Below, piece after piece: positions 1-64,000 of a stretch of 64,000 nt of DNA. This stretch comes from an uncultured delta proteobacterium. Lineage in GTDB: Bacteria > Desulfobacterota > Binatia > HRBIN30 > BPIQ01. Positions within the stretch are counted from its first letter, which is position 1; every line of letters begins with the position of its first letter. The notes below the pieces were generated by a model, which was not told where the DNA came from, ran no database searches, and saw only the letters and a list, made by a program, of their open reading frames with translations. The stretch is taken from positions 480,001 to 544,000 of the forward strand of contig CAVXGR010000012.1 of the NCBI GenBank assembly GCA_963761335.1. Reading direction: 5' to 3'. A program made the translations under genes and the position numbers.

Positions 1-354
1 CGAGTGCGGCAGCGCATAGCGCTTGCCCTTCGCCCCCGCTGCCAGCAGCCACGCCGCCATGCTCGCCGCCTGCCCGAGGCAGAGGGTGGAGACGTCGGGG
101 CGGATGTACTGCATGGTGTCGTAGATCGCCAAGCCGGCGGTCACCGACCCCCCCGGAGAGTTGATGTAGAAATGGATCTCTTTCTCCGGATCCTCGGATT
201 CGAGGAAGAGCAGCTGCGCCGTGATCAGGTTGGCGATCTCGTCGACGATCGGCGAACCGAGAAAGACGATGCGATCACGCAGCAGGCGAGAGTAGATGTC
301 GTAGGCGCGCTCGCCACGACCAGTCTGTTCAATAACGATCGGGATCAGGCCCAT
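1..354 (-). CDS. clpP: ATP-dependent Clp protease proteolytic subunit (partial, runs off window)
   Basis: Hand translation from ATG at 354 (not in ORF track): [33 protein letters not shown]...[22 protein letters not shown]...CLGQAASM; directly downstream of tig. Confidence 0.97.
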
Positions 355-386
355 GAAGTCCCACTGTTTCGCGTCACGCCAGAATT

Positions 387-1709
387 CTAGCGGCTTTCAT
401 CCGCCCCAGCAACGTCGGCGGACAGCCTTTCGACCTTGCTGATATCGGCGCGGGCGACGATCCAGTCGAGCGCGCGGTTGCGCCGCATGCGCTCGCGTAA
501 GCCCTGGCGCGCTTCCGGACGAGCCGAGAGCGAACGGATGCGTTCTCCGGCCTCCCCCGCCGCCGACGCCGAGCGCTCCACCTCCGCCTCCACCTCTTCG
601 TCGGTCACCTCGATGTTCTCCTGACGCGCCACCGCTTCGAGCAGCAGCGATGCCTTCACCTGATCGCGGGCGCGCGGCCGCAGCTCGTCACGCAGTGCCG
701 CTAGAGCCGAATCCTGCTCCTTCGGCCAGATCCGCCGCGAGCGCCAGTTCTCGACGACGTCCATCATCAGGTACTCGGTCTCGCGCGCCACCATCGCGTC
801 CGGCAGCTCGAACTCGTGACTGGTCACCAGCTGCGACACCGCGGCGCTGCGCACCTGCTCCTCGGCCTGGCGCGAGGCGCTGCTCTCGAGGTGCTGGCGC
901 ACGCGCTCGCGCAACGCCGCGAGGGTGTCGCATTCGCCGTGGTCCTTGGCGAAGTCGTCGTCGAGCGGCGGAACGTCCTTGAGGGCCAGGGCGCGGACGA
1001 GAACCCGGAACTGCACCGTCTGTCCCGCCAGGTCCTCGTGCGGATCATCCGCCGCATAGGTGACCGGGAACTCCAGCGTCTGGCCGACCTCGGCGCCGAG
1101 CAGACGCGCCTCGAAGGCCTCCGGAAAACGCCCGCCGCCGATTTCGCAGGGCCGCTTCTCGCCGCGGGCGATGACGCGCTCGCCGACCTTCCCCTCGTAG
1201 TCGATGACGGCCACGTCGCCCGGCTGCACGGTGCTGCGATCGTCCACCGGGCGCAGCTGCGCGAATGATTCCTGCAAGCTCTTCAGGTAGCGATCGACGT
1301 CGTCGTCGCTGACCCGCACCACCGGGCTCTCCAGCTTGAGATCCTGGTAGCCGCGCGCCTCGACCTCGGGGTAGGTCTCCACGGTGGCTGTGAAGCGCAG
1401 CGGTCCGCCGGGCTCGGCCGACTCGGTGGCCACCTGGGCCTCGCCGACGACGTGGAGGTGCTGCTCCTCAAGGGCTTCGCCGAGAGAGGCGCGCATCAGC
1501 CGATCGACGACGTCGGCCCGCAGGCGATGTCCGTACTCCTTCTCGAGCACGGGGCGCGGCGCCCTGCCGGGTCGAAATCCCTTCACCCGGGCGCTGCGCC
1601 GGAGCTCCGCATAGGCGCTCTCGACCTCAGCCGCCACCTGGTCCGCCGGTACCTCGATTGTCAGGCGCCGGCGAACGGGGCTGATCGTCTCAACATCGAC
1701 CTTGAGCAT
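387..1709 (-). CDS. tig: Trigger factor
   Basis: GFRPGRAP ribosome-binding signature, FKBP-like middle ([10 protein letters not shown]), tig-clpP order. Confidence 0.97.
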
Positions 1710-1875
1710 TCATTATCTTCAGTTAGGGCCGCAGGAATTCTTAAACCACACGCATCCCGGTGATTCAAGGAAGGCGGCGCCGGCACGCATACACCGGGAA
1801 GGGTGGGCTGCCAGGGAATCTCCCGGCGGGGCGCCGGTCCTTGCGACAGGCCATTCTCCATTCCGTCGTTCCCGT

Positions 1876-2003
1876 TCGCATTCCCGGTTCTCGTTCCGTC
1901 GTTTTCCATTGTTCTGTGAGCCCCGGTAGATCGATCAGCTGCGCGGGTCCCTTGCGGCTGTCAGAGCGAATGGAAAACGACGGAACGAGAACCGGGAATG
2001 CGA
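1876..2003. repeat. Perfect 35-bp inverted repeat with 58-bp spacer
   Basis: tcgcattcccggttctcgttccgtcgttttccatt (1876-1910) is the exact reverse complement of 1969-2003. Confidence 0.9.
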
Positions 2004-2232
2004 GCCGGAAATGGCGAAGGGGAATCCTCGCCGCCTCTTTTCCATTGGGCGCCGGCCCTTCCCACTTTCCGGAATCCACCGAAGGCGAGAGGGAGGCTGC
2101 TCCCGCTCAAATTGGCGCCCAACGCGCCGGCCTGCTTCTTGGACGTCGACGGCATTCCGGGGGTGCGGTGTATCATTAGAAGGAGTAGGAAAAAGCATCG
2201 AGGCCGGGGCAGAAGATCGTAAAGGAGGAGAC

Positions 2233-3648
2233 GTGCTGGCGAAGCTCTACAATCTTCTGAATCTCTGTGCCGTGCCCCCCTCCCTCGCCGAGGTCAGCAG
2301 CCGCTCGCCCGCCGAGGTCGACCCGCACAGCGTCGGCGCCAGCCGAGAAGGAGTCGAGGCGGCCTGGAAAGCGGTGGAGCGCTTCTACCGCACCGGCCTC
2401 CATCCGGCAATGCAGCTCTGCGTCCGCCGCCGCGGCGAGGTGATCATCGACCGGGTTATCGGCCACACCGCCGGCAACGGACCGGGCGATCCGCCGGACG
2501 CCGAGAAGGTGCTGGCCACTCTCGACACCCCCTTCTGCATCTTCTCGGCATCCAAGGCAGTGACCGCCATGGTCATCCACCTCCTCGATCAGCAGCACCT
2601 GCTGCACGTCGACGACCCGGTGAGTGAGTACGTCCCGGAGTTCGCCAGCCACGGCAAGGACCGCGTCACCATCGAGCACGTCCTCACCCACCGGGCCGGC
2701 GTGCCCAACATGCCCGCCGGGGAGATGCGGCTCGAGAACCTGCTGGTCCCCGGGCGCATCGTGCAGATTCTCTGCGACGCGGAGCCGACCTGGACCCCCG
2801 GCCGGCGACTCGCCTACCACGCCATCACCGGCGGCTTCATCCTCGGCGAGGTGGTGAAGCGGGTCACCGGCAAGGACGTCCGCACCGTGCTCGGCGAGGA
2901 GATCCTCGCGCCCCTCGGCTTTCGCTGGATGAACTACGGAGTGAAGCGCGCCGATGTCGAGCGGGTGGCGCGCAGCTACTTCACCGGGCCTCCCCTGCTG
3001 CCGCCGATATCGACGCTGTCGCGCCGCGCCCTCGGCATCGATTTCCGCGAGGTGCCGGAGGTCTCCAATGACCCGCGCTACCTGACCGCGGTCGTGCCCG
3101 CCGGCAACGTCGTCTCCAACGCCAACGAGCTGAGCCGCTTCTTTCAGCTGCTGCTCAACGACGGCGAGCTCGACGGTGTGCGCGTCTTCGAGCCGCGTAC
3201 CATCCGCCGGGCGACCTCGGAGCAGTCCTACCTCGAGCTCGACCTGACCCTCGGCGTGCCCACCCGCTACTCGATGGGGTTCATGCTCGGCGGCTTCGGC
3301 TTCTACGGCCCGGGCACCTCGCGCGCCTTCGGCCATCTCGGCTTCATCAACATCGTCGCCTGGGCCGATCCCGAACGGCAGATCGCCGCGGCGCTCACCA
3401 ACAGCGGCAAGCCTCTCTTCTTCGCCGAGCTGTTCTTCCTGTACGACATCATGCGGCAGATCGGGCTGGCGTGTCCGCCGACCGCCAAGGGGACTGCAAG
3501 GAGCGCCAAGAAAGAAGAGAAGAGCGGCAAGGGGAAAACCGCCAAGGGCGCCGGGGGAAGAGGAAAGAGCGCCGAGGGAACTGCAAAGAGCTCTAAGAGG
3601 AAAGGAAAGAAGGGCGCCAAGACAAATGCAAGGGGGAGACGTCGATGA
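2233..3648 (+). CDS. Serine hydrolase, beta-lactamase class C/esterase family, with Lys-rich C-terminal tail
   Basis: SxxK (FSASKA), LTHRAG, YH and GHLG motifs; AAAGGAGG upstream of in-frame GTG 2233 (ORF track starts at 2011). Confidence 0.88.
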   Translation: MLAKLYNLLNLCAVPPSLAEVSSRSPAEVDPHSVGASREGVEAAWKAVERFYRTGLHPAMQLCVRRRGEVIIDRVIGHTAGNGPGDPPDAEKVLATLDTPFCIFSASKAVTAMVIHLLDQQHLLHVDDPVSEYVPEFASHGKDRVTIEHVLTHRAGVPNMPAGEMRLENLLVPGRIVQILCDAEPTWTPGRRLAYHAITGGFILGEVVKRVTGKDVRTVLGEEILAPLGFRWMNYGVKRADVERVARSYFTGPPLLPPISTLSRRALGIDFREVPEVSNDPRYLTAVVPAGNVVSNANELSRFFQLLLNDGELDGVRVFEPRTIRRATSEQSYLELDLTLGVPTRYSMGFMLGGFGFYGPGTSRAFGHLGFINIVAWADPERQIAAALTNSGKPLFFAELFFLYDIMRQIGLACPPTAKGTARSAKKEEKSGKGKTAKGAGGRGKSAEGTAKSSKRKGKKGAKTNARGRRR

Positions 3649-5348
3649 GTGACATCACTGGTGGTGAGCTTCTGGCGCGCTGTCTCGCCGGCGAGAACGT
3701 CAAGTTCCTGTTCGGCCTGCCGTCTCCGGAGATCGACCCGCTGCTGGCGCAGCTACCGGGCCACGGCATTCGCATGGTTCCGGTGCGCCACGAGGCCGCC
3801 GGAGCGCACATGGCCGAGGGCCTCTACAAGACCACGGGTCAGGTGGCGGTCGTCCTCGGCAACCCCGGCCCCGGCTCCGCCAACCTGCTGGCGGGAGTGA
3901 TCACGGCGCGCCACGAAGGCGTGCCGCTGCTGGCGCTCACCTCGCAGCACCGCCTCGGCCTCGTCTATCCCTCACCGCCGTCGACCTTCCAGGGGCAGGA
4001 CCAGCTCGAGGTGTTCAAGCCGGCCGTCAAGTGGGGCGGCCCGATCCTCTCCTGGGAACGCATTCCCGAGGTCGTCCGCCTCGCCTTTCGCGAGATGTGG
4101 AACGGCCGGCCCGGTCCGGTTCACATCGAGCTGCCGGCGCCGGTGCTCTACGCCACCGGCGACGAGCGCAGCGCTCCGGTGCTGCCGCCCTCCGCCTATC
4201 GCGCCCCGCAACCACAGGCCTCGGAGGCGCAGCTGCAGCAGGCGGCCGCCATGCTCGCTGCGGCCCAGCGGCCGCTGGTGGTCGCCGGCTCGGGCGTCGA
4301 TCGCGGCGACGCCAACGCTGCTCTGCTGGAGATCGTCCACCTGCTGAAGTGTCCGGTGATCACCACCATGGCGGGGCGGGCCACCGTTCCCCTGGATCAT
4401 CCCGACTATGTCTTCGGCTTCGGCCGCGGCGGCGATCTGGTCAAGCAGGAGGCCGACGTCGTTCTCGTCGCCGGCTCGCGCCTCGGCAACCTCGACCTCC
4501 CCTACGACAAGTACTGGGGCGATGCGGCGCACCAGCGGCTGATCCAGATCGACGTCGATCCGCGCAACATGGGGGTCACCCGCCCGCTCGCTCTCGGCAT
4601 CGTCGCCGACGTCGGCAATGCGCTCGAGGGGCTGCTGCGCCTGCTGCGCGCCGAGGCGATCCGCAGCGACGGCAGCGACCTGCCCCGCTACCGCCAGGCG
4701 GCGCAGGCGTGGCGAGACGAGCAGCTGGCCGGCGTGTCGAGCTGGTCGGGGCCGGGAATCCATCCGGCACACGCCATGGAGGCCGTGGGCCGCGTCTTCG
4801 GCCGCGACGCCGTGTACGTCACCGACGGCGGCAACACCTCGCTGTGGGCGCATTCGTTTCTGCCGCCGACGCGGCCGCGTTCGTATCACAGCATCCTCGA
4901 GCTCGGCATGCTCGGCACCGGCATCCCGTCGGCGATCGGCGCCAAGCTCGGCGCGCCCGAGCGCGAGGTCGTCTGCGTCAGCGGCGACGGCGCCGCCGGC
5001 TTTCATTTCATGGAGATGCAGTCGGCGGCGCGCGAGGGCCTGAAGCTCACCACGGTCGTCTTCGCCGAGGGCTCCTGGACCATGGAGGAGCCCAACGAGC
5101 GGATGCTCTACGGCCGCACCTTCGGCACCGAGCAGGGGACCATCCGCTGGGACAAGGTCGCCGAGGGGCTCGGCTGTCACGGCGAGTACGCCGAGCGCAT
5201 CGACGACGTCGAGCCCGCCCTGCGCCGCGCCCAGGCCGCCGCTGGCCCCGCCGTCGTCTGCCTGCGCACCGACCGCGAGGCGAATCTCTCCATCCCGCAG
5301 GAGATGATGCTCCGCTTCGCCGAGGTCTACCAGGGACCGATCGGGTGA
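3645..5348 (+). CDS. Thiamine diphosphate-dependent enzyme (acetolactate synthase-like family)
   Basis: RHEAAGAHMA, GPGSAN, GRPGPVHIE and GDG ThDP motifs; ATGA overlap with upstream gene. Confidence 0.9.
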   Translation: MSDITGGELLARCLAGENVKFLFGLPSPEIDPLLAQLPGHGIRMVPVRHEAAGAHMAEGLYKTTGQVAVVLGNPGPGSANLLAGVITARHEGVPLLALTSQHRLGLVYPSPPSTFQGQDQLEVFKPAVKWGGPILSWERIPEVVRLAFREMWNGRPGPVHIELPAPVLYATGDERSAPVLPPSAYRAPQPQASEAQLQQAAAMLAAAQRPLVVAGSGVDRGDANAALLEIVHLLKCPVITTMAGRATVPLDHPDYVFGFGRGGDLVKQEADVVLVAGSRLGNLDLPYDKYWGDAAHQRLIQIDVDPRNMGVTRPLALGIVADVGNALEGLLRLLRAEAIRSDGSDLPRYRQAAQAWRDEQLAGVSSWSGPGIHPAHAMEAVGRVFGRDAVYVTDGGNTSLWAHSFLPPTRPRSYHSILELGMLGTGIPSAIGAKLGAPEREVVCVSGDGAAGFHFMEMQSAAREGLKLTTVVFAEGSWTMEEPNERMLYGRTFGTEQGTIRWDKVAEGLGCHGEYAERIDDVEPALRRAQAAAGPAVVCLRTDREANLSIPQEMMLRFAEVYQGPIG

Positions 5349-5365
5349 GAGACGCGGTGGCGGCG

Positions 5366-5548
5366 TGTTGAGTGTTGGGTGTTGTTGAGGTGCTGGGTGC
5401 TGGGCGTTGGGTGTTGGGGGAAGAGAAAGAGGCAGGGGTCCCGTGGTCGGGGAGACGCCACGACCCATCCAGCACGCCCTAAAACAGCCAACACCCAGCA
5501 CCTCAACACCCAGCGCCTCAGCACCTCAGCGCGTCGGCGCCTCAGCAG
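5366..5548. repeat. Degenerate heptamer tandem repeats in inverted arrangement between convergent genes
   Basis: Left arm of GTGTTGG/GTGCTGG-like units, right arm of CCAACAC/CCAGCAC/TCAGCAC-like units. Confidence 0.8.
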
Positions 5549-5561
5549 TACGGCTTGCCGT

Positions 5562-6530
5562 TCACACGGTCCCGAAAATGCTCGCGGCGGTCGCCACCAC
5601 GTCACCTGGATCGAGCTGCTGGCTGGCGTTGGCGTCGTCGAGCCGGCACTCGGCACGGGTTGCCGCGGCGAGGTGCTCGACGAAGGCGGTGACGTCCGCC
5701 GCGCCGGCGGCCGCATCGCAGTTGGCATCCCCCGGAGGGCCGCCGACTCCGAAGACGTGCTCTGCCGTGTTGTTGCTCTCGTCGGTCTCGAGAAGGGTGT
5801 TGTCGGGGTCCAGCTCCCAGCGCAGCAGATGCGTCCCCGCCGTCGCCGTCCAGCTCGAGGTGCAATAGATCGGTCCCGGATTCTCGGCGGTGAAATCGAT
5901 GGTGCCGGCACACTGCACTTCGCCGTCGACCAGGGCGCGCCCCCCGGCGGGCACGTCGAAGCCAACGCCATCGAGCCGATAGTCGACGTGTAGGAACACC
6001 TCCTCCCCGGCGTTGGCGATCGCCACCTCGTCGCCGCCGTTGGGCGCGGTGCGCAGGTAGGCGCGCTCGGCCACCAGATCCGCGGACGGGTCGCCGACCG
6101 TGAAGACGACCTCGGCGACATTGTTGTCCTCATTGGTCTCGTCGATGGCGAAATCGGAGTCGAGCTCCCAGCGAAGCACGTGCGTCCCCGGGGTCGCCGT
6201 CCAGCTGTCGGTGCAATAGACGACGAACTCGCCCTCCGGCATCAGGTCGACCGCCCCGCCGCATTGCTCCTCGCCGTCCAGCAGCCCGCGCACGTTGGCG
6301 GTGATCGGCATGGTCGTGCCGTCGACGTGATAGGCGACGTGGAGGTAGACAGCCTGCCCTAGCGCCGGGTCCGTCACCGCGTCGCCGCCGTTGGGCGCGG
6401 TGCGCAGGTAGGCGCTCTCGGCGACGATGTCGATCTCCTGGGCCGCGGCGCCGACGGCCATGCCCGAGACGATCAGCAGCAGGGCAGCGGCGGTGCGAAA
6501 CGAACTTCTTGCAGCAAGACCGGTCTCCAT
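5562..6530 (-). CDS. Secreted protein with two CARDB/Ig-like repeats and C-terminal dockerin-like domain
   Basis: Signal peptide; duplicated AYLRTAPNGGD...WTATxGTHxLRWELD...ETxExNNxAE; GDANCD...DDAN tail. Confidence 0.75.
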   Translation of the reverse strand: METGLAARSSFRTAAALLLIVSGMAVGAAAQEIDIVAESAYLRTAPNGGDAVTDPALGQAVYLHVAYHVDGTTMPITANVRGLLDGEEQCGGAVDLMPEGEFVVYCTDSWTATPGTHVLRWELDSDFAIDETNEDNNVAEVVFTVGDPSADLVAERAYLRTAPNGGDEVAIANAGEEVFLHVDYRLDGVGFDVPAGGRALVDGEVQCAGTIDFTAENPGPIYCTSSWTATAGTHLLRWELDPDNTLLETDESNNTAEHVFGVGGPPGDANCDAAAGAADVTAFVEHLAAATRAECRLDDANASQQLDPGDVVATAASIFGTV

Positions 6531-6765
6531 GGCGTTTCCCTCCACCCGGGTTTTGCTCTCGGCCTTAGCGCGGGGCGCGAGAAACGGTCAACAGGGAATC
6601 GCCGACGACGAAGAGAGCTACTCGATGGCTCGGTTGCCTTGAGCGCTTTCTCGGTTGTCCGGATTCAGTGTTCTCGGGTTCCAGCGTCTTCGGGGCAATT
6701 CCAATGTGAACAAACGAAGGAATTGCATTTCCCCCAAGAATCGTCTCAAGATACGGACCATTCCG

Positions 6766-7935
6766 ATGCCAGGGAAGCGCAAAGTGAAGCCCACCGTTCC
6801 CGGTTTTCCAATCTGGTGGCACCTATCGGCAGTCCTCCTTCTGAGTGCAGTGGCTCGTGCCTCCGCTGCACCCTTGAACCCCGGAACGCTAATCGTGCAA
6901 AGCCAAGACGACGGCTACTGGAGCGTAGTTGAAAACGGCGAATTCGTGGGGGAATGTCCCCCGCAAGACGACGGCCAGGTCGGAGGGATGGTTGCCACGA
7001 ATGACGGCTATGTTTTGACGGTGTCGCAGGACAACGGTAACTCGCGAATCTTCGCAATTGGTTAAGGCTGCGAGCCACAGGCTCCGGACGTTACGTTTCA
7101 AGGGGTGGACTTTCTGGGAATCGCACTCGACCCGGCGGGCGATGTCTGGGTGAGCGATACTCGATCCGGAGCACTCTTCGACTTGGATCTTGAGGGGGCA
7201 GCCATTCGTCGGACCATAATGCTTCCGCAGGAAGCTCGTCCACCCTTTCTTCAAGACATCGACGGGGAGGGCAACCTCTACCTCCGGACGACCAATACAT
7301 CTGATGTGTACTCCGTCGCTCCTGCAACCGGGCTGGCCCATCACATCCCGGTCAGGGGCACCTATATTCGTGTCGATCCTTTTGGCCATCTTTGGTTTTC
7401 AGGGAACACCCTACTGGAGGTCACCCGAGACGGGTACGTCCTGAACGAATTCACCCCCCGCATTGCGGGACCCCCGACTTTCGAGTCGGCGCATGTTCTG
7501 TGGTATCCAAGCTTCAACAACGACGATTTCATTCCGCTCACCCGCATTACAACCGCGGGCACGGTGCTTTTCTCAGTGCTTGTCGACTTCGGGTCACCGG
7601 AGAACTATCCGTACATCGCCTTTGTGCCTCCTGCGCCCAAGGGGCCGCTGCCAACCTCTTCGCCCACAGCCCCGCCCACTCCCTCATTGACCGCTACAAG
7701 TACGCCCTCCTCCACTTGGACGGCGTCATCAACGCCGACCGAGTCTCCAACCGCATCTCCAGTCCCCGCAACGAAGACGGAAACACCTCCCGAGCTTCCG
7801 GCTGACGTTGGTGGCTGCCACGTCGACCATGGCACAACGGCAAGCGCATTCCTCATGCTTTCAATACTCTTGCTAGCTGTGGGACGCTGGCGACGAGACT
7901 CTCGGCCTCCACCGAGAGGCGCGCAACCCGGGTAA
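6766..7935 (+). pseudogene. Secreted beta-propeller (NHL-like) protein with P/T/S linker and GGC-TM-RR sorting tail, interrupted by in-frame TAA at 7063-7065
   Basis: ORFs 6655-7065 and 7105-7935 share a frame; signal peptide in first part; GIALDPAGDVWVSD; C-terminal VGGCHV...LLLAVGRWRR. Confidence 0.65.
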
Positions 7936-7996
7936 CCCGAGAACGGTGCGACCGCCGGTATTATCCTTCCGGCCGCGCCTGGGTTATGCTCGGCAA

Positions 7997-8395
7997 ATGA
8001 GCGGACGGGCCGCAGACTGGCTCCGGCAGGGCGAGGCCGACCTGGAGCACGCCGGCGAGGCGCTGCGTGTCGGCCATCACGAGTGGGCGTGCTTCGCAGC
8101 GCAGCAGGCCGCGGAAAAGGCCGCCAAGGCGGCGCATGCCGCCCTCGGTCAGGAAGCCTGGGGCCATGTGGTCACCGAGCTCCTCGAGGCGCTGCGCACA
8201 CACGAGCCTGCCATCGACGACGCCCTGCTCGACCGCGCTCGCAGCCTCGACAAGCTGTACATCCCGACGCGCTACCCAAACGGATTGGCGGGCGGGGCTC
8301 CGGCAGATTTCTACACGCGCGCTGAAGCGGAGCGCGCCATCAGAGACGCGGAGGCGGTCCTTGCGCTGTGTCGAAGAGTGCTATCGCGGGCGTAA
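7997..8395 (+). CDS. HEPN domain protein
   Basis: WLRQGEADL...WACFAAQQAAEKAAKA...WGH...LDKLYIPTRYP. Confidence 0.88.
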   Translation: MSGRAADWLRQGEADLEHAGEALRVGHHEWACFAAQQAAEKAAKAAHAALGQEAWGHVVTELLEALRTHEPAIDDALLDRARSLDKLYIPTRYPNGLAGGAPADFYTRAEAERAIRDAEAVLALCRRVLSRA

Positions 8396-8747
8396 CGTCC
8401 GCGTCTTCCGCCTCGATCGCGAAGCGATCCTGCGCCGCTTGCGCCAGCGAGCCCGCGCCCTGTTGGAGAACGAGGCGGACGTGGCGGAGGTGCGCCTCTT
8501 CGGGTCCCTGGCGCGCGGCGATGCACACCCCGGTAGCGACGCCGACATCTTCATTGTCCTGCGCGACGGCGCAGCACCCTTCATCGATCGCATTCCCCGG
8601 CTGGCGCGCTACTTCGGCGGTATCGGCATTGGATGTGACGTGATCGCGTACACCGAGTCCGAATGGGCCGATATCGCCAGGAGTGGCGACCGTTTTTCGC
8701 GTGCCGTCCTCGACGAGGGCATCGTGCTGGCGGAGCGGGACCGGTGA
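8361..8747 (+). CDS. Minimal nucleotidyltransferase (MNT), partner of HEPN
   Basis: LFGSLARGDAHPGSDADIFIV; start uncertain (TTG 8361); overlaps HEPN. Confidence 0.85.
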   Translation: MRCVEECYRGRNVRVFRLDREAILRRLRQRARALLENEADVAEVRLFGSLARGDAHPGSDADIFIVLRDGAAPFIDRIPRLARYFGGIGIGCDVIAYTESEWADIARSGDRFSRAVLDEGIVLAERDR

Positions 8748-8770
8748 ATCAGCGCCACACCGCACTCCAC

Positions 8771-8808
8771 AACTCGTGAACCCGACGACTCGAAAACCCG
8801 ATAACCCA
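8771..8808. repeat. Degenerate octamer tandem repeat between convergent genes
   Basis: AACTCGTG AACCCGAC GACTCGAA AACCCGAT AACCC. Confidence 0.55.
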
Positions 8809-8809
8809 C

Positions 8810-11800
8810 CTACCACGTATCGACGCAGGGCCGCTTTTTTCCTCGCCGCGACTGCGGCGGCGGCAGGGATCGCAACAGAGAGACTACCCATTGCCGCGAG
8901 TCGGCCGGGTCGATGACGTCGTCGATCTCGAAGTGGCTGGCGCTGTTGAGCGCCTTGCCGTGCTCGTAGGCGCGCTCCACCATGTGCTCGAAGAGCTGGC
9001 GGCGCTGTAGCGGATCCTCCACCGCCTCGAGCTCCTTGCGGAAGCCGAGCTTCACGGCGCCCTCGAGACCCATGCCCCCGAACTCACCGGTGGGCCAGGA
9101 GACGGTGAACAGCGGCGCCTTGTGACTGCCGCCGCCCATCGCCTGCGCTCCGAGCCCGTACGACTTGCGCAGCACGATGGTGAAGAAGGGCACGCTCAGG
9201 TTGGCGCCGTTGACGAACATGCGGCAGCAGTGGCGCACCAGTGCCGTCCTCTCCGCCTCCGGGCCGACCATGATCCCGGGGGTGTCGCAGAGGAAGAGGA
9301 TGGGAATGTCGAAGGCGTCGCAGAGCTGCATGAAGCGGCTGGCCTTGTCGGCGGCGGCGGCATCGATGGCGCCGGAGAGGTGCTTCGGATTGTTGGCGAT
9401 CACGCCGAGCGGCCGGCCCTCGAGGCGGATGAAAGCGGTCACCATCCCCAGACCGAAGTGACGGCGCAGCTCCAGCATCGAGCCGCTGTCCGCGAGCGTC
9501 TCGATCACCGAGCCTATCTCGTACACACGCAGCCGCTTCTCCGGAATGATGCCGCGCAGCCGCCGCTGGTCGGCGCACTCCCAGAAGGCGATCGGCCCCT
9601 GGAAGTAGGACAGGTACTGCTTGGCGACACGCACCGCCGCGACCTCGTCGGCGACGGCGATGTCGACCACGCCGTTCGGCACCTGCACGTCCATCGGGCC
9701 GACGTCCTCCGGCCGGAAGACGCCGAGCCCGCCGCCCTCGATCATCGCCGGACCGCCCATGCCGATATTGGAGTTCTCGGTGGCGATCACCACGTCGCAG
9801 CAGCCGAGCAACGCCGCGTTGCCGGCAAAGCAGCGGCCCGAGTTGATTCCCACCAGCGGCACCAGACCGCTCAGCCGTCCGAAGAGATGAAAGGCCATGC
9901 AGTCGAGGCCGGCCACGCCGGGCGCATCGGTGTCGCCGGGACGCCCGCCGCCGCCCTCGGTGAAGAAGATCACCGGAGCGCGCAGCCGCTCGGCGAGCTC
10001 GAACATGCGGTCTTTCTTGCGGTGGTTCTGAAACCCCTGCGTCCCGGCGAGAACCGTGTAGTCGTACGACATCACCACGCAGCGGGCACCGGGCTCGTCG
10101 AAGAGATCGCCATTGACGCTGCCGACGCCGGCGACCAGCCCATCGGCCGGGGTGCGCTGGATCAGATCCTCGACGGAGCGCCGCTGCCGCTGCGCCGCGA
10201 TCGCCAGGCTGCCGTACTCGACGAAGCTGCCCGGGTCGCAGAGATCGGCGACGTTTTCCCGCGCCGTGCGCTGCCCCGTCCTGCGGCGGCGGGCCACCGC
10301 CTCGGGGCGCTCGGCGTCGCCGGTGAGCGCATGGCGACGGCGCACCTCTTCGAGATCGGCGCGGGCGGCGTCGAGATCGAGGGGCGCCGCTGTCGATACG
10401 TCCTCCTCCGGTGCTTCGCCGAGCTGAATGACCACCAGCACCTGCCCCTCCGGCACCGTATCACCCTGCGCCACTACCAGATGGCGCACCACGCCGCTCG
10501 CCGGTGCGTGCACGACGTGCTCCATCTTCATGGCGTTCATCACCAGCAGCGCCTGGCCCTGGCGGACCGTCTCGCCCTCGGCGATGTCGATGCTGACGAT
10601 CGTCCCCTGCATGGACGAGTGCACCGCCACTGCGTCCTCGAGGCCCGCCAGATCCAGCCCCGGAGCGACCTGCGGCCGCGCCTCGGGCGGGGCGGACGAC
10701 GGCCCCCTCCCCTCACCTTTCCCATAGGCGAGCACCGCCAGCGGATCGGTCGCATCGACAGTCGCGCCGGTGCGCGCGGCGGCCGGGACCTCGGCGACCG
10801 CCGCCGCCAGCTCGGCGGCGTGCTCCTCGACGAAGGCCGTGTGAATGCGATTGGCCGTGAAGTCCGGCTGCTCCAGCAGGCGCGTCAGAAACGGCGCATT
10901 GGTCGCCACGCCGTCCACCCGCAGCTCGGCGAGCGCCCGTCGCGCTCGAGCCACGGCATCCGCAAAGCTCGGGGAGCTCGAGTGCGCCACCAGCTTGATG
11001 AGCAGCGCATCGAAGTGGGGGTTGGTCTGGTAGCCGGGATGAGCAGCGGTATCGACGCGCACCCCCGGACCGCTGGGCAGCCGCAGTGCGCCGATCCTCC
11101 CGCTGGCGGGCCGCGGCGCGCCGTCGGCGCCGAAGGTCTCGGCGTTGATTCGCAGCTGAATCGCGAAGCCGCGCGGCGCCGGCATGCGTGCCGGCTCGAG
11201 GCCGACGGCAGCCAGTGAAGCGCCGGAGGCGAGCTCCAGCTGAACGCGCACCAGGTCGACGCCGGTCACCTCCTCGGTGACGGTGTGCTCGACCTGCAGC
11301 CGGGGGTTCGCCTCGATGAAGGCGTACGCCGGCATCGCCGCTCCGCCTTGCCCCCACGGGCCGTGCGTGTCGATCGCCTCGGCGTCGACGAGAAACTCGA
11401 ATGTTCCGACATTGCGATAGCCGATCTCCTCCGCCATGCGCACCGCGTGGGCCGTGAGCCGCGCCCGCAGCTCGGGAGACAGGCTCGGGCAGGGCGCGAT
11501 CTCCACGAGCTTCTGATGGCGCCGCTGTAGGCTGCACTCGCGTTCGCCGAGGTGGACGACGGCGCCGGAACCGTCGCCGACGATCTGCACCTCGACGTGC
11601 CGCGCCCGCGGCATGAGCTGCTCGACGTAGAGGTCGCCGTTGCCGAATGCCTGCATCGCCTCGGAGCGACAGCGGGCGTAGGCATCGGCGATCTCGCCGG
11701 CTCGATGCACGACGCGCATGCCCCGTCCGCCGCCGCCGGCGACAGCCTTGATGGCAACGGCGGCGTCCTCGTCGAGCGAGGACAGAAACTCGATGGCCTC

Positions 11801-12217
11801 CTCGATGGTCACCGCTGCGGCGGAGCCGCGCAGCACGGGGACGCCGCAGCGTTCCGCCAGCGCCCGCGCCCGCGTCTTGTCACCGAGGATCTCCAGGGTC
11901 TCGGGTCGCGGGCCGACGAAGGCGATCCCCTCGGCCTCCACCCGGCGCGCCAGCGCGGCGCTCTCGCTGAGAAAGCCGTAGCCGGGATGCAGCGCGTCGC
12001 AGCCGCAGCTCCTGGCGGCGCCGAGCAGCTGCTCGGCATCGAGATAGGCCGCCGCGCCGGTGCCGCGCAGCGGCCGCGCCTCGCCAGCGAGGTGGGCGTG
12101 CAGCGCCCCAGCATCGTCCTCCGAATAGACTGCCACGCTGCGCATCCCGAGCTCGGCCGCACCCCGCATGATGCGCACGGCGATCTCTCCGCGGTTGGCG
12201 ACGAGAAGCTTCTTCAT
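8810..12217 (-). CDS. Single-chain biotin-dependent acyl-CoA carboxylase (BC-BCCP-CT)
   Basis: KLLVANRGEIA, HPGYGFLSE, RECSLQRRHQK, NPRLQVEH, biotin site AMKME, C-terminal carboxyltransferase domain. Confidence 0.93.
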   Translation of the reverse strand: MKKLLVANRGEIAVRIMRGAAELGMRSVAVYSEDDAGALHAHLAGEARPLRGTGAAAYLDAEQLLGAARSCGCDALHPGYGFLSESAALARRVEAEGIAFVGPRPETLEILGDKTRARALAERCGVPVLRGSAAAVTIEEAIEFLSSLDEDAAVAIKAVAGGGGRGMRVVHRAGEIADAYARCRSEAMQAFGNGDLYVEQLMPRARHVEVQIVGDGSGAVVHLGERECSLQRRHQKLVEIAPCPSLSPELRARLTAHAVRMAEEIGYRNVGTFEFLVDAEAIDTHGPWGQGGAAMPAYAFIEANPRLQVEHTVTEEVTGVDLVRVQLELASGASLAAVGLEPARMPAPRGFAIQLRINAETFGADGAPRPASGRIGALRLPSGPGVRVDTAAHPGYQTNPHFDALLIKLVAHSSSPSFADAVARARRALAELRVDGVATNAPFLTRLLEQPDFTANRIHTAFVEEHAAELAAAVAEVPAAARTGATVDATDPLAVLAYGKGEGRGPSSAPPEARPQVAPGLDLAGLEDAVAVHSSMQGTIVSIDIAEGETVRQGQALLVMNAMKMEHVVHAPASGVVRHLVVAQGDTVPEGQVLVVIQLGEAPEEDVSTAAPLDLDAARADLEEVRRRHALTGDAERPEAVARRRRTGQRTARENVADLCDPGSFVEYGSLAIAAQRQRRSVEDLIQRTPADGLVAGVGSVNGDLFDEPGARCVVMSYDYTVLAGTQGFQNHRKKDRMFELAERLRAPVIFFTEGGGGRPGDTDAPGVAGLDCMAFHLFGRLSGLVPLVGINSGRCFAGNAALLGCCDVVIATENSNIGMGGPAMIEGGGLGVFRPEDVGPMDVQVPNGVVDIAVADEVAAVRVAKQYLSYFQGPIAFWECADQRRLRGIIPEKRLRVYEIGSVIETLADSGSMLELRRHFGLGMVTAFIRLEGRPLGVIANNPKHLSGAIDAAAADKASRFMQLCDAFDIPILFLCDTPGIMVGPEAERTALVRHCCRMFVNGANLSVPFFTIVLRKSYGLGAQAMGGGSHKAPLFTVSWPTGEFGGMGLEGAVKLGFRKELEAVEDPLQRRQLFEHMVERAYEHGKALNSASHFEIDDVIDPADSRQWVVSLLRSLPPPQSRRGKKRPCVDTW

Positions 12218-12330
12218 GCGCCTTCTGCTCGCACAAACGGGGCGCTCAGGAAAGCGGGCGCGGCCGCTGGCACTGTCCTAGTTTGCCGATCCGACTACGC
12301 AATTATCTCCCGCCCGCCTCGCGCAAGGGT

Positions 12331-12469
12331 CTCCTCTCCCCGCATTCTTTTGGCGGGGAGAGGATCAAGGTGAGGGGCTTCTTTCACTGAAAGTTCGCGA
12401 TTTCTGCGGCGTTCAAGAAGATCGGAACCCTCACCCCGTCCCTCTCCCGCGAAACAATGCGGGAGAGGG
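12331..12469. repeat. Inverted pair of REP-like GC-rich palindromes
   Basis: ctcctctccccgc..gcggggagaggatcaaggtgagggg (12331-12377) opposite ccctcaccccgtccctctcccgc..gcgggagaggg (12428-12469). Confidence 0.75.
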
Positions 12470-12647
12470 CTGTGCATTCCCCAAAATTGGACAGCACTCG
12501 GCCGCTCGCGCCAGAGGGGACGGTGCGTCATGAGCCTGCGGCGCAGCTGCAGACGAACGAAAATCGAGCGGACCCGTAGCGGCAGGGCTTGCCCGGCCCG
12601 GCATCGCCAAGCGGGCTACCCCGCCACGCGGGAGGTTGTGCGTCTTC

Positions 12648-13283
12648 TCAAATCCATCCCAACACGCCGATGAACAGGAGGAGGCAGGCGGCGTCGAATG
12701 CGTAGATTGCCCCGACGGCGGTCACTTTCTGCCGAACCGTCGGCATGTCGTGCACCCAGAAGGCGACCACGAAGAAGATCAGGTAGCCGAAGAGGAAGAT
12801 CAGCCACGGTGTGCGCACGTTCCACCACCAGTAGTCCCAGGTGAGTTGGCCGGCCGCATTCAACACCAGCTCCACGACCACCGCGAGAATCGCCGCCAGC
12901 ACCGCGAACAGCCAACGGTTCGGCACGCCGAAGATCTTTCGGTGTCTGTCGGCCGGCAACGTCTTCGCAACTACGATCCCCATGATCGCGAACATGAAGC
13001 AGATCTCGATGTTGAGGCCGATCAGGATGAGATACGACGTCCGCCCCGGCGCGCCCCACACCGGGGCATGCTGCGTGAAGTGAAAGACCAGAGCGTTCCA
13101 GATCTCGTTGAACCAGTCCATGCCCCACAGGGCCAGGCCGGCGAAGACCACGTCCCAGTTCCGCCGCTCGATCTCGTTGGCGTACACGTACAAAACGAGC
13201 AGCAGGAACGGGATGACGTACCACTGAAACTGTCCGCCGTCGCGAAGGATCGCGAGCGCCCGGCTCGCTGCATCTGTCGGCAT
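12648..13283 (-). CDS. Integral membrane protein, hypothetical
   Basis: Multiple Trp/Phe-rich hydrophobic helices from ATG 13283 (MPTDAASRAL). Confidence 0.75.
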   Translation of the reverse strand: MPTDAASRALAILRDGGQFQWYVIPFLLLVLYVYANEIERRNWDVVFAGLALWGMDWFNEIWNALVFHFTQHAPVWGAPGRTSYLILIGLNIEICFMFAIMGIVVAKTLPADRHRKIFGVPNRWLFAVLAAILAVVVELVLNAAGQLTWDYWWWNVRTPWLIFLFGYLIFFVVAFWVHDMPTVRQKVTAVGAIYAFDAACLLLFIGVLGWI

Positions 13284-13432
13284 GTTCACCTCGGCCTCCG
13301 GCCTATCCCATATTGCATATCGCCAGAGGAGTAGCGATACGCCGTCAGCGATGCGCTGCCTCGACTTCTTGCCGGCAGTCCGCCGCCGCTGCCTTGCGCT
13401 CCGCCGGGCAATCTCGGCATCCTGAGATCGCC

Positions 13433-14395
13433 ATGGGCGGCTTTGATCTGGGGCGTGCGCGCCTGGCGCTTTCCCGGCATCCACGCCTGTACCGGCGGCT
13501 GCGGGAAGCGCGCTGGGCGGCCTGGCGCCTGCGCGCCGGCTCGACCCCGGGCCTCTCCTTCGATTCCGAGGGCGTCCTCTGCACCAGTCCCGAGCGCCTC
13601 CGGCCGCGGGGGGCACGGCGCCGTCCCTGCGGCGACGACGACGAGATCACCGTGCGCATCGGCCGCAATGGAGAGCTCCTGCTGGAAACCGGACAGCGAC
13701 GGCTCGAGCTCGCCAAGCGACAAGGCGCGCCGCAGATCGCCTTCAAGGTGAGCGGTCGCCATCGGCAATGGGTGCGGCTCCGCCGCCAGCTTCTCGTCTA
13801 CGCCGGGGAGAACGGCGGCCGGCTCTATCAGCCGATCACCCATCCCGACCTCTGCGATCTGTCCTCGCATCACGGCGAACGGCGGTGGGCGCTGATCGAA
13901 GCGAGCCTGCCGATCGGCGGAGGAAGCGTTTTGGACGTCGGCGCCAACCTGGGCTACTTCTGCCACAAGCTGGAGACGCGGGGATTCGCTTGCTGGGCGG
14001 TCGAGGACAGCCTGCAGGTCGGCTATTTTCTCGAGCGCTTGCGCCGCGCCGAAGGACGCCGCTTCCGGACGTTCATCGGCTCGATCTTCGACTTTCACGA
14101 GCGCAAGGAGTTCGACCTGCTTCTGGCCCTGAACGTCTTTCACCACTTCCTCAAGACGCGGGAGGACCACGACGCCCTGATGCACCTGCTGCGGCGCCTG
14201 AACATCGAGCATCTCTATCTGGAGACGCATCACCCAGACGAGCCACAGATGGCCGGCGCCTACCGCAACTACCCGCCGGATGAGTATGTCCGCTTCGTGC
14301 TGGAGCACGCCGGGCTGATGGCGGCGCGCTTCATCGGCGAGACCGACGCAGGCCGCCGGCTGTACCTTCTCTCGCGACAGGCCGTACCAAGCTAG
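13433..14395 (+). CDS. Class I SAM-dependent methyltransferase
   Basis: VLDVGANLGYF and FDLLLALNVFHHF motifs; start uncertain. Confidence 0.8.
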   Translation: MGGFDLGRARLALSRHPRLYRRLREARWAAWRLRAGSTPGLSFDSEGVLCTSPERLRPRGARRRPCGDDDEITVRIGRNGELLLETGQRRLELAKRQGAPQIAFKVSGRHRQWVRLRRQLLVYAGENGGRLYQPITHPDLCDLSSHHGERRWALIEASLPIGGGSVLDVGANLGYFCHKLETRGFACWAVEDSLQVGYFLERLRRAEGRRFRTFIGSIFDFHERKEFDLLLALNVFHHFLKTREDHDALMHLLRRLNIEHLYLETHHPDEPQMAGAYRNYPPDEYVRFVLEHAGLMAARFIGETDAGRRLYLLSRQAVPS

Positions 14396-14576
14396 CCCGC
14401 ATTTCTCACCAGCTTTCGTCGCGAGACCGCGGAGAGGCCCGCAGATCAAGGCCGCACGGACTGAGGCCGACGCAGGCATAGTCGTGCACTATGTCGAGGA
14501 GGCCGGAGGGAGTACGGCCTTGAGATGTGGGCCTATCGGCGGTCGCAGCAGAAAGTTGGTGAGAAATGCGGGCTAG
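14392..14576. mobile_element. MITE-like element with terminal inverted repeats bounded by CTAG
   Basis: ctagcccgcatttctcaccagctttc (14392-14417) vs gaaagttggtgagaaatgcgggctag (14551-14576): 25/26 complementary; no transposase inside. Confidence 0.75.
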
Positions 14577-15125
14577 AGATCGATCCCAGAGGTGGCCGGG
14601 GGGAGGGGGTGGCAGCGGCCGTGCTCCGCTGCCACCCCGCGTTAATCGATTGCGGGATCTGCGTATCCCGCGCTTTCGCAAAGAGATCAGTGCACCGTGC
14701 GTGCCAATCTGTCGAAACGTCCGCAAGGCCGGACAGCATTGGATCTGGAGCCGCCGTGCTCCGCAGCGGTCGCGCTACGCAAGAGAGTGAATCGGGAGAT
14801 AGCGACGAGAAGGTGGCGTGATTCTCTGGAAGCAATCGCTTCCACCGCTGGCGCCTGGGTCTTCCGCATGCACGTGATCAGCGCCAGCGCATGTCATGAC
14901 CCGTACGTGCCCGCCGGCACCCGCTCGAGCAATTTTTTCTCATCCTTGCGGAAGCCGGCGGCGAGCCGCATCCGGCAAGGTAGGCGGTGCAAGGCGACCT
15001 TCCCTGGCAAGTCATATGCTGCCCGACATGGCCGGAGGGACTGAGATACGAAACGCTCACTGACGCCTGCCGATCTCGCGCATCCCGACCTCGTCGCCGG
15101 CGCTCTGAGCAGCCTCCTGCGCTGG

Positions 15126-16088
15126 GTGATGCATCCGGTGCGCAACACCCTGGACGACCTCGCCGTCTACGAGGGACGGCCAGTGGAAGAGCTTTTTCCG
15201 CCCCCCAAGCGCGTGCCGGATATGAGCGTGAGCGAGCGCTGGCGGCTCCCCGGTCTGATCAGCGAGGACATCCGCTTCCGCTCCCTCTACGTCCCACTCG
15301 AGCCCAAGTTTCGCCGGCGCTACCGGGAGCACTACCGCGAAGCGCACGACGTATGCGCGCGGCGGATCCGCCCGGCGGCGGCGCGCCGGCGCCCTCGCCT
15401 TCTGTACCTGCATGGGTACATGCAACCGGAAACCTATATCGAGGAGCTGGCGCTGCTGGCGACGATGGCGCTGCAGCTGAACGTGGAGGTCATCCAGATG
15501 CAGTTCCCCTACCACGGGCGCCGCACGCCGCGCGGCTCGTTCTTCAGCGGGGAGCTGTACTGGACGGCCGACCTGGTGCGCAGCTTCGAGGCCCTGCGCC
15601 AGACACTGCTCGACGCGCGCACCCTCTTGAGCTGCCTCCTCCGAGACGACGACCGCCCCGTGGGGATCTCGGGACTCAGCCTCGGCGGAGCGCTGGCGCT
15701 ATGCCTCACCTGCCTGGAAGGGAACTTCGCGTTCTCGGTGCCGCTGATCGCGCACATGGACCTGGAGGCCCTGGTCGCCGACGCGCCGGTTCTCGGCGGC
15801 ATGCGGCGCGATCTTCGCTCTTTCGGCTGGGGGCGCCAGGAGTTCGGCAAATTCGTCGCTGCCGTAGGCTGGCACGAGCTGCGTCCCAAGCTGCCCGCGG
15901 AGCGGATTCTGCTGATCGCCGCCTCGAACGACCGCTTCTTCGATCCGCGCCTGGTCGAGCGCCTGTGGAAGAGCTGGGGCAAGCCGGCGATCCGCTGGTA
16001 CCCCACCAGTCACATGGGCTTCATCGCGCACCTCCCGGAGGCACTGCGCCTGATGCGCCAGTTCATCGACCGACAGGCCGCCGAATGA
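15126..16088 (+). CDS. Alpha/beta hydrolase
   Basis: YLHGY, nucleophile GLSLGG, downstream Asp (NDRFF) and His (TSHMG). Confidence 0.82.
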   Translation: MMHPVRNTLDDLAVYEGRPVEELFPPPKRVPDMSVSERWRLPGLISEDIRFRSLYVPLEPKFRRRYREHYREAHDVCARRIRPAAARRRPRLLYLHGYMQPETYIEELALLATMALQLNVEVIQMQFPYHGRRTPRGSFFSGELYWTADLVRSFEALRQTLLDARTLLSCLLRDDDRPVGISGLSLGGALALCLTCLEGNFAFSVPLIAHMDLEALVADAPVLGGMRRDLRSFGWGRQEFGKFVAAVGWHELRPKLPAERILLIAASNDRFFDPRLVERLWKSWGKPAIRWYPTSHMGFIAHLPEALRLMRQFIDRQAAE

Positions 16089-16413
16089 AGCTCCCGTTTC
16101 CCGTTGCCTTCGCCTTCGGGAGCGGTGGCATCGACGACCTCGTTCGGGTCACCGAGCCGCGCATCGGCGCTCGGCTATGTCCCCGGCGACGCGCAGACCG
16201 ATGTCTCGTTGCTCTCCGTCCGATTCTCGTGCTGCCAAACGGGACAGTTCATACGCCCATCTCGAGCACGAGTCGGGCAGCTCGGCCGCCCGCACCCATC
16301 AGCGTGAGCGCTTCGTGCGCGCGCCGGAGATACGTTTCGCACTGCCCCGCCCGGCGTGCTTGCGAAGTCGTTCCGGAATGGATAGGGGGAGTGGAGATTC
16401 GGGCGCAACGCGC

Positions 16414-16674
16414 ATGGGGCACACGATCGACCGCAATCGGATCACCTGGGACGAGATCGATGGGGAGACCCTCATCATCGATACCGAGAGCGGCTACTAT
16501 TTCTCGCTCGACGGCGTCGGCAGTATCGTCTGGAGCATGCTGACGGCAGGCGCCGGCGAGGACGCCATCGTCGACAGGATCATCGCTGAGTACGACGTCG
16601 ATGGGTCGACGGTGCGAGAGGACGTGTACTCACTCGTCCAATCGTTGCAACGCGAGCAGCTGGTCGGTCGGTGA
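16414..16674 (+). CDS. PqqD-family RiPP recognition element (stand-alone RRE)
   Basis: 86 aa: WDEIDGETLIIDTESGYYFSLDGVGSIVWSML...IIAEYDVD...VREDVYSLVQSLQREQLV. Confidence 0.9.
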   Translation: MGHTIDRNRITWDEIDGETLIIDTESGYYFSLDGVGSIVWSMLTAGAGEDAIVDRIIAEYDVDGSTVREDVYSLVQSLQREQLVGR

Positions 16675-16693
16675 ACGAAGGAGGAGCTGTCTG

Positions 16694-16849
16694 ATGAAGA
16701 AGCCGACGATGAATCGCGACGGAAATGCTGAGCGCGACACCCCTCAGAGCGACACGGCGCACCCGCTCACGATGCCGAAGAAGGTCTATCAGAAACCGGT
16801 GCTGTCGAAACACGAGCAACTGCACGGCATCGGGCTCGGCTCGCCCTGA
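16694..16849 (+). CDS. Putative RiPP precursor peptide (51 aa)
   Basis: MKKPTMNRDGNAERDTPQSDTAHPLTMPKKVYQKPVLSKHEQLHGIGLGSP; YxxPxL motif; AAGGAGG upstream; sits between two RRE-encoding genes. Confidence 0.8.
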   Translation: MKKPTMNRDGNAERDTPQSDTAHPLTMPKKVYQKPVLSKHEQLHGIGLGSP

Positions 16850-16917
16850 GCCCATCGCGTCCGCTTCGCTCCGCCTCGGCAACCCGGGCGGAGGTCCACA
16901 ACCTGCCGATCGGTACG

Positions 16918-18087
16918 GTGCCGATAAGCATCGTCATTGCGGTCCACCCCGGTCATCACCGCACCTCGTTCCTCGGACGTTGCCTGCAGGCGGTGGTGGA
17001 GCAGGTGAATCCGCCGCAGTGCCTCGAAGTGATCCTGGTCGGCGACGGCGTGCAACTCGACCCGTCGCTGGTGCCGGACGGCCTGGCGGCCCGCCGACAT
17101 TCGTTCTCCACCCCGGTCGGCGCCAGCGCGGCGCGCAATCAGGGGCTGCGCATGGCAACCGGCGAATGGGTGGCGTTTCTCGATGCCGACTGTTGGCCGC
17201 GACCGGACTGGCTGGAACGTCTGTACGCCGGTCTGGTTCGCGAAGGCGCCGCCGGCTGCGGCGGCAAGACCCTGCAGTCTCACGATCAACGCGCCCACGA
17301 CGATCGGCTGTCCGGGACCCGCGCCGTGTTGCCGTGCGCCGTGCTGAACAACGTGCTCTTCCGGCGCTCCGTGCTGGACGAGATCGGCGGCTTCGATGAG
17401 CGCCTGGTCGTCTACGCGGAAGAGCCCGACCTGTGCTGGCGGATTTGCCTGAAGGGGCATCGGATCGCCTTCGCGCCCGACGCGATCGTCGAGCACCAGA
17501 CCCACAAGACGACGCGCAAGTTCGTCTTCTACGGGCGGGCACTGCGGCAGCTGGAGTGCAAGTTCGGGCCGCTGCTCGATTTCTCCCGCCGCGAGGAGCT
17601 GCGCTGGATCGCCGAGTCGTATCGGCGCGCGCATGCCGGTGATGGCCCGCTGAGCCTGGCCCAGCGCGCCCGGATGTTGGCCATCGGTTGGGGATACGCT
17701 GGGCGCTGGGCGGCCGACCGGCTCGGGCGTCCGCCCCGGGTGCAAGCGCTGGACCTGTCCGAGCGCACGCTGCAGCAGCAGCATCTGATCCCGGCACTGG
17801 CCGTGGCGGTCGAGGGCCACAAGGTGACCAGACCCAATCACGTGCTCTGGTGGAAGGTAGAGGGTGGATGCTCCGTCCTCGACCTGGCGCATCGGACGCG
17901 CTTCGCGCTCACCGGTGCCGCCGCCGATATCTGGGTCGGCGTGATGAGCGGCCTCGGGGCGGACGAGCTGCGCGGACGACTGGCCGCCGACTTCGAGGTT
18001 CGCCCGGAGACGCTGGCCGCGGACATCGACGAGTTCCTGGGGGCGATGCTGCGCCAGGGCCTGCTGGCGCGCGCGGAGAGCGCATGA
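16918..18087 (+). CDS. Family 2 glycosyltransferase fused to C-terminal PqqD/RRE domain
   Basis: GASAARNQGL, FLDADC, GGFDERL..EEPDLCWR; C-terminal VLDLAHRTRFALTGAAADIW...LAADFEV...LAADIDEFLGAMLRQGLL. Confidence 0.85.
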   Translation: MPISIVIAVHPGHHRTSFLGRCLQAVVEQVNPPQCLEVILVGDGVQLDPSLVPDGLAARRHSFSTPVGASAARNQGLRMATGEWVAFLDADCWPRPDWLERLYAGLVREGAAGCGGKTLQSHDQRAHDDRLSGTRAVLPCAVLNNVLFRRSVLDEIGGFDERLVVYAEEPDLCWRICLKGHRIAFAPDAIVEHQTHKTTRKFVFYGRALRQLECKFGPLLDFSRREELRWIAESYRRAHAGDGPLSLAQRARMLAIGWGYAGRWAADRLGRPPRVQALDLSERTLQQQHLIPALAVAVEGHKVTRPNHVLWWKVEGGCSVLDLAHRTRFALTGAAADIWVGVMSGLGADELRGRLAADFEVRPETLAADIDEFLGAMLRQGLLARAESA

Positions 18088-18659
18088 CCACCGAGTCGCG
18101 AGGCGCCGCCGCCCGGCGGCTGCGCGACACCTTCGCAGCGCACAAAGGAGAGAGCTGGCTGCGCTTTCAGGGCCGTAGCATGCTGCCGATGCTGCGCGAT
18201 GGCGATCTGCTGCGGGTTCGCCATGGCCCGCCATCCGCGATCGGCTGCGGCGCCATCGTGGTGTTCAACGACGGCGACTCGACCATCGTGCACCGCTTGC
18301 TCTATCGCCGGGGACGCGGAGCGGTTCTGGTGACCAAGGGGGACAATGCGTGGCGGATCGATCGGCCGCTCGGTCCCGAGCAGGTGATCGGCGCCGTATG
18401 CGAGATCCGGCGCGGTGCGCACCGCATTCCAGTCGACCGCGGTGAGTGGGGGCGGGTATCGCGCGGCATCGCGCTGGCGTCGATGCTCGAGGGGCTCGCG
18501 TACGCGGGCGCGGTTGCCATCCGCCGGCGGTGCCTTCCGCACCCCCTGGTCGGTCGCCTCGGCGAAGCGCGCCTTCTGGCGGCCGCCGGACGGTGCCGGC
18601 GCGCCATCCTCGATCGGGTGTTGCGCGTCACGGGCGCGACCGGCGCGGCCGCGGAATGA
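18084..18659 (+). CDS. S24/S26-family peptidase
   Basis: GRSMLPMLRDGD, IVHRL, TKGDNA...D..VIGAV; ATGA coupling with upstream gene. Confidence 0.85.
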   Translation: MTTESRGAAARRLRDTFAAHKGESWLRFQGRSMLPMLRDGDLLRVRHGPPSAIGCGAIVVFNDGDSTIVHRLLYRRGRGAVLVTKGDNAWRIDRPLGPEQVIGAVCEIRRGAHRIPVDRGEWGRVSRGIALASMLEGLAYAGAVAIRRRCLPHPLVGRLGEARLLAAAGRCRRAILDRVLRVTGATGAAAE

Positions 18660-18669
18660 GCCGTAGACC

Positions 18670-19698
18670 GTGACGGCAGGCGAATACTTCGAGGCCGTGC
18701 AGGCAGCCTATGCGGACGCCGAGCGGCGCGCCGGCGGGCCGGTGGAGCGCGTGTTTCGCGTCGCCGGGCATCCGCTCCGCCTGCGCTTCGCCGGGCCCGC
18801 CATGGTTTCGGACGCCACCGCCGCCTTCGACCATCTGCCGTCGTCCGGCGAGCGTGCCGAATTCTCCGTGTGTCTGTTCGATAGCGCCTCGACCGGAAGC
18901 GAGCTGCCGCCAATGCCGCGCTCGAGCGGGCCGCACGACGTGCGCGGCGATATTCCCGAGCTGTGCGACGAACGGTTTATCGTCAGCTACTTGCGTTGGA
19001 ACGGGGTGCTCGGCTTGCTCGACCGAAGCCGACGGCGGGCGCTCTTCTGGATTCGTGCCGCGAGCGATTTCCCGTTCAATGAACGCGGCTCGCCACTGCT
19101 GATGAGCCTCCAGGGCTGGCTGGCCGGCCACGATCTGCAGTTGATGCACGCCGGTGCCGTCGGCGGCGCCAACGGGGGCGTGCTGCTCTGCGGCCGTGGC
19201 GGTGCGGGGAAGTCGACCACCGCGATCGCCTGTCTCGTCGCCGGACTCTCGTATGTGGCGGACGACTACTGCGTGCTCGCCGCGCGGCCGCGGCCGGTGG
19301 CCCACAGCCTGTACAACTCCGGCAAGCTGCACTGCGCCGGACTGCACCGGTTCCCGGAGCTGTCCATCGGCGCGGCGTCTCGCGGCGGCGACGACAAGGC
19401 GCTCTTCTTCCTTCACGCACTCTACCCGGAGCGCATGGCCACCAGCGTGCCGATCCGGGCGCTGGTGCTTCCCGTCATCCACGACGGGGCCGACTGCACG
19501 CTCGAGCCCGTGCCGCGCGTCGAGGCGTTGCGCGCCATGGTGAGCAGCACCATCGCCCAGATTCCCGGCGCCAACGGGGGGGTGCTGACCGCCGGCGCGG
19601 CGTTCGTGCGGCAGCTACCCTGCTACCAACTGCGGATCGGCTCCGACCCGACGCGCATCGCCGCGCGCATTGAGGGCCTGCTGCGCGGGGGCATATGA
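18670..19698 (+). CDS. HPr kinase-like P-loop kinase
   Basis: LMHAGAV...GVLLCGRGGAGKSTT...LSYVADD. Confidence 0.85.
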   Translation: MTAGEYFEAVQAAYADAERRAGGPVERVFRVAGHPLRLRFAGPAMVSDATAAFDHLPSSGERAEFSVCLFDSASTGSELPPMPRSSGPHDVRGDIPELCDERFIVSYLRWNGVLGLLDRSRRRALFWIRAASDFPFNERGSPLLMSLQGWLAGHDLQLMHAGAVGGANGGVLLCGRGGAGKSTTAIACLVAGLSYVADDYCVLAARPRPVAHSLYNSGKLHCAGLHRFPELSIGAASRGGDDKALFFLHALYPERMATSVPIRALVLPVIHDGADCTLEPVPRVEALRAMVSSTIAQIPGANGGVLTAGAAFVRQLPCYQLRIGSDPTRIAARIEGLLRGGI

Positions 19699-20813
19699 AG
19701 ATCCTCATGGCCACCGAGCGGTTCCTCCCCGAGGTCGGCGGCGTCGAGGTGTTCACCGCTCGACTCGCGTCGGCGCTGAAGGAACGCGGCCACGAAATCG
19801 CTGTCGTCACCTCGCGCAGCGGACTCACCGAATGCGAGGAGGACCGCCAGGGAGCTGTGCCGGTGTACCGCCTGCCGTTCGAGGCCAGCCTGCGCGCGCG
19901 CGACTACAGACGCGTCATCGCCCTGCGCCGGCGACTCGCCGCGCTCAAGGAGAACCTGCGTCCGGACGTCGTGCACCTCAACACGTCGGGGGCGAGCCTG
20001 CTGTTCCATCTGCTCACTCGCCGAACCGCGCCTGCTCCCCTCGTCCTCACCGTCCACTGGCTGCCCAATTCGGAGAGCGTGGCCGTGGTCTGCGCCCAGG
20101 CGCTCGCCGCGGCCGACTGGATCGTGGGGGTAACGCGTGGATGCCTGGACGAGGCCCTGCTGCTCAATCCGACCATCGCCAACCGCTCATCTGTCGTCTA
20201 CAACAGTCTGCCGCCCATCACTCTCTCGCCCACACCGCTTCGCTTCGATCCGCCGAAGCTGCTCTGTCTCGGCCGGCTCGAGGCGCAGAAGGGTTTTGAC
20301 GTCGCGCTACACGCCCTGGCCGAGGTGTGCCGGCACTTCCCGACGGCGCGGCTCACGGTCGCCGGCGATGGCACCCAGCGTCCGGCCCTCGAAAGCCTTG
20401 CCATCGAGCTCGGCCTGACGGCCGCCGTCCGCTTCATGGGTTGGGTCGCGCCCGACGACGTCCCTCAGCTGATCAACGAGCACACCGTGGTCGTGATGCC
20501 ATCGCGTTACGAGCCTTTTGGTCTGGTGGCGCTGCAGGCGGCGCAGATGTGCCGGCCGCTGGTGGCATCGCGCATCGCGGGACTGTCGGAAGTCGTCCGC
20601 GACGGCGATACCGGCCTGCTCTGCGACGCCAACGACCCCGACGCATTCGCCGCCGCGATCAACGTCCTGCTTCGGCAACCAGCCGCCGCCGCGCACATGG
20701 GCCAGCGGTCACGCAACTACGTCGAGACGGCCTTCCGCTGGGACCAGCAGGTGAGCGCCTATGAGACCCTCTTCCGCAGGGTCCACGCCCAAGCCAGCGG
20801 TCCGTACGCCTGA
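19695..20813 (+). CDS. Family 4 glycosyltransferase
   Basis: GGVE, GRLEAQKG, PSRYEPFGLVALQA, GLSEVVRDGDTG. Confidence 0.92.
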   Translation: MKILMATERFLPEVGGVEVFTARLASALKERGHEIAVVTSRSGLTECEEDRQGAVPVYRLPFEASLRARDYRRVIALRRRLAALKENLRPDVVHLNTSGASLLFHLLTRRTAPAPLVLTVHWLPNSESVAVVCAQALAAADWIVGVTRGCLDEALLLNPTIANRSSVVYNSLPPITLSPTPLRFDPPKLLCLGRLEAQKGFDVALHALAEVCRHFPTARLTVAGDGTQRPALESLAIELGLTAAVRFMGWVAPDDVPQLINEHTVVVMPSRYEPFGLVALQAAQMCRPLVASRIAGLSEVVRDGDTGLLCDANDPDAFAAAINVLLRQPAAAAHMGQRSRNYVETAFRWDQQVSAYETLFRRVHAQASGPYA

Positions 20814-20987
20814 GCGCCTCTGGCCAGGAAGCGCACGATGAAGACCTGGCGCTGGTGAGCAACGAGCGCCTCTCGGACGCGCACGGAGTGCGCCGGATCT
20901 GGCGATGGCGATAGCGCAATAGACCCCTTCTCCGTGCAGGTCCGGTATACCCGCGCGCCACTGGTCTTCCCACCCTGCTAAATGGCC

Positions 20988-21414
20988 GGGCGCCGCGTGC
21001 ACGCGCGCACGGCGCTCGCGCAGCAGCGTCTCGTACGCCACTTCCTGCGTCAGTGGGTGCTTGAATGTGTACTCGGCCACTGGGTAGAGCGCCTGCTCGT
21101 AGACGAACTCGGCCTGTGCCAGGGTGCGCAGCGCGGCGGGCACGTCGGTCGCGGCCGCGTCTCGCGGCGCGACGTCGGCGAGCACCTGCGTCAGCACCGG
21201 CTCGCTGAGCTCCTTGCCGATCACCGCAGCGGTCTGCAGCACCTGCTTCTCGCGCTCTGCCAATCGATCGATGCGTGCCGCCAACACGGCGTGCACGCTG
21301 GCGGGGACGTCGAGCGTCTTCGAGCTCGAACTGCCGGCGCAGCACGCGCAGCGACACGCGGCCGTTCTCCTGCAGGTGGTTCCGCGCTTCGCTGATGATC
21401 TCGAGCAGCCTCAT
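20988..21414 (-). pseudogene. Chimeric remnant of cyclase/ATPase/TPR paralog
   Basis: MRLLEIISEARNHLQENGRVSLRVLRRQFELED joined out of frame to VPASVHAVLAARIDRL...YTFKHPLTQEVAY, then truncated. Confidence 0.75.
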
Positions 21415-24400
21415 GACGTCGATTCCGACAACAGGAGGGAAATGCGTTGCGCCTGCAACGGCGCGCCGATCTGTTCGTAAAGTTGATGAGATTCGCGCAG
21501 CAACTGCACGCGCGTCGCGTCATCGCCGAGGAGGGCTGCCAGCTCGGCGCGCCACTCGCAGAGCGCGGGCGCGAGTGTCTTCGCTCCCGTGCGTTCGATC
21601 AGTGCGGCTGCGCTGGCAAGGGCAGCTTCCGCGGCATCGCGGGCCGCCGCTCCGTCGCGGCGGAGGAGGGCGCGCGCCATGATGCCGTGGGCCTCGGCTT
21701 CGGCGTGGCCACCCAGCGAGCGTCGGCAGAGCGCGATCGCCTCCTCGGCCGCCGCCAGCGCGGCCGACAGATCACCGGCTTGCAGCAGGGCCCAGGCCAA
21801 AAGCATCGCGGAATCGCCCGCAGCGTGCTTTTCCACACGCCCGCAGATCTCCAGGGCGGCACGCGCCGGCGCGATGGCGTCGGCCGCCCGCCCCGCCGCG
21901 AGGTGTGCGCGGGCGAAGGCAAACTGCGCGTACCCGGCCAGCGACAACGGCTCCCCCAGCTTGCGGCCGATCTCTTCGAGCTGCCGCGCGCTGGTGAGTG
22001 CCCGGTCTGCGTCATGAGCGTTGTGGTAGGCCGCGGCCGCCACGACCATGGCGTACCCGATCAACTCCGGTGTGCCGTCCTCCTCGAGCAGACGGCGGGT
22101 GCGTGCGAGCGCTTCGAGCCCCTCCGGCAAGCGGCCCACCCACGTGAGGCAATAGCTGCGCCAGAACGAGAGCAGGGAATAGGGATTGAAGCCAATGATC
22201 CATTCCCCGGAAGGAATGTGGCGCGGAAAGCGAGCAAGCGCTTCCTCCGCCATCTGGAGTGCCTCGGGGAATCGTGCGGCAAAGCTGAGCGCGTCGACGA
22301 GGTAGACACAGGCATTGGCCTGCATCCCAACGTCATCGATCTCGAGTGCCACGCGCCGGTTCTCGATTGCCACCTCGAGATACTCCGCCACGTCGCCGTC
22401 GCCACAGCGCGCGCGGCCATAGACCATCGACAGGCTCAGATGGGCGCGGCGATCGCCAATCGCGTTGGCGAGGGTCTGCCCTTCCTCCAAGAGGGCCTTC
22501 GCCTCGTCGAGCCCCGTGCCGACCCGCCAGCTCCCGTTCAGCAGCTGCATACAGGCAACGATGCCGAGGGCGGCTGCCTCGTGGTCGTCCGGTAGCTGAC
22601 GCAAGAGCTTGCGCACTTGGCCCCAGTGGTGAGTTGCGGCGGCAAAGTCGGTGCGCCCCACCCACTCGGCCGCGCGCCGGTGCCAGCGCGCCCCGCTGAG
22701 CGCCTCGCCGGCCTCCTCCCAGTGGTGCGCCAGCAGCGCCGCGCGTTCGTCGAGATGGTCAGGGTCGTGCAGCTCGATCGCCCGCGCCACGGCGGCGTGC
22801 ACCTGACGGCGACGCTCCTTGAGCTGGCTGCCGAGCGCCACTTCCTGGGTGAGCGGATGCTTGAAGGCGTACTCAACGACCGGATAGATCGCCTGCTCGT
22901 GGATGAACTCGGCACGGCGCAGAGCCGCGAGTGCGGCCTTCAGCTCTTCGGTGGGTAGCTCCGCCACTGCCGCCAGCAACGGCTCGGGGAAGTCCTTGCC
23001 GATCACCGACGCCACTTGCAGCAGCCGCTTCTCGCGCTCCGGCAGCCGGTCGATGCGCGCCGCCAGTACCGCCTGCACGGTGGCCGGCACCGTGAGCTCC
23101 TCGATCGGCGTCACCAGGCGATACGCACCGCGTTCGCCTTCGAGATGCCCCGACTCGATGAGTGTCTGCGCTACCTCCTCGGTGAAGAACGGGTTGCCGC
23201 CGGTACGCGCGTGGATCGGCGCCGTCAGGGCGGCCAGGCTCGGGTCGGTGCCGAGCAGATCCACCAGCAACTCGCCGATCGCGTCGCGCCCGAGCGGCGT
23301 CAGCGGGATCTGCCGGTACCACGACTTCTGCATCCAGTCGGCGCGGTGCTCGGGGCGGAAGTTGAGCAGCAGGAGATTGCGGCTGCCGGCGCGCGCGTCG
23401 ACCATGTGCTCGAGGAACTCGCCGCTCGCATCGTCGAGCCAGTGCAGGTCCTCGACCATCGTCACCGTCGGCTGCTCCTCGCTGACGCTCTGGATCACCT
23501 GACGCATCACGGCGATGATCTGGCGCTGGCGCGCCTCGGGGTCGAGCCGCGGCGCCGGGCGCTGCGAATCGGCGACGCCGAGGAAATCGAAGAGCAGCGG
23601 CAGCGCGTCGGCAAAGCTGTTGTCGAGCAGCACCATGCGCCCGGCGATCTTCTCGCGCGCGCTGCGATCGTCGTCCTCGAGCGTGATGCCGTAGTAGGCG
23701 CGGAACACCTCGAGGATGGGTAGGAAGGGGATGTTGCGGCCGTGGGCGACGGCGCGGCCCTCGTAGACGTGCATGCCGCGGGCGCGGCAGCGCTCGAGGA
23801 ACTCGAAGCACAGGCGACTCTTGCCGGTGCCGGCATCGGCCACGATCCCCACCACCTGGCCGTTGCCCGCCGCAGTCTGCTCGAGCGCATCCTCGAGCGT
23901 GCGCAGATCGGCGGCGCGCCCGACGAAGCGCGAGAGGCCGCGGGCGCGTGAGATGTCGAAGCGCGAACGCGCGGCGCCGATGCCGACGAGGCGGTGGACG
24001 CGCACCGGCTCCGCGACGCCCTTGACGCGAAAGTCGCCCAGATCCTCCAGCGCGAAGTAGCCGCCGGCGAGCGCCGCCGTCGCCGCCGTAAGGTAACACG
24101 AGTCCGGCGAGGCGAGCGCTTCCATCCGCTGTGCCAGACCCACCGTGTGGCCCTGCGCCGTGTAGTCCATGCGCAGGTCATCGCCGATCTTGCCGACCAC
24201 GACCGCGCCCGAGTTGATGCCCATGCGGGTCGAGAAGCCGACGCCGTGCTCGCGCTTCACCTCGGTGGCGTAGCGGGCGATCTCGTCGCGCAGATGCAGC
24301 GCCGCGTAGCAGGCGCGCTGGGCGTGATCCTCGTGGGCGATCGGCGCGCCGAAGAGCGCCATGATCCCGTCGCCGGTGTACTGGTTCAGGGTGCCCTCGA

Positions 24401-24839
24401 AGCGGTGCACGCCTTCGGTGAGGATCTGAAAGAAGCGGTCGAGGATCGTGTGCCACGCTTCCGGGTCGAGCTGTTCAGCGAGTTCCATCGACCCTTTCAC
24501 GTCGGCGAACAGAACGGTGACCTGCTTGCGCTCGCCTTCGAGAGCGGACTTCGATTGCAGGATTTTGTCGGCGAGGTGTTTGGGGGTGTAGGCGCGAGGA
24601 CTGCTGCCAAGTCGAGAGTCGACAGTCGAGAGTCGAGAGTTTTCGACCTTCCCATTTTTGACTGTAGACTGTTGACTGTCGACTAGATTCACGCCGCACT
24701 CGCCGCAGAACTTCGCACCGGAGGGCAGGTTGCTACCGCAGCTCTCGCAGCGCCGGGCGATGGGCGTTCCGCACTCGAGGCAGAACTTCACCCGCTCGGG
24801 GTTGACGTTGCCGCAACTTGCGCAGTTCATGGGAGTCAC
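21411..24839 (-). CDS. Double zinc ribbon - class III adenylate/guanylate cyclase - ATPase - TPR protein (intact)
   Basis: Four CxxC; ERKQVTVLFADVKGS; TGDG; Walker A ADAGTGKSRL; EDLHWLD; GGNPFF; helical-repeat C-terminus. Confidence 0.92.
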   Translation of the reverse strand: MTPMNCASCGNVNPERVKFCLECGTPIARRCESCGSNLPSGAKFCGECGVNLVDSQQSTVKNGKVENSRLSTVDSRLGSSPRAYTPKHLADKILQSKSALEGERKQVTVLFADVKGSMELAEQLDPEAWHTILDRFFQILTEGVHRFEGTLNQYTGDGIMALFGAPIAHEDHAQRACYAALHLRDEIARYATEVKREHGVGFSTRMGINSGAVVVGKIGDDLRMDYTAQGHTVGLAQRMEALASPDSCYLTAATAALAGGYFALEDLGDFRVKGVAEPVRVHRLVGIGAARSRFDISRARGLSRFVGRAADLRTLEDALEQTAAGNGQVVGIVADAGTGKSRLCFEFLERCRARGMHVYEGRAVAHGRNIPFLPILEVFRAYYGITLEDDDRSAREKIAGRMVLLDNSFADALPLLFDFLGVADSQRPAPRLDPEARQRQIIAVMRQVIQSVSEEQPTVTMVEDLHWLDDASGEFLEHMVDARAGSRNLLLLNFRPEHRADWMQKSWYRQIPLTPLGRDAIGELLVDLLGTDPSLAALTAPIHARTGGNPFFTEEVAQTLIESGHLEGERGAYRLVTPIEELTVPATVQAVLAARIDRLPEREKRLLQVASVIGKDFPEPLLAAVAELPTEELKAALAALRRAEFIHEQAIYPVVEYAFKHPLTQEVALGSQLKERRRQVHAAVARAIELHDPDHLDERAALLAHHWEEAGEALSGARWHRRAAEWVGRTDFAAATHHWGQVRKLLRQLPDDHEAAALGIVACMQLLNGSWRVGTGLDEAKALLEEGQTLANAIGDRRAHLSLSMVYGRARCGDGDVAEYLEVAIENRRVALEIDDVGMQANACVYLVDALSFAARFPEALQMAEEALARFPRHIPSGEWIIGFNPYSLLSFWRSYCLTWVGRLPEGLEALARTRRLLEEDGTPELIGYAMVVAAAAYHNAHDADRALTSARQLEEIGRKLGEPLSLAGYAQFAFARAHLAAGRAADAIAPARAALEICGRVEKHAAGDSAMLLAWALLQAGDLSAALAAAEEAIALCRRSLGGHAEAEAHGIMARALLRRDGAAARDAAEAALASAAALIERTGAKTLAPALCEWRAELAALLGDDATRVQLLRESHQLYEQIGAPLQAQRISLLLSESTS
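24611..24685. repeat. Heptamer-repeat hairpin within coding linker
   Basis: gtcgaga/gtcgaca units facing tgactgt/agactgt/cgact units; encodes VDSQQSTV...SRLSTVDSRL. Confidence 0.75.
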
Positions 24840-25042
24840 TCGAGCCCGGCCTGTCGCAGGGCGGCGTTTCGGCGCGCGTCGATCTCGGGGCGCGAGACCC
24901 CGATGCCGCGCTGAAACAGCTCCAGCGACACACGCGGCTCGACGCGGCGCGCTTCGCTGGCGGCTCCTGGCTTGATCCCGAGCCGATCACAGAGGCTCTT
25001 GGGGATGGTGACCTGACCTTTCTCCGAGACGATCGCCTTCAT
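24836..25042 (-). pseudogene. AbrB/MazE antitoxin N-terminus fused to an unrelated C-terminal fragment
   Basis: MKAIVSEKGQVTIPKSLCDRLGIKPG followed by ...RRNAALRQAGLE, which resembles the tail of TPR-type cyclases. Confidence 0.65.
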
Positions 25043-25051
25043 ACTCGCGCT

Positions 25052-25078
25052 GTAGGAATTCCTTACTTCTCGAGTCAA
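25052..25078 (-). promoter_or_regulatory. Putative -35 box and palindromic operator of AbrB module
   Basis: TTGACT followed by quasi-palindrome GTAAGGAATTCCTAC just upstream of ATG 25042. Confidence 0.45.
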
Positions 25079-25159
25079 TTTCGGGGCCTCCCTGGTGGTG
25101 AGCTTGTGATGGCACCGCAAGACTGGGTGTGTCGCTGGACAGGCCCCCCGAAGCTCCAC

Positions 25160-25765
25160 TCACTCGACCGGGCACGGATCGAGGCGCAGGGAGACGGCGG
25201 TTTCCCTGGCCTCGCGGGGGTACAGACCGATTGCAGCGGCGCCCCGGGCCACCGCGTACTTCTCGACCTTGAGTGCGTGGATCGCCTTGACGGTCGCGCG
25301 GTCTTCGTAAAGCACCGGCACCACGCACCGGGTCTCCCCATTCCGGAGGAGCTGAAGGCGCGCTCCATCCAGAGAGTGCTCGACCGCCTTCGAACGCGCC
25401 ATCCCCACCCACTCACCGTCTTCGCGGTCGACGATCCAGAGGCGTAGCTCCGCCGGTTCGCCGGCGCTATCGGTGGCATAAAGCGACACCACTTCTTCGA
25501 GCTCGGCCATCGTGGCGTAAAGCCCGAAGAAGAGCACCACGGGGCTGGCCGCCAGTGCCAGCCAGCAGAGCCCGCGTGGCGTCGCGGGCCACACCAGCAC
25601 ACCGCCGAGCAGCAGCGCACCCAGGCCACCGAACAGGTTCGCGCCGCGGGGCATCGGGTAAGGGCCCTCGTGGTGGAAGCGAACTGCGAAAACGGCGACG
25701 CCGAGGGCAAGGAGCCCGCAGCCAACTATGGTTTGGACCTTGGAAGACGAGCGGGGTTCCATCAC
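25160..25765 (-). CDS. Membrane-anchored hypothetical protein
   Basis: Three hydrophobic segments followed by soluble domain (LRLWIVDREDGEWV...KVEKY); codon pattern fits genome. Confidence 0.65.
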   Translation of the reverse strand: MMEPRSSSKVQTIVGCGLLALGVAVFAVRFHHEGPYPMPRGANLFGGLGALLLGGVLVWPATPRGLCWLALAASPVVLFFGLYATMAELEEVVSLYATDSAGEPAELRLWIVDREDGEWVGMARSKAVEHSLDGARLQLLRNGETRCVVPVLYEDRATVKAIHALKVEKYAVARGAAAIGLYPREARETAVSLRLDPCPVE

Positions 25766-25911
25766 GGGGCTCCTCCAGAGAGACAGTTCATGGTGCCAGT
25801 GTCGTGTCCGATGATTGCGGGCGCAGCTCCCCGAAGCGCGCGAGGGCCTCGTCCAGCGCGTTCATCTCGAACAGCTCGATACGCGTGAGGCGTCCCTGCG
25901 CGACCAGGGCC

Positions 25912-26346
25912 TCATTCGATCACGATGGCGGTCAAACCGAGAGCGCCCGCTCCGCTCCGCTGATGCGTGTCGTGGGTGTGAACCTCGGTAAAGCCTTGCT
26001 GGAGGGCCGTCACCAGATGCAGACAATCAGCCGTGCGCAGGAAGACGTTCGCCGGCAACGTGGTCAAGGTCCGAACCACCTGTTCGATGATACGGCTGTC
26101 GAGAGGAACCCAGGTCCAGTAGCCGACTGCCTCGTCTGTCGAGAATTGGCTCACGACAGTCGCAAACTCATCTTGGCTCCACTTCCGCTCGCGCAATTGC
26201 CGGTGAAAGACGGCGACCAGCTCCGCTCTCGCGAGCTCCGAGAGCAGCACCTGATCTTCGGCGTCGAGGCGGGCACGGACAGCGTCGGATTCCGACTCCC
26301 GCGCGTAATACCTTGCGAGAGTCGACGTGTCGCAGAAGAGCATCGT
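25912..26346 (-). CDS. VapC-like PIN domain toxin
   Basis: FCDTSTLARYY..E, SELARAEL, LRTADCLHL, THD. Confidence 0.88.
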   Translation of the reverse strand, partial: TMLFCDTSTLARYYARESESDAVRARLDAEDQVLLSELARAELVAVFHRQLRERKWSQDEFATVVSQFSTDEAVGYWTWVPLDSRIIEQVVRTLTTLPANVFLRTADCLHLVTALQQGFTEVHTHDTHQRSGAGALGLTAIVIE

Positions 26347-26600
26347 CAGCGGTCGGAGCGTACGGCGTCGAGACTCTCCAGGATGTCCGACGCCTTCCGC
26401 TGCGTGAGAAAGGTGACGTACTCCGGCAGGAGCGTCCGCTGCCGCCGTCGGGTCGTCGGCAAGTTTGGCGGAACGAGTGCGGCGACCACCTTGCCGCGAT
26501 CGGTGACCGGCAGCGGGGTTCGTGCCCTCCCGGCCCGGCGAACGTATTCGCCGGTCCTGGCGTGCAGCTCTTTGATGGTGATCGAACCCTTTTTGGCCAT
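26346..26600 (-). CDS. Phd/YefM-family antitoxin
   Basis: ITIKELHARTGEYVRRA...VTDRGKVVAALVP; directly upstream of PIN gene. Confidence 0.85.
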   Translation of the reverse strand: MAKKGSITIKELHARTGEYVRRAGRARTPLPVTDRGKVVAALVPPNLPTTRRRQRTLLPEYVTFLTQRKASDILESLDAVRSDR

Positions 26601-26601
26601 G

Positions 26602-26616
26602 GTGTCACTGTGTCAC
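26602..26616 (-). promoter_or_regulatory. Direct repeat GTGACAC x2, possible TA operator
   Basis: gtgacacagtgacac abuts the antitoxin start codon. Confidence 0.4.
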
Positions 26617-26714
26617 TTCCAAAAGAGGTAGGCAAGCGGCTCCGGAGTCGAATGACACGCGGCCGTTCTCTTCGAGGTGGCGGCGCACCTCGCGGTCGAC
26701 GTCGAGGAGTTTCA

Positions 26715-28545
26715 TTACGGCAACTCCGCCAGCAACCCTGCCACGCGCTCGGCATGTCCCGTCGCGCCCATCTCCTCGAAGAGGTCCTGGGCTTCGATCA
26801 GCAACTTGCGGTGGCGGATCGAATCGGAGAGCAGGCCCGCTAGGCGCGCGCGTGCGATTACCTGCCGCGTTTCACGATTCTCGGTTGCGCACGATCGGCA
26901 ATTCACCGCCTCACGACTCGAGGTCCAGCACCAGCCGCTCCGCCGGGTCCGGGGCACCCATGGCGCGGTACATGGCCTCCCCGTTCCCGCCTGGCGCCCA
27001 CTGGCCAGGCAGTCGGTCAGGCGTTCTTCACAGGCCGCATACTCCCCGCTCAAGAGCGAGGCGAACGCGAGATTGCTGGACGCGGTGATCTGCGAGTAGC
27101 GGGTGCCGACGGCGGCGGCGATCTCGACCGCCTCGGCAGCGGCGCGTAGCAGGTCGGGAACTACCGCTCCGGATGTCCCGCGGCCGAAGTAGCCGACGAT
27201 GCTCGGCGTGCCGAGCACCCAGGCGAGGTTTTCCTGCATCGCGTGCTCGCGGGCCAGCCGGAGTGCGCGATCCATCCGCGGCCAGCACTCGTCGAAGCGG
27301 CCGGCCTGGGCGAGCGCGATGGCGGACACCTGCTCCGCCCAAACCAACGGGCTGAAGCTGACGATCTCGCGCCCGACCCGCGGATCGCCCTCGGTCCGGT
27401 CCACAATCCGATCCAACACCACGAGTGCGTCCCGAATTCGCCCGGCGACGAGACTCCAGTAGGCGGTCGTAACGTCGATCGCGAGGATCTCGCCGCGTCC
27501 CAACGTGTGGTCGACGAGACCGGCGCATTCCGTGGCGACATCGAGAGCTGCTTGGGCGCGTCCGAGCACGCCGTAGTGGCCGGCAACGCCGACGAGCAGA
27601 TTGGCGACGGCGGCGGGACGCCTCAGCTCCCGGGCCAGTGCGCGGCCCTCGTCGAGCGCCGCGCGCACATCCTCCTCGCTCATGCCGAGGCGCCAGCTAC
27701 CGCCGGCCAGGACGGCGCGGCAGGCGCGCAAGCACGCTTCCTTGCTGGGCTCATCGGGTAGCCCGCGACCCAGCTCGCGCACCTTGGGCAGCGGTGTGCG
27801 CCGTGAGGTACACCTTGCCCGGCTCGGCGATCTGTTCCATGCGCGCCGCGAGCCCGACGGTGTGTCCCTGCGCCGTATAGTCCATGCGCAAGTCATCGCC
27901 GATCTTGCCGACGATCACCTCGCCGGAGTTGATGCCCAGGCGCGCCGAGAAGCTGAGCCCACGGCGCAGGCGCAGCTCGTTGGCATAGCCGCGCAGGCCG
28001 TCCAGCAGGTGCAACGCCGCGTAGCAGGCGCGGCGCGCATGATCCTCGTGCGTGATGGGCGCACCAAACAGCGCCATGATGCCGTCGCCGGTGTATTGGT
28101 TCACCGTGCCTTCGAAGCGGTGCACGCCTTCGGTGAGGATCTGGAAGAAGCGGTCGAGGATCTGATGCCATTCTTCGGGATCCACTTGCTCCGCGAGCTC
28201 CATCGATCCCTTCACGTCGGCGAACAGGACGGTCACCTGCTTGCGCTCGCCTTCGAGGGCGGAGCGGCTCTGTAGGATCTTCTCCGCGAGATGGCGGGGC
28301 GTGTAGGAAAGGGGGTTGGAGGTTACGGGGTTGGGGGTTGGGGAAGATCCAGAATCCCCTAACCCCGAGCCCCCCAACCCCTTGACCCCTTGCAGTTGCG
28401 CGCCGCATTCGTCGCAGAACTTTTGACCGGCCGGATTTGTGGCGCCGCACGACGAGCAAACGGGCTCGCTCACCAGCGACGTCGCACAAGCGCCGCAGAA
28501 CTTGGCGCCCTCTCGATTCTCATGCCCGCATGCCGTACAACGCAT
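26715..28545 (-). pseudogene. Zinc ribbon-cyclase-TPR paralog with ATPase region deleted
   Basis: N-terminal part is highly similar to 21411-24839 up to YLTAHTAA, then jumps out of frame (~27790) to the TPR region, ending LFEEMGATGHAERV. Confidence 0.8.
28311..28389. repeat. G-rich/C-rich short-repeat hairpin in coding linker
   Basis: ggggttg-like units facing aacccc-like units; encodes GVKGLGGSGLG...PTPNPVTSNP before YTPRHLA. Confidence 0.7.
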
Positions 28546-28603
28546 CTTACTGCTCCCCCTTCCCCCCTAACAACATAGCAAACCCCCTTCGGTCATCGCA
28601 CCC

Positions 28604-30200
28604 TCACTCGCCGACCTCCTCGCTGAGGCGTCGAACGTGCCCCGTCGCGCCGACGTCGCGATAGAGCTCGAGGGCTCGGCGCAGCTGCGACCGCGCCTCC
28701 TGCTCGTCGTTGCCCAGCGCCGCCAGCCGGGCAAACTCCTCAGCCACGAGCGGCGCGTAGGCGCGCGCACCACTTTTCTCGACCAGGCGATCGGCGTCCC
28801 CGAGAAGCGCTGCGATTCGCTCGCTCGCGGCGGCGCCGTCGAGGGCGCGGAAGACGCGGGATTGCGAGATGCGGGCGCGCAGTAGATTGGTCCACGCGTC
28901 GGGAACGAGGATCGGCGCCTCGGCCATCTCCCGTGCGCGCTGCTCCTGTCCGACGGCGAGATACGCCTCCGCGAGCACGCCGGTCGTGAGATCCGTCCAG
29001 CCGCGCGCCTGCTTTCCCACGATCTGCTGGTGTCGGGCCCGATCGAGGGTTGTGACAGCCTCGTTCGCGAAGCCGTGAAGCAAGCTACCCGAGGCACCTA
29101 TCGCCTGGCGCAGGCGCTGGACCGCCATGGCGAGCGTTGCCGCCTGCTCGACCTTGCCGTCTTCGAGCCAGGCCAGGGCGATTTCTTCGTAGGCTTCGGC
29201 CATGAGGTGGGGCACGAGCGCATGCTCCTCCCCCAGGTCGATGGCCTGGTGAAGCGAGCGGAGCGCCGCCTTCCGGTCCCCGGGACTGCAGTACAAGCCA
29301 CGCCAGAGGCGAGCCCCGATCTCGACGGTGAGAGCGACGCCCGCCGCGGCCTCGATGGCCTCGTCGAAGTAGCGGTCGGCGCCGTCGAGATCACCTCCCA
29401 CGGCTGCGGCCTCGCCCTGCAGGAGGATTGCCCATGCGATGAACGCTGGGACGCCAACCTGCCGCGCCGTCTCGGCCACCTCGGCCGCCCGTTCAGCTGC
29501 CCGCTCGGGCTCGACGGCCAGCTGCGCCTCGCGCACTAATCCGCGAATCGCCATCGCTATCACCGTGTCACCCGACGCTTCCGCCAGCTCGATGCCCCGC
29601 TGCCCCTGTTCGATCGCCGCCGCGCAGCGCCGCGAGGCGGGCGCGCTCCTCCACCAGGCGCGGCAGGAGTGAGCGCGCGCTCGTCTCCTCGATGAGCACG
29701 GCGGGGCGCGGGTCCTCGCCCTGAAAGGGCGGGACCGGGCCCGCGGAATGAGCGATGCGGACACGGTCACCCACCGCCCAGGTGTTGACCTCGCTCCGCG
29801 GCTCCGCGCGCAGGATCTCCTCGGCCTTCGCGAGGGCCGCGCGCGCCTCCTCAAGCCGCCCCATCTCGCACAAGGCCTGCGAGCGGGAGTGCCAACTCTG
29901 GCTCCAGCCCGGGAAACCCATGGTTGCGAGTCCCAGCTCGTGGTCGCCTTCCGACCATCGGAGCAACTCCTCGAGGTGCGCGAGGGCCTCCGGATATCGC
30001 GCCAGACAGTGCGCGCTGTAGGCGCCGACAACGCGTGCATGTGCGTGGGTCTCGGCAGACATGCCGTCGTCCAGCAGCGCACAGGCCTCGGTGCCCAGGG
30101 CGTGGAAGCGACGCGCGTCGCCAGGGTTGCCGACGAAAATCGCCCAGTACGAGAGCAGCCGGACCTCGCGCTCGCGATCCGATGCGGCGCGAACGATTGG
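28604..30200 (-). pseudogene. Mosaic of several orphan TPR C-terminal fragments
   Basis: Frame-switching helical segments; two copies of the EExARLAAL tail motif; ends LYRDVGATGHVRRL. Confidence 0.7.
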
Positions 30201-30251
30201 GTCGACACGGAGCCCAACTTCGAGCGAAACTCCAAGCTTCTTTCAAAGGGC

Positions 30252-31964
30252 TCACTCGCCGTCGCCCTCCAACAGGCCGTATTTTCTCGCGAGGTCCATA
30301 TACACGTGTGTCCACGATACTTCAGGGACTTTTCCGTAGACCCGGCGCATGCCGGCGATCGTGTAGTGAGGATTCAATTCCCGGATCTTGTGTATGCATT
30401 TCTCGGCTTCATCCGGACGGCCGTCCAACTCATACGCCAAAGCGAGCGTTAGGTATTGGGGGATAAAGTCCGGCGCCATATCTGCGGCATGCCTCAGATG
30501 TGACAAGGCGTCCTGCAATCGCCCCCCGAACAGATACGCACCGCCTAGGCTGGCATAACCCGTCCACTCATGGGGATCGACGCGGACCGCCTGCTCGGCG
30601 AAGGCGATACCTTCGTCTATTTCACCGAGTACCACCAGCGGGACCGCAAAGTGCGCGAGCGCGGTGGGATCGTTGGGATTGAGATCCACGGCCCGACGGC
30701 CGTGATCGCACGCTTCGTCCATGCGGCCTTCGATCGTGCGGAAGAGGCAGAGGACCGCGTGCGTGTACGCATCGTCTTCCTTGAGCGCAAGCGCTTTCTC
30801 CGCCAAATCGATTGGCCGCTGCAGATCCGTCGAGCGCTGATGGAAGAAATCTTCCCACAGCACCCGCGCGAGACCGGCATAGGCGAGACCGAAGTCCGGA
30901 TCCAGAGCGATCGCTTTCTCGAACAGCGCCCGCGCCATGCGAAGACTTTCCGGCGTAAACGTGACATGTAATGCGCGGGCACGGAGATAGAGCTCGTGGG
31001 CCGCGCGGTTCTCTGTGGGTAGGTCTTGCACTCGCTGGCGCTCGCCTGCGGTCAGGCTGACACTCAGGGCTTCGACGATTTCTAGCGTGATCTCGTCTTG
31101 CAGGGCGAAGATGTCCGTCAACGTCCGGTCGTATCGTTCCGACCAGAGGTGGTGGCCCGACCATCATCACCGACTTGTCGAAGGTGAGCGGTCTCCTGGT
31201 CATCGCCCGCCACTCATCATTCACCTACAAGGGGAAGAACGTCGACATCGCCACCGTGGCGCGCGAGCTTCGCGTTTCACATGTCGTGGAAGGAAGTGTC
31301 AGGCGTGTGGGCGATCGCGTGCGCATCACGGCGCAGCTGAAGGCGCCACTGATGCAACCACTGGGGCTGGGTTTGGCTCGCCGATCCTTACCAGATAGGC
31401 ACGAACGGGCTGGGGAATATTCTTCAGGGTGTGTTCACCCAAGTCCGTCGCGTTGAGGGAGAGTTTGTTTCGCACCTGCGCATAAACGGCGTCGGACAGA
31501 CAGAGGGCTCCGGCTTCTCCCAAACTTTCGAGGCGGGCGGCGATGTTGATGCCTTCGCCGTAGAGCCGATCATCTTCTATGCGGACGTCGCCCAAGTGTG
31601 CGCCTATGCGGAACCGGACTTGACGGTCGTCGGGGAGGTCGGCGTTGTGTGTCTCCACTTCGACCTGGATAGCGAGGGCGCACTCAACAGCTTGCAAGGC
31701 ACTCGGAAATTCGGCGAGAAAGTTGTCGCCGACGAAGTCGGCCAAGCCCTTCATGGTTCGCGGGGTTCCGGGTTCGGGGTTCGACCATCTCTGAGCCCTG
31801 GAACTTGAACCCGCGCGCAGCACCGTGCCGCAGCCGTTGCAGAACTTTGCGCCGGGTGGGTTCTCGGTTCCGCAGGCGGCGCACGATGCGCCAAGCGGGG
31901 AGGCGCACTCATTACAAAAGCGCGCGCCCGTGGGGTTCTCGTGTCCGCAGCTCGGGCGATTCAT
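30252..31964 (-). pseudogene. Chimeric zinc ribbon + class III cyclase + TolB-like + TPR gene with internal inversion
   Basis: CGHENPTGARFC; GDNFLAEF..RIGAHLGDV..GEGINIAARLE; HLWSERYDRTLTDIFALQDEI; middle segment 31162-31340 lies on the + strand. Confidence 0.8.
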
Positions 31965-32567
31965 GAGGAGAGAGTCCCCGCAAGCAGCCGCTCCGCGTGC
32001 TCCGATGCACCGATCTCGACGTAGCGAGCGTGCGCGCGGCGGAGCTCTTTGGCCTCTGCGTCGTGGTCGCCTCGCAAGGCCGCCAGACGGGCGTGCTCCT
32101 CGATGATCTGCGGCTCGAGCGTATGCCCCCCGGTCTCGTGTACCAGGGCGAGCGCGCGGGTGAGACAAGCCTGGATCTCTCCGGCGGCACGGGCGCCCGG
32201 ATCGGCGTGAAGTGCCCGCGCGAGAGCGAGCTGACCCATGCATTGGAAATAGAGTGCACCCTGTTTCTGTGCGCAGGCAATCGCTTCTTCAGCCGTGGTC
32301 CGGGCTCGCTGTGCCTCACCTCGACCTAGATACGCGCGCGAGAGGTCGGCAAGCATCGAGGCCTCGGCGTCCAGGTTGTTCCGCCTCGCACGCGCCGTTG
32401 CCAAAGACCATTCGAGAGCGCCCGCGGCCTCGGACCAGTCCCCGTGGAGCACGTGTGCCAGGCCGAGCCCGCGGCGTGCCATGATGCGCAAGAGGTTGCT
32501 GCCGTGCTGCTCGGCGATTTGTTCGGGGACCTCGCGGGCCCGTTGGAGCTTGTCGACAAAACTCATC
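31961..32567 (-). pseudogene. Short paralog N-terminus fused in frame to an orphan TPR C-terminus
   Basis: MSFVDKLQRAREV joined to ...EEHARLAALRGD...YVEIGASEHAERL. Confidence 0.65.
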
Positions 32568-32712
32568 GGGGCTCTTCTTGGCGCCACGTTTCCAGTACAG
32601 GGTTTTCGCGGCAGGCATCCTTGCCCGAAACCGCGCCCGAAAGCGAACGGTGAAGCCTCTCGTGCCCGTGGTACATCAAGGCGGCGATCGACGTGATGCT
32701 GTCCCGCGGCGT

Positions 32713-33159
32713 CTACGCCGGAGTCCCCAGACTCACCTGCACGACGGGTGCACGGACTAATGGAGAAATGATCCCCAGCTTCGGAAAGTAGCTCCGGTAG
32801 CGCGCCGCGTCCCGGGTCAGCAGCTTCATGCCCGAAACGCTGGCGTGCGCGCCGATGTAGAAGTCCGGCAACGGCGATGACCGGATTCCGCCTCGCCTGC
32901 GGTAGGTCAGAAAGCACTTGCCGGCAAGGAACGCGGCTTCCCACGGGAGTGCCAAGCGGTGAAAGGTCCGCGGCGGGAGCGCGGCTTCGATCTCCTCGAT
33001 CCGCACGAATCCGATCGATACCTCTGCATAGATGATCGGGTTGATGGCCAACAGATCCCGGTCACCGTGCTCTGCCAGCGTCTCCATCGACCAAGGAGAC
33101 CAGCGCGGGTCCTCCGTGAGCACGTCGAGGAGAACGTTGCTGTCGACCAGGATCGGCAC
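32713..33159 (-). CDS. VapC-like PIN domain toxin
   Basis: ILVDSNVLLD, NPIIYAEVS, LPDFYIGAHA, LLTRD. Confidence 0.9.
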   Translation of the reverse strand: MPILVDSNVLLDVLTEDPRWSPWSMETLAEHGDRDLLAINPIIYAEVSIGFVRIEEIEAALPPRTFHRLALPWEAAFLAGKCFLTYRRRGGIRSSPLPDFYIGAHASVSGMKLLTRDAARYRSYFPKLGIISPLVRAPVVQVSLGTPA

Positions 33160-33395
33160 TACTTCTCGCCGCGCGTGAGCGCGATGATCTGGTCGGTGGT
33201 CAGACCACTGGTCGCCTTGCCTCTGAGATGCTCAACGATGCTACGACCGCGTCGACGCTTGCGGCCGCCCCGCGCCTTTCTGATCCGTACCGCGGTACCT
33301 TCGACCGTGAACTCCACTTCGCTGTTGGGCAGCAGACCCAGCCGTTCCCGGATCTCGACCGGAATGGTGACTTGCCCCTTCGATGTGACGCGCAT
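33159..33395 (-). CDS. AbrB/MazE/SpoVT-family antitoxin
   Basis: MRVTSKGQVTIPVEIRERLGL. Confidence 0.9.
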   Translation of the reverse strand: MRVTSKGQVTIPVEIRERLGLLPNSEVEFTVEGTAVRIRKARGGRKRRRGRSIVEHLRGKATSGLTTDQIIALTRGEK

Positions 33396-33638
33396 GACAG
33401 CCTCCCAATGGCAATACTTACATGAGTCTTACTATCGCAGGGCGCCTCGATGCGCGTCAAGCTCGGCGCATCGGGCGCGGTGGTCTTGGCGCCGAGGAGC
33501 GCCGTTCGGGACTACCTGCGCCAGCACCCGGAGGCGGCGCATCTCTCGTCGGGCCGTCGCACCATCGCCTGAGGTTGTCGTCTTGCGGACCTGGAGGCAA
33601 TTGCCGGCCCCTCCGCCGCTGTGGCAGATAGCTGCGAG

Positions 33639-34556
33639 ATGAAACTGCCCTTCATCTCCGCCGCGCCGCCGAAGCCCCTGAAGATCGTCGGCCTCGTTCC
33701 GGCGAAGAACGAGGCCAAGCGGATCGCGAGCTGTCTGCGCGTCCTCTGCCTCTTCTGCGACGCCATCGTCTACCTCGATGACAACTCACAGGACGAGTCG
33801 GCCGCCATCGTCCGCTCGCTCGCCGCAGAGTGCCGCATCGAGCGCATCGTCGAGAAGAAGGACGACGAGTTTCACGAGACGATCCGAAGGGCGACGCTGC
33901 TGCAGGCCGGACGCGAGCTGGGGGGAACGCATTTCATCGTCATGGACGCCGACGAGATGCCGACCGCGGCGTGCCGGCGCGGCGGCTTTCTGCGCCGTCG
34001 CGTCTCGTCGCTGCGTCCGGGAGACACCCTGCAGATGGTCTGGCTCCAGCTCTGGCGCTCCCCGATGCAGTACCGCTGCGATCGGTCGATCTGGACGAAC
34101 CAGTATCGGGGCTGCGCCTTCGCGGATGACCGGCGCTGCGCCTACCCCGAGACTTTCATTCATCTGGACCGTATCCCGGCCGGGCTCTCCGGCCGCGGTT
34201 ACCGCATCCGCGGCGACAAGTACGGCGTCATGCACTTCCAGTTTGCCAACTGGCCCAACCTGCTGGTCAAGCAGGCGTGGTACCGCTGCTTGGAGCGCGT
34301 GAATTATCCCCGCAAGCCCGCCGCGGCGATCAACGCGCTCTACGCGCCGAGCAAAGACGAGCGCGGCCTGCGGCTGCGCCCCGCGCCCTCCGCCTGGTTC
34401 GACGGCTATCCCTTCCTCGACCCGCAGTCCCTGGCGCGCCCGGAGCCCTGGCGTGAGCGCCAGGTCCTCGAGTGGTTCGACCGTTATGGCGCGGACTACT
34501 TCCGCGACCTCGATATCTGGGACATCGACTGGGAAACGAGCCGCCGCAGCAAGTAG
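33639..34556 (+). CDS. Family 2 glycosyltransferase
   Basis: PAKNEA, LDDNSQD, MDADE. Confidence 0.82.
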   Translation: MKLPFISAAPPKPLKIVGLVPAKNEAKRIASCLRVLCLFCDAIVYLDDNSQDESAAIVRSLAAECRIERIVEKKDDEFHETIRRATLLQAGRELGGTHFIVMDADEMPTAACRRGGFLRRRVSSLRPGDTLQMVWLQLWRSPMQYRCDRSIWTNQYRGCAFADDRRCAYPETFIHLDRIPAGLSGRGYRIRGDKYGVMHFQFANWPNLLVKQAWYRCLERVNYPRKPAAAINALYAPSKDERGLRLRPAPSAWFDGYPFLDPQSLARPEPWRERQVLEWFDRYGADYFRDLDIWDIDWETSRRSK

Positions 34557-35272
34557 ACGGCAAGGCCGCTCCAGCCGCGCACTTCGACGAGAAGCTGGGT
34601 CGCGAGAAGACCCGCGGACCGCGGCCGCCGCCCAAAATTCGCGGCGCGGCGCTTCTCGAACACGCGCCTTCCAACGAACCAGGCGCGGAGCTGATTCTGG
34701 TGGCGATACGTGGCGTCGTGCGGGCTCAACCCGACGCTGTAGTGGCGGTGCGGAAACAGCAGCGAGCGGGCGTCGACGAGCGCGCCCTCCCGCGTGGCCA
34801 CCTCAGTGAGATCGTCGTCGGCAAATACCGACAGGTAGCCGGGGTAGTAGAGGTAGCCCAGCCGCTCGTAGAGCCCTCGTCCGACGATCGGCAGAGTCAT
34901 GATGCGGCCGTCGATGCCGTCGTCGACCAGCACCGCGACGTCGCGCCGGCCGGCGATGACATCGCGCAGCGCTGTATCCCAATGCTCCGGGCAGCCGAAG
35001 TCGTCGGAGACGACGATCATCACATCGCCGCCGGTCGAGGGCGCGGCCCGGTTCACGGCACCGACGACGGAGCGATTCGCGCCGATCACGACGCCAACCC
35101 CGCGCCGCGCCGCCAGGGAACGGTACTCATCCAGCGCCGGGTCGCCGGCGTCGACGCTCAGCACGTACTCGCATCCGCTCGGATCATCGCACTTCCCCGT
35201 CCACTCGAGGATCGCGGCCTCGGCCATCGTCACCCGCCCCCGCGACGGATGGATGAGACTGAACCGCAACAC
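34496..35272 (-). CDS. GT-A fold glycosyltransferase
   Basis: SLIHPSRGR, VGAVNRAA, IVVSDDF, FADDDL; start may extend to 35338. Confidence 0.72.
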   Translation of the reverse strand: MLRFSLIHPSRGRVTMAEAAILEWTGKCDDPSGCEYVLSVDAGDPALDEYRSLAARRGVGVVIGANRSVVGAVNRAAPSTGGDVMIVVSDDFGCPEHWDTALRDVIAGRRDVAVLVDDGIDGRIMTLPIVGRGLYERLGYLYYPGYLSVFADDDLTEVATREGALVDARSLLFPHRHYSVGLSPHDATYRHQNQLRAWFVGRRVFEKRRAANFGRRPRSAGLLATQLLVEVRGWSGLAVYLLRRLVSQSMSQISRSRK

Positions 35273-35273
35273 C

Positions 35274-36359
35274 TCACCTTCCACGGCCGGCCACCTCGAG
35301 AAAGCTTCCGCGTCCTCCGCTTTGCGCTCTGAATCCACTCTTCCACCGCAGCTCCATGTCGAGTGCGCCGCCGGAGCGCAGCTCGCGAATCCGCCTCAAG
35401 CGCACGTAGCGCCCGCTCTCGAATTCGCGCAGCGCCAACCGATTCGACTTGTACGCGTCGTACAGCTGCTCGATCCCGTCGCGCACCGTCCACTGCGGCC
35501 GGTACGATGGCACTTGCGCCGGCAGCTTGTCGCAGTTGACCCGGTAGCAGCGCGGGTCGGGGCCCCCGCCAGGCGCGTACACGACCTTGCTGCCGGTGAC
35601 GACTTCCTTGACCATGCTTGCCACTTCGCTGACCCGGAAGTTCTCCCCAGTCCTGCCGACGTTGAATGCCTGGTTGTGCACCGCCTCTCGCGGCGCCTGC
35701 AGGACCGCAAGAAAGGCCGCGGCGATGTCATCGACGTGGACCAGCGGACGCCAGGGGCTACCGTCGCTCTTGATCAGGACCTCGCCAGTCAGATACGCGT
35801 GCGCGACCAGATCGTTGACCATCACGTCGGTGCGCAGGCGCGGCGAGACGCCAAAGGCGGTGGCGTTGCGCAAGAACACCGGCGAGAACGAAGCGTCGGC
35901 CAGCTTGCCGAGCTCATGTTCGGCGCGGACTTTGGATGCGGCGTACGGTGTCGCCGGGTTGAACGTCGCCCGCTCGGTGAGCAGTTCGCCGCCGGCGACT
36001 CCATAGAGGCTGCACGACGACGAGAACAAGAAACGAGAGACTCCGGCGTCCTTGGCAGCCCGCGCCAGACCTACGGACGCGTTCAGGTTGATTTCTTCGG
36101 TCAACACCGGATCGAGGCTGCCGAGCGGGTCGTTGGAAAGAGCGGCCAAGTGAACGATGGCATCGACGCCGTCGATGTCGGCAGGGCCGACGTCGCGCAG
36201 ATCCTTGCGCACCGCGGCAACGCCGTTCCGAGCCTCGCCGAAATCGCATCCCTCGAAGAAGAACGTATCGAGGCCGACGACCTCGTAGCCCGCCTCGAGG
36301 AACATCGGGACGAGGACCGAGCCGATGTAGCCGTGATGCCCAGTGACCAGGACCTTCAT
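35274..36359 (-). CDS. NAD-dependent epimerase/dehydratase
   Basis: VTGHHGYIG, HLAALSNDP, SSCSLYG, YAASK; alternative start 36386. Confidence 0.9.
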   Translation of the reverse strand: MKVLVTGHHGYIGSVLVPMFLEAGYEVVGLDTFFFEGCDFGEARNGVAAVRKDLRDVGPADIDGVDAIVHLAALSNDPLGSLDPVLTEEINLNASVGLARAAKDAGVSRFLFSSSCSLYGVAGGELLTERATFNPATPYAASKVRAEHELGKLADASFSPVFLRNATAFGVSPRLRTDVMVNDLVAHAYLTGEVLIKSDGSPWRPLVHVDDIAAAFLAVLQAPREAVHNQAFNVGRTGENFRVSEVASMVKEVVTGSKVVYAPGGGPDPRCYRVNCDKLPAQVPSYRPQWTVRDGIEQLYDAYKSNRLALREFESGRYVRLRRIRELRSGGALDMELRWKSGFRAQSGGRGSFLEVAGRGR

Positions 36360-36390
36360 CTTGCCGAGCCTGCGGTCGCCCTCCATGCGC

Positions 36391-37044
36391 TCAGCTCACG
36401 ACGATCTTGCGGGCGTGAAACGCCTCGGCGAACGCCGTGTTCGACTCGACGCCGCGCAGGCGCATGAGCGCCTGAAAGGTGTCGGCGGTGAACCACGGCT
36501 TGGCGTGCTGGCTCTTGAAGTGCTCGCAGATGAGCTCGACCTTCCGTGCGGCGAGATCGGCCGGCGCTGGAACGTAGCAGTTTGGTGTCCCGAGATCGCC
36601 ATCCCACTTGGGAATCTCGTACTCGAGGACGACGGCGTCGCGAAAGGTCTGCCAGGTGAGCTCAGCGATCGTGCGGTGATCCTGGTGCCGGTCCTGGCGA
36701 TCGTGGGTGAAGATGAGATCGGGACGGAACGCAGCTTTGATTTCTTCGAACCGCTCCTTGAGACGGGCGCCCGCGAACGGCAAGAAGCCGTCCCGGAAGC
36801 CCTCGATCGCGATCTGCGCCGAGCATGCGCCGTTCAGAAAGGCGCGCGCCGCCTCCTCCGCCTCGGCTCTTCGCTCGCCGCGGTCGGCGCCGAGCACCGC
36901 CCAGTAGAACGTGGCGGCTTCATATTGGCGGACGAGTCGCAGCACGGTGGCGCCGCAACCGATCTCGATGTCGTCGCCGTGCGCCCCGAGGCACAAGACC
37001 GCCAGCGGAGCCCTCGGATCGCGGCGGAAAGCCAGCTCAATCAC
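36391..37044 (-). CDS. PIG-L family deacetylase
   Basis: LGAHGDDIEIGCG and HQDH motifs. Confidence 0.88.
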   Translation of the reverse strand: MIELAFRRDPRAPLAVLCLGAHGDDIEIGCGATVLRLVRQYEAATFYWAVLGADRGERRAEAEEAARAFLNGACSAQIAIEGFRDGFLPFAGARLKERFEEIKAAFRPDLIFTHDRQDRHQDHRTIAELTWQTFRDAVVLEYEIPKWDGDLGTPNCYVPAPADLAARKVELICEHFKSQHAKPWFTADTFQALMRLRGVESNTAFAEAFHARKIVVS

Positions 37045-37766
37045 GGCTCTCCCCGCTCCTTCCACACCTCCCAAGGAGCTCGGCCGCTGGCGCAGAGCTC
37101 GTCGAGAGCTTGCTTGTCCTTGAAGGTATCCATGTTCTTCCAGAACCCGTCGTACAGATGCGCCTGCAGAGCCCCGCACCGTACCAAACGCTGGAAGGGC
37201 TCACCCACGAGATCCTCACCCTCGCGCAGATAGTCGAAGATCTGCTTGCGGAAGACGAAGTAGCCGCCATTCACGCGCAAATCCACCTCGTCCGCCGGGG
37301 CGATCTCGGTGACCACCCCGTCCGGCCGAGCCTTCACGAAGTGGTAGGTCAGCGACGGCTTCACGCAGAGGAAGAGGCCGATCTTGTCCTCCGCGAATGA
37401 GCCGATGAGCCTGGGGAGCGGGATGTCGGTGAGCCCATCGGCGTAATTGGCCAGAAAGATCTTCTCGCCTTCCAGGCAGCGCTTGGCCGCGTAGAGGCGC
37501 TCGCCGATGCTCGCCTCGATGCCGGTGGCGGTGCAGGTGACCCGCCATCCGTCCGTCTCGGGGCGATGCCGGCGAAAATACGCTTCGATCAATTCTCCCT
37601 TGTGGCCGAGACAGAGAATGAAGTCGGTGTGGCCGTAGTGAGCGTAGTAGCGCATGAGGTGCCACAGGATCGGCCGTCCGCCAATCTCGACGAGCGCCTT
37701 CGGCAGGTCATCGTAGACGCCGCGCAGGCGCATCCCCTGCCCGCCGCAGAACAACACGACCTTCAT
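37041..37766 (-). CDS. Glucose-1-phosphate cytidylyltransferase-like nucleotidyltransferase
   Basis: MKVVLFCGGQGMRL..PKALVEIGGRPILWH, NYADG, NGGYF, FWKNMDT. Confidence 0.88.
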   Translation of the reverse strand: MKVVLFCGGQGMRLRGVYDDLPKALVEIGGRPILWHLMRYYAHYGHTDFILCLGHKGELIEAYFRRHRPETDGWRVTCTATGIEASIGERLYAAKRCLEGEKIFLANYADGLTDIPLPRLIGSFAEDKIGLFLCVKPSLTYHFVKARPDGVVTEIAPADEVDLRVNGGYFVFRKQIFDYLREGEDLVGEPFQRLVRCGALQAHLYDGFWKNMDTFKDKQALDELCASGRAPWEVWKERGEP

Positions 37767-39079
37767 TCGGCGAGCTTCTCCAGTAATCCGTGCGACAGCA
37801 AGGTGTGCGCTGCCCGCCGAACCGTCGCGAAGTCGATCCCGGCGCGTCGGGCAATCTCGAGCAAGCTGTGCCCGCCGTCCGAAAGGTTGAGCACCCAGAG
37901 CACGGCCATTTCGGCTCGCTCCGCCTCCGCCTGCCCCCCGATCGTTCGATACAAGCCGCGCCGGCCGAGCTGCGGCTCGCATTTCGGGCTGGTGCTGGCG
38001 TAGCGCAGGTCGTTCTCGACGACGTCGATAATCGCGAGGTACCGCCGCAGCGATTCCGCCAGATGCGGAGCGGCGACGAAACCGAGATCGTCGGCGGAGG
38101 TGTGGTACTCGGGGAAGCGACCGTGAGGCGTACGCGTGAGACTGCCGACCGGCAGGTCGAATCCGGGCGAGCAGTACTGTCGTTCGTCGTAGCCGTACGG
38201 CGAGAAGTCGCGGATTTCATAGTCGCCGCCACCGTGCCGCAGGACATGCTCCACGGTGCCGTCGATCGTCGCCGAGCCGCGGCGACTGCGTTTGTAACGA
38301 AACTTACCCCCGTCGCCGACGCAAGCGACGACCAGGCCGTGGCGGATGCGCGAGGCGCGCTGTTCGTTGCGGCTGAGCCAGGTGATCGCCCCGACGGTTC
38401 CGGGAACAAAGAGAAAGCGATAGGAGTGCCGCAGCTCGAGGTCGCCAAGAAGCCGCGCCACTTGCGCCGTCAGCGCGATACCCGACAGGTTGTCGTTGCA
38501 CAGCGACGGATGACAGATGTGACACGAGAAGAGAAACTCCTCTTCCGATGCCCCGGGAACCACGTACTCGCCGTAGGTGAGATGGCCGTCGGCGAGCGTC
38601 GAATCGATGCAGACGTCGTAGGCGTCCTCGTTGAGTTGCTGCCGCTTGTCGTGCTCGAGGCAAAATCCCCACCGTTCCTCGTAATAGGACGTGCGGTACG
38701 GGATCCAGCGCGGATGCTCGGGCAACGAGTACAGGTGGGCTTCCAGCTCCGCCCGACTCACCCGGCGCCGGATCGGCGTGCTGTACTGCAATACGTGCAG
38801 ATTCGATCTGCGGAAATCGATGAGGCGTTCGCCCGCAGGATTCGCTACCCAGGCGTCCCTGATGTTCCACTCCTTCGGAACCACCCAGTCGAAGACTCGG
38901 GTGCCGGTCGGCACCTCTTGCCGCGACAGCTCGAGATTGCGGCCGATAATGTCGAGTGTCCGGCGCACGCCGTTGCCGGTGATGCTTCGGCAGATGGGAT
39001 AGAGCTCGGCGATCAGGCCGTACATCTCGCGCCCGGCGGCATCGAAATCGACGCCCGCAATTCTCTCGTCGATTCTCAT
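37763..39079 (-). CDS. DUF4910-type peptidase-fold protein with C-terminal HTH
   Basis: LYPICRSITGNG, WVVPKEWNI, HICHPSLCNDNLSG, YDERQYCSPG, EYHTSADDL. Confidence 0.85.
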   Translation of the reverse strand: MRIDERIAGVDFDAAGREMYGLIAELYPICRSITGNGVRRTLDIIGRNLELSRQEVPTGTRVFDWVVPKEWNIRDAWVANPAGERLIDFRRSNLHVLQYSTPIRRRVSRAELEAHLYSLPEHPRWIPYRTSYYEERWGFCLEHDKRQQLNEDAYDVCIDSTLADGHLTYGEYVVPGASEEEFLFSCHICHPSLCNDNLSGIALTAQVARLLGDLELRHSYRFLFVPGTVGAITWLSRNEQRASRIRHGLVVACVGDGGKFRYKRSRRGSATIDGTVEHVLRHGGGDYEIRDFSPYGYDERQYCSPGFDLPVGSLTRTPHGRFPEYHTSADDLGFVAAPHLAESLRRYLAIIDVVENDLRYASTSPKCEPQLGRRGLYRTIGGQAEAERAEMAVLWVLNLSDGGHSLLEIARRAGIDFATVRRAAHTLLSHGLLEKLAE

Positions 39080-39633
39080 CGAGGCATCCCTGGCACCCGC
39101 TTGTCTTCCCGGAAATCGGGGAACGAGCGGTCTCGGTCAGAAATCACCGACAGCTCGAGCGGCCACTCGATGCCGAAGGCGGGATCGTTCCAACGGAAGC
39201 CGGCCGCAGCCTCTGCCACATACGGACGTGACATCTGGTAGAACACCTCTGTGTCGTCGGCGAGACTCTGGAAGCCATGGGCGAAACCCTCCGGGACATA
39301 GAGCGCGGCGCGATTGCCGGCAGTGAGCTCGATGGCGAAGTACCGCCTGAACGTCGGTGAGCCGATCCGAAGGTCGACGATGACGTCGTAGATGCCGCCG
39401 GCAGTGCAGCGAACGACCTTGGTCTCGGCGTGTGGCGGCCGCTGCAGATGCAGGCCGCGCACGGTCCCGCGGCGACGATTGAAGGAGACGTCGCATTGCG
39501 CCACTTCCGGGCACAGCCCGTGCGCTTCCATCTCCCGGCCACAGAATGAACGTGCGAAGAAGCCGCGCTCGTCCTCGATCGGCTCCATGGCGATCACGAA
39601 CGCTCCTGCCAGCGACGTTTCTTCGAAGATCAC
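39076..39633 (-). CDS. rfbC: dTDP-4-dehydrorhamnose 3,5-epimerase family
   Basis: DERGFFAR, RGLH, DVIVDLR, YVPEGFAHGFQ, WNDPAFGIEWP. Confidence 0.9.
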   Translation of the reverse strand: MIFEETSLAGAFVIAMEPIEDERGFFARSFCGREMEAHGLCPEVAQCDVSFNRRRGTVRGLHLQRPPHAETKVVRCTAGGIYDVIVDLRIGSPTFRRYFAIELTAGNRAALYVPEGFAHGFQSLADDTEVFYQMSRPYVAEAAAGFRWNDPAFGIEWPLELSVISDRDRSFPDFREDKRVPGMPR

Positions 39634-40865
39634 TCGACGACCTGTGGCACCGGGATGGGGACGATGAAGCGGCCGCCCCAGCGGCGAACCTGGGCCATCT
39701 GCGCCATGATCTCGTCCTTGAGATTCCACGGCAAGATGAACAGGTAGTCCGGTCTGGTTTCGGCGACCCGGCTCGGTGCATGGATCGGAATCCTCGACCC
39801 CGGGAGGAGCTGGCCATGCTTGTGAGGATTGCGGTCGACCGTGTAGCTGATGAAGTCGGTGCCGATGCCGCAATAGTTCAACAAGGTGTTTCCCTTGCCC
39901 GGCGCGCCGTAGCCCACAATGCTGCGCCCCCGCCGCCTCAGATCGATGAGCAGCTCCAGGATACGGCGCTTCGTCTCCTTCACGCGCTCGGCGAACACCG
40001 CATAGCTCTCGAGCTGGTCGAGGCCGGCGGCGCGCTCGTTCCAACGCAGCCCGGCTACCGCCGGTCCGTCAAGCTTGGAGGAATCCGCCGCGTGGCAGAA
40101 GTAGAGACGCAGCGATCCCCCGTGTGTCGGCAGCTCATCGACGTCGAAGCAGCGCAGCGCGTGGGTGGAGAACAGCCGCTCCGCGGCGAGGAAGGAAAAG
40201 TAGGAGTAGTGCTCGTGGTAGATCGTATCGAACTGGTTCCCCCGCATCAGCTGCAGCAGGTGCGGGACTTCGACGGTCACCACGCCGGCCGGGGCGAGAA
40301 GCACCTTGATGCCGCCGACGAAGTCGTGGAGCGTCGGGACCTGGGCGAGGACATTGTTGACGACGATGAGGTCGGCCTGCTGGCGCGTCGCCGCCCGACG
40401 CGCGTACTCTTCGTCGAAGAATGCGACCTCCGTCGGCACCATTTGTTGGCGCGCCGCGGCCGCGACGTTGGCAGCCGGTTCGATACCGAGCACGGGGATC
40501 CCGCCGGCGACGAAATGCCGGAGCAGGTAGCCGTCGTTGCTGCCGAGCTCGACCACGAAGCTGCGAGCCGTCAGACCAAAGCGCCGCCGCGCCATGGCGA
40601 CATACCTCCTGGCGTGCTCGACCCACGTGTCGGAGTACGACGAGAAATACGCATACTCCGTGAACACCTCCTGCGGGCTGACGAGCTGCTCGAGCTGGAC
40701 GAGAAGACAGTTGCCACAGACATAGGCATGCAGCGGATAGGCGAGCTCCGGATCATTGCGGCGGGCGAAGCTGACGAAGCTCTCGCACAGGGGAGTCGTC
40801 CCGAGGTCGACGAACGTATGCCGCAGCGGCTCGGCGCAGAGGCGGCACGCCGGCGGCGGGCTCAT
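39630..40865 (-). CDS. NDP-hexose C-methyltransferase family
   Basis: CRLC zinc site, ELGSNDGYLL, FDTIYHEHYSY, HGGSLR, GYGAPGKGNTLLN. Confidence 0.9.
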   Translation of the reverse strand: MSPPPACRLCAEPLRHTFVDLGTTPLCESFVSFARRNDPELAYPLHAYVCGNCLLVQLEQLVSPQEVFTEYAYFSSYSDTWVEHARRYVAMARRRFGLTARSFVVELGSNDGYLLRHFVAGGIPVLGIEPAANVAAAARQQMVPTEVAFFDEEYARRAATRQQADLIVVNNVLAQVPTLHDFVGGIKVLLAPAGVVTVEVPHLLQLMRGNQFDTIYHEHYSYFSFLAAERLFSTHALRCFDVDELPTHGGSLRLYFCHAADSSKLDGPAVAGLRWNERAAGLDQLESYAVFAERVKETKRRILELLIDLRRRGRSIVGYGAPGKGNTLLNYCGIGTDFISYTVDRNPHKHGQLLPGSRIPIHAPSRVAETRPDYLFILPWNLKDEIMAQMAQVRRWGGRFIVPIPVPQVVE

Positions 40866-41809
40866 CCGTTGTGGTCCGGCTGTGCCGCAGCCACCCGTTC
40901 CTTGCGCAGGCCGGTGGGGAAATTGCCAACCAGCTCGGCCGCGAGAAGCGGCAGACGCAGGAGCGTCCACTTGAACAGCACGATGACGCAGCGGAGCCTC
41001 TCGTCGGCGGGCAGCGGTACCCGGTGGATCGTGCGAAGGTAGCGTGACAGATGGGTCCAGTGACGCCTCGAGGTCATCCCCGCGTTCCGCGGGTCGTAGA
41101 ACACCGCCAGCTCGGCGTCGTGGCGACAGACATGTTGCGGCCGGGACGGATGGTCGCGCCAATAGAAGAGCGGTTCGTGAACTTCGTGAAGCTCTCCGCG
41201 CAGCGCCAGCTCGGCGATCAGAATGACGTCGGAAGCGGGGTAGGACCCGTGCAGCTGGGTGCGCTTCAAGACCTCATGCCGGATCACACCGAACTGGAGA
41301 TGGCAGTAACCCGAATTCCTGACCACCGCATAAAAGCGTTCATGCGGGTGGGGCGAGGTCGCGTCGGCGGGTTCGCGATAGGTGCCCGTGACCTCGCCGT
41401 GGTCGTCGATGACGTACGATTGCGGATAGGCGAGGATCGCTCTCGGGTTGCGCTCGAGCACCTCGATACAGCGCCGGACGCAGTCCGGTGCGCACACGTC
41501 GTCGTATGCCGCCCACTTGAAGTACGGCGAGTGCGCCAGCTCGGAAACCCGGTTGAAGTTCCAGGCGGCGCCGCGGTTGTCGTTCGACCGATGGTATTGG
41601 ATTCGAGGGTCGCGGCGCACATAGGATTCGCAGATTGCTTCGGTCGCGTCGGTCGAGCCGTTGTCGGAGATGATCAAGACGAAGTCGGTGAATGTCTGGC
41701 CGAGCAGGGAATCGATTGCTTGCGCCAGGTAACGCTCGCCATTATACACCGGCAAACCGATGGAAAGTCGGGGTGACCGAGATGCACCGCAAGGTTCGGG
41801 ACGTTCCAT
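40862..41809 (-). CDS. Family 2 glycosyltransferase
   Basis: SIGLPVYNGERYL, SDNGSTD, WAAYDD. Confidence 0.9.
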   Translation of the reverse strand: MERPEPCGASRSPRLSIGLPVYNGERYLAQAIDSLLGQTFTDFVLIISDNGSTDATEAICESYVRRDPRIQYHRSNDNRGAAWNFNRVSELAHSPYFKWAAYDDVCAPDCVRRCIEVLERNPRAILAYPQSYVIDDHGEVTGTYREPADATSPHPHERFYAVVRNSGYCHLQFGVIRHEVLKRTQLHGSYPASDVILIAELALRGELHEVHEPLFYWRDHPSRPQHVCRHDAELAVFYDPRNAGMTSRRHWTHLSRYLRTIHRVPLPADERLRCVIVLFKWTLLRLPLLAAELVGNFPTGLRKERVAAAQPDHNG

Positions 41810-41880
41810 GACCTGCGGCGTTCGTACCCCGGCCTGAACCAGCCGGTCAAGATGGGAACCGCGAGAGCGCCCGGGATCGC

Positions 41881-43410
41881 ATGCTGTTGGATCTGACCCT
41901 CGGTCCATTGACCGAGCCGTTGAGCGGAAAGCATTGGGATCGCGCAACCGTCATCGAGCAATGGCGCCGGCGTTTGACCTTCTACGCCCGGAACAACCTG
42001 GCACCTGGCGACCGCGTCTTTCTTCATTGCGGCAACACCCCCGAATTCTTCGTGGATCTGCTCGCCCTCTGGACCCTTGGCGCCTGCGCCGTCCCGATCG
42101 ACGCCCGGCTCACCCCCTTCGAAGTCGAGACTCTCGCTGCAGCCGCCGCGCCGCGCTTCTCTCTGTGGCTCGCCACTCCCGACCCCGGTTTCGGACCTGC
42201 GCTCGCCGGCCTCGGCGTGGAGATCCTCGACGTTCGCGAAGCTGAAACCGAGACACCGTACGACGGCGCTCCGCCGGGATCGTTGCTCGGCCTCGACACG
42301 GATGCGCTCATTCTCTTCACCTCCGGCACGACCGGCGCACCAAAAGGCGTGGTGCACACGCATCGTTCGCTTCGCGCCCGTTGGGCGGCGCTGCGACAAT
42401 CGCTCGGGGTCGCCGCTTTTCGCAGAACCCTCTGCCTGCTGCCAACTCATTTCGGTCACGGATTGATCTGCAACGCCCTGTTCCCCTGGCTGAGCGGGCA
42501 GCACTTGTTCATCCTGCCGCCGTTCAAACCCGACCTCATCCTGCAGCTCGGTGCCCTCCTGGACGAGCATCAGATCACCTTCATGTCCTCGGTTCCGACC
42601 GTCTGGCGTCTCGCCCTCAAGACGGCGAAGCCGCCGCAATCATCGACCCTACAGCGCGTTTTCTGCGGCTCGGCGCCGCTGTCGGCACACCTGTGGGAGG
42701 ACATCCGCAGGTGGACAGGCACCGACGCGGTATGGAACGCCTACGGCATCACCGAGACCGGCAGCTGGCTGGCGGGGACGTCGGTCGGCGATTTCACTCC
42801 GCAGGACGGCCTGGTCGGCGAGGCCTGGGGCGGCCTGGTGCGCGTTCTCCGCACGAGCGAGACCCGCACCCAACTCGGCGTCGAAGACTCCTGCCCGCCG
42901 GGAGACAATGGACACATCTGGGTCAACACACCGGCCCTGATGCGCGGCTATCTCGACCGTGACGATCTCACAAAAGAGGTGGTGTCCGCCGGCTGGTTCC
43001 TGACCGGCGACGTCGGCTTCATCGACGATCGCGGCTGGCTCTACCTCCGCGGCCGCGAGCGCGAAGAGATCAACAAAGGCGGCATGAAGATCTATCCGGG
43101 AGACGTCGACGCCGTGGTCGAGCGATTCGACGAGACCGTCGACGTCTGCACCTTTGCGTTGGACGACGTGCTTCTCGGCGAAGAGGTCGGTATCGCCGTC
43201 GTGCTGCGAAGCCGCAAAGAACAAACCATGCGCGCTCTCCATCAGTGGATGGCGCAGCGTCTGGCGAGACATCAAATGCCGAAGCGCTGGTACGTGGTGG
43301 AGGAGATCCCGCGAACCTCGCGGGGCAAAGTCAACCGCGCTGCCGTCGCCGCACGCTGCGCATCACTCGAGGCGGTCGATCTCCGCGGTCTGCTGCGCGA
43401 ACCGGGTTGA
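41881..43410 (+). CDS. AMP-binding acyl-CoA/acyl-ACP ligase
   Basis: FTSGTTGAPKG, YGITE, TGDVG, PRTSRGK. Confidence 0.9.
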   Translation: MLLDLTLGPLTEPLSGKHWDRATVIEQWRRRLTFYARNNLAPGDRVFLHCGNTPEFFVDLLALWTLGACAVPIDARLTPFEVETLAAAAAPRFSLWLATPDPGFGPALAGLGVEILDVREAETETPYDGAPPGSLLGLDTDALILFTSGTTGAPKGVVHTHRSLRARWAALRQSLGVAAFRRTLCLLPTHFGHGLICNALFPWLSGQHLFILPPFKPDLILQLGALLDEHQITFMSSVPTVWRLALKTAKPPQSSTLQRVFCGSAPLSAHLWEDIRRWTGTDAVWNAYGITETGSWLAGTSVGDFTPQDGLVGEAWGGLVRVLRTSETRTQLGVEDSCPPGDNGHIWVNTPALMRGYLDRDDLTKEVVSAGWFLTGDVGFIDDRGWLYLRGREREEINKGGMKIYPGDVDAVVERFDETVDVCTFALDDVLLGEEVGIAVVLRSRKEQTMRALHQWMAQRLARHQMPKRWYVVEEIPRTSRGKVNRAAVAARCASLEAVDLRGLLREPG

Positions 43411-43420
43411 TCGGCGCACC

Positions 43421-43669
43421 ATGCCTACGCGTACCGAGCTCCTGACCGCGCTCGAAGCGAGCGGCGCCGACCTGCCCGGCGGTCTGGACGACGAAACGCC
43501 CCTGATCACCTCCGGCGTGCTCGACTCGACGGCCCTCTTCGAGCTTGCCCTGTGGGTCGAGGAACGCGTTTCGCCGGGCCTCGACCTGACGTCCTTCGAT
43601 CTGACGGCCGAGTGGAACACGGTCGCCCAGCTCTTGGCTTTCATCGAGCGCCATGCAGCGCCCCGATAG
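43421..43669 (+). CDS. Acyl carrier protein
   Basis: Small acidic protein with LITSGVLDS phosphopantetheine motif. Confidence 0.85.
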   Translation: MPTRTELLTALEASGADLPGGLDDETPLITSGVLDSTALFELALWVEERVSPGLDLTSFDLTAEWNTVAQLLAFIERHAAPR

Positions 43670-43698
43670 GTGCCCTCCGGGGAACGCGCAGGTCCACC

Positions 43699-44811
43699 AT
43701 GGATTGCGATATCGTCCCGTACAGCCCTGATCTCGACGACGAGATCGCCCGGCTCCAATCGCACTTGTGGGGGGACGACCTCGACCGCAACGCCGCCTAC
43801 CTGAAATGGAAGTACGCCGAGAACCCGTATCTTGACGACATCCTCATCCAGGCGGCGCGCTGCGACGGCGATCTGGTCGGCATGCGAGGAATGTTTGGAA
43901 CCCTGTGGGAGGTCGATGACGCCGGGTCTCGGCACCTTCTCCCCTATGCCGACGACTTCGTCATCAGTCCCGCGCATCGCAACCGCGGCGTCGCCTCGCG
44001 GATCATGCAGGCGAGTCACGAGGAGGCGCGGCGGCGCGGCTTTCGCTTGGCCATCAATCTCAGCGCCGGTCCAGTCACGTTCGTCAGCTCACTTGCCGCC
44101 GGTTGGCGCTGCTCGGGCTCGTTTCGACAGCTGGACTACCGCCGAGCGCCATCCGCCCCCATCCGTCCGCTCAAGTCGGTTGTTCCGCAACGTCTCTACC
44201 AGCGGGTCGCGACCATGGTTCGATCCATCGCGCCGCGAGGCGTCTTCGACCGGCTCGACCAGGCTCGGGCAGACGCCTCGTCGATGATCAGTGTTCATCG
44301 CCAGCCGCGGCCGCAGGCCATGGCGACGCTGGTGAGCCGCCTCCCGTGGGACGGCCGCATCCGCCACGTCCGCGACCAACGCTACTTCTCCTGGCGCTTT
44401 CGGAACCCGCTGCACGAGTACCGTTTTCTCTTCGCCGGCGCCGTCGACTGCCAGGGCTATCTGGTGCTGCAGCGACATCTGTCGAGATGGGCGGATCCCC
44501 ACCTCGTGAATATCGCCGACTGGGAAGCGACCAACGACGGCGTCGCCGCCGCCCTGCTCGACGCCGCTCTCGATTGGGGGCGGCTCGAGCGCGTCCGCGT
44601 CTGGTCGGTCAGCGCCTCGCCGGAGATTCGATCTCTACTCGGAGCGCGCGGCTTCAACGCCTCCGCCTCACCTGGCGTTCGCGCCCGCAGTGCCGGGCTT
44701 CTGCTCCGCTGGCTGAACGACATGCCCGAGGCGCCAGAGCTCCTGGGCAACCGCAACCCGCTGTCGATCGCCGACTGGGATCTGCGCATGCTCTACTCGA
44801 TGGCGGCCTGA
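43699..44811 (+). CDS. GNAT-family acyltransferase
   Basis: YLKWKYAENPY, DFVISPAHRNRGVA, YFSWRFRNP. Confidence 0.8.
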   Translation: MDCDIVPYSPDLDDEIARLQSHLWGDDLDRNAAYLKWKYAENPYLDDILIQAARCDGDLVGMRGMFGTLWEVDDAGSRHLLPYADDFVISPAHRNRGVASRIMQASHEEARRRGFRLAINLSAGPVTFVSSLAAGWRCSGSFRQLDYRRAPSAPIRPLKSVVPQRLYQRVATMVRSIAPRGVFDRLDQARADASSMISVHRQPRPQAMATLVSRLPWDGRIRHVRDQRYFSWRFRNPLHEYRFLFAGAVDCQGYLVLQRHLSRWADPHLVNIADWEATNDGVAAALLDAALDWGRLERVRVWSVSASPEIRSLLGARGFNASASPGVRARSAGLLLRWLNDMPEAPELLGNRNPLSIADWDLRMLYSMAA

Positions 44812-45803
44812 TGCCCACGCCCAGAGTCAGCATCATCATGCCGACGTACAACCGCGTCGCCTACCTTGGCGAGGCGATCGGAAGTGTACTGTCGCAGACG
44901 TGGACGGACTTCGAGCTGCTCGTCGTCGACGATGGGTCGACGGATGAAACCGCCGCCGTGTTGGCGAACGTCGTCGACCCACGAGTGCGCGTTCTGCGCC
45001 GCGATCACCGCGGCGTTTCGGCGACCGTGAACAGCGGCCTGCGCGAGGCCAGAGGCGAGTACGTCAGCCGTCTGGATTCCGACGACGTATGGATGCCGGA
45101 GGCGCTCCAGGTGCTCGTCGGCGTGCTCGATCACAGGCCAGAGGTCGGGGTCGTCTACGCCAAGGGTCAGGCGATGGATGTCGCCGGCCGGCCATTGCCC
45201 TATACCAACGGTCTGCCGCTGCGCTTCCCGGGGGAGAGTTTGCGCAGCCTGGTGTATGAAGACTTCACCTGCAACATCGCCACGCTGGCGCGGCGCTCGT
45301 GCTTCGACCGCGCCGGGGAATACGACGAGTCGTTGCCGGCCAACGAGGACTGGGACATGTGGCTGCGAATCGCCGAGCACGACCAGTTCGCCTTCGTCGA
45401 GCGCGTCCTGGCGCGCTTTCGCTGGCATGAGGGCAACATGACCGGCCCGGCGTCACCGCTGTTTCGGGCCACTCTCGAGACGCGCACGCGACCGCTGGAC
45501 AAGGTCTTCGCACGCCCTGCCCGACCCGCCGCCGTGATCGCCATGAAGGCGACGGCATACGAGAATGTCTACCTATTTCGCTGTCTCCGGTGGCTGCACG
45601 CCCGTGACATCGGCTCTTCCTGGCGCGAGCTCAGGCGCGCCCTGGGGGTGAGCGAGAACCGGCCGAGGACAATCGTTCGAACTGCCTGGTTCATTCTCAT
45701 ATCGGAGCTTCTCGGTCGTTCCGCGGTTGGCCGCCGCTTCGCTGACGGCCTGAGCGCCGCCCGCCACCGCTGGCTTCGCCGGGGCCAGCCCCAATGCCGG
45801 TAG
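44811..45803 (+). CDS. Family 2 glycosyltransferase
   Basis: SIIMPTYNR, VDDGSTD, LDSDD, EDWDMWLR. Confidence 0.92.
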   Translation: MPTPRVSIIMPTYNRVAYLGEAIGSVLSQTWTDFELLVVDDGSTDETAAVLANVVDPRVRVLRRDHRGVSATVNSGLREARGEYVSRLDSDDVWMPEALQVLVGVLDHRPEVGVVYAKGQAMDVAGRPLPYTNGLPLRFPGESLRSLVYEDFTCNIATLARRSCFDRAGEYDESLPANEDWDMWLRIAEHDQFAFVERVLARFRWHEGNMTGPASPLFRATLETRTRPLDKVFARPARPAAVIAMKATAYENVYLFRCLRWLHARDIGSSWRELRRALGVSENRPRTIVRTAWFILISELLGRSAVGRRFADGLSAARHRWLRRGQPQCR

Positions 45804-45952
45804 GGTAAGCCGACGAGAGAGGACCTCCAAGGCGAGGCGGCCGTCGCCGACGCGCCGCTCGGCGCCTGGCCGGTTCTCGTGGCCACACGCCGGACAGGTG
45901 TGGGTCACTGGTCTTGACTCTCGAAGGCCCGCCGCCATGGGAGAACCAGGCC

Positions 45953-47806
45953 TCAGCTGCGACTCGGATAGCGCCGGCGCATTTCCTCGAGCATCCACTC
46001 GCGCGCCGCGGCGTTGCCGGCGACCAGGGCCCGCAAGCGCTCGCGCGAGATGGCGTAGGTGATCATGTGCGTCATGGCGGTGACCGTGGCGGAGCGCACC
46101 GTATCCAGCAGCACGCCGCGCTCGCCGACGACGTCGTGCTCGCCGACCGACGCCACGCCCTTGCGCCCGATGGTAACCACGGCCTGGCCCTCCTCGATGA
46201 TGTAGCACTCGGGAGACTCGCCACCCTCCGTGCACAGGAGATCGCCGGGCTCGAAGCTCATCGGATACGCGGTCGCGGCGAGATGCTCGAGCTCCTCGGC
46301 GCTGCAAGGCGCGAACAGGCTGTTGCTCTGCAGCAGCCCGACCGTGGCCGCCAGGCGCGCGCCGGTGCGAACCGGGACGGAATCCTGCCGGGCCGGGTCG
46401 GTCTCGATGCGTTGCCGCAGCTCGGCGCGCCAGCGCAAGTCGGCACCGGTGTCACCGGCGCGCGGCCGCAGCCCGCGCTCGGCGTGCTCACCGGTTGACG
46501 CTGGGACAGGTGACTCCACCGCCGGCGCCGCCGCGACCGGCTCGGCACTCGCACGTGGACTCGATGACGTTCGGCAGGCGATGTTGAGGGCGGCGAGGCC
46601 GCGCAGCGTCAGACGGTCCTGAAAGCGCGGCTCTTCGCCGGCAAGCTCGATGTGATCGAAGCGCTGCAGCAGCGTGCGAAAGGTGATCTCGATCTCCGTC
46701 CGCGCCAGGGCCGCGCCGAGGCAGAAGTGCACGCCGCCCCCGAAGGTCAGCGGCTGGATGTCCGTGCGCGTCACGTCGAGCCGGTCGGGGTCGGAGAAGC
46801 GCGCCGGATCCCGATTTCCGGCGCCCAGCATGGCGAAGACCTGCTCGCCGGCGGGGATCGTCACCCCGCCGACCTCGACGCTGGCCTCGGTGACCCGGTT
46901 CGCCAGCTGCGCGGTGCCGTCGTAGCGCAGGAACTCATCCGGGAGGTTGGCGAACAGCGAGGCGTCGCGCCGCAGCAGCTCGAGCTGTTCCGGCTGGCGC
47001 AGCAACGCCAGCAAGCCGTTGCCGAACAGGTTGGTGGTGGTCTCGAACCCCGCCGCAAATAGCAGTGAGGCGAGGGTCACCAGCTCGTCGTCCGACAGGC
47101 GATCACCGCCGACCTCCGCCGTCGCCAGGGCGCTCAGCAGATCGCCCCCTGGCTGGCGTCGTTTCTCGGGGATCAGCTTCAGGAAGTAGGCGCGGATGCC
47201 GAGCTGTGCGGTGTCGGCCGCCACCATCTGCTCGTCCGTCGGCTGCATCTCGAAGATGGCCACCAGATCGCGCACCATGCCGCGGAACTGGGGCCGATCC
47301 GCCTCGGGGACGCCGAGCATTTCGCCGATGATCGTCACCGGAAGCGGAAAGCCGACGGCCTCGAGCACATTGCCGCCGCCGGCGTCGGCCACCGGATCGA
47401 GCAGCCGGTCGACGACGCGCTCGATGGTCGGCTTGAGGTTCTCGATCATGCGCGGCGTGAACGACTTGGTGACCAGCTTGCGCAGACGCGTATGCTCCGG
47501 CCCGGTGGTGTTGAGCATGGAGTGCTCGCCGGCCGTCAGCGACGGATGCTTTCGCCAGCCGGGCCCGAAGCGCTGCTCGATCTGCGGCGCGTAGTCCTTG
47601 CCGAGACGCGGATCGCGCATCGCCGCCCAGCAATCGTCGTAACGGCTGAGCAGCCACATCCCCATCTGGGTGCGATGCACCGGCGCTGTCTGGCGGAGCT
47701 GGTGGTAGAGCGGGTACGGATTGGCGCGCCCTTCGGCCGTTAGGAACAGCTTGTTGAACACCGCTTCTGCATCGCTCGGCATGGATTCGTGTGCCTCGCT
47801 GGTCAT
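45953..47806 (-). CDS. Cytochrome P450 fused to C-terminal cyclic-nucleotide-binding domain
   Basis: HTRLRKL, AAGFETT, EFLR, FGGGVHFCLG; C-terminal FEPGDLLCTEG..YIIEEG..VGERGVL..RSATV. Confidence 0.9.
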   Translation of the reverse strand: MTSEAHESMPSDAEAVFNKLFLTAEGRANPYPLYHQLRQTAPVHRTQMGMWLLSRYDDCWAAMRDPRLGKDYAPQIEQRFGPGWRKHPSLTAGEHSMLNTTGPEHTRLRKLVTKSFTPRMIENLKPTIERVVDRLLDPVADAGGGNVLEAVGFPLPVTIIGEMLGVPEADRPQFRGMVRDLVAIFEMQPTDEQMVAADTAQLGIRAYFLKLIPEKRRQPGGDLLSALATAEVGGDRLSDDELVTLASLLFAAGFETTTNLFGNGLLALLRQPEQLELLRRDASLFANLPDEFLRYDGTAQLANRVTEASVEVGGVTIPAGEQVFAMLGAGNRDPARFSDPDRLDVTRTDIQPLTFGGGVHFCLGAALARTEIEITFRTLLQRFDHIELAGEEPRFQDRLTLRGLAALNIACRTSSSPRASAEPVAAAPAVESPVPASTGEHAERGLRPRAGDTGADLRWRAELRQRIETDPARQDSVPVRTGARLAATVGLLQSNSLFAPCSAEELEHLAATAYPMSFEPGDLLCTEGGESPECYIIEEGQAVVTIGRKGVASVGEHDVVGERGVLLDTVRSATVTAMTHMITYAISRERLRALVAGNAAAREWMLEEMRRRYPSRS

Positions 47807-47926
47807 GTCGATCCCCCTATAACCGCGCACCTCGCCTACCTGGATCAGGGCCGCATGCCGCGCGGTGTCCCATGCCCCCCGGGTTCCATCCGGCGAACAT
47901 AGAACAGGCGGGAGAGCGAAAGCCAA

Positions 47927-50694
47927 TCACGCAGACGAGGCAGAGGCCCGCAGCGAGCGGCGCCGCACGCCAAACGCGGCGACCGCGACCAGCAGAGCCG
48001 CCAGGGCAATCAGCCCCCAGCGCGATGCCGCCGGGGCGCTCGCCGACACCGGCAACGCCGGGCCACCGGGATCGACGATCATGCCGTCGCCGGCGGGCGT
48101 ATCGTCGCCGAGTTGGCCGTTGGTCAGCTTGAAGGTCGCCGTCGCCACCGTCGAACCCGTCGCCGGCGGGATCTGCGCCGTGCCAAAGGTCGCAGCGGGC
48201 AACGCGTAGAATTGGGGCGTGTCGAAGCCCGGCGGGATTGGTCCGAACTTCCGATACGCCGTCAGCGGCAGGAAGAACGGCTCGTGGAAGATCAGGGTCA
48301 CGTCGACGCTGGTGGCGCAATCGAGCTGGAAACCCACCATGCCGTACGGGTAGTCGTACTTCGAATCGGTGCCCAACGACGCCTCGCTCGCGGCGTGGAC
48401 CTCTTGCAGCCCACTGCAACCGCCGTTGTCCGCAGGGACCTCGACGGTGATGTACCCCTGCCCGGTCGCGGATGTCAGCGACGCGACGTTGCCCTGCTGG
48501 CTGTCCATGGTGCCGTCGCCGTTGCCGTCGCCGCCGTTCGGCCCGACGTCCTCCACCGCGTCCGGCACGCCGTCCTGGTCGGAGTCCATGGGGATCGGCG
48601 TCACCGTCGGCGTCTCGGTCGGCGTCTCGGTCGGCGTTGCCGTCGGCGTCTCCGTCGGCGTCTGCGTCGGCGTCGCCGTCGGGGTGCTGGTCGATGTCAT
48701 CGTCGGGGTGCTGGTCGGCGTCGATCGTCGGCGTCTGGGTCGGCGTGTGCGTCGGCGTACTGGTCGGCGTCGTCGTCGGCGTGTCGGTCGGTGTTGACGT
48801 CGGCGTCATCGTCGGCGTCTCGGTCGGTGTGTACGTCGGCGTCAGCGTCGGGGTGGCGGTCGGCGTCTCGGTGGGGGTCTCGGTCGGCGTCTCCGTCGGC
48901 GTCTCCGTCGGCGGCGGCAGAGGCACATTGGTTCCCAGGATCGTTCCCACGCCGCCCACCGCCTCGCAGTGGGTGGTTGCGGCGACGCAGCTCACGCCGA
49001 GGAGGCCGTTCGCCGACGGGCTGCTGTCGGCGCTCCAGCTCGAGCCGTTCCAGGACACGATCGCGCCGCCGTCGCTCACCGCCTTGCACCGCGAGGTGGA
49101 AGCGCAGCTCACGCCGTCCAGGGTGCCGGTGGTGTTGCTCGTGTCGCCGCTCCAGCTCGAGCCGTCCCAAGAGCGAATCACGCCACCATTGCCCACCGCC
49201 TTGCACAGCGTCGCTGACGGACAGCTCACGTCGTCGAGCGCGGTCGCGATGCCGCTGGTGTCGCCACTCCAGACACTGCCGTCCCACGAGCGAATCACAC
49301 CGACATTGCCCACCGCCTTGCACAGCGTCGCCGACGGACAGCTGACGCCGAAGAGCTGGGCCGTCGTATTGCTGGTGTCGGCGCTCCAGCTGGTGCCGTT
49401 CCAGGTGAGGATCGTACCGCTGTCGCCCACCGCCTTGCACAGCGTCGTCGAGAAGCAGGCGATGCCGTTGAGGTTCGCCGTCGTGCCGCTGGTGTCGGCG
49501 CTCCAGGTGGCGCCGTCCCACGAGAGAATCGCACCGCTGAAGCCAACTGCCTTGCACAAGGTGGTCGACGGACAGGCGACCCGCTGCAGAGTGACGTTGG
49601 GGGCGGTATCGAGGCTCCACACCGAGCCGTTCCAGGAGGCGACCGTGCCGAAGCCGCCCACGGCCTTGCACAGGCTGCTCGACGGACAGCTCACACCCTG
49701 GAGCCCAATCTCCGAAGTGAGGTTGGTCGGGGCTTCGAGGCTCCACGTGGTCGGGCTCCAGGAGAGGATCCTGCCATGGGCGCCCACGGCTTGGCACAGG
49801 GAGCCGGAAGGACACGATACGCCGCTGAGGCCGTCCGCCGTCCCCGACGACTCGGAGCTCCACGCCGAGCCGTTCCAGGAGCCGGCGATGCCGCTGTCGC
49901 CCACCGCCTGCACTGCGAGCTGGAGGAGCAGCTGACGCTGCGAAGGTTGCCGAACGAGCCGCTGTCCGCGGTCCAATTCGTGCCGTCCCACGAGACAATC
50001 GCGCCGGACAGCCCCACAGCCTTGCATGCCGTGGTCGAGGCGCAGCTCACGCCGAAGAGCTGGTTGGTCATCGACGGAAGCGTATCGGCGCTCCAGCTCG
50101 AGCCGTCCCACGACAGAGCCAGGCCGCTGGTGACGAAGATGTCGTGTCCCACCGCCTTGCACAGCCCCGGTCGAAGGGCAAGAGACGCCGCTGAGGGTGT
50201 TCATCGTGCCGCTCGTCTCGCCGCTCCAGCTGGTGCCGTTCCAGGAGAGAATCGTGCCGGCATCGCCCACCGCCTTGCACAGCATCCCGTCGAAGGGCAG
50301 GAAACGCCGTTGAGGGTGTTGCGTGTCGCTGTTGGTATCGGTGCTCCAGCTCGTGCCGTCCCAGGAGACGATCGTGCCACCGCTGCCCACCGCCTTGCAC
50401 AGCGTGGTCGAGGCAGCACGACACGCCGAGAAGCGAGCTGGTCGTCGGGCTGACGTCGGCGCTCCAGCTCGAGCCGTTCCACGAGTAGATCGTGCCCGCA
50501 TCGCCGACCGCCTTGCACAGCGTCGCCGATGGACAGCTGACGCCGTGGAAGGTGTTCCCTTGCGGCAGCGGATTCTGCCAGACCCAGACGTCAGAGAGGA
50601 TCGCGAGGGCTCTGGGTACGGCGAGCACGCCGTTCACGAGCCCGATTACCAGGAGGACAAGGCCGATGGTGCGGAGACAAGGCGCCGAGCGCAT
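47927..50694 (-). CDS. Large surface protein: Cys/Trp repeats, P/T linker, anchor domain, CTERM-type tail (several frameshifts)
   Basis: Signal peptide; ~41-aa repeats GVSCPSxTLCKAVGxxGTIxSWxGxSWSxDTS; (TPTE)n; DSDQDGVPD; FKLTNGQLGDD..DGMIVDPGGP; SRWGLIALAALL..RRR. Confidence 0.8.
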
Positions 50695-50994
50695 GCGATT
50701 CCACCTCACGTTTCAAGCCACAGGCGGCCGGAGCCGCAACCTTCATTCGGGCGGGCCGCCTCGGCCTACCACCAGGGTGCGCCTCGAGACCTGCCTCAGG
50801 ACCGTCGTGGGCCTCGTGCCCGTTGGTGACCGCGGGGAGAACGACTGCCAGTGCCAGAAGCGTGCGAACCAATGTGCGACGGGAAGGCGACGATTTCTCT
50901 CTCAGGGACACCGGGTCTTTCAGATTTGCCGCATACCGTAAAAGCCGAATCGGGTGCCCATGTCAACTGGGAGAAGGTCCATCGGGTCGGGGTG

Positions 50995-52436
50995 CTAATT
51001 GATTATCCGGTAGACAATGGTGTAGTCGAATTTCGCAACGCGGCGGTACCGATCACTGTTGTCCGCGATAGGGATCAGCGCGTCATAAGGGGGGTACGTC
51101 GGCAGGACGATCCAATCGTTCGCGGCTCTCTTCACCAGAACGGCGAAATGCCCTTTCATTCTCGTCGAATTGCTCCACGACCTCGTAAGCACGCACGCCC
51201 TTCAGGTTGCCGTAGAAGATCAACGAGCGCGTATTGGGGGTGGCGACACGCCCCTCCGGGATTGTCGCCACGACACGGCCCCACTCCTGCGTATAGATCG
51301 CATCACGCCAGTCGAGACAGCGGCCCATCGCCGGATAGACACCGTACGCCTCGAAGTTCGGCACCAATAGACCAATGAGCCCCACCGCCGCGATAGCCGC
51401 CCGCCAAGCATTGCGTTGAACCTGAAAATGACTGACCACGCTTTCGTACAACTTCACGAGCCCGGCGACGCCGAGAACGATCAAGATCGGCAGAAAGGGC
51501 ACGAGGTATCGCTGGAAAGGGATCAAAACAGAACGTGGAGAGCAGAAACAACACACACAGCAGGAGGGTCGGCTGAAGTGCCTTTTGCCGGCGCTGGACG
51601 AACAGAAAGCAGATCCCTCCTCCCAGCAGTCCAAGCGAAAGCTGTCGCAGCATGTTGAGCCAATGAAACTCCCACCACCGCAGCCCGCTGACTCGGCTGG
51701 CGTGAAAGGCCAAGCCTTGCGCCGCTATCACAATCCACGGGGAATAGGCCGCGACGTACAGCGCCACTGTGCCGGCGACCTTTCTCCAATCGCCGTCATA
51801 CCGACGATAGTAGAAGAGCAAGAGTGAGGGCGCGAGATAGAAACCGAAATAATGGGTATAGATCGCGCCGAGAAAGCCACTGGCGATGCATCGTTCGTTG
51901 CCGGACATCAGGCCGTAGACGCAGAGAGTCACAAAGAACGTCAGCATGGCGTACATGGTCGCGGCCTGGGCATATTGCTGATGCAACACATTGAACGTGA
52001 GCAGCGCCGTTGCCCCGAGCGCGGCCCAGTGGGACAGCAGACGCCGGCCAAGAAAATATGTCAAAACGATCGTTGCCCCCGCAAACAACACGGAGGGAAG
52101 CCGCATCGAGACCTCCGCGTAGCCCACCATCCGCCCCCAAGCGGCGAGAAGAAGATAGTGCGCCGGTGGGTGCCGAAAGAAAATGGGATCCGGATAGAAG
52201 TCGCTGTGAAAAGGGTGCTGCGCAAGGTTGACGTATACCGCTTCATCATAAAAGAAGGGCGGCCCGAGGTGCCGGGCGCGAACGGCGACGCCGATGAGAA
52301 CGAGTGCCACGAGCCCGAGAAGTTCTCGGCCTCGGAGAGATTTCACGAGCGGCTGCGTTTCTTCCCCAAGCACGGCGCCGCTATCCCGGCGGCCGATCTT
52401 CGCGTACTTGGTTAGCAGGCGAATTGCGAGGAGCAC
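50995..52436 (-). CDS. ArnT/PMT-like (GT-C) membrane glycosyltransferase, frameshifted near 51530 and 51155
   Basis: FYDEAVY, HPPAHYLLL, MRLPSVLF, YTHYFG, QRYLVPFLP distributed over three frames. Confidence 0.78.
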
Positions 52437-52769
52437 AAGCCGAAGCTCGGCCTACAGCCGCGGCGAGCCGCTCGCAGATTCGTATACCGCAGAACGACGG
52501 CGCGCTCCTTTCTTGGTGTCCGCCGGCGATCGACGTCCCCTCTATCCATCCGCAGGAATGGAAATCGCCGGGGAAACTCATTCCCGACATCGATACGAAG
52601 ACGCGCCGCCGCGGCGGCGGACTCGGGTTGGACAGCTCGCGGCCCGGCATTTGCTTACGCTTCCGGCGTCCGCTTGGACGCCAAGGTGGTGGTTGGCGCG
52701 CTGCGCGGCGATGCGACCCGTCAGACGGGTCGCAAGCCGAGCAGCGCGCCAACGAGAGGGAGTGGAACG

Positions 52770-55700
52770 ATGCCGCAAGCACAGGTCCGCTGCGCAGATC
52801 TCGCCGACGACGACACCGCGGTCGGGCTATCGGTGCTGAACATCCAGCGCACCTGCGTCCACGACGGTCCGGGTATCCGCAGCACGGTCTTCTTTCGCGG
52901 CTGCAACATGCGCTGCAGGTGGTGCCACAACCCGGAAGCGCAGCGGTTCGTTCGCCGCGACGACCGCGCCAGCCGCTGCTCGGTTGCGGAGGTCGTCCGG
53001 GCGGTGCGACGAGACCGGGAGTACTATCGCCACACGCACGGCGGCGTGACCCTGAGCGGAGGGGAGCCGCTGCTCCAGGACCAGGCGAGCCTGGTGAAAT
53101 TGCTCGCGGCGCTGAAAGAGGAAGGGATCGAAGTCGTTATCGAAACTGCGGGCGACGTTCCCTGGCGGGCCTTCCAGGCGTCATTGCCGTTCGTCGATCT
53201 ATTTCTGTTCGATCTCAAGGCGGTCGGCGACGATGCCCTGCATCTCCAGCTGACGGGACGGCCGCGACGGCGGGTCGCGGAAAACATCGCGCGTTTGGTT
53301 GGTGCCGGCGCCAAGGTTCGCTTCCGCATGTGCGTGGTCGCCAGCCTGAACGATTCGCCGGCGAATCTCGAAGCGGTGGCGGCTTTGTTGCACTCGCTCC
53401 GCTGTCCGCGCATCGAGCTGCTGCGCTACTACGACATGCACGAGCAGAAGGCCGCGCACTTCCACCTCGCCCAGGAACCGCTGCACATCACCGCCGAGGA
53501 GAGCGCCGCGGCGCTCGAACGAACGGCCCAGACGCTGACATCGTTGGGAATCGCGGTCGAGCACACCGGTGCGCCGGCCATGCGCCCAACGCCCGCATTC
53601 ACCCAGCGCGTCCACGAGCTGCAGAGGGCCATCCGCGACAGCGGCTATGCCGTCTGCCTCGAATCGGCGCGGCTCAAGACGGCATTCCACAAGACGCACG
53701 GCTTCCACGGCCCGCTCGCGGTGCAGCGCGCGAATTTGCTGCGCCACCTGCTGAACGAGAAGACCGTGGCGGTCTATCCGCACGAGCTGTTGGTCGGCAA
53801 CTTCACCGCAAAGCGGGTCGGCGGCAATGTCTGGCCGGAGTATTTCGGCACCGCCATGGCGGTGAACCTGTGGCGCATCGACCGCCAGAAGCCGGTGGCG
53901 TTCAAATGCTCGCTGGCGGACAAGCTGGCGTTCTACTTCGGCATCCTGCCCTTCTGGATCAGGCACGGGCTCGTCGCCCATGCTTTTCCGTCGCTGCGGC
54001 AGCTCGCGTCCTTCATGGCGCGCACGATCGAGCAACGCGTCGCCTTCAACAACAACATGGCGGCCATCGCTCACTTCATCGTCAATACCGAACGCCTACT
54101 GAAGCTTGGAACCAGCGGGATTGCCGAGGAGGTGAAGGCGCAGCAGCGTGAGAAGCGCGGTGCCGATGACGGCTTCTACGACGGCGTGCTCATCGCTCTC
54201 GCGGCCGTGGAGGCCTTCGCGGAGCGCTACGCCAAGCTCCTGGGCCAGATCCGCCGCCGCGAAGCCGATCCGCAGCGGCGAGCGGAGCTCGAGGCGATGC
54301 GGGAGGTCTGTGGCCGTGTGCCGAAACATCCAGCGCGCAGCTTCCATGAAGCACTGCAGAGCATCTTGTTCATGCACGTGGCGCTGTGCACCGAGTCCTT
54401 CGAGAACGCCATCTCACTCGGTCGGCTCGATCGCGTCCTGCATCCATACTACGCGGCCGACGTTGCCGCCGGCCGTCTCGACTACGACGCAGCCAAGGAG
54501 TTGCTGGCCTGCTTCATCCTGAAGCTGGACGAGATCGTGCTTCTCAACGACGGCGACACCGCCTTCCAGCTCGGCAAGCTCTTCGAGAGCCTGTCGCCGG
54601 TCGAGACGGTCACCATCGGCGGCGTCGATCCGGCGGGCAGGGATTCCACCAACGACGTCACCTACATGATCCTGGACATCTGCGAGCTGCGACCGATCGG
54701 GGTCAACATGGCGGCGCGCATTCACCGCCAGAGCCCGGACGAGTACGTGCGCCGGATCGCCGAGGTCTACCTGAACGGCTCGCCGATGCCGGCACTCTTC
54801 AATGACGGGGTCTACATCCCGGCGCTGCGCAAGCGCTACCCCACCCGGCTCGAGGAGGCGCGCAACTACGGAATCGTCGGCTGCGTCGAGCCGGTCGCCT
54901 CGGAGGATCACTTCGGCAACACCGACGCCGCCAACATCAACGTCGTCATTCCCTTTCTCCAGGCCCTGCAGGGCGACGAGCGACCCCTTTGGGCATACGG
55001 CGCCTTCGGCGAACTCGACCAGAAGGCCCGGCGGCTGCTCGGCTCGGCGATGTGGCGCCGAGGCGGCGCAGCGGCAAACCAGAATGGGTCGCGCCGACGC
55101 CCGCCGGCAACCATCGACGCCCTGATGAAGCGCTTCGGGGCGCGTCTCGACGAAGTCGTCGCCGCCGTCTTGGCCGACCAGCAGCGCATCGAGACGGCGC
55201 TGGCGCGCCATCTCACCACGCCGCTGGCATCCTCGCTCTTTCCCGGATGCGTCGCCTCGGGAAAGGATGCCTACGAAGGCGGCGCGACGTTCAACAGCAG
55301 CGGCATCCAAGCCGTCGGCGTCACCGACGTCGCCGATTCGCTCGTTGCCATCGACGAGGTCGTCTACCGCAGGAATCTCTACGCCATCGAAGACGTGCTG
55401 CAGGCCATCGATGCCAACTTCGAGGGCGAACGCCATGGGGACATTCGACAGGCGCTGCTCGCCGCACCCAAGTTCGGCGATGACACCGCGGTCGAGGCGC
55501 ACCAGTGGATGAATCGAGTCATGGAGCTATACGTGAAGGCGCTGAGCCGGGTCGCGCATCCATCCCGCAACGGCACGTATGTAGCCGGCTACTACGGGTT
55601 GAACGTGAACCGGGTGTACGGCGCCAGGACCCCCGCTCTGCCGTCGGGCCGGCGCCGCGGCGAGCCGCTGGCCAACAGTATCTGCCCGCATTTCGGCATG

Positions 55701-56066
55701 CAGATGATGGACCTGACCTCGGCGCTGAACGCCATTGCACGGGTCGACTTCGCGAGCTTCGCCCCCAACGGCACCACGGTGACGTCGACCATTGATGGCG
55801 CGCTTTTCCCCGGCAACAGCGGCAGCCGCAACCTCGCGGGCGTGATTCGCGGCTTCTTCGCGCAGGGGGGGATGCAGCTCCAGCCGAACCTGGTGAGCCG
55901 CGAGATTCTCCTCGATGCCTACAACCACCCGGGAAAGTACAAGGATCTCGTGGTCCGGATCGCCGGCTACTGCGGCTACTTCGACAATCTCTCGGATGAG
56001 CTGAAACGCGAGATCATCGAGCGCACCTACCACACCGCAAAGCTCGGCTCGACGGCCGGCCTCTGA
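52770..56066 (+). CDS. Fusion of glycyl-radical activating enzyme (radical SAM) and glycyl radical enzyme
   Basis: HDGPGIRSTVFFRGCNMRCRWCHNPE, GGVTLSGGEP; then ELLVG, SLGRLD, GCVEP, DLVVRIAGY in one uninterrupted frame. Confidence 0.92.
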   Translation: MPQAQVRCADLADDDTAVGLSVLNIQRTCVHDGPGIRSTVFFRGCNMRCRWCHNPEAQRFVRRDDRASRCSVAEVVRAVRRDREYYRHTHGGVTLSGGEPLLQDQASLVKLLAALKEEGIEVVIETAGDVPWRAFQASLPFVDLFLFDLKAVGDDALHLQLTGRPRRRVAENIARLVGAGAKVRFRMCVVASLNDSPANLEAVAALLHSLRCPRIELLRYYDMHEQKAAHFHLAQEPLHITAEESAAALERTAQTLTSLGIAVEHTGAPAMRPTPAFTQRVHELQRAIRDSGYAVCLESARLKTAFHKTHGFHGPLAVQRANLLRHLLNEKTVAVYPHELLVGNFTAKRVGGNVWPEYFGTAMAVNLWRIDRQKPVAFKCSLADKLAFYFGILPFWIRHGLVAHAFPSLRQLASFMARTIEQRVAFNNNMAAIAHFIVNTERLLKLGTSGIAEEVKAQQREKRGADDGFYDGVLIALAAVEAFAERYAKLLGQIRRREADPQRRAELEAMREVCGRVPKHPARSFHEALQSILFMHVALCTESFENAISLGRLDRVLHPYYAADVAAGRLDYDAAKELLACFILKLDEIVLLNDGDTAFQLGKLFESLSPVETVTIGGVDPAGRDSTNDVTYMILDICELRPIGVNMAARIHRQSPDEYVRRIAEVYLNGSPMPALFNDGVYIPALRKRYPTRLEEARNYGIVGCVEPVASEDHFGNTDAANINVVIPFLQALQGDERPLWAYGAFGELDQKARRLLGSAMWRRGGAAANQNGSRRRPPATIDALMKRFGARLDEVVAAVLADQQRIETALARHLTTPLASSLFPGCVASGKDAYEGGATFNSSGIQAVGVTDVADSLVAIDEVVYRRNLYAIEDVLQAIDANFEGERHGDIRQALLAAPKFGDDTAVEAHQWMNRVMELYVKALSRVAHPSRNGTYVAGYYGLNVNRVYGARTPALPSGRRRGEPLANSICPHFGMQMMDLTSALNAIARVDFASFAPNGTTVTSTIDGALFPGNSGSRNLAGVIRGFFAQGGMQLQPNLVSREILLDAYNHPGKYKDLVVRIAGYCGYFDNLSDELKREIIERTYHTAKLGSTAGL

Positions 56067-56086
56067 TTCTCATCGCCCGCGGTGGA

Positions 56087-56594
56087 GTGGAGGCCCACGG
56101 CTCCGAGGTGTTGGCGCGCGCCGCCGCCTCCGGCTCGCGCATCGCCGAACGGCGGCTCTCCTCTCCCGATGCGCGCGGCTTGCTGGAAGGCCTGCGCCAC
56201 GCCCGCGACGCGGACGTGGTGAGCCTGCAATCACCGCTCTCGGCCGAGTCCATCCGCCTGCTCTTCCGGGTGTCGGATGCCGTGCTCGCCAACAGCGGTC
56301 ACGAGCCCTTCGGCCTCGTCGGTCCCGAGGCGATGGCGGCAGGAGGTCCTCGCCTGCACGGGGAGCACGGGAGAGGACTACGCCGTCGCCGGTTGGAACG
56401 CCTTGGTGCTGCAGAGCAACGATCCGCGCGAGTTCGTCGCCTACTACCACAGGTTGAAGACCGACGCGGGCGAAGAGTCGGCCCTGCGCCGCCGCGGGCG
56501 TCGCACGGCGGCGCGCTACGCCTGGTCGCAGGTGCTGCAGCGCAACATCCTGCCGGCATTGCACTTCCCCCGGCCGAAGCAGGTCGGCGCGTAG
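56087..56594 (+). pseudogene. C-terminal remnant of a GT4-like glycosyltransferase
   Basis: SDAVLANSGHEPFGLVGPEAMAAG, frameshift, then ACTGSTGEDYA...YAWSQVL. Confidence 0.65.
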
Positions 56595-56621
56595 TCGCGC
56601 TAGCTGAACCGCAGGGCGCCC

Positions 56622-56918
56622 TCAGCTCTGTGGCAGCTTCTGCCCGCTTCGCCCCCCCACATCTCCCGGTGCCCGAAAATAGCCTCTCGGCCGGCCTTCG
56701 CGGTCCCAGTAGCACCCCTGCACGTCGATGTATCCGCGATAGATGCCGTGCTCATCGAAGAAGGCGCCGCTGTCGCTCACCGAGCCGCCAAAGGAGCCGT
56801 CCTGGCTGTAGTAGTGGCCGACCTCGTCGATGTACCCGAGACAGGACCCGAAACGGGTAAAGTGATAGCGCCTGGCGCGACTACCGCGCACCGGACTTGC
56901 GGTCTGGCCTCCGCTCAC
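56622..56918 (-). CDS. Small Gly/aromatic beta-repeat hypothetical protein
   Basis: Repeated GYIDxxGxYxxxxG units. Confidence 0.5.
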   Translation of the reverse strand: MSGGQTASPVRGSRARRYHFTRFGSCLGYIDEVGHYYSQDGSFGGSVSDSGAFFDEHGIYRGYIDVQGCYWDREGRPRGYFRAPGDVGGRSGQKLPQS

Positions 56919-57293
56919 GTCACTCGCCTTCCATGTCGAGACATCGCGTCTCTCGAGCGTCTGAAAGTCCTTTTGCGTCTACAGCAATTTAAGGCGAGTG
57001 GATAGACCGCAGAATTACGCGAGTAGAACTACTCGGTAGCCGCCAGGCTGCATGCTTTTCGCCGGCTGTGTAGGCAGACAGCGTTTCCGGCGCAGGGCGA
57101 ACGATCCCCTCCCGACTCTGAGAACGGGCCACCCGACGGCGGGCAGGAACGCATTGGCGGCAAGCCGGCGGCAAATTTGCAGGAGGTCCGGCCCCGGCGC
57201 CGACCGGGTTCCCGAGCCCGAGATTGACCCATGCCTGCCCGCCATCCCCACAACGACCACCAATCCCTCGGCCACAGGCGCAACGGTAGAGCG

Positions 57294-57948
57294 GTGCCGC
57301 TGAAGCTGGTCACCTCCGCACCGCAACGAGTCACGTCGCAATCCGACCTCATCCCGTCCGTGTGTCTGGCCGTCTTCACAGCTCTGTGGGTCGGCCTCGC
57401 GATCGAGCCCCGCTACCCAGAGGACTGGCTGCTGGAAAATCTCCTCACCTTCGCCTGCGTACCGGCCGCCGTCTTGACGTATCGGCGCTTTCGCTTCACC
57501 GATCAGGCCTACGTCCAGGCCGCGCTCTTCCTGATCCTGCATATTGTCGGCAGCCACTACACATACTCGCACGTGCCGCTCGGCGACTGGGCGCTGGATG
57601 TCTTTGGCTTCTCCCGCAATCACTACGACCGCCTGGTGCCACTTCTCCTTCGGCGTATTGATGCTGCGGCCGATGCGTGAGCTCGTCATCCGCCGGCCGC
57701 GCGCGCTCGGGCGCACTGCGCTGTTCTTCCTGAGCTTTGCCACGATCGCCTGCGCCAGCCTCGGCTACGAGATGCTCGAGTGGTTGGTGGCGGCGGTGGT
57801 CGATCCATCCGCCGGAACCGCCTACCTCGGCACCCAGGGGGACGTCTGGGACGCACAGAAGGACTCGGCCTGCGCCTCCGCTGGCGCGCTCATTGCCACG
57901 GCCATCGACGGCTGGCAGCTACGCGCCGAGACCCGGACTGCAGAATGA
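57294..57948 (+). CDS. DUF2238 (YjdF-like) membrane protein, +1 frameshift near 57639
   Basis: DWLLEN, GSHYTYSHVP, RNHYDRLV(H)FSFG, YEMLEW, YLGTQGDVWDAQKD. Confidence 0.8.
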
Positions 57949-58258
57949 GTCGTTCCGCTTTGACTCAACCACTCGGCCCGAGGCCCGACTCGGCCGCGGA
58001 ACCAGTCGGAGGCAGCAACGGCGATCGGTGCCGGCGCCGCCCGCAGGGGGCAAATTGACCGGGGCGCGCAAGACGGATACTCGTCCCTCAGCATGCAACT
58101 GAAGGCTCCCATGCATGGGAATGAATCTCGCGCCGAGCCGTGAAAAACTGCCAGTTCATTCGAGCCTGAAACCCGGTCCACATCTTGCCGCAGAAAAACG
58201 AGGACGCGACGGGCAAAGGACCAGCGGCCGTTTAGCGCCGTCAGACAGGAGAAGGGAT

Positions 58259-58447
58259 ATGATTCGCTTGGACCTCACCGAGAACGAAGGCGCCACACTG
58301 GTCAAAGTCCTGGATTACTATGTATCCGAGCTGCGCATGGAAGTGACGGACACCGATCTGAAGGACCTGCGCGACCAGTTGAAGGCCGAAGAAGGCGTTC
58401 TGAAGAAGATGCTGGCGACGCTCAAGGAACGGCTCGCGCAGTCCTGA
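58259..58447 (+). CDS. Small helical hypothetical protein
   Basis: MIRLDLTENEGATLVKVLDYYVSELRMEV...; purine-rich RBS upstream. Confidence 0.6.
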   Translation: MIRLDLTENEGATLVKVLDYYVSELRMEVTDTDLKDLRDQLKAEEGVLKKMLATLKERLAQS

Positions 58448-58488
58448 GGCGCGGGTGATCCCGCCGGCTCGGCTTACGCGAGGACACT

Positions 58489-60650
58489 GTGGGCCTCGTT
58501 TGGGTAATTCCGTTCTCCGCCCTGCTCTCCCTGGGCTTCGTCGCATACCTGGCCTGGGATGTCCTGCGGTCCGACAGCGGTACCCCGGAGATGCGGGCGG
58601 TGAGCGACATGGTCTACGAAGGAGCGGTCGCCTTCATCAAGAGGCAGTACACGACGATCGGTGCCATGGCGCTGGTCACGGCTGTCCTCATCGCGGTGCT
58701 GGTCGCCCATTTCGAGAGCTTCTCGGAGACGGCTATCACCGGCTGGCCGCTCGGGATTCGCACCGGCATCGCCTTCTTGGTCGGGGCTGCGGTCAGTACC
58801 CTCAGCGGCATCATCGGCATGTACGTCGCGGTCAAATCGAACGTGCGTACCGCGAGCGCCGCGGGCGGCGGCGTGGGGCCGGCGCTGCGCATGGCCCTCC
58901 GCGGCGGCGCCGTGAGCGGCTTTCTGGTCGTGACGCTGTCGCTCCTCGGCGTGTACGGAATGTTTCTCCTCTACGGTGGGCGCACCGCGCCGCAGCACGC
59001 TCCCTTCCTCATCGTCGGCATGGGCTTCGGCGCCAGCTTCGTGGCGCTGTTCGCTCAGCTGGGCGGCGGCATCTACACCAAGGCGGCAGACGTCGGCGCC
59101 GACCTCGTCGGCAAGGTCGAAGCGGGCATTCCCGAGGACGATCCGCGCAATGCCGGTGTGATCGCTGACCTGGTCGGCGACAACGTGGGCGACTGCGCCG
59201 TCGCGGAGCCGACCTCTTCGAGTCGACAGTCGCCGAGAACATCGGCGCCATGATTCTGGGCGTCACCCTGTTCACCGCCACGCACCGCGTCGAGTGGATC
59301 CTCTTTCCGCTCGTCGTGCGGGCCTGCGGGCTCATCGTCTCCATCGCCGGCGTCTTTGCCACGACCGCCTTCCCCGGGCTGAAATACCGGCCGGGAGAGG
59401 AGCCGACGCGGGCGCTCTATCGGGGATTTGCCGTGTCGGCCGGGCTTGCGGCGCTCTCGCTCTGCGCCGTGGAGGAATCGATGCTCGGCGTCAGGTGGTT
59501 CGCAGCTGCGGGGCTGATCGGCCTGCTCACCAGCGTGGTCTTCGTGCTGATCACCATGTACTACACGGAGGCGGGCTTCTCTCCGGTCCAGTCGATCGTG
59601 CACGCCAGCTTGCGCGGAGCCGGCCCCACCATCATCACTGGGCTCGCGGTGGGCTTCGAGAACGCCGCGGCCCCGGTGCTGACGATCGCCCTCGCCCTGA
59701 TCGGCTCCTACTACTGCGGCACTCAAGCGGCACCCGGTCTGCACGTCTCCGCCTACCAGGGAGGAGTGTACGGAACCGCAGTAGCGACCATGGGCATGCT
59801 CATGCCGGCGGCTTTCATTCTGGCGATGGACACCTTTGGTCCGATCGTCGACAACGCCGGCGGCATCGTGGAGATGGCCGGCGCCTCAGAGGAGATCCGG
59901 CGCGCTACGGACGCCTTGGACGCCGCCGGCAACACCACCAAGGCGCTCACCAAGGGTTACGCCATCAGCTCGGCCGCGCTGGCGGCATTTCTGCTCTTCA
60001 GCGCTTACCTCGACAAGGTCGAGCTCATCCGGCGTGCGCTCGGGCGACCCGCTGCCGAGATCGCCGCCTCGCACACGGTCGACATCGGGAAGATTACCGT
60101 CTTCATCGGCGCGATGATCGGCGTCATGCTGATCTTCCTGTTCAGCTCGCTGGCGTTGCGCGCCGTCAGCAAGACCGCGGAGCGGATCATCAAGGAGGTC
60201 CGGCGCCAGTTCCGGGAGATTCCCGGCCTGCTGGCGGGGACGGGGCGGCCGGATTACGCGCGCGCCGTCGACATCACCACGCGCGGCGCATTGCGCGCCA
60301 TGATCGCCCCGGGATTGCTGGCACTGGGCGTGCCGATCATCGCCGGCGTCGTGCTCGGGGCCGAGGCCGAGGCCGCGCTGCTGATGGTCGGGACGATCAG
60401 CGGAATCGTCCTCGCCTGCGTGATGAACAACAGTGGCGGTGCGTGGGACAACGCCAAGAAGTACATCGAGGTGCACGGCGTGCGGGACGACCAGGGGCAT
60501 ATGCAGGGCAAAGGCAGCGACGCCCACAAGGCGTCCGTGGTCGGCGACACCGTCGGCGCTCCGTTCAAGGATACCGCCGGCCCATCCCTGCACGTCCTGA
60601 TCAAGCTGTTGTCCACGATCACCCTGGTGCTCGCCGCCCTGTTCATCTGA
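58489..60650 (+). CDS. hppA: Membrane-bound pyrophosphatase, predicted K+-independent H+-pump; one-base deletion near 59200
   Basis: GGGIYTKAADVGADLVGKVE, EDDPRN, GDNVGD, GNTTKA, GGAWDNAKK. Confidence 0.92.
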
Positions 60651-60804
60651 AGCGAGGGAGAAACGCGCCTCATCGATCCATGTCCTGGAAGCCCATCGCC
60701 AAGCCGGCGGCGAGCTGGAAAATCGTCCCGAGCCCGTCACCCAACCCCAGCACGCGGGTGCCGTCGGTATCTGTCCAGATCCGCCGCGACCCCAGCTTTT
60801 TCAG

Positions 60805-61188
60805 CTACAGGCCGATCTCGCGGCCGTCATTCAGCGCCAGCCAACCGCGACCGATGCGATAGAGCACCCAGATACCGGTGACGACGACGATCAGCCAGGC
60901 GAACGGAATGCCGATGATGGTGAAGAAGAGAACCGCGGCAATGACGACCCAGAGCAGCGCGTACCAAAAGGTCCGGATCTGCCAGCGGAAGTGCGACGCG
61001 AGGTATGTGCCGCGCACATCGGAACGCCTGGCGTAGTTGAGAATGACCGCCAGGATCGACGGCCAGCCGGTGAGAAACGCGGTCACGACGGCCGCAGACG
61101 AGATCACTCCCATCACCGCGCTGAAGGCGTGCAGAGCATAGATGATGTGCGTCAGGCGGATGAGACCCTCGCGTGGCGTACCGTTCAT
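60805..61188 (-). CDS. DUF4870-like membrane protein
   Basis: YLASHFRWQIRTFW, WVLYRIGRGW. Confidence 0.78.
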   Translation of the reverse strand: MNGTPREGLIRLTHIIYALHAFSAVMGVISSAAVVTAFLTGWPSILAVILNYARRSDVRGTYLASHFRWQIRTFWYALLWVVIAAVLFFTIIGIPFAWLIVVVTGIWVLYRIGRGWLALNDGREIGL

Positions 61189-61363
61189 ATCTCACTCTCT
61201 TACCGCACGGCGCCCCCGCATCCCACACCCTTGAATCGCTTCCTGCGCGAGGTCCCACCCCGCGCTTTCTCCGACCTTGCTGGGCGCAAACACGCGTTGG
61301 TCTGGTATACTAAAGGTGAATCCCTTCCGGCCAACGCAGAACCTGCGACGAGGAGAGTGAGCC

Positions 61364-62623
61364 ATGGCAACGCGATGCGAGCGGCAATCTCTGCAACTGA
61401 CACGGCGGCGCTTCACCGCTCTTGCGGCCGGCGGCATCGCCTCCCTGCTCTTGCCGGATACGCAACGGGGGCCCGCCGCAACGGGCGTCGAGGCGGGGGT
61501 TGCGCCGCTGCGCTACGCAACCGGCGACGGCTCCACGGCCGTTGCGCTGGTGGGTGTGCCGCGCGGCGGCGGTGACGATGTCGTCGAGCGCGCCGTGCAG
61601 CGTGCCGCGCTGGCGGTGACCGACTTTTCATGGCTCGGCCGCGGTGACACCGTACTGATCAAGCCGGTGTGCAACTCCGGCAACGATTACCCCGCCACCA
61701 CCGACCCGGCAGCGCTGCGCGCCATGATCCAGCTGCTCAAGCAGCGCGGCGCCGGACGGGTGCTGGTCGCCGACATGTCGGGGGTCCAATTCGTGCGCTT
61801 CTCGAAGGACCACCTGTCCGGGAGCACACGCGCGCTGATGCGCCGTAACGGCATGCTGCGTTCGATCGAGGCAGCGGGCGGGGAGATGTTCGCTTTCGAA
61901 GAAGCCGGTTGGGACGCCTTCTTCGAGGAGCGGCCGCGTGTCGCCGCGAGCTGGAAGCAGCCGATCCTGCTGCCCAGGCTTCTCGGTGAAGCGGACCACG
62001 TCGTCCTGATGCCGCGCTGCGCGCGCCACCTGCTGGCGGGCAGCACGCTCGGCTTGAAGGCCGCCGTGGGCTGGTGGCGCCACGATTCACGGCTCGAGTA
62101 TCATCACGACGCCACCACCTTCTCCCTCAAGACGGCGGAGGCGAATACGCTTCCGACCCTGCTCGCGAAGCAGCGCCTGGTGCTGACCAGCGCCACCAAG
62201 GTGCTCACCACCTTCGGACCCGACAACGGCTACGTCGTCGAGCCGCCGACCGGCTTGATCATCGCCAGCCCGTCCGTTGTCGCCCACGACATGGTCTCGC
62301 TCGCCTGGCTGCTGCAGACGCGCACCACGGTACCTGCGGCGCGCAAGGACGGCGTCTTCGACGACCCCAACCAGTCGGCCACCTACGTCGACCTCGCCAA
62401 CCGCGTGGTCAACTACTTCCTCGGTGGCGTCGGCGCGGCGCTGACCGCGGAAAGGTTGCCGCGCTACGACCTCGAACGCGTGTGGGACGATCGCGTGCTG
62501 CGCAGCGCCGCCGTGGCTTTCGGCGGCGTGCCGCGCGTCGAGCTCGTCGATGCCCAGGGCTCGGTGCCGGGGACGATCCGCGACGCCATCGCCGGCCAGA
62601 TCGCCTTGCCCGTTGGCGCGTAG
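61364..62623 (+). CDS. DUF362 domain protein with putative Tat signal
   Basis: TRRRF N-terminus; GDTVLIKP..N..YPATTDP; STLGLK. Confidence 0.78.
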   Translation: MATRCERQSLQLTRRRFTALAAGGIASLLLPDTQRGPAATGVEAGVAPLRYATGDGSTAVALVGVPRGGGDDVVERAVQRAALAVTDFSWLGRGDTVLIKPVCNSGNDYPATTDPAALRAMIQLLKQRGAGRVLVADMSGVQFVRFSKDHLSGSTRALMRRNGMLRSIEAAGGEMFAFEEAGWDAFFEERPRVAASWKQPILLPRLLGEADHVVLMPRCARHLLAGSTLGLKAAVGWWRHDSRLEYHHDATTFSLKTAEANTLPTLLAKQRLVLTSATKVLTTFGPDNGYVVEPPTGLIIASPSVVAHDMVSLAWLLQTRTTVPAARKDGVFDDPNQSATYVDLANRVVNYFLGGVGAALTAERLPRYDLERVWDDRVLRSAAVAFGGVPRVELVDAQGSVPGTIRDAIAGQIALPVGA

Positions 62624-62932
62624 CGCAATTCCGGCCGCGGCAACGACCTCGCCGGCAACGTCAGCACAAGGGCGCGGCGGGGTGCCGAGGCGAGCGACCC
62701 CGATCGGGGTGCGGCAAGACGATCAACCTCCGCGTGCGTGCTGTGCGCCGCGGCTCATCGGCGCTCGAGGAGCGATGGACGCAAAGGCGCGAAGACGCAA
62801 AGCTGTCGCTGGTGGGCTGAGGCGATTCTGCCGCGGATCACTCGCCGCGAAAACCGCGCACGTCACCGTTCGCAGAAGCGGCGGTCGGAGCGGTTGTCGC
62901 GGTGACAGGAGGGGCAACGCATGGCGTGGGCC

Positions 62933-63490
62933 TCAGGGCAGCTCGTCGTAGCGGATCGCGATGATCTCGAGCTCTTCGCTGCCGCGCGGTGTTCGCATCG
63001 TGACGACATCGCCGACCGACGCTTTCCGCAGCGCGGTGGCGATGGGCGAGACCCACGAGACACGCCCGCGGCTGGGGTCGAGCTCGTCGACGCCCACGAT
63101 GCTCACGGTCTGTTCGCCGCCGGATTCGTCGGCCACGGTGACGGTGGCCCCGAAGTACACCCGGTCGTGGGTCTTGCCCGCATTGTCGACCACGACCGCG
63201 CTGTCGAGGCGCTTCGAGAGGAAACGGATTCGGCGGTCGATCTCGCGCAGCTTGCGTTTGCCGTAGATGTAGTCGCCGTTCTCCGAGCGATCGCCGTTGC
63301 TGGCCGCCCACGCAATCGTCTCGACGAGCTTCGGCCGGTCGACATGCCAGAGGCGAGCGAGCTCGTCGTTCAGCCGCTTGCGCCCGGCCGGCGTAATGTA
63401 GTTCGTGAATCCGCCGGCGATGGCGGGCTCGTCGGCGAGATCGCGGTCGACGTCGTCACCGTCGGATTCTTTCGTGAATGCTTTGCTCAT
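62933..63490 (-). CDS. greB: Transcription elongation factor GreB
   Basis: NYITPAG, WAASNGDRSENGDYIYGKRKLREIDRRIRFL, SWVSPIA. Confidence 0.95.
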   Translation of the reverse strand: MSKAFTKESDGDDVDRDLADEPAIAGGFTNYITPAGRKRLNDELARLWHVDRPKLVETIAWAASNGDRSENGDYIYGKRKLREIDRRIRFLSKRLDSAVVVDNAGKTHDRVYFGATVTVADESGGEQTVSIVGVDELDPSRGRVSWVSPIATALRKASVGDVVTMRTPRGSEELEIIAIRYDELP

Positions 63491-63536
63491 ACCTCGATCG
63501 ACCTCGCGTCGTTGTCCCAGCCGGTCGCGCCCGCCG

Positions 63537-63680
63537 CTGTTGAGTTGTTCGTTGTTGGGTTGTTGGTTGTTGGGTCAGAAGGGAGCGGAGGTGTTTTGGG
63601 GGTGTAGGAGCGGGGGTCGGGGGTCAGGGGTCGGGGGAAGAACTCTTTGCCAACCCCCGACCCCTGACCCCCAACCCCTG
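63537..63680. repeat. Heptamer-repeat hairpin with cyclase-linker remnant and GTTG-rich tract
   Basis: gggggtc x3 facing gacccc/aacccc units; adjacent minus-strand PRSYTPK remnant. Confidence 0.7.
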
Positions 63681-63746
63681 CAGTCCGGCGCCTGCAACGC
63701 TCCGAAACGCTTCACGACTGTCCGCGATGCTCTTGAGGTGGCGCGG

Positions 63747-64000
63747 TCAGCTTGCCGTCGGGCGAAAGAGATCGATGAGCTCTTTACAATAGCGGACGAC
63801 GGAGCTCAGGTGCTGCGGTGGGGTATTCCCGACTCGGACGACGATCAGGTCGAGCTTCGGGCTGATCAGAATGCGTTGGCCGAAAGCGCCGCTGTAGAAC
63901 AACCCGAGGCTGCCCGCGGCGTCGGCGTCTTGCCGATAGCGCTCGGCGACGATGGCGCCATGCTGTACGACGACGACCGCATTGGTGCGGCCGAGGTCGT
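63747..64000 (-). pseudogene. Serine hydrolase fragment with large internal deletion (partial)
   Basis: TNAVVVVQHGAIVAERY joined within ~10 residues to GAFGQRILISPKLDLIVVRVG; the SxxK region is missing. Confidence 0.6.

Follow-up and report, generated by a model that had tools for sequence, protein, structure and literature searches.

A compact operon of six + strand genes (positions 16414-20813, 4.4 kb) in the 64,000-nucleotide stretch of DNA analysed here (the window) probably represents an RRE-guided peptide-tailoring operon of the type described for the linear polyphosphorylated peptides (LPP) of Bacillota (LppA/K/B/S/D/N; Popov et al., Nat Commun, May 2026, PMC13381572), in a variant that carries glycosyltransferases. 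The gene set, motifs, synteny and homology are seen at the locus itself, and we infer phosphorylation, cleavage and glycosylation of the window peptide by borrowing the enzymology of LppK, LppS and LppB. ORF and profile searches place an RRE protein, a peptide, a GT2-RRE fusion, an S26 peptidase, an HprK-like protein and a GT4 in that order, and reproduce the coordinates, spacing and domains of the six co-oriented genes reported in a first-pass annotation of this DNA. The genes are tightly coupled: the GT2/S26 and HprK/GT4 pairs share 4-base stop/start overlaps, the remaining intergenic gaps span 10-68 bases, and high third-codon-position GC tracks every frame of the operon, the 51-aa ORF included. 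The host is a diderm soil bacterium (LpxC present) of about 69% GC. A promoter/terminator scan of the operon returned no promoter-like sites and one terminator-like site, located within the GT4 gene and matching shuffle expectation, and no matches were found to Rfam over 15500-21600 or to PADLOC among 7 proteins. Each of the six proteins appears to be cytoplasmic or, at most, anchored peripherally, and the operon encodes no exporter and no lipid-carrier, flippase or polymerase gene.

The 51-aa precursor peptide (16694-16849, + strand) consists of a polar variable N-terminus followed by KKVYQKPVLSKHEQLHGIGLGSP. Judged from its sequence the ORF is a real gene, having relatives elsewhere and a strong ribosome-binding site, the Shine-Dalgarno element AAGGAGGAG (16678-16686, + strand) read 7 nt upstream of the ATG. 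Pfam and NCBIfam profile searches gave no family match for the peptide, and a PDB search gave none at E values up to 10; a protein-collection search recovered only the query (1 of 1 candidates), a null result of little weight because ORFs this small are rarely called. Residues 32-37, YQKPVL (16787-16804, + strand), form a YxxPxL-type motif predicted from sequence and alignment to bind an RRE. The pattern Y..P.L occurs 612 times in the 12.5 million six-frame residues of the host genome, so that about 0.002 occurrences are expected per 51-aa ORF. In the alignment of the window peptide with five relatives Y32 and P35 are invariant (6/6), conservation comprises the motif and the part downstream of it, and the N-terminus is variable. 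The relatives include two copies in L070, a metagenome locus with a syntenic operon (73-76% identity over residues 29-50), one at L065, and one in the Planctomycetia genome L017 that forms the C-terminal tail of a PqqD protein (44% identity in the tail). In both L017 and L086 the PqqD domain itself carries the motif and tail as a fusion, which points to the N-terminal stretch as a linker and to the C-terminal end as the shared functional part. An AF2 model of the natural L017 fusion places ALYKKPTMKR, the equivalent of YQKPVL, at pLDDT 95, with values of about 60 for the linker and 63/44 for the final ten residues, an uncontrolled reading from a network that has seen RRE-leader complexes. A protein-collection search with the L017 fusion gave a single match among 11 candidates, the query.

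The region downstream of the motif carries the register on which the comparison with LPP turns. In the accessible text of PMC13381572, LPP precursors (35-200 aa in total, with a variable core) follow the N-terminal leader motif YxxPxVLxHQxIxFET/xxS, where the slash marks the cut after T-1 and Ser3 is polyphosphorylated. Numbered from its tyrosine the window peptide reads Y1, P4, L6, H9, L12, G16/L17 and S19 (Ser50), and this identity of register predicts cleavage at GIG/LGSP with a core of four residues. The predicted S26 site G47/L48 and predicted core L48-G49-S50-P51 (16832-16846, + strand) rest on the LPP register together with the precursors of L092, a Clostridia-type genome in which FET occupies positions 14-16, and Ser position 19, of two precursors beside PqqD and S26; the core of one is 7 residues long. 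A hydroxyl residue (Ser or Tyr) also occupies position 19 in L070a, L070b, L017 and both L086 tails, being Tyr in L070b and in one L086 tail, and the predicted cores in the window, L070, L017 and L086 span 3-7 residues. The suggestion of a mini-peptide in the first-pass annotation gains support from this alignment. Near S26 relatives from the host's phylum lie candidate precursors whose cores are rich in Cys and about 20-35 residues long; these are other subtypes and were excluded from the support for the Ser19 register.

The presumed leader-binding adaptor is a discrete RRE of the PqqD family (86 aa; 16414-16674, + strand) that matches PF05402 (E 8.1e-16; 58.6 bits, cut-off 23.4) and scores below the cut-offs of lasso PqqD chaperone models. 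Its closest solved structures are TbiB1 (5v1u, E 2.4e-13), PbaB1 (9x90, E 6.8e-8) and LppB (9x8z, E 1.8e-5). A second RRE is fused to the C-terminus of the GT2 (16918-18087, + strand; PF00535 E 7.1e-19; DAD at residues 89-91), where residues 328-383 match PF05402 (E 1.4e-6, 28.9 bits against 23.4) and the domain as a whole takes in roughly residues 305-383 (nt about 17830-18066). PMC12710340 mentions RRE fusions to PF00535, which it lists and does not study. The GT4 (372 aa; 19695-20813, + strand; PF00534 E 4.4e-39) directly follows the kinase gene in all three of the close-relative contigs that extend past the kinase (L070, L071 and L072).

The S24/S26 peptidase (191 aa; 18084-18659, + strand; PF00717 E 1.2e-6) is of ER/archaeal type and predicted to be soluble, since hydropathy reveals a single borderline hydrophobic stretch (residues 128-146) and no membrane helix at the N-terminus. 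Among NCBIfam models it matches best that of archaeal-type signal peptidase I, TIGR02228 (E 2.4e-9; 37.3 bits, short of the 51.85 cut-off), and alignment to SEC11A/C across GSMEP, IVHR and KGDN yields Ser32, His70 and Asp87/Asp93 as catalytic candidates. Among 42 aligned sequences H70, R71, D87 and D93 never vary, and S32 is retained in at least 90%. At 15 of 29 loci of S26 relatives from the host's phylum a PqqD and/or HprK-like gene lies within about 1.5 kb.

The fifth gene encodes a predicted HprK-like/ScmC-family P-loop kinase (342 aa; 18670-19698, + strand) with a sub-threshold match to Hpr_kinase_C (E 3.3e-4) and scores of 28.1 and 22.5 bits against the HPr-rel-A models TIGR04352 and TIGR04355 (cut-offs 200). 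GxxGxGKST, H160, D198-D199, K219 and K243 are conserved without exception across 23 sequences, and the PF27840 'ScmC' label is found on relatives. The structure model (pLDDT 91.2) suggests a PEPCK/HprK-superfamily-like fold, the best solved matches being ATP-dependent PEP carboxykinases (2pc9, E 4.9e-10, TMq 0.61) and not HprK itself.

As judged by sequence comparison the operon is conserved across relatives. L070 retains the order PqqD, two peptides, GT2-RRE (59% identity), S26 (51%), kinase (63%) and GT4 (69%), while L073 contains GT2-RRE, S26 and kinase; the GT2-RRE is 59-60% identical over residues 3-383 in these two loci. A Lachnospiraceae locus (L031) was rejected as a comparator, its kinase match being distant (23%) and its called ORFs including no PqqD and no S26.

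Both the operon and the LPP system, as set out in the accessible sections of PMC13381572, combine a discrete RRE, a soluble archaeal/ER-type S26 with a Ser/His/Asp set, an HprK-like kinase (in the operon a candidate one) and no cyclase, and their precursors share the YxxP anchor and the spacing from its Tyr to the cut (16/17; predicted for the operon) and to the Ser at 19. LppS is described there as an SpI-like archaeal-type signal peptidase (S29, H68, D93) whose cleavage is RRE-dependent and depends on the FET residues. The same text gives the core set as including an uncharacterised NTP-transferase, LppN, and an MsbA-like exporter, LppD, and describes LPP as restricted to Bacillota. The operon is probably a divergent glycosyltransferase-bearing variant of the LPP family: its host is a diderm with high GC and not one of the Bacillota, the ORFs scanned in the 2-31 kb part of the window include no PF14907 domain and no ABC transporter, and two glycosyltransferases, the GT2 bearing a second RRE and the GT4, are integral to it. 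Several features count against an LPP-type reading. GIG replaces FET ahead of the predicted cut; the discrete RRE is nearer to lasso B1 (TbiB1) than to LppB; every curated family score of the kinase is below cut-off; relatives of the peptide number just five; L086 (the G401 cluster) has S26 and GT2 and no kinase match in the 19 kb examined; and the second cluster of L017 shows no S26 in the stretch examined. The Tyr19 residues noted above are at odds with LppK, whose S3Y and S3T variants are reported as not phosphorylated, and a core of 3-4 residues, against a processed LPP core of 45 aa, lacks precedent in what that source gives for LPP. The first-pass annotation had proposed a distinct class. 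Its gene content, lack of a cyclase and division of labour fit what we find, but the class is not wholly distinct, because the LPP experiments in the accessible part of PMC13381572 give precedent for the combination of RRE, S26 leader peptidase and HprK-like kinase.

With the LPP enzymes as models, the 51-aa peptide would bind the discrete PqqD protein via YQKPVL, and probably also the GT2-fused RRE, with its flexible C-terminus held at a fixed distance from this anchor. The HprK/ScmC-type kinase would phosphorylate Ser50 at position 19 from Tyr, the RRE-tethered GT2 and the GT4 would attach one or more sugars, and the soluble Ser/His/Asp S26, acting on substrate presented by the RRE, would cut after G47 to release a decorated LGSP and a 47-residue leader. 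The product may be three or four residues long. A more specific and distinctly tentative version makes the RRE a ruler, which by fixing the YxxPxL anchor would direct modification to residue 19 and cleavage to bond 16/17, giving LGS or LGSP with phosphate and sugars; the RRE-fused precursor of relatives would then be a self-presenting, single-turnover scaffold protein, and from the Ser/Tyr isoform pairs (L070; L086) two related products would arise. If this is true, the product would be a peptide-derived small molecule and not a peptide antibiotic.

Mycofactocin and PQQ derive from the C-termini of their precursors, and it is conceivable, if on balance unlikely, that the peptide or RRE-tail fusion acts as a reusable handle on whose last residues a phospho-sugar or oligosaccharide is built before S26 clips it off, the product perhaps serving envelope or polysaccharide biology and not acting as an antimicrobial peptide. 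Predicted cores of 3-7 residues would suit this route, as would the absence of an exporter and the best curated match of the GT2, MftF (TIGR03965, 124.8 bits), though below its cut-off of 280. Related cassettes are surrounded by many GT2/GT4, Wzy_C, sulfotransferase and PF14907 genes, and the accessible text of PMC13381572 places LPP clusters within capsule loci. Most steps are nevertheless common to the LPP-type reading, the main difference lying in what counts as the product; moreover the missing lipid-carrier, flippase and polymerase genes speak against a handle of this kind, and nothing indicates a glycan beyond one or two sugars. The variable end of the peptide raises a different question, as the hypervariable part of a RiPP precursor is usually its core. 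The N-termini of the window peptide, L070a, L070b and L065 differ strongly and contain Ser and Thr, so the C-terminal motif might serve for recognition only, with the Ser/Thr/Pro-rich N-terminal 30 residues being modified and S26 cutting elsewhere. We consider this improbable: the equivalent stretch in L017 and L086 is a linker between RRE domain and motif, and the Y1-to-Ser19 register equals the experimentally mapped LPP site (PMC13381572, in its accessible sections). The linker is modelled at low confidence, yet so is the C-terminal end.

The abundance of GT2 and GT4 genes in the host genome leaves a very small chance that both glycosyltransferases belong to ordinary polysaccharide synthesis beside an untranslated small ORF. 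We rejected a chance neighbourhood because the GT2 itself carries a fused RRE, the genes are linked by the 4-base overlaps, the same order recurs in L070-L073, the 51-aa ORF has a strong Shine-Dalgarno element and high third-position GC, and contig C9 of the host genome carries a second set of GT2-RRE, PqqD and peptide. Least probable of all is a lasso cluster that has decayed or been split, with its cyclase and B2 lost or encoded elsewhere. The similarity of the RRE to TbiB1, the lasso-like leader motif and the decoration of paeninodin-type lassos by HprK-like kinases (reported in the accessible text of PMC13381572) lean that way, but L070 and L073 preserve the gene order without a cyclase, their proteins being 51-69% identical, and the 14 residues that follow YQKPVL could not accommodate both the end of a leader and a lasso core with its 7-9-residue ring and tail. 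The host genome has five strong Asn_synthase matches (contigs C11, C5 and C18) and two weak ones (C24, and C12 at 83 kb upstream of the operon, the nearest), none of the seven being near any of the 13 PqqD matches; its sole Transglut_core3 match is weak and partial (29.8 bits, 53 residues) and lies about 66 kb downstream. This reading was therefore rejected too. Radical SAM and YcaO were likewise not encoded by the ORFs scanned from 2 to 31 kb of the window, and the profile searches thus bear out the earlier remark that cyclase, B2 protease, radical SAM and YcaO are missing near the operon.

Kinase-decorated lasso peptides, as described in the accessible literature, share with the operon an RRE of lasso type, a leader motif resembling YxxPxL and an HprK-like kinase directed at a C-terminal Ser (in the operon a predicted one), whereas the operon lacks a cyclase and a B2 protease and leaves no space for a lasso core. 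In pseudomycoidin hexoses are attached through the phosphate on phospho-Ser (PMC11912497, accessible text); in the operon true GT2/GT4 enzymes replace the PsmN-type nucleotidyltransferase. MftF and the glycocin GT2 enzymes act, as predicted for the operon GT2, on substrates derived from ribosomal peptides, although the sub-threshold MftF score and the absence of an MftC-type radical SAM gene from the operon separate it from mycofactocin. The link to the SynChlorMet cassette is confined to the PF27840 label on kinase relatives, the ScmD model TIGR04248 giving the PqqD protein 22 bits against a cut-off of 100 and radical SAM being absent.

The operon suggests that the RRE/S26/kinase logic also operates in a diderm soil bacterium, beyond Bacillota, and here two glycosyltransferases, one of them bearing a predicted leader-binding domain of its own, are built into this logic. 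A table in the accessible part of PMC13381572 gives Glycos_transf_2 a sum of 19 across cluster-1 neighbourhoods. Being compact, the operon offers a tractable test of whether glycosylation follows phosphorylation and whether a product can be four residues long, and the fused RRE-precursor relatives, if confirmed, would be an unusual biosynthetic arrangement. A fused arrangement also occurs in widespread PqqD-tail/HprK-like/GT2/PF14907 cassettes, which share with the operon the kinase family (27-43% identity) and an RRE followed by a [FY]xxPxLxK[YF] motif with GT2 genes directly after. In the cassettes, by contrast, the motif is RRE-fused and runs on into ...DMxxLLLLDPIHEVDxxGWP, position 19 being Asp, and PF14907 is present; comparison with the window S26 protein and Pfam scans of five cassettes found no S26 beside them. 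Three such cassettes are present in the host genome.

The six genes at 16414-20813 on the + strand encode, in order, an 86-aa PqqD protein (discrete RRE; PF05402, E 8.1e-16), a 51-aa ORF without a family match, a GT2 (PF00535, E 7.1e-19) in which residues 328-383 make up a second PqqD domain (E 1.4e-6), an S24/S26 peptidase of 191 aa whose top curated match, TIGR02228 (archaeal-type signal peptidase I), falls below the cut-off, a 342-aa kinase-like protein with sub-threshold matches to Hpr_kinase_C and HprK-related kinase A/B, and a GT4 (PF00534, E 4.4e-39). ORF reading and the Pfam and NCBIfam scans agree with the first-pass annotation, which had described six co-oriented, tightly spaced genes with these domains and had proposed HMM searches to check their identities; PqqD, GT2, S24/S26 and GT4 were all matched, the HprK-like protein below threshold. 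GC at the third codon position tracks the reading frame of each gene, 4-base overlaps join GT2 to S26 and the kinase to GT4, and gaps of 10-68 bases separate the other genes. The GT2, with its DAD motif and an RRE of its own, and the GT4 are members of this translationally coupled unit and are kept in the metagenome contigs L070-L073. The operon is flanked by an alpha/beta hydrolase and a methyltransferase-like protein and, on the opposite strand, by an adenylate cyclase/AAA_16 protein; nothing found here ties any of these to it. The last of them, of 1142 aa, combines a double zinc ribbon with an adenylate/guanylate cyclase domain and AAA_16, and its gene (21411-24839, -) converges on the operon end. 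Toxin-antitoxin-like genes occupy 24836-26600 (-), where a PIN-domain protein is paired with a Phd/YefM-type antitoxin and a MazE-like ORF gives a weak match. At 8810-12217 (-), biotin carboxylase, biotin carrier and carboxyltransferase domains are joined in one 1135-aa protein.

The alignment of the peptidase with SEC11A/C covers GSMEP, IVHR and KGDN. Across 42 aligned relatives H70, R71, D87 and D93 never vary and at least 90% retain S32; no Lys of the LexA/LepB kind is conserved. By hydropathy the window enzyme lacks an N-terminal membrane helix, and its single borderline hydrophobic stretch covers residues 128-146. In the kinase GxxGxGKST, H160, D198-D199, K219 and K243 are kept in 23 diverse relatives, and its relatives are assigned to PF27840 (ScmC), a new family in Pfam. 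The solved folds nearest to the kinase model (pLDDT 91.2) are ATP-dependent PEP carboxykinases (2pc9, E 4.9e-10, TMq 0.61), which belong to one superfamily with the HprK C-terminal domain.

More than 437 relatives of the kinase were found, the closest (60-84% identical) being of metagenome origin. A metagenome scan returned 14 loci, five of them with close relatives (62-75% identity), one of which is merely a 71-residue fragment. Contig L070 preserves the full order (end of PqqD, two peptide genes, GT2-RRE, S26, kinase, GT4), with identities to the window proteins of 59% for GT2-RRE, 51% for S26, 63% for the kinase and 69% for GT4. L073 holds GT2-RRE, S26 and kinase, L071 and L072 hold the kinase followed by GT4, and L083 is too short for gene order to be judged. 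S26 and GT2-RRE therefore precede the kinase in both contigs extending upstream, and GT4 follows it in all three extending downstream. A precursor peptide, which the first-pass annotation had proposed to seek in homologue neighbourhoods, is present, as two peptides, in L070, the sole contig reaching that position. In a 424-aa protein (P0122) the GT2-RRE C-terminus reads through into an S26 domain 61% identical to that of the window, which could reflect a fusion or an artefact of gene calling, and P0136 (562 aa) continues beyond its S26 domain into a long C-terminal extension.

The 51-aa ORF starts 7 nt downstream of AAGGAGGAG and contains YQKPVL. The six-frame translation of the genome holds 612 occurrences of Y..P.L in 12.5 million residues, and since only ~0.002 are expected per 51-aa ORF, the motif is no chance occurrence. 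The peptide ends in ...KKVYQKPVLSKHEQLHGIGLGSP and the two L070 peptides in ...KKAYRKPQLAKYDQLHGIGLGS and ...KKAYSKPVLSKYEQVYGIGLGYG, while their N-termini share prolines with that of the window peptide and are otherwise unrelated. In a Planctomycetia genome it is the PqqD protein that terminates in this motif and tail: L017:13951-14346 is a single ORF of 131 aa ending in ...KALYKKPTMKRYEQLHEIGVGS. Another contig of that genome carries two such PqqD-tail fusions, ending in ...YVAPALNKRGMFRMMAAGSQYGG and ...YVAAALNKRGMFRMMAAGYNFNY (the latter partly masked), directly upstream of an S26 gene, whose product is 35% identical to the window S26, and a GT2. These fusions indicate that the separate window peptide is a split version of an RRE-precursor fusion and that its variable N-terminus is the counterpart of the linker.

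A whole-genome profile search gave five strong and two weak Asn_synthase matches, none of them near the operon or any of the genome's 13 PqqD matches, and a single Transglut_core3 match, partial and ~66 kb downstream of the operon. Pfam scans of window ORFs over 2-31 kb yielded no radical SAM or YcaO protein, and no PF14907 nucleotidyltransferase or ABC exporter. The earlier reading that the operon has no cyclase, B2 protease, radical SAM or YcaO beside it is thus borne out, by the genome-wide lasso cyclase/B2 search that it had proposed as well as by the local scans.

Our literature search turned up one article with this logic, on the linear polyphosphorylated peptides (LPP; Popov et al., Nat Commun 2026, PMC13381572). 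As that article describes them, the conserved core gene set includes LppB as discrete RRE, LppK as HprK-like kinase, LppN as NTP-transferase and LppD as MsbA-like exporter, and YxxPxVLxHQxIxFETxxS is the motif of the precursors, which are 35-200 aa long. In the experiments reported there, LppK placed up to four phosphates onto core Ser3 in a heterologous host, LppS cleaved after T-1 with LppB required, unphosphorylated peptide was a poor LppS substrate, and LppN had no detectable effect. The family is said there to be confined to Bacillota; Supplementary Data 1 assigns S26 homologues of Acidobacteriota, Myxococcota, Chloroflexota and Planctomycetota to minor clusters of the network, a number of them accompanied by 'other' RREs, and the main text leaves these homologues aside, and the domain table sums Glycos_transf_2 to 19 over cluster-1 neighbourhoods (PMC13381572). 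PF00535 glycosyltransferases fused to RREs are mentioned, without study, in PMC12710340.

The window peptide shares the Y1, P4, H9 and Ser19 register with the LPP motif (positions counted from Tyr, residue 32) but has GIG at 14-16 where LPP has FET. Whereas LPP is described as Bacillota-confined, the window host has LpxC, for which matches among 14 control genomes were confined to the four Gram-negative ones; the GC content of the window is 64-72%. With E-values of 2.4e-13 against the lasso B1 protein TbiB1 and 6.8e-8 against PbaB1, the window RRE is closer to both than to LppB (E 1.8e-5), and the operon is missing LppN- and LppD-type genes while adding a GT2 with its own RRE and a GT4. The distinct class proposed in the first-pass annotation was right in outline, yet the operon is a variant of the already published LPP family; new here are its two glycosyltransferases with the additional RRE, a host outside Bacillota, a predicted core that is very short and the split/fused relation of precursor and RRE. 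Homology and register suggest binding, cleavage, phosphorylation and glycosylation at the operon.

Counted in full, the window peptide reads Y1, P4, L6, H9, L12, G14-I15-G16, L17-G18-S19-P20, and the LPP motif Y1, P4, V6, H9, I12, F14-E15-T16, x17-x18-S19 (PMC13381572). An S26 profile search of 301 genomes from the phylum of a Lachnospiraceae genome had matches in 81, and 12 loci were fetched from these. One of the 12, the Clostridia-type locus L092, encodes on a single strand PqqD, a precursor, S26 and a second precursor. Both precursors (MKQYVKPMIINETEIQFETLVSCPL... and MKEYSKPEITHEEEIEFETAISNCGW) have FET at 14-16 and Ser at 19, and the core of the second comprises 7 residues. Ser or Tyr also occupies position 19 in the two peptides of L070, in the tail of L017 and in the two tails of L086 (a contig of the L017 genome), and the residue preceding the predicted cut is small (Gly/Ala) in the window, L070, L017 and L086. 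Because the LPP/L092 register, Ser/Tyr19 and the small pre-cut residue agree, we infer from this handful of sequences a probable cleavage at GIG/LGSP and modification at Ser50. Paired precursors differing at position 19, Ser versus Tyr, are seen in two unrelated genomes (L070:120-466 and L086:9728-10694, -).

As an indirect look at motif-RRE docking, the natural L017 fusion was modelled with 13 sequences. In the model (mean pLDDT 85.7) ALYKKPTMKR reaches pLDDT 95 and includes a strand (residues 118-121), while the preceding linker lies at ~60 and the final ten residues at 63/44. This would be as expected for a cis-docked tail with a free end, in an uncontrolled model from a network that has seen RRE-leader complexes.

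The kinase family is patchy, with matches at E <= 1e-20 in 5/401 genomes of the host's phylum, and the soluble S26 family is commoner (88/401 at E <= 1e-10); representatives of the latter in a library of 1.84 billion proteins number 3779 at E <= 1e-3, 151 at E <= 1e-10 and 2 at E <= 1e-30. PqqD and/or an HprK-like gene lies within ~1.5 kb of S26 at 15 of the 29 loci fetched from the host's phylum; candidate precursors there combine YxKPx leaders with Cys-rich cores of ~20-35 residues, and on account of these cores we regard the loci as other subtypes. Most kinase relatives, from many phyla, sit in a different cassette of PqqD-tail, kinase, GT2(s) and PF14907, with a highly conserved tail, ...[FY]xxPxLxK[YF][TS]DMxxLLLLDPIHEVDxxGWP, that has Asp at 19. 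This tail was seen on PqqD upstream of the kinase at L009, L011, L012, L014-L018, L020-L022 and L024, and its Thr/Ser after K[YF] aligns with Asp/Glu of the split peptides. Three cassettes of PqqD-with-tail, HprK-like kinase, GT2/GT4 and PF14907 occur within the host genome itself, on contigs C4 (~1000-8500 of locus L066), C12 (near 808 kb; 6025-10296 of locus L067) and C16 (~4600-7230 of locus L068), one of them with a 1145-aa GT4-PF14907 fusion. The genome also has a second set of PqqD, 54-aa peptide and GT2-RRE (contig C9, 5827-9130 of locus L065, with a copy on the small contig C28), in which neither kinase nor S26 was detected. Its PqqD, 44% identical to that of the window, is followed by the peptide, which ends in ...PVYEKPRLRRYDQIDQVKPYGPTEI, and opposite these a GT2 with a C-terminal PqqD domain lies amid GT4 and GH123-like genes.

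Follow-up and report, generated by a model that had tools for sequence, protein, structure and literature searches.

The closest described counterparts of the locus reported here are the linear polyphosphorylated peptide (LPP) clusters of Bacillota, arranged as lppA-K-B-S-D-N, for which the accessible parts of the original account (Popov et al., Nat Commun 2026, PMC13381572) describe a precursor peptide (LppA) of 35-200 amino acids with the leader motif YxxPxVLxHQxIxFETxxS, an RRE protein (LppB), an HprK-like kinase (LppK), an MsbA-like exporter (LppD), a PF14907 transferase (LppN) plus a signal-peptidase-like protease of archaeal type (LppS; catalytic residues S29, H68 and D93). LppK adds one to four phosphates to Ser3 of the core and leaves the S3T and S3Y variants unphosphorylated, while LppS cleaves after T-1 in a reaction that requires the RRE protein LppB and in which F-3, E-2, T-1 and L-10 matter (PMC13381572). 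The authors of that account did not identify the mature LPP product, and in the same accessible parts LPPs are stated to be restricted to Bacillota (PMC13381572). A second point of reference is provided by phosphorylated or phosphoglycosylated lasso peptides, among them paeninodin (PadeK) and pseudomycoidin (kinase and nucleotidyltransferase): according to the available portions of a published account, the lasso HprK homologue acts on the hydroxyl of the C-terminal Ser of the precursor and is largely indifferent to the remainder of the peptide, after which sugars are joined to the phosphate (PMC8498205).

We analyzed a stretch of 64,000 nucleotides (C12:480001-544000 of source genome G000; hereafter, the window) with a G+C content of 66.8%, from a genome whose source sequencing comprises four DNA runs of one soil study, no RNA run being listed. 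It contains a tightly packed, co-directional set of genes in the order PqqD (RRE), peptide, GT2::RRE, protease, HprK-like kinase and GT4, with the peptide second:

16414-16674, plus strand: discrete PqqD-family RRE, 86 aa (PF05402, E 4.5e-15)
16677-16683, plus strand: Shine-Dalgarno sequence AAGGAGG, read directly, spaced 10 nt from the peptide ATG
16694-16849, plus strand: precursor-like peptide, 51 aa (N-terminal 28 aa hydrophilic; K29-G49 conserved; S50-P51 variable)
16918-18087, plus strand: GT2 glycosyltransferase with C-terminal PqqD/RRE domain, 389 aa (PF00535, E 7e-19, residues 13-133; PF05402, E 1.4e-6, residues 328-383)
18084-18659, plus strand: ER/archaeal-type signal-peptidase-I-like (S24/S26) protease, 191 aa (PF00717, E 1.7e-6)
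18670-19698, plus strand: HprK-like P-loop kinase, 342 aa (PF07475, E 3.3e-4, and TIGR04352, E 1e-6, both below cut-off)
19695-20813, plus strand: GT4 (GT-B) glycosyltransferase, 372 aa (PF00534, E 4.4e-39; PF13439, E 3.2e-21)

This inventory bears out a preliminary description of the DNA that spoke of both RREs and of kinase and glycosyltransferase assays: one RRE is free and the other is C-terminal in the GT2 protein, and a kinase gene and two glycosyltransferase genes share the operon of the peptide. The discrete PqqD protein, whose start we set at Met80 of the ORF 16177-16674, matches the lasso PqqD chaperone models NF033530 and NF033536 below their cut-offs, has TbiB1 (5v1u, E 2.4e-13) as its best solved relative, and is 50-71% identical to its counterparts in related genome G032 and metagenome contigs L178 and L177 (51%, 60% and 73%, respectively, by the search figures). 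The top NCBIfam match of the GT2::RRE protein is MftF, at 124.8 bits against a cut-off of 280 bits; fusions of glycosyltransferases with RREs have as such been noted bioinformatically, in the part of one report open to us (PMC12710340). The protease, whose ATG overlaps the GT2::RRE stop codon (ATGA), scores 35.7 bits against TIGR02228 (cut-off 51.85) and aligns to SEC11A/C, the catalytic subunits of human signal peptidase, over its motifs for Ser (SM.P), His (IVHR) and Asp (TKGDN), and is therefore assigned to the ER/archaeal type; the orthologue in G032 is 39% identical and keeps the SM.P, VHR and KGDN motifs. The kinase aligns to the HPr kinase 1jb1 over its P-loop and ADD motif and is 40% identical to its G032 orthologue, and the GT4 ATG overlaps the kinase stop codon. 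Upstream, an alpha/beta-hydrolase gene (15126-16088) lies 325 nt away and is not conserved in relatives. Two large genes elsewhere in the window are recorded in passing: one on the minus strand at 21411-24839, converging on the operon end, encodes a protein of 1142 aa that combines a double zinc ribbon and an adenylate/guanylate cyclase domain with an AAA_16 ATPase and TPR repeats, and another at 8810-12217, also on the minus strand, encodes a 1135-aa fused acyl-CoA carboxylase (biotin carboxylase, biotinyl and carboxyltransferase domains).

Searches with Pfam models gave five matches to PF14907 and seven to PF00664 (ABC_membrane) in the genome, none of them in C12:480001-544000, and the genome's matches to PF00733 (Asn_synthase) and PF13471 (Transglut_core3) likewise all fall outside the window, the nearest PF13471 match lying at C12:566377; within the window the cluster is thus without lasso cyclase, B2 protease, nucleotidyltransferase and exporter. 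The absence of cyclase and B2 protease from the window rules out the lasso reading, and the product of this operon cannot be a lasso.

The peptide ORF begins with ATG, 19 nt beyond the PqqD stop codon, and runs for 51 codons to a product ending in KKVYQKPVLSKHEQLHGIGLGSP before the stop, a translation that agrees with the one quoted earlier, as does the strong AAGGAGG in front of it. A homologous ORF was found directly 3' of the PqqD stop in each of the four loci in which PqqD is at least 50% identical: the window, G032 (L063:10399-10536), L177 (1428-1574) and L178 (1935-2087). In G032 the PqqD gene is followed by its own ribosome binding site and a 45-codon ORF, in L178 the peptide ATG overlaps the PqqD stop, and GGAGG-type sites precede the peptide ORFs of both. 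All four peptides share M1, K29, K30, Y32, P35, L37, K39, E41, Q42, L43, I46 and G49, and their end points agree within one residue, although the residues found there differ (SP in the window, S in L177, LH in L178 and YL in G032). Over the 21 conserved codons of these peptides, pN/pS lies between 0.16 and 0.44 in all six pairs, with 57-66% of synonymous sites different. In-frame stops shortly upstream of the ORF in L177 and L178 fix the short form there, and sequence 3' of the peptide stops shows no conservation among the loci compared, so that neither an error of assembly nor recent truncation accounts for the stop. The peptide ORF is a real gene under purifying selection; conservation and pN/pS rule out a chance ORF.

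Database searches placed this gene in no established family. The peptide matched nothing in Pfam, NCBIfam or the PDB; a search of 5.8 billion proteins with the peptide at near lengths returned only itself; and the four-row peptide alignment, applied to longer protein lengths, gave 2394 word-sharing candidates, none of them at E up to 10, a result that speaks weakly against any fused form bearing precisely the motif of that alignment. The ESM Atlas yielded a best score of 0.86 and unnamed clusters that offered no lead, a metagenome scan with a two-row peptide alignment gave 394 pattern matches of which none was confirmed, and a five-peptide profile found no second copy in the six-frame translation of the source genome. 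Folding of the spacer RNA (16845-16925) gave a z-score of 0.20, the same as shuffled sequences, and a scan of 14300-21500 revealed no promoter-like and two terminator-like sites, within shuffle expectation.

Compared by eye with the LPP motif and with LppA sequences listed in part 1 of supplementary file 2 (PMC13381572), the window peptide has Y, P, L, H, Q, an L in place of I, and the final S in ungapped register, and F-E-T is absent. Relative to Tyr32, it carries P, K, H, Q and L at +3, +7, +8, +10 and +11, respectively, the pattern seen in LppA examples (..KHQQI.. versus ..KHEQL..), and Ser50 lies at +18, the offset of LppA Ser3. The leader in this register ends at Gly47 and leaves a core of only L-G-S-P, with L-G-S, I-G-L-H and L-G-Y-L in the homologues. 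A leader with almost no core, here of YxxPxL type, was correctly recognized in the preliminary description, which set the peptide in lasso register, with Tyr32 at -17; read in that way, Glu41 indeed occupies the position of the usual Gly and Gly47 that of the usual Thr, G-S-P is all that remains, and no Asp or Glu follows Glu41 that could form a macrolactam. Its designation of the leader as lasso-type is revised here to probably LPP-type, on the fit of K39, H40, Q42 and L43 to the LPP motif and the signal-peptidase-like protease of an operon that lacks, in the window, cyclase and B2 protease.

The same description proposed Ser50 as the acceptor. That proposal gains support because the published homologue LppA is polyphosphorylated at Ser3, onto which Ser50 aligns without gaps (PMC13381572, in the parts accessible), and loses some because the Ser is not kept throughout: the position is Ser in the window and L177, Leu in L178 and Tyr in G032, and again Ser in a distant fifth peptide from genome G168. 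It is the leader, as far as Gly49, that the homologues have in common, rather than the terminal Gly-Ser that had been singled out. In all, Ser occupies Tyr +18 in three of the five short peptides (window, L177 and G168), and all five stop 18-19 residues after the Tyr.

The kinase retrieved matches in 18 of 61 related genomes, the best in G032, where the cluster is split over two contig ends in the order PqqD, 45-codon ORF, GT2::RRE, protease, kinase and phosphoesterase, so that both protease and GT2::RRE are kept; this is the only other locus that shows the protease region, the L177 and L178 contigs being too short for kinase or protease. A metagenome scan with the PqqD alignment gave five loci, with L177 and L178 close and the other three (L179-L181, PqqD 29-34% identical), in which tblastn found no homologous peptide, dropped. 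In L178 a GT2::RRE gene follows the peptide (68% identical over 63 residues), and in L177 a 63%-identical GT4 gene lies just before PqqD and a tRNA-Leu gene after the peptide ORF. Sixteen homologues of the GT2::RRE protein carry both domains, at 38-85% identity, all metagenomic and without informative names; a scan of genome contigs with it kept 80 loci, all generic GT2 at 25-39% identity, the longest match reaching residue 301, so that none covers the RRE domain (328-383).

Peptide searches through 401 genomes of the class were strong only in the source genome and G032, and through 401 genomes of the phylum only in the source genome. The class-wide search also gave a weak match in G168 (E 0.0015), the source of the fifth peptide: 29 aa long, at 9202-9291 of L174 (G168:C318), it has a YxxP leader, Thr at -1 and the end F-S-S-H, and is the only precursor-like ORF of a cluster comprising GT2, PF14907, PqqD, Transglut_core3, an Asn synthase with a strong GATase domain and a B12-radical-SAM gene. 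Eleven other weak class-wide matches were set aside, L153 and L161 as ordinary lasso-type precursors and the rest as noise-like, as were six of seven weak phylum-wide matches in six other genomes (all but L212), which represent other YxxP peptides or noise.

Several small ORFs met elsewhere merit separate record. Three of them, in the phylum of the window (L188, G740:C117, at ~1300; L189, G763:C151, at ~1325; L196, G453:C15, at ~2192), adjoin signal-peptidase-like genes, lying just upstream of the peptidase gene in L188 and L189, and combine a start rich in K with a YxxP leader and, as core, ~25-60 Cys-rich residues; they may represent another family of peptides processed by such proteases outside Bacillota. 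At L211 (G520:C17; ~1351-1419 and ~1513-1578) a tandem pair of small ORFs shows a YQKPVL leader with Thr at lasso -2 and only a seven-residue end, G-D-S-N-P-P-E. Two further small ORFs, L207 and L213 (G576), combine a window-like leader, F-V-K-P-x-L-x-R-[HR]-E-R-L-H-Q-V-A, with a 19-residue core rich in Gly, Ser and Ala, and have none of the window-operon enzymes within 1.5 kb.

A different arrangement of the same elements emerged from 14 other PqqD-kinase loci, 12 in relatives and two in the source genome, where the PqqD ORF continues through a variable linker into a tail of the form [YFW]xxPxLxxYxDMxxLLxLDP, followed by IH[DE]VD..GWP or PxPxx..W. When aligned with MAFFT, the window peptide falls on these 14 fused tails without internal gaps and ends exactly at their D-P, of which the Asp is present in 14 of 14 and the Pro in 13. 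This invariant Asp lies, in every tail, 18 residues after the YxxP aromatic, the offset of LppA Ser3, and judged from its position could be the acceptor of the cassette or a mimic of phosphoserine. Four annotated fused loci all contain PF14907 and several GT2/GT4 genes, and two contain an ABC exporter, while a leader-peptidase-type protease was detected in none of the 14 (tblastn, E below 1e-3). The source genome itself carries three more HprK-like kinase loci, L002 (C12:807040-811053), L003 (C4:10928-14950) and L004 (C16:350228-353890), with PF14907 genes in the vicinity; in two of the three, PqqD has the built-in leader-like tail, of the LDPIHDVD..GWP and LDPPVP types. As a separate observation, the L002 kinase and PqqD tail are nearly identical to those of L038 (G019:C10), from a genome of another family (branch lengths 0.008 and 0.024; tails differing in ~3 residues), which points to recent transfer or a binning artefact.

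In a kinase tree of 19 rows (midpoint-rooted, with a very long branch to the outgroup L174; L175 gave no match and is absent), the window kinase groups with those of G032 and the fused-type locus L032 (92/94), and this group lies inside a ten-row clade (97/99) consisting otherwise mostly of fused cassettes of the 'LDPIH[DE]VD..GWP' type, one row of which (L034) gave no PqqD match. The split form probably derives from the fused one, although the tree topology does not prove the direction. Full-text searches of the open literature yielded no description of either the tiny-core form or the fused cassette.

We consider the chances about even that the product of this ORF is the substrate peptide in a RiPP operon of LPP-like type, with glycosyltransferases and outside Bacillota. 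Under this proposal, residues K29-G49 would constitute the leader, in which Tyr32-x-x-Pro35-x-Leu37 would dock in beta-strand form on the free PqqD RRE and, probably, on the GT2-fused RRE as well; with the leader ending at Gly47, only Leu48-Gly49-Ser50-Pro51 would be left as core. The HprK-like kinase would phosphorylate Ser50, at the position of LppA Ser3, the GT2::RRE and GT4 enzymes would place sugars on or beside this phosphate, and the signal-peptidase-like protease, assisted by an RRE, would remove the leader. Candidate cleavage sites are G47|L48, which would follow the LPP register; L48|G49, which would put Ile46 at -3, where LppA has Phe; and G49|S50, which would fit small residues at -1 and -3. 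At any of these three the released piece would comprise 1-4 residues, and the expected product is a very small phospho(glyco)peptide or a peptide-primed glycan rather than a folded peptide.

Modelling of the peptide with the RREs, which the preliminary description had suggested, lends weak support to the pairing with the free PqqD protein. The predicted complex scored 0.56 against 0.02 for the best control, past a mark reached by 116 of 157 solved complexes and two of 215 mismatched pairs, in a band (up to 0.60) that holds only 18 of those 157 and both of the passing mismatches; at least 93% of contacts agreed between runs, and partner pLDDT was at least 56. Because similar RRE-leader complexes have been solved (5v1v), this pass may only mirror likeness or memory.

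Several features count against an LPP-type interpretation. The acceptor position is Leu in L178 and Tyr in G032; positions -3 to -1 read G/R-I-G/A, not F-E-T; the window lacks a PF14907 nucleotidyltransferase and an ABC exporter, which both belong to the core genes of LPP clusters; the RRE scores higher against lasso TbiB1 (53 bits) than against 9x90_B and 9x8z_B (36 and 28 bits), which, going by their titles, we take to be structures of the LPP paper; the kinase nests among those of the self-leadered, fused-tail cassettes without a protease; and close homologues number only four.

How the peptide would be used can be specified further, and here our assignments are more tentative. One possibility, which we hold to fall clearly short of probable, is that the peptide is a disposable primer, a 47-residue leader with a stub of 3-4 residues, on whose Ser50 the kinase, GT2::RRE and GT4 would build a phosphate-linked sugar chain before the protease frees a phosphoglycosylated tri- or tetrapeptide. 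Were this so, the core would be the smallest of any RiPP yet seen, and in LPP-type systems it would be the construction on residue 3 that matters, not the peptide itself.

The best-surviving alternative, which we regard as unlikely without dismissing it, is that the peptide is an adaptor with no core, a detached self-leader that fills the two RREs and thereby assembles or activates the kinase and glycosyltransferases for some other acceptor (a glycan, lipid or protein), its last one or two residues forming a functionless stub. The gapless alignment onto the 14 fused tails, with its stop exactly at the conserved D-P, agrees with such a role, as do the position of the kinase with G032 and L032 inside the fused-cassette clade, the varied terminal residues (SP, S, LH, YL), the lack of an exporter in the window and the resemblance of the hydrophilic N-terminal 24-31 residues to the linker of the fused proteins. 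Set against it is the leader-peptidase-type protease, which is kept in the split form (window and G032) and detected at none of the 14 fused loci, a pattern suggestive of cutting of the free peptide; the occurrence of Ser at the LPP phosphosite offset in three of five peptides, versus approximately 6% expected for Ser; and the lack, in the literature examined, of any documented natural trans-acting leader of such a kind. The adaptor nonetheless stays in contention because Ser occupies +18 in only two of the four close homologues, F-E-T and equivalents of LppN and LppD are missing, the RRE is TbiB1-like, and the nearest kin of the kinase belong to loci without the protease.

Considerably less probable is a follower-type precursor, in which the variable N-terminal 24-31 residues would be modified on Ser or Thr and the conserved C-terminal block would be a recognition follower taken off by the protease. 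An N-terminal part varying in sequence and length beside a conserved C-terminal block is the usual pattern of core versus recognition sequence, Ser or Thr occurs in the former in all four homologues, and this part greatly exceeds the 2-10 residues found before the Tyr in most of the listed LppA examples; against this, none of its Ser or Thr positions is conserved, a similar variable hydrophilic stretch serves as linker in the proteins with fused tails, and LPP and lasso biology, as presented in the accessible parts of both accounts, place the core C-terminal to YxxP (PMC13381572, PMC8498205). Least credible of all, to the point of being scarcely tenable, is the view of the ORF as a pseudogene, left by decay of a lasso or LPP precursor after a premature stop had removed the core: the leader is lasso-like and the distant G168 peptide adjoins a transglutaminase-like protease and an Asn-synthase-like gene, but end points equal within one residue at four loci with synonymous sites near saturation, a ribosome binding site at each locus, the unconserved sequence beyond the stops, the lack of Asn-synthase and Transglut_core3 genes in the window and the failure of the five-peptide profile to find a second precursor in the genome all speak against it.

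Returning to the LPP-like substrate, we note that a leader followed by L-G-S-P, with sugar transferases in the operon of which one bears an RRE, would be the simplest substrate for LPP-type chemistry, whose elucidation would then require no more than four enzymes and a synthetic 51-mer. It would extend signal-peptidase-processed, kinase-tailored peptides beyond Bacillota and, if correctly interpreted, its split form would connect LPP RiPPs with self-leadered PqqD cassettes. As the first free-standing homologue of the self-leader tail, the peptide also helps in choosing between substrate and adaptor roles for that tail.

Comparison with the described systems defines what is shared and what is distinct. 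Like the fused cassettes, the window has a homologous kinase and RRE and a peptide that aligns on the built-in tail; unlike them, the tail is a separate gene in all four loci (stop, ribosome binding site, new ATG), it stops at the D-P position with Asp replaced by Ser, Tyr or Leu, and the window adds the leader protease and GT2::RRE while lacking PF14907. Lasso cores comprise ~13 or more residues with Asp or Glu at position 7-9, unlike the 3-4 residues, none of them acidic, that follow the leader here. The resemblance to the lasso tailoring module lies in the HprK homologue and in the substrate end: a C-terminal Ser is the known preference of PadeK, and the L177 peptide terminates in Ser and the window peptide in Ser-Pro; the window differs in lacking cyclase, B2 protease and PF14907 and in having GT2 and GT4 as its sugar enzymes. 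In mycofactocin (with the glycosyltransferase MftF) and the pearlins, small molecules are built at the C-terminus of a scaffold peptide, and the likeness is one of logic only, namely an RRE-bound scaffold, chemistry on its last residues and release by a protease; the window has neither a radical-SAM nor a LanB-like enzyme, its MftF match is far below cut-off, and it is not a member of these systems. With the LPP clusters, finally, it shares a signal-peptidase-I-like protease with Ser, His and Asp motifs, an RRE adjoining the precursor and an HprK-like kinase. It departs from them in its core of 3-4 residues, where the shortest LppA in part 1 of the published table has 39 aa and a core of ~18, and in the 24-31 residues that precede the Tyr, against 2-10 in most of the LppA examples listed there (PMC13381572). 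Also unlike the LPP clusters are its G/R-I-G/A in place of the F-E-T cleavage motif, its lack of LppN and LppD equivalents within the window, its TbiB1-like RRE, the GT2::RRE fusion and GT4 inside its operon, and its host, a soil bacterium of 66.8% G+C outside Bacillota. Notable relative to LPP-type RiPPs are a putative core of three to four residues, a glycosyltransferase that bears an RRE, a host that does not belong to Bacillota, and a proposed link to the self-leadered cassette.

Follow-up and report, generated by a model that had tools for sequence, protein, structure and literature searches.

The window analysed in this study (the whole stretch of 64,000 nucleotides) carries on its forward strand an operon encoding, in order, a stand-alone RiPP recognition element (RRE), a short precursor peptide, a GT2 glycosyltransferase fused to a second RRE (GT2-RRE), a signal-peptidase-like serine peptidase, a HprK-like kinase and a GT4 glycosyltransferase. 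Upstream of these lies a gene for an alpha/beta hydrolase (15126..16088, +; 320 aa), in a high-GC3 frame, which matches PF09752 (ABHD18; E 1e-7) and, weakly and below cut-off, an RcgR-like NCBIfam model; its membership of the cluster is uncertain. In the relative G032, a PQQ-dependent dehydrogenase and no hydrolase is found upstream, and the contigs of the other relatives are too short to extend this comparison. The ORF at 14987-16543 (518 aa) was rejected as a gene because it covers the hydrolase gene in the wrong frame. A search for a sigma-70-like promoter came up empty, and terminator-like sites were no more frequent than expected by chance.

The GT2-RRE gene (16918-18087, +) begins with GTG, lies in a high-GC3 frame and encodes 389 aa arranged as a GT2 (GT-A) catalytic domain (residues 1-215; 16918..17562, +), a linker that is helical in the model (residues 216-300; 17563..17817, +) and a C-terminal RRE domain (residues 301-389; 17818..18087, +, with the stop codon). 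Enzymes of the GT2 class have a GT-A fold and are inverting and metal-dependent. Residues 13-133 match the Pfam family PF00535 Glycos_transf_2 (E 7.1e-19; 68.8 bits vs a cut-off of 23.3), and residues 328-383 match PF05402 PqqD (E 1.4e-6; 28.9 bits vs 23.4). In the catalytic domain, D43, the DxD motif D89-A-D91, E169 and D171 are invariant in all 16 family members. The model of this domain reaches a pLDDT of 85-95 across residues 1-100, and its best structural matches in Foldseek are TarP, TarS, RmlT and AvpGT (E 1e-11 to 1e-13), together with ppGalNAc-T. The domain thus combines a Pfam GT2 match, a DxD motif and a GT-A fold, and most of the solved structures closest to it are transferases for teichoic acids and glycans, with ppGalNAc-transferases matching too. 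The linker, with model helices at 199-216, 224-240 and 247-268, is about as conserved as the RRE (mean majority fraction 0.72); 15 of the 85 columns of the fused RRE are invariant, a constraint similar to that of the linker.

A profile of 16 members of the fusion family matched solved RREs, namely the lasso RRE TbiB1 (positions 312-385, E 9.3e-7), LppB 9x8z_B (1.5e-4) and TfuB1 (1.8e-3). Against the lasso-B1 NCBIfam model, the fused RRE itself scored only 16.8 bits. The best AF2 model of residues 290-389 had a pLDDT of 90.7 and the remaining four 72-76, the structural models of the fusion being built from alignments only 16 and 7 sequences deep. In model numbering, strands are followed by helices at 44-54, 59-70 and 74-90, and the top PDB match is TbiB1 (5v1v_A; E 2.6e-6, TM 0.73/0.83, rmsd 1.5 A over 81 columns), with further matches to TfuB1 (6jx3_B), the PbtF RRE (8t19) and PqqD (5sxy). 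As modelled, the C-terminal domain is therefore of RRE fold, with strands and three helices superposable on solved RREs. The original prediction of a GT2 catalytic domain followed by a PqqD-like domain of about 90 aa was borne out by the two Pfam matches, the profile matches and the AF2 fold, and the structure prediction that it had proposed for the C-terminal ~90 residues returned an RRE with TbiB1 closest.

The architecture is not confined to this locus. Among the matches listed, GT2 and PqqD occurred together in 16 of 120 proteins, and 38 representatives of 347-450 aa, chosen by length among the best 150 profile matches, all carried both domains (E <= 0.01), 36 of them above the Pfam PqqD cut-off. 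Most of these representatives are without a fused peptidase; in two metagenome contigs (L010, L011), GT2, RRE and peptidase are fused in a single 571-aa protein. A second GT2-RRE locus is present in the genome studied here. A contig scan of species-representative genomes yielded GT2-only relatives and no fusion, and in a phylum sample of 401 genomes, with four candidates scored per genome, a full-length match was found solely in the window's own genome; this sample is weak evidence of rarity, since it is limited to those four candidates per genome and did not recover the second copy present in that genome. Parts of the stretch also occur in three soil-metagenome DNA runs from one study. RRE-GT2 fusions have already been mentioned in print as an architecture, with a fusion in Hassallia byssoidea flagged by RRE-Finder in 2020 (PMC7470986) and RREs fused to PF00535 flagged by the genome mining of Bregman et al. 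2025 (PMC12710340), where the general architecture, which is what the GT2-RRE protein shares with them, was proposed to mark unknown RiPP clusters. These reports differ in that their text, as far as it bears on these fusions, gives the architecture only, with no precursor family, pathway context or function; the likeness to the Hassallia protein is one of architecture alone (PMC7470986, PMC12710340). The fusions are uncharacterised in the literature found, and no characterised RRE-dependent glycosyltransferase was found in the literature searched.

The second, stand-alone RRE claimed by the original prediction proved real (16414..16674, +; 86 aa; PF05402, E 8.1e-16). It is similar to lasso B1 proteins and LppB: among PDB sequences, TbiB1 was its best match (2.4e-13), followed by PbaB1 (6.8e-8) and LppB (1.8e-5), and it scored 53.7 bits against the NCBIfam model lasso_PqqD_Strm, below the cut-off of 70. 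Free and fused RREs share 26% identity (E 3e-13). L010, L015 and G032 have a homologue of the free RRE ahead of their precursors, whereas the closest relative, L012, has a GT4-like gene at that place and not a free RRE. In the fused RRE, D369 is invariant in all 16 family members and, in sequence alignments, falls on the matching Asp of TbiB1 and on D70 of the free RRE; the alignment of the free RRE with LppB 9x8z_B pairs this residue with an Asp that is likewise D70. In LppB, that Asp lies where helix 3 starts and forms a hydrogen bond to the tyrosine of the leader (PMC13381572).

Between the two RREs lies a gene for a 51-aa precursor peptide (16694..16849, +) ending in KKVYQKPVLSKHEQLHGIGLGSP, recognised by its YxxPxL motif (residues 32-37), its conservation and a strong ribosome-binding site (GGAGGA, 8 nt before the ATG). 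The original prediction included neither this gene nor the linear polyphosphorylated peptide (LPP) clusters, which are the nearest system known. The hairpin right after the precursor stop folds no better than shuffled sequences (z-score 0.20), leaving an attenuator reading unsupported. One to three tandem precursor copies, bearing different tails, precede GT2-RRE in the nine loci with enough upstream DNA, a tenth (L009) having only 81 nt upstream. The database holds 82 precursor relatives of 37-81 aa, with the leader consensus KKxYxKPxLxK[YH][ED]QLHGIGLG; the YxxPxL motif is kept in 81 of the 82, as is the Tyr-to-Gly spacing, and their differences are mostly at third codon positions (525 vs 321 and 183). 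All 81 peptides have a small residue at Tyr+15, which is the predicted -1 position (G 76, A 4, T 1). At Tyr+18, Ser occurs in 47 of 81 and Thr or Tyr in 9 more, while 25 carry none of the three, and in 13 of the 81 the stretch after GxG is free of hydroxyl residues; the kinase LppK of the LPP system did not accept Thr or Tyr at the core Ser3 position (PMC13381572). The predicted core spans 2-7 residues (3 in 30 peptides, 4 in 34 and 5 in 15), and 28 different tails occur among the 81 peptides. The register matches that of the LPP leader, with Tyr at -16 and Ser at +3 (PMC13381572), and by this analogy cleavage after G47, a core LGSP and Ser50 as phospho-acceptor are predicted, both the cleavage site and the phosphosite being placed purely by register.

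Lasso peptide clusters are distinguished by an Asn-synthetase-like macrolactam cyclase, a transglutaminase-like B2 peptidase and a ring-closing Asp or Glu at core positions 7-9. No match to the cyclase family PF00733 or the B2 cysteine peptidase family PF13471 was found within C12:480001-544000, and the core, at no more than seven residues after the leader, is too short and has no acidic ring-closing residue; a lasso cluster was ruled out for these reasons. It is very improbable that the operon is what is left of a phosphorylated lasso cluster after loss of the cyclase and the larger part of the core, and that it is now non-functional or makes peptides only as decoys or regulators. The missing cyclase and B2 genes would fit such a decay, as would the lasso-like leader (YxxPxL, then Gly at Tyr+17) and a free RRE closest to lasso B1 proteins. 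However, none of the operon genes is disrupted, and they are conserved at 38-85% identity across many metagenome loci; the register is constant among the 82 precursor relatives, whose differences favour third codon positions, and the tandem copies carry different tails.

The peptidase gene (18084..18659, +) starts within the stop of GT2-RRE (ATGA) and encodes 191 aa assigned to the soluble archaeal-type signal-peptidase-I-like (S26B, LppS-like) serine peptidases (PF00717, E 1.7e-6). Its sole NCBIfam match, TIGR02228 sigpep_I_arch, reached 37.3 bits, below the cut-off of 51.85. Residues S32, H70 and D93 are invariant in six of six homologues and spaced like the catalytic S29, H68 and D93 of LppS (PMC13381572), so that the enzyme appears to be LppS-like. 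It lies downstream of GT2-RRE in seven of seven loci; in L010 and L011 the two are fused. The kinase gene follows the peptidase in seven of seven loci (18670..19698, +; 342 aa; LppK/BsfK-like); although its matches to PF07475 and TIGR04352 are weak and all Pfam and NCBIfam HprK matches fall below cut-off, its motif H160-G175-G178-G180-K181-S182-D198-D199 has spacing identical to the H148-G163-G166-G168-K169-S170-D186-D187 of BsfK (PMC10368454).

The original prediction had assigned the free RRE to the peptidase or the kinase, and published relatives show both arrangements, BsfB1 serving the kinase BsfK (PMC10368454) and LppB serving the signal-peptidase-like leader peptidase LppS (PMC13381572). 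The two 571-aa fusions, however, suggest that the peptidase receives the peptide from the fused RRE and not from the free one. Taken further, the fused RRE might be mainly an adaptor bringing the leader to the protease, as LppB does for LppS, with the GT2 modifying something other than a peptide, for instance a glycan or a lipid-linked intermediate, and the fusion serving as a scaffold. The triple fusion and the ATGA coupling of the two genes agree with this, as do the dependence of LppS cleavage on its RRE, the location of LPP clusters in polysaccharide loci (PMC13381572) and the polymer glycosyltransferases TarP, TarS and RmlT as structural neighbours of the GT2. Such a division of roles is nevertheless unlikely, given that GT2 and RRE stay together in all 38 diverse representatives, mostly with no peptidase attached, that the genome's second GT2-RRE locus is without such a peptidase (tblastn found the window copy only in this genome), and that a free RRE is already on hand for the peptidase.

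The last gene of the operon (19695..20813, +) overlaps the kinase stop (ATGA) and encodes a GT4 glycosyltransferase of 372 aa (PF00534, E 4.4e-39; PF13439). A homologue with 69% identity follows the kinase in L011, but none does in G032. The genes scanned around the operon include no transporter or exporter, and no polymerase or flippase was seen adjoining it. The five matches in the genome to PF14907, the LppN-type nucleotidyltransferase family, all lie outside the window, the nearest on its contig being at C12:811 kb, ~267 kb beyond the end of the window. The genome has at least five more loci that pair PqqD genes with GT2 or GT4 genes, and three such loci (C9, C12:808 kb and C4) also hold a HprK-like kinase or NTP_transf_5 gene. 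These loci, the two glycosyltransferases of the operon, the resemblance of the GT2 to enzymes decorating polyol-phosphate polymers and the co-localisation of LPP and paeninodin clusters with capsule loci (PMC13381572) could all be accommodated if the peptide were a primer or anchor, its core phosphoserine starting a larger phosphate-linked glycan made by GT2 and GT4, that is, a peptide-linked polysaccharide related to capsule or exopolysaccharide. We consider this improbable, as only two glycosyltransferases are present, no polymerase, flippase or exporter adjoins the operon, and a dedicated leader peptidase argues for a small released product.

The reading preferred here is that GT2-RRE glycosylates a peptide under the guidance of its leader, as part of a variant LPP pathway, and we give this a probability of roughly 0.6. 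Leader-dependent glycosylation by this enzyme is plausible, and leader-dependent action is well motivated because a conserved precursor with YxxPxL lies upstream and the invariant D369 aligns with the Tyr-binding Asp. The points counted against leader guidance are the precursors with gaps at Tyr+18 or with no hydroxyl residue, the 16.8-bit score of the fused RRE, the glycan-transferase neighbours of the GT2, the L012 locus with no free RRE upstream, the lack of an exporter and LppN, and the shallow alignments behind the models. The analysis establishes the domain architecture, the RRE fold, the conservation of the precursor family, the synteny and the catalytic motifs of kinase and peptidase. 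How the peptide binds, in which order the steps run, which atom is the acceptor and where cleavage falls we infer in the following scheme. The 51-aa precursor would bind the RREs through YxxPxL, and the HprK-like kinase, probably aided by the free RRE, would phosphorylate Ser50, which lies 18 residues past the tyrosine in the register of the phosphorylated Ser3 of LppA. The GT2, tethered to the leader by its own RRE, would then attach a sugar, either to the short core at the C-terminus or to the phosphate on it, for the GT4 to extend. Finally, the protease, whose translation is coupled to that of GT2-RRE and which in some relatives forms one protein with it, would cut after the small residue G47 and release a modified peptide of 2-7 residues. 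A more specific version, which is possible but rather doubtful, is that the product is a peptide of 3-5 residues (e.g. Leu-Gly-Ser-Pro) whose serine phosphate or polyphosphate is glycosylated by the RRE-tethered GT2 (phosphoglycosylation) and extended by the GT4, which would place it among the smallest RRE-dependent ribosomal products known. If so, the ~48-residue leader would be a disposable scaffold for a sugar-phosphate small molecule, and the hypervariable tails (28 among 81) would encode a family of such molecules.

To earlier listings of RRE-glycosyltransferase fusions, the locus adds a cognate precursor family (82 peptides in a fixed register), a defined partner set of free RRE, kinase, leader peptidase and GT4, and a natural GT2-RRE-peptidase fusion, which together make binding and activity directly testable. 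A leader-guided GT2, if confirmed, would be a useful tool for targeted peptide glycosylation.

Among known systems, mycofactocin biosynthesis also begins with a RiPP precursor and includes a GT2 glycosyltransferase, MftF, which to our knowledge is without an RRE. The MftF model TIGR03965 was the best NCBIfam match of the GT2 domain (E 4.1e-36), but its 124.8 bits are far below the cut-off of 280 and there are no mycofactocin genes at the locus; this reading was ruled out on the score. Phosphorylated (and glycosylated) lasso peptides (paeninodin, pseudomycoidin, Bsf) are similar in their YxxPxL leader bound by a B1-type RRE (PMC6993621, PMC10368454) and in a HprK-like kinase with the motif H...GxxGxGKS...DD; in Bsf, the RRE speeds the kinase and core Ser3 is phosphorylated (PMC10368454). 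In pseudomycoidin, phosphorylation is followed by hexose addition, a published precedent for the two modifications in that order, whereas here the sugar would come from a classical GT2 and GT4 and not from a PsmN-type nucleotidyltransferase (PMC6993621).

The closest known system is the LPP clusters of Bacillota, LppA/K/B/S/D/N (Popov et al., Nat Commun 2026, PMC13381572), of which the operon is, judging by gene content and motifs, a variant. The precursor resembles those of LPP clusters in a YxxP-type leader motif that leads into a conserved stretch and, in 47 of 81 peptides, in a Ser 18 residues past the Tyr. Shared features are a soluble leader peptidase of the archaeal signal-peptidase-I-like type, whose Ser/His/Asp triad occupies almost the same positions; a HprK-like kinase with the lasso/LPP kinase motif; a discrete RRE in the neighbourhood of the peptidase; no macrolactam cyclase; and 1-3 precursor genes per cluster with variable C-termini (PMC13381572). 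The LPP core set, however, includes the LppN nucleotidyltransferase (PF14907) and a MsbA-like exporter, where the operon has GT2-RRE, with its extra, enzyme-fused RRE, and GT4; some relatives of the operon, unlike LPP clusters, also join GT2, RRE and peptidase in one protein. The predicted core of 2-7 residues contrasts with 45 in LppA, LPP precursors being 35-200 aa long, and the LPP leader consensus is YxxPxVLxHQxIxFETxxS (PMC13381572), distinct from that given above. Around 126 peptidase genes, the LPP neighbourhood table lists Glycos_transf_2 only 19 times, and the main text of that paper makes no mention of a GT-RRE fusion (PMC13381572). LPPs are stated there to be restricted to Bacillota, to which the host of the operon does not belong, and the family would thus be extended to an uncultured soil lineage. 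The same authors left the nucleotidyltransferase step unexplained and did not find the final modification (PMC13381572); the classical glycosyltransferases that take the place of this step here could help to identify that modification.

The open reading frame at 16918-18087 (+) starts with GTG, lies in the frame of high third-position GC and encodes 389 aa; its open frame holds no ATG, GTG or TTG upstream of this codon, and relatives share this start, their first residues being MVDISVVIAV or MPISIIIAV. The original prediction of a GT2 domain followed by a C-terminal PqqD-like domain was confirmed, with residues 13-133 matching PF00535 (E 7.1e-19) and residues 328-383 matching PF05402 (E 1.4e-6; 28.9 bits, cut-off 23.4). 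The second, stand-alone RiPP recognition element (RRE) that it placed nearby is encoded at 16414-16674 (86 aa; PF05402, E 8.1e-16). In the family alignment, D43, the D89-x-D91 motif and E169/D171 are invariant in the GT2 part, which resembles TarP, TarS, RmlT, AvpGT and ppGalNAc-transferases; its solved relatives are mostly polymer glycosyltransferases, and its top curated family is MftF, at a score far below the MftF cut-off. The mean majority fraction is 0.77 in the GT2 part and 0.72 in the RRE part (15 of 85 columns invariant), the latter on a par with the linker.

A 16-member family profile searched against solved structures matched the leader-binding proteins TbiB1 (E 9.3e-7, positions 312-385), LppB (9x8z_B, E 1.5e-4) and TfuB1 (E 1.8e-3). 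The full-length AF2 model (pLDDT 79.2, from a 16-sequence alignment) runs from a GT-A domain through three linker helices to strands (309-314, 317-322, 327-332) and helices (333-343, 348-359, 363-379). Modelled alone, residues 290-389 reached a best pLDDT of 90.7, with the other four models at 72-76 and an alignment of only 7 sequences. The top Foldseek match of this model was leader-bound TbiB1 (5v1v_A, E 2.6e-6, TM 0.73/0.83, rmsd 1.5 A), followed by TfuB1, the PbtF RRE and PqqD, and then by RRE domains within cyclodehydratases, sactisynthases and lanthipeptide dehydratases, so that structure prediction bears out the RRE fold. Helix 3 opens with an Asp that hydrogen-bonds the leader tyrosine both in LppB (D70) and in the complex of an actinobacterial lasso RRE with a leader (PMC13381572). 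D369 of the GT2-RRE protein aligns with LppB D70 in sequence and is invariant in 16/16 family members. The match of the fused RRE to lasso-B1 models was weak (16.8 bits).

The two RRE genes flank a precursor ORF of 51 aa (16694-16849), whose ATG has GGAGGA 8 nt ahead of it and whose C-terminal end reads KKVYQKPVLSKHEQLHGIGLGSP. Searches with tblastn located this C-terminal block directly upstream of GT2-RRE, in one to three tandem copies, at the nine loci with enough upstream DNA, namely the window, metagenome contigs L010 to L016 and the relative genome G032; contig L009 has only 81 nt upstream. Among 12 aligned copies, most differences fall in third codon positions (525 vs 321 and 183), and 381 codon differences are synonymous. 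A profile search retrieved 82 small proteins (37-81 aa), 81 of which carry Y/F/W-x-x-P-x-L, then at a constant distance G-I-G-[LI]-G and a short variable tail. Read from the last Gly, 28 different tails occur, the commonest being GS (25), GSPD (8), GSP (7), GIY (4), GD (4) and GVH (3). The 81 peptides were numbered by the register of LppA, which places Tyr at -16 and the phosphorylated Ser at +3, or Tyr+18 (PMC13381572). Predicted position -3 is then G in 75, -2 is I in 80, -1 is always small (G 76, A 4, T 1), +1 is L, I, V or A, and +2 is G in all 81; position +3 is S in 47, Y in 5, T in 4 and another residue or absent in 25, and 13 tails have no hydroxyl residue at all. The cores predicted by this register would be 2-7 residues long. 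For the window precursor, we infer a cut after G47 that would leave the core LGSP, with Ser50 as the predicted phospho-acceptor. A GC-rich hairpin (7+3 pairs) directly after the precursor stop, at 16869-16893, was rejected as evidence of an attenuator because its stability is no greater than that of shuffled sequence (z-score 0.20).

Downstream, the ATG of an S24/S26-like peptidase gene (18084-18659, +, 191 aa) overlaps the GT2-RRE stop as ATGA, and is followed by genes for an HprK-like protein (18670-19698, +) and, with an ATGA overlap at its start, a GT4 (19695-20813, +). Peptidase residues S32, H70 and D93 are invariant in 6/6 homologues, and the sole NCBIfam match is archaeal-type signal peptidase I, below the family cut-off. 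In the kinase, H160, G175, G178, G180, K181, S182, D198 and D199 are spaced exactly as in the motif H148-G163-G166-G168-K169-S170-D186-D187 of BsfK and other lasso precursor kinases (PMC10368454). The peptidase gene follows GT2-RRE in all seven loci reaching past its 3' end (the window, L009, L010, L011, L017, L018 and G032). Next in each comes the HprK-like gene, of which L010 contains only the first 32 residues. GT2, RRE and peptidase form one in-frame 571-aa protein in L010 (1136-2848) and L011 (540-2252), identical in these contigs from different samples; the database protein P0017 likewise spans the GT2-RRE C-terminus into the peptidase, and the two remain separate genes in the close relative L009. 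This triple fusion favours a rather improbable reading in which the fused RRE works mainly for the peptidase, while the GT2 domain modifies an acceptor other than a peptide; counted against it, GT2-RRE is widespread without a fused peptidase, and a second GT2-RRE locus of the same genome has no signal-peptidase-like gene.

Upstream of the precursors, a free RRE gene is present in the window, L010, L015 and G032, with fragments in L011 and L016; the L013 and L014 contigs do not reach far enough upstream to show the gene. In the closest relative, L012 (77% identity), its place is taken by a GT4-like gene, of which the contig shows the C-terminus. A GT4 gene after the kinase is present in L011 and absent there in G032. 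Domain searches of the window found no lasso cyclase, B2 peptidase or PsmN/LppN-type nucleotidyltransferase, and no exporter occurred among the genes scanned around the operon. That the operon is a decayed lasso cluster is very improbable, being contradicted by its intact genes and their conservation.

Among the matches listed in a 90%-clustered database, 16 of 120 hits combined GT2 with PqqD, all metagenomic and none with a functional name. An exhaustive profile search returned 292 proteins at E <= 1e-30; the 38 representatives of 347-450 aa among its best 150 all combined GT2 with PqqD at the C-terminus (E <= 0.01; 36/38 above the PqqD cut-off). Of ten representatives looked up, five are nameless and two have JGI glycosyltransferase names; the other three, two of them from Omnitrophota and one from Margulisiibacteriota, are MAG entries in NCBI called 'PqqD family peptide modification chaperone'. 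The close family was found only in G032 among 41 relatives and only in the window's genome in a 401-genome phylum sample, with 4 candidates per genome scored.

The second fusion of this genome (C9:102000-119000; 403 aa, about 30% identical, with a near-identical copy of the locus on C28) is distant and accompanied by an HprK-like gene, GT4 genes, a 546-aa protein with a GH123-N-like stretch and two free PqqD genes, one directly followed by a 54-aa ORF carrying VYEKPRLRRYDQI and then an 11-residue tail. Elsewhere in the genome, three PqqD proteins (C4:13548-14100, -; C16:352758-353225, -; C12:808024-808467, +) have C-terminal extensions with the motif [YF]xxPxLxxYxD[ML]xD[LI]LxLDP, as though each RRE carried a leader-like ligand of its own; their neighbours are varying combinations of GT2, GT4, NTP_transf_5 (PF14907) and HprK-like genes. 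PqqD proteins of a different RRE architecture (C11:198723-199265, +; C6 about 41300-41800, +; C5 about 217100-217700, -) end in an Arg-Arg motif and a hydrophobic stretch (...RRxxIxxLGL...LPxVE...). The sole Transglut_core3 (lasso B2-type) match of the genome (C12:566377-566538, -, 29.8 bits) lies within a 494-aa ORF about 22 kb past the window's end. The window also encodes a fully fused acyl-CoA carboxylase of 1135 aa (8810-12217, -; biotin carboxylase, biotinyl carrier domain and carboxyltransferase) and two proteins with N-terminal double zinc ribbons before an adenylate/guanylate cyclase domain (21411-24839, - and 27751-28545, -), the longer, first one running on into an AAA ATPase and TPR repeats.

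The GT2-RRE fusion is genuine and conserved, and its operon resembles those of linear polyphosphorylated peptides (LPPs), with a precursor family of predicted micro-cores. In the pathway we infer, the leader would dock on an RRE via YxxPxL, and the kinase would phosphorylate Ser50, in all likelihood helped by the free B1-like RRE, much as BsfB1, the RRE of the Bsf system, accelerates Ser3 phosphorylation (PMC10368454). GT2-RRE would grip the same leader by its own RRE and add a sugar to the core or its phosphate, GT4 might extend that sugar, and a tiny modified peptide would be freed by the peptidase, which is coupled to GT2-RRE or joined with it in one protein. Counted against this pathway are the 25 peptides lacking Ser, Thr or Tyr at +3, the 13 tails devoid of hydroxyl residues, the rejection of Thr and Tyr at core position +3 by LppK (PMC13381572), the weak lasso-B1 match, the mostly polymer-type GT2 relatives, the exporter missing from the genes scanned and L012 without a free RRE at the usual place. 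That the phosphopeptide instead primes a larger glycan seems unlikely.

RRE-Finder calls RRE-glycosyltransferase fusions a new architecture, naming Hassallia byssoidea in its Fig. S7 text (PMC7470986), and Bregman et al. 2025 list RREs fused to PF00535 (PMC12710340); the available text of neither gives a precursor or function for them, and the literature searched, with subscription journals outside its coverage, yielded no characterised fusion. The operon is of moderate to high interest because it allows direct tests of leader-dependent glycosylation and of the final step that LPP-type pathways still lack. Popov et al. 2026 define LPPs of Bacillota, stated as restricted to that phylum, with the precursor motif YxxPxVLxHQxIxFETxxS, core genes including a discrete RRE (LppB), an HprK-like kinase (LppK) that polyphosphorylates core Ser3, an exporter and the nucleotidyltransferase LppN; in the neighbourhoods of 126 peptidase genes they list Glycos_transf_2 just 19 times (PMC13381572). 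Once phosphorylated, pseudomycoidin receives one or two hexoses (PMC6993621). By analogy, GT2-RRE would occupy in the window the position held by LppN or PsmN in the LPP and pseudomycoidin clusters.

Follow-up and report, generated by a model that had tools for sequence, protein, structure and literature searches.

The window, that is, the whole stretch of DNA that was analysed (64,000 nucleotides), raises the question of why the minus strand between 20,991 and 33,395 holds one whole sensor-cyclase gene among the remnants of about nine further genes of the same family. Also found inside this region are a related cyclase-TPR gene of 630 aa (c630), which an inversion of 183 bp has split, together with two PIN toxin-antitoxin (TA) pairs, an antitoxin stub and a membrane-protein gene. 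The original prediction was of a recombination hotspot in which conserved modules swap variable sensor tails and trap cargo. The analysis suggests instead that the region is probably the deletion debris of a longer head-to-tail sensor-cyclase array, produced by ordinary birth-and-death turnover; a new mechanism is not revealed by the locus.

All pieces were placed with a family profile built from 86 full-length relatives, with E-values of 1e-141 to 1e-6, a similarity far above chance. The family features of the region are listed here:

20991–21320, minus: orphan ATPase/winged-helix fragment from a zinc-ribbon-type paralogue (profile 562–665, iE 1e-50)
21316–21414, minus: winged-helix-type head after P1, 33 codons, in ATGA overlap with the P1 stop
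21411–24839, minus: P1, the only intact family gene, with double zinc ribbon, class III cyclase, AAA_16 STAND ATPase, TPR sensor and conserved tail
24840–24964, minus: upstream module of P1, duplicated in a second fragment cluster (24766–24964 is 92% identical to C12:546996–547194)
26654–26715, minus: winged-helix-type head stub, 62 bp, about 20 codons, its ATG overlapping the preceding stop as TAATG
26715–26885, minus: tail2, C-terminal tail of another gene, TAA stop at 26715–26717 (profile 1068–1119, iE 2.4e-6)
26897–26979, minus: tail1, last ~24 codons of the G/F1 ancestral gene, after a second deletion, in a third frame
26985–27791, minus: F1, TPR domain beginning at its first residues, in a different frame from G (profile 721–983, iE 3.4e-34)
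27751–28545, minus: G, zinc ribbon and cyclase cut at profile 238, ORF stop 12 codons past the joint (profile 1–238, iE 4e-141)
28604–29674, minus: H2, 5'-truncated TPR and complete tail (profile ~872/957–1119, iE 1e-20 and 6e-8)
29568–30242, minus: H1, 5'-truncated TPR in its own frame (profile 773–924, iE 5.7e-16), then a weak tail start (iE 2.7e-3)
30252–31160, minus: TPR part of c630 (Pfam TPR_19, TPR_2 and TPR_1, 1e-13 to 4e-15)
31163–31345, plus: inverted middle of c630, 183 bp, TolB_N-like region
31329–31964, minus: front of c630 (a ~630-aa cyclase-TPR gene), zinc ribbon and cyclase, its ATG sharing ATGA with the K stop
31961–32566, minus: K, ~17 codons of winged-helix-type head joined to the final ~190 residues of a TPR domain and its tail, open ORF of 201 aa

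P1 was found to be intact, as predicted, by both Pfam and the profile. Its Pfam matches include DZR (1.6e-10), Guanylate_cyc (PF00211; 3e-21, residues 104–277) and AAA_16 (5.5e-23, residues 304–491), and a Walker A motif (GTGKS) is visible in the translation, in the ATPase placed right after the cyclase. No HTH family was detected among its eight Pfam matches. The TPR matches in Pfam are weak (TPR_12, 6.6e-4; TPR_10, 1.2e-3; both below cut-offs), and the family profile aligns with the whole TPR region of about 400 residues, as does TIGR03903 (TOMM kinase/cyclase fusion). P1 more likely starts at the ATG at 24830, the point from which the family profile matches, and a relative in L029 is 80.5% identical over its full length. 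A palindromic stretch in the P1 linker was considered as a mobile repeat and rejected, as the genome has no second copy. If P1 works as STAND proteins generally do, ligand binding to its TPR domain would permit ATP-dependent oligomerisation, which would pair the cyclase domains into active dimers and give a cyclic-nucleotide signal.

By eye, P1 has a Gln at the position of the canonical adenylyl cyclase substrate Lys, as in Rv0386. An excerpt of one source gives the Rv0386 group the order class III cyclase, Walker-A ATPase and then TPR, and mentions a Gln-Asn pair (10.1101/2024.03.06.583649). So far as that excerpt goes, P1 follows the same order as this group (M. tuberculosis Rv0386, Rv1358 and Rv2488c), namely class III cyclase, MalT-type P-loop ATPase and TPR. 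The C-terminal LuxR HTH of the mycobacterial proteins is absent from P1, whose family carries double zinc ribbon or winged-helix-type heads, and unlike the Rv0386 group the P1 family, a branch known here from sequence, lies in translationally coupled tandem arrays. With TIGR03903, P1 residues 99–1090 align to model positions 280–1257 of 1267 (E 9e-82), which is the cyclase-ATPase-TPR body; the score of 275.5 bits is far under the cut-off of 705.75, and the kinase part (1–279) is unmatched, with no Pfam kinase domain present. The P1 cyclase also matches the PycC models of PADLOC (best E 1.4e-19), reflecting the generic class III fold only, at the strength of PF00211. Pycsar requires a gene for a cNMP-activated effector next to the cyclase. 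No adjacent small effector gene is found at this locus, which is surrounded by family fragments, TA genes and a membrane gene without PADLOC match, and P1 differs further in its fused STAND ATPase and TPR. As PADLOC gave only these generic PycC-like cyclase matches, a reading as a defence system was not adopted, and no feature of the locus ties it to phage defence.

Besides that of P1, five heads were detected by the profile search, winged-helix-type at 21414, 26654–26715 and 32566 (ATG) and zinc-ribbon at 28545 and 31964; the original prediction had listed four of these, with 32566 as about 32567, and had missed 26654–26715. Six C-terminal tails were found, that of P1 included. The predicted tail ends at 21411, 26715, 28604 and 31961 are all present, with an extra tail at 26897–26979, while the partial one expected near 29620 corresponds to a match at 29607–29702 that is weak (iE 2.7e-3). 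New starts do overlap previous stops, as ATGA at 21414 and 31964 and as TAATG at 26715. Intact arrays in relatives hold two to five genes (L010 and L039, four to five; L079, four), and 20 of 53 boundaries from tail to zinc-ribbon head overlap by 4 or 1 nt. The ancestral state of the region would have been such a head-to-tail array of paralogous STAND-type genes, translationally coupled via 4-nt stop/start overlaps, with each gene comprising a small head, a class III nucleotide cyclase, an AAA_16 P-loop ATPase switch, a TPR sensor and a conserved tail. Non-homologous deletions, frameshifts and a single small inversion would then have reduced about nine genes and the neighbouring c630 to fragments, with P1 spared, leaving heads, tails and partial TPR domains end to end with two PIN TA pairs and a membrane gene in the gaps. 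The pieces would be non-functional, and the deletions are presumably recent.

Deletion is the preferred reading because G, F1 and tail1 are colinear with one gene, their joints show microhomology only, the frame is broken and no recombinase or repeated site was found. The gene in question lies in L085, onto which the three pieces map in order. The DNA of G is 85% identical to L085 8269–8781, with the match ending at 27785 and the Pfam cyclase covering 6–156 of 183; F1 is 57% identical to residues 722–989 of the L085 gene, and tail1 shares 18 of 24 residues with its C-terminus (DNA, 85.5%). These are the only two joints comparable with parent-like sequence. The G/F1 joint has a 2-bp microhomology and is out of frame, and the F1/tail1 joint has ~0–1 bp, with the frame also changing. 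Both are non-homologous deletions with 0–2 bp of microhomology.

The 393-aa ORF 26715–27896 holds three separate pieces, the 543-aa ORF 28604–30235 is made up of H1 and H2 in different frames, and ORF 20659–21414 is a 33-codon head joined to the ATPase fragment in another frame. This head (21316–21414) shares 79% identity with that of the gene following P1's relative in L047, and the ATPase fragment is 85% identical to L039 residues 560–661, compared with 58% to P1. K (profile 931–1116, iE 6.8e-35) has its best relative in L039 (residues 920–1116, 57%). The 5' module of K (32519–32597, 32601–32657) is 96–97% identical in DNA to C12:557405–557615 in inverted orientation, and the head stub is 93.5% identical to a gene start at C12:556351–556412. 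The 5' modules of the two clusters are 92–97% identical, which shows recent homologous exchange, so that not every event was an illegitimate deletion. The long open frames across fragments are artefacts of high G+C content; ORFs K (201 aa), F, G and H keep such frames, which tell little either way in DNA of 68% G+C. For annotation, only one of the ~10 family ORFs here deserves gene status.

The breakpoints differ between pieces (profile 33|562, 238|721, 983|~1100 and 17|~931, with 5' truncations at 773 and 872), and no reuse was found across genomes, where they lie at 693|880, 100|959, 187|409, 53|1014, 779|1065, 203|809 and 238|721; this outcome comes close to the refuting condition set in the original prediction, random decay without reused breakpoints. 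Loss of the ATPase middle is the expected product of any internal deletion. Neither a recombinase nor a reverse transcriptase was found among the 25 flanking ORFs scanned in the window, and the junctions carry no recurrent direct or inverted repeat and no repeated target site of a shufflon, DGR or invertase-type system; all that appeared was homology between paralogues and short chance matches rich in G+C. An Rfam search gave no match.

Everything lies on the minus strand except for the one small inversion that had been predicted, now placed at 31163–31345. The front of c630 (Pfam Zn_Ribbon_1, 2.9e-12; Guanylate_cyc, 1.3e-6) is 52% identical to L076 residues 58–191, the inverted middle is 59% identical to L054 residues 267–325 and the TPR part is 37% identical to L016 residues 225–514. 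Re-flipping the inverted segment restores the family order, with ~75 residues before it missing. Inverted repeats at the inversion are limited to chance-level arms of 10–17 nt, none of them at its ends.

The genes lying between the pieces are the following:

24965–25042, minus: AbrB/MazE antitoxin stub, first 26 codons only (Pfam MazE_antitoxin 8.8e-5, positions 3–25 of 48)
25160–25765, minus: membrane-protein gene, 201 aa
25912–26600, minus: TA pair 1, Phd/YefM-like antitoxin (26346–26600) and PIN toxin (25912–26343)
32713–33159, minus: PIN-domain toxin of TA pair 2, 148 aa (Pfam PIN 4.3e-7)
33159–33395, minus: AbrB/MazE-type antitoxin of TA pair 2, 78 aa (Pfam MazE_antitoxin 5.9e-11)

Two TA pairs, a broken AbrB gene and a membrane gene had been predicted as cargo; Pfam and coordinates bear out the pairs and the stub, the membrane gene is present, and the TA pairs do sit between the pieces. 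TA pair 1 (PIN, 4.9e-13; PhdYeFM_antitox, 2.5e-5, under its cut-off) is 90% identical in DNA to G013:C329. The AbrB and PIN pair recurs directly upstream of a full-length family gene in L029 and beside family fragments in L086. Both pairs fit a type II (VapBC-like) layout, with a small antitoxin gene before a PIN toxin in overlapping or adjacent ORFs. The membrane gene had no match in Pfam, PADLOC or NCBIfam, and homologues 85–90% identical adjoin family genes in L031 and L078; a blastx match at 63.5% was rejected as lying in a shifted frame, the correct identity being 85%. It should also be noted that the region is flanked by glycosyltransferase genes, which have no matches beside arrays elsewhere.

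A mosaic of this kind might also be an assembly artefact, with paralogues or strains collapsed into a chimeric contig. The genome comprises 29 contigs and resembles a metagenome bin, and elsewhere in the window an H+-pyrophosphatase gene is broken into two ORFs, a split that indel errors might explain. Read support comes from short, low-depth Logan contigs; run X1, which may be the source sample, accounted for 0.36 of the words sampled and every other run for 0.16 at most. Contigs from X2, X3 and X4, 93–99% identical, stop fitting at 26979, 27785, 27783, 29694 and 30196, which are mapped breakpoints, and near-identical contigs of other runs diverge exactly at four junctions; one from X3 (93%) fits H1 only over 29694–30196. 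The third-position share of differences is 2 of 6 for F1 against X2 and 10 of 21 for H1 against X3, counts too few to separate selection from neutrality. Among the 32 contig pieces listed (3,122 others were not), none spans 27786, 26982, 21316, 32519 or either end of the inversion. Against an artefact, X1 contigs independently bridge two junctions (26601–26873 and 31740–32010) without difference, and local paralogues are only 79–85% alike in DNA. De Bruijn assemblers mis-join only with long shared words, and the joints, which share only 0–2 bp with parent-like sequences, therefore speak against mis-assembly. The same kind of debris is seen in five other genomes, and a collapsed assembly is considered very unlikely.

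The locus itself is absent from all compared genomes of the same family or order. Comparable debris was found in relatives L078, L079, L081, L086 and L088 and in the second cluster (C12:544445–558314). A fixed-rule count gave one full-length gene against five abnormal junctions in this region, one of the five being a false call inside c630 and another possibly a TPR register ambiguity; the same rule gave 70 full-length genes, 33 normal boundaries and seven abnormal junctions for the other loci pooled. Among the 86 full-length relatives, 73 pairs have an ATPase identity of at least 78% with a TPR identity of at most 35%, and the change-point of identity lies at P1 residues 707–745 (720–739 in 61 of the 73). 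Close cores show a bimodal TPR identity, the trees for ATPase and TPR disagree, with the TPR data rejecting the ATPase clade (AU p 7e-41), and N-terminal heads swap too. The swapping of sensor tails claimed in the original prediction is thus supported for the family, whose conserved cores have traded TPR domains at a single hinge near residue 727, but not for this locus itself. A conserved P450 neighbour with a cyclic-nucleotide-binding domain (here at 45953–47926) was also seen to recur beside the family.

With this hinge in mind, the fragments could be viewed as a silent reservoir of sensor cassettes, from which gene conversion transfers TPR and tail pieces to the intact gene. F1 begins ~14 residues past the family-wide hinge, every orphan TPR differs in type from that of P1, and the tails, somewhat more conserved than the TPR body (0.33–0.43 vs 0.20–0.30), could serve as a 3' anchor. 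However, the conserved ATPase end needed for a 5' crossover is absent from all orphans, K, H1 and H2 begin within the TPR at different positions (931, 773 and 872), and heads and the ATPase fragment are retained as often as tails, as predicted for random deletion. Together with the broken frames, the varied breakpoints, the 0–2 bp non-homologous joints and the failure to find a recombinase or repeated site, this makes such a reservoir very improbable, and the part of the original prediction that cast the local pieces as swap cassettes does not hold. Orphan cassettes of polymorphic toxins, as far as an excerpt of PMC3482391 describes them, have in common variable C-termini on a conserved body and leftover C-terminal pieces downstream or nearby. 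The local orphans, of which only K is an open fusion, differ in having no toxin/immunity pairs, no upstream homology block, varied internal starts and broken frames; N-terminal and middle pieces are also left behind here, and F1 starts at 721, after the hinge.

Some truncated products might still be functional: K or F, consisting of TPR alone, could act as a decoy or regulator of P1, and G could be a free cyclase. K is fused in frame, has its own start and carries a 5' module that was copied recently and includes 31 bp upstream of the start, and head-plus-tail mini-genes recur (L079, 2–100|959–1117; L088, 2–53|1014–1119). A large deletion in a tandem array gives head-plus-tail by geometry alone, though, and G lacks ~30 residues at the end of the cyclase fold and then meets a stop, while no plausible start in frame with a head exists for F itself; functional products are accordingly considered unlikely. 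Clusters of NLR/STAND genes in plants and fungi consist of tandem paralogues in which a conserved NTPase core is paired with variable repeat sensors, domains are shuffled and truncated copies are numerous. The P1 family shares tandem paralogues, NTPase core, variable sensors, shuffling and truncated copies with these clusters, but it is bacterial, uses a nucleotide cyclase as effector and exchanges its sensor as one unit at a single hinge, and it shows no link to immunity. Such clusters evolve by birth and death; a source on the fungal ones is PMC4986451. That the arrays are a bacterial counterpart of these clusters with a built-in means of diversification, with TPR modules moved at a fixed hinge, truncated pieces as donors and a cyclic-nucleotide output read by the P450 neighbour, is unlikely.

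Read as deletion debris, the locus and its relatives show clearly how a bacterial family of STAND sensors turns over by birth and death. The measurable result is that TPR domains and N-terminal heads are exchanged whole at fixed boundaries while the cyclase-ATPase core is conserved. This exchange and the recurring P450 neighbour provide testable handles on a very large cyclase family that is apparently unstudied in the literature.

Pieces of the STAND-type sensor cyclase family were placed by a profile search of all six frames of window 19,000–35,000, combined with tblastn and blastx. The profile was built from 86 full-length members from the loci of relatives and from the genome itself (G000; 6.26 Mb, 29 contigs, ~68% G+C; the window is C12:480001–544000), with duplicate loci left out. 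The stop/start overlaps of the locus were read directly in the sequence. The array of family pieces described in the original prediction was confirmed by profile, BLAST and overlaps, and on this placement its feature list was right, with one head and one tail to be added. Three of the long ORFs of the locus were composite.

Features of the locus, from right to left (profile positions are those of the 86-member profile)
33395–32713, minus: TA pair 2, AbrB-type antitoxin and PIN toxin
32566–31961, minus: K, ~17 winged-helix-type head codons fused to TPR 931–1116 including the tail
start 31964, minus: c630, a 630-aa-type cyclase-TPR gene, sharing ATGA with the K stop
31964–31329, minus: c630 front
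31163–31345, plus: inverted piece of c630, between front and TPR part
31160–30252, minus: c630 TPR part
30242–29568, minus: H1, TPR 773–924, then a weak tail start
29674–28604, minus: H2, TPR ~872–1119
28545–27787, minus: G, profile 1–238
27791–26985, minus: F1, profile 721–983
26979–26897, minus: tail1
26885–26730, stop at 26715, minus: tail2
26715–26654, minus: head stub, 62 bp
26600–25912, minus: TA pair 1, Phd-like antitoxin and PIN toxin
25765–25160, minus: membrane gene
25042–24965, minus: AbrB stub, 26 codons
between AbrB stub and P1, minus: upstream module, 125 bp
21411–24839, minus: P1, ORF of 1,142 aa
21414–21316, minus: winged-helix-type head, 33 codons, sharing ATGA with the P1 stop
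21320–20991, minus: ATPase fragment, profile 562–665, sharing 85% identity with an L039 gene of the zinc-ribbon type

P1, the sole intact family gene of the locus, is likelier to start at the ATG at 24830. Pfam E-values were 1.6e-10 for the double zinc ribbon, 3e-21 for the class III cyclase and 5.5e-23 for the AAA_16 ATPase; the TPR hits were weak. By eye, Walker A and both metal-binding aspartate motifs are kept. A genome-contig search confirmed 571 relatives, the nearest full-length homologues lying on contigs of MAGs with the labels Candidatus Binatia, Deltaproteobacteria or Myxococcota; the source is therefore probably an uncultured member of that group from soil or sediment. A gene at L029 is 80.5% identical to P1 over the full length. 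An imperfect 24-nt palindrome with heptamer-like repeats (24617–24684) lies within the zinc-ribbon/cyclase linker, where it is translated through as protein. No second copy was found elsewhere in the genome, and many contigs of sequencing run X1 have loose ends at 24608–24640.

Comparison with one gene from the relative L085 indicates that G, F1 and tail1 are one ancestral gene with two internal deletions, as they map in order to 8781–8269, 6814–6011 and 5674–5592 of that locus. At the G/F1 joint the parent-like sequence is followed to a common CA, after which the window resumes ~1.45 kb onward; this joint shifts the frame and G therefore ends 12 codons past it. The F1/tail1 joint has one or two bases in common at most. 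One in-frame stop interrupts the reference gene (L085:5609–8977, minus), whose frame also changes locally close to the ATPase start. The remaining junctions differ in position (33|562, 17|~931, 5′ ends at 773 and 872), and no repeated site recurring at junctions was found. c630 lacks ~75 residues, and no inverted repeat was found flanking its inversion. The 25 flanking ORFs scanned were glycosyltransferases and other housekeeping-type genes, with no recombinase, transposase or reverse transcriptase among them. It should also be noted that 75 bp just past the glycosyltransferase stop (20831–20905), for which there was no Rfam match, recur at 79–83% identity, in opposite orientation, upstream of family genes of two other genomes (G004, G023).

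X1, possibly the source sample, covered 26601–26873 and 31740–32010 with zero differences, its contigs bridging the tail2/stub/TA joints and the K/c630 overlap; the main joints were spanned by no contig among those listed. Contigs of the runs X2, X3 and X4, 93–99% identical, stop fitting at 26979, 27785, 27783, 29694 and 30196, which coincide exactly with mapped breakpoints. Mis-joins in the assembly would also produce such ends, but joints with just 0–2 common bp are not a typical product of word-based assemblers and would not be expected on that explanation. The ends are consistent with lineage-specific deletions.

Head-to-tail arrays of two to five full-length genes were found in relatives (L010, L039, L033, L047, L079), the 630-aa cyclase-TPR gene being a frequent member. 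Zinc-ribbon genes are often directly trailed by genes with the winged-helix-type head. Successive tail-to-zinc-ribbon-head boundaries overlap by 4 nt in 19 of 53 cases and by 1 nt in one. Family debris was also present in L078, L079, L081, L086 and L088. The overlaps and common tail motif described in the original prediction are thus inherited family traits. One fixed rule gave one full-length gene, two normal boundaries and five abnormal junctions in the window (one a false call inside c630, one possibly a TPR register ambiguity), against 70, 33 and seven in the remaining loci pooled, which are biased to intact genes because they were selected by full-length similarity to P1.

A second family cluster lies just right of the window (C12:544445–558314, or to 558581), with a cyclase|TPR joint without ATPase (203|809). 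Besides three zinc-ribbon stubs it contains a single diverged gene with the winged-helix head and, facing outward, a copy of the 5′ module of K. It is adjoined by an ORF (C12:558921–559946) resembling, by eye only, an IS200/RAYT-type transposase.

Among the 86 proteins, median pairwise identity was 74% for the cyclase, 62% for the ATPase and 26% for the TPR. When the 310 pairs sharing at least 78% identity in the ATPase were considered, their TPR identity was bimodal (≤35% in 73, 35–40% in one, the others mostly 45–65%), although pairs are not independent events. The change-point of the 73 low-TPR pairs fell at P1 residues 707–745, and within 720–739 in 61 of them. Conversely, among the 397 pairs whose ATPases are less than 50% identical, 37 had TPR identity of 40–65%. 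With 30 chosen sequences, an 18-member ATPase clade (SH-aLRT 95) was rejected by the TPR data (delta lnL 376, AU p 7e-41) and a 12-member TPR grouping by the ATPase data (p 0.036); these groups were named after the identity tables had been seen, and the trees came from quick searches and contain long branches. Heads are also swapped, an L010 gene having a zinc ribbon and its L047 counterpart, 89–93% identical, the winged-helix-type head. In some members this alternative head, ~60 aa long, stands in place of the zinc ribbon (L047:13357–13650; window 21316–21414, 26654–26715, 32519–32566); its only weak Pfam match, a FeoC-like winged helix (E 6e-4), narrowly misses the cut-off. The TPR bimodality, change-points, tree conflict and head swap therefore argue that whole-module exchange at fixed boundaries is real within the family. 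Within the window, recent homologous exchange is indicated solely by short 5′ modules, 92–97% identical between both clusters.

TA pair 1 (25908–26641) and the membrane gene (25127–25813) show 90% and 81–89% DNA identity, respectively, to genomes of other genera of the same taxonomic order. Both probably move horizontally, as this far exceeds most family-gene matches there (67–76%; 81–83% in the two closest relatives). Elsewhere in the window, an H+-translocating pyrophosphatase is split into overlapping plus-strand ORFs (58489–59253 and 59250–60650; profile positions 2–210 and 231–645 of 645), being either a frameshifted gene or an assembly indel error. In a single 1,130-aa ORF (52674–56066, plus), a radical-SAM activase-like domain is fused with a glycyl-radical enzyme of the pyruvate-formate-lyase-like kind.

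TIGR03903 is alignable to P1, but P1 scores far under its cut-off and has no kinase; the mycobacterial Rv0386 group has a LuxR HTH absent from P1, and the PADLOC match is limited to the generic cyclase fold. The available portion of PMC7159879 describes cNMP cyclases in conflict systems and not these arrays, and a limited search found no publication dealing with tandem arrays of this STAND-cyclase family or with exchange of its TPR. By analogy with known STAND proteins and class III cyclases, the TPR of P1 would bind a ligand, ATP-dependent oligomerisation would come next and would lead to cyclase dimerisation. A cytochrome P450 fused at its C-terminus to a cyclic-nucleotide-binding domain (45953–47926, minus; Pfam p450 2.8e-28, cNMP_binding 1.3e-13) is the sole P450 in the genome matched across the cNMP part. 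Full-length homologues, 78–85% identical, adjoin family genes in six other regions among ~80 loci (L026, L060, L085/L004, L080, L064 and L005, the last cut by the locus end), which suggests a possible reader or receiver of the cyclase signal.

The original prediction, a recombination hotspot with swapped sensor tails, is partly supported: modular exchange holds in the family on identities, trees and heads, while a role of the fragments here as cassettes is not supported. The locus is one of paralogue birth and death, unusually rich in fragments and otherwise ordinary.
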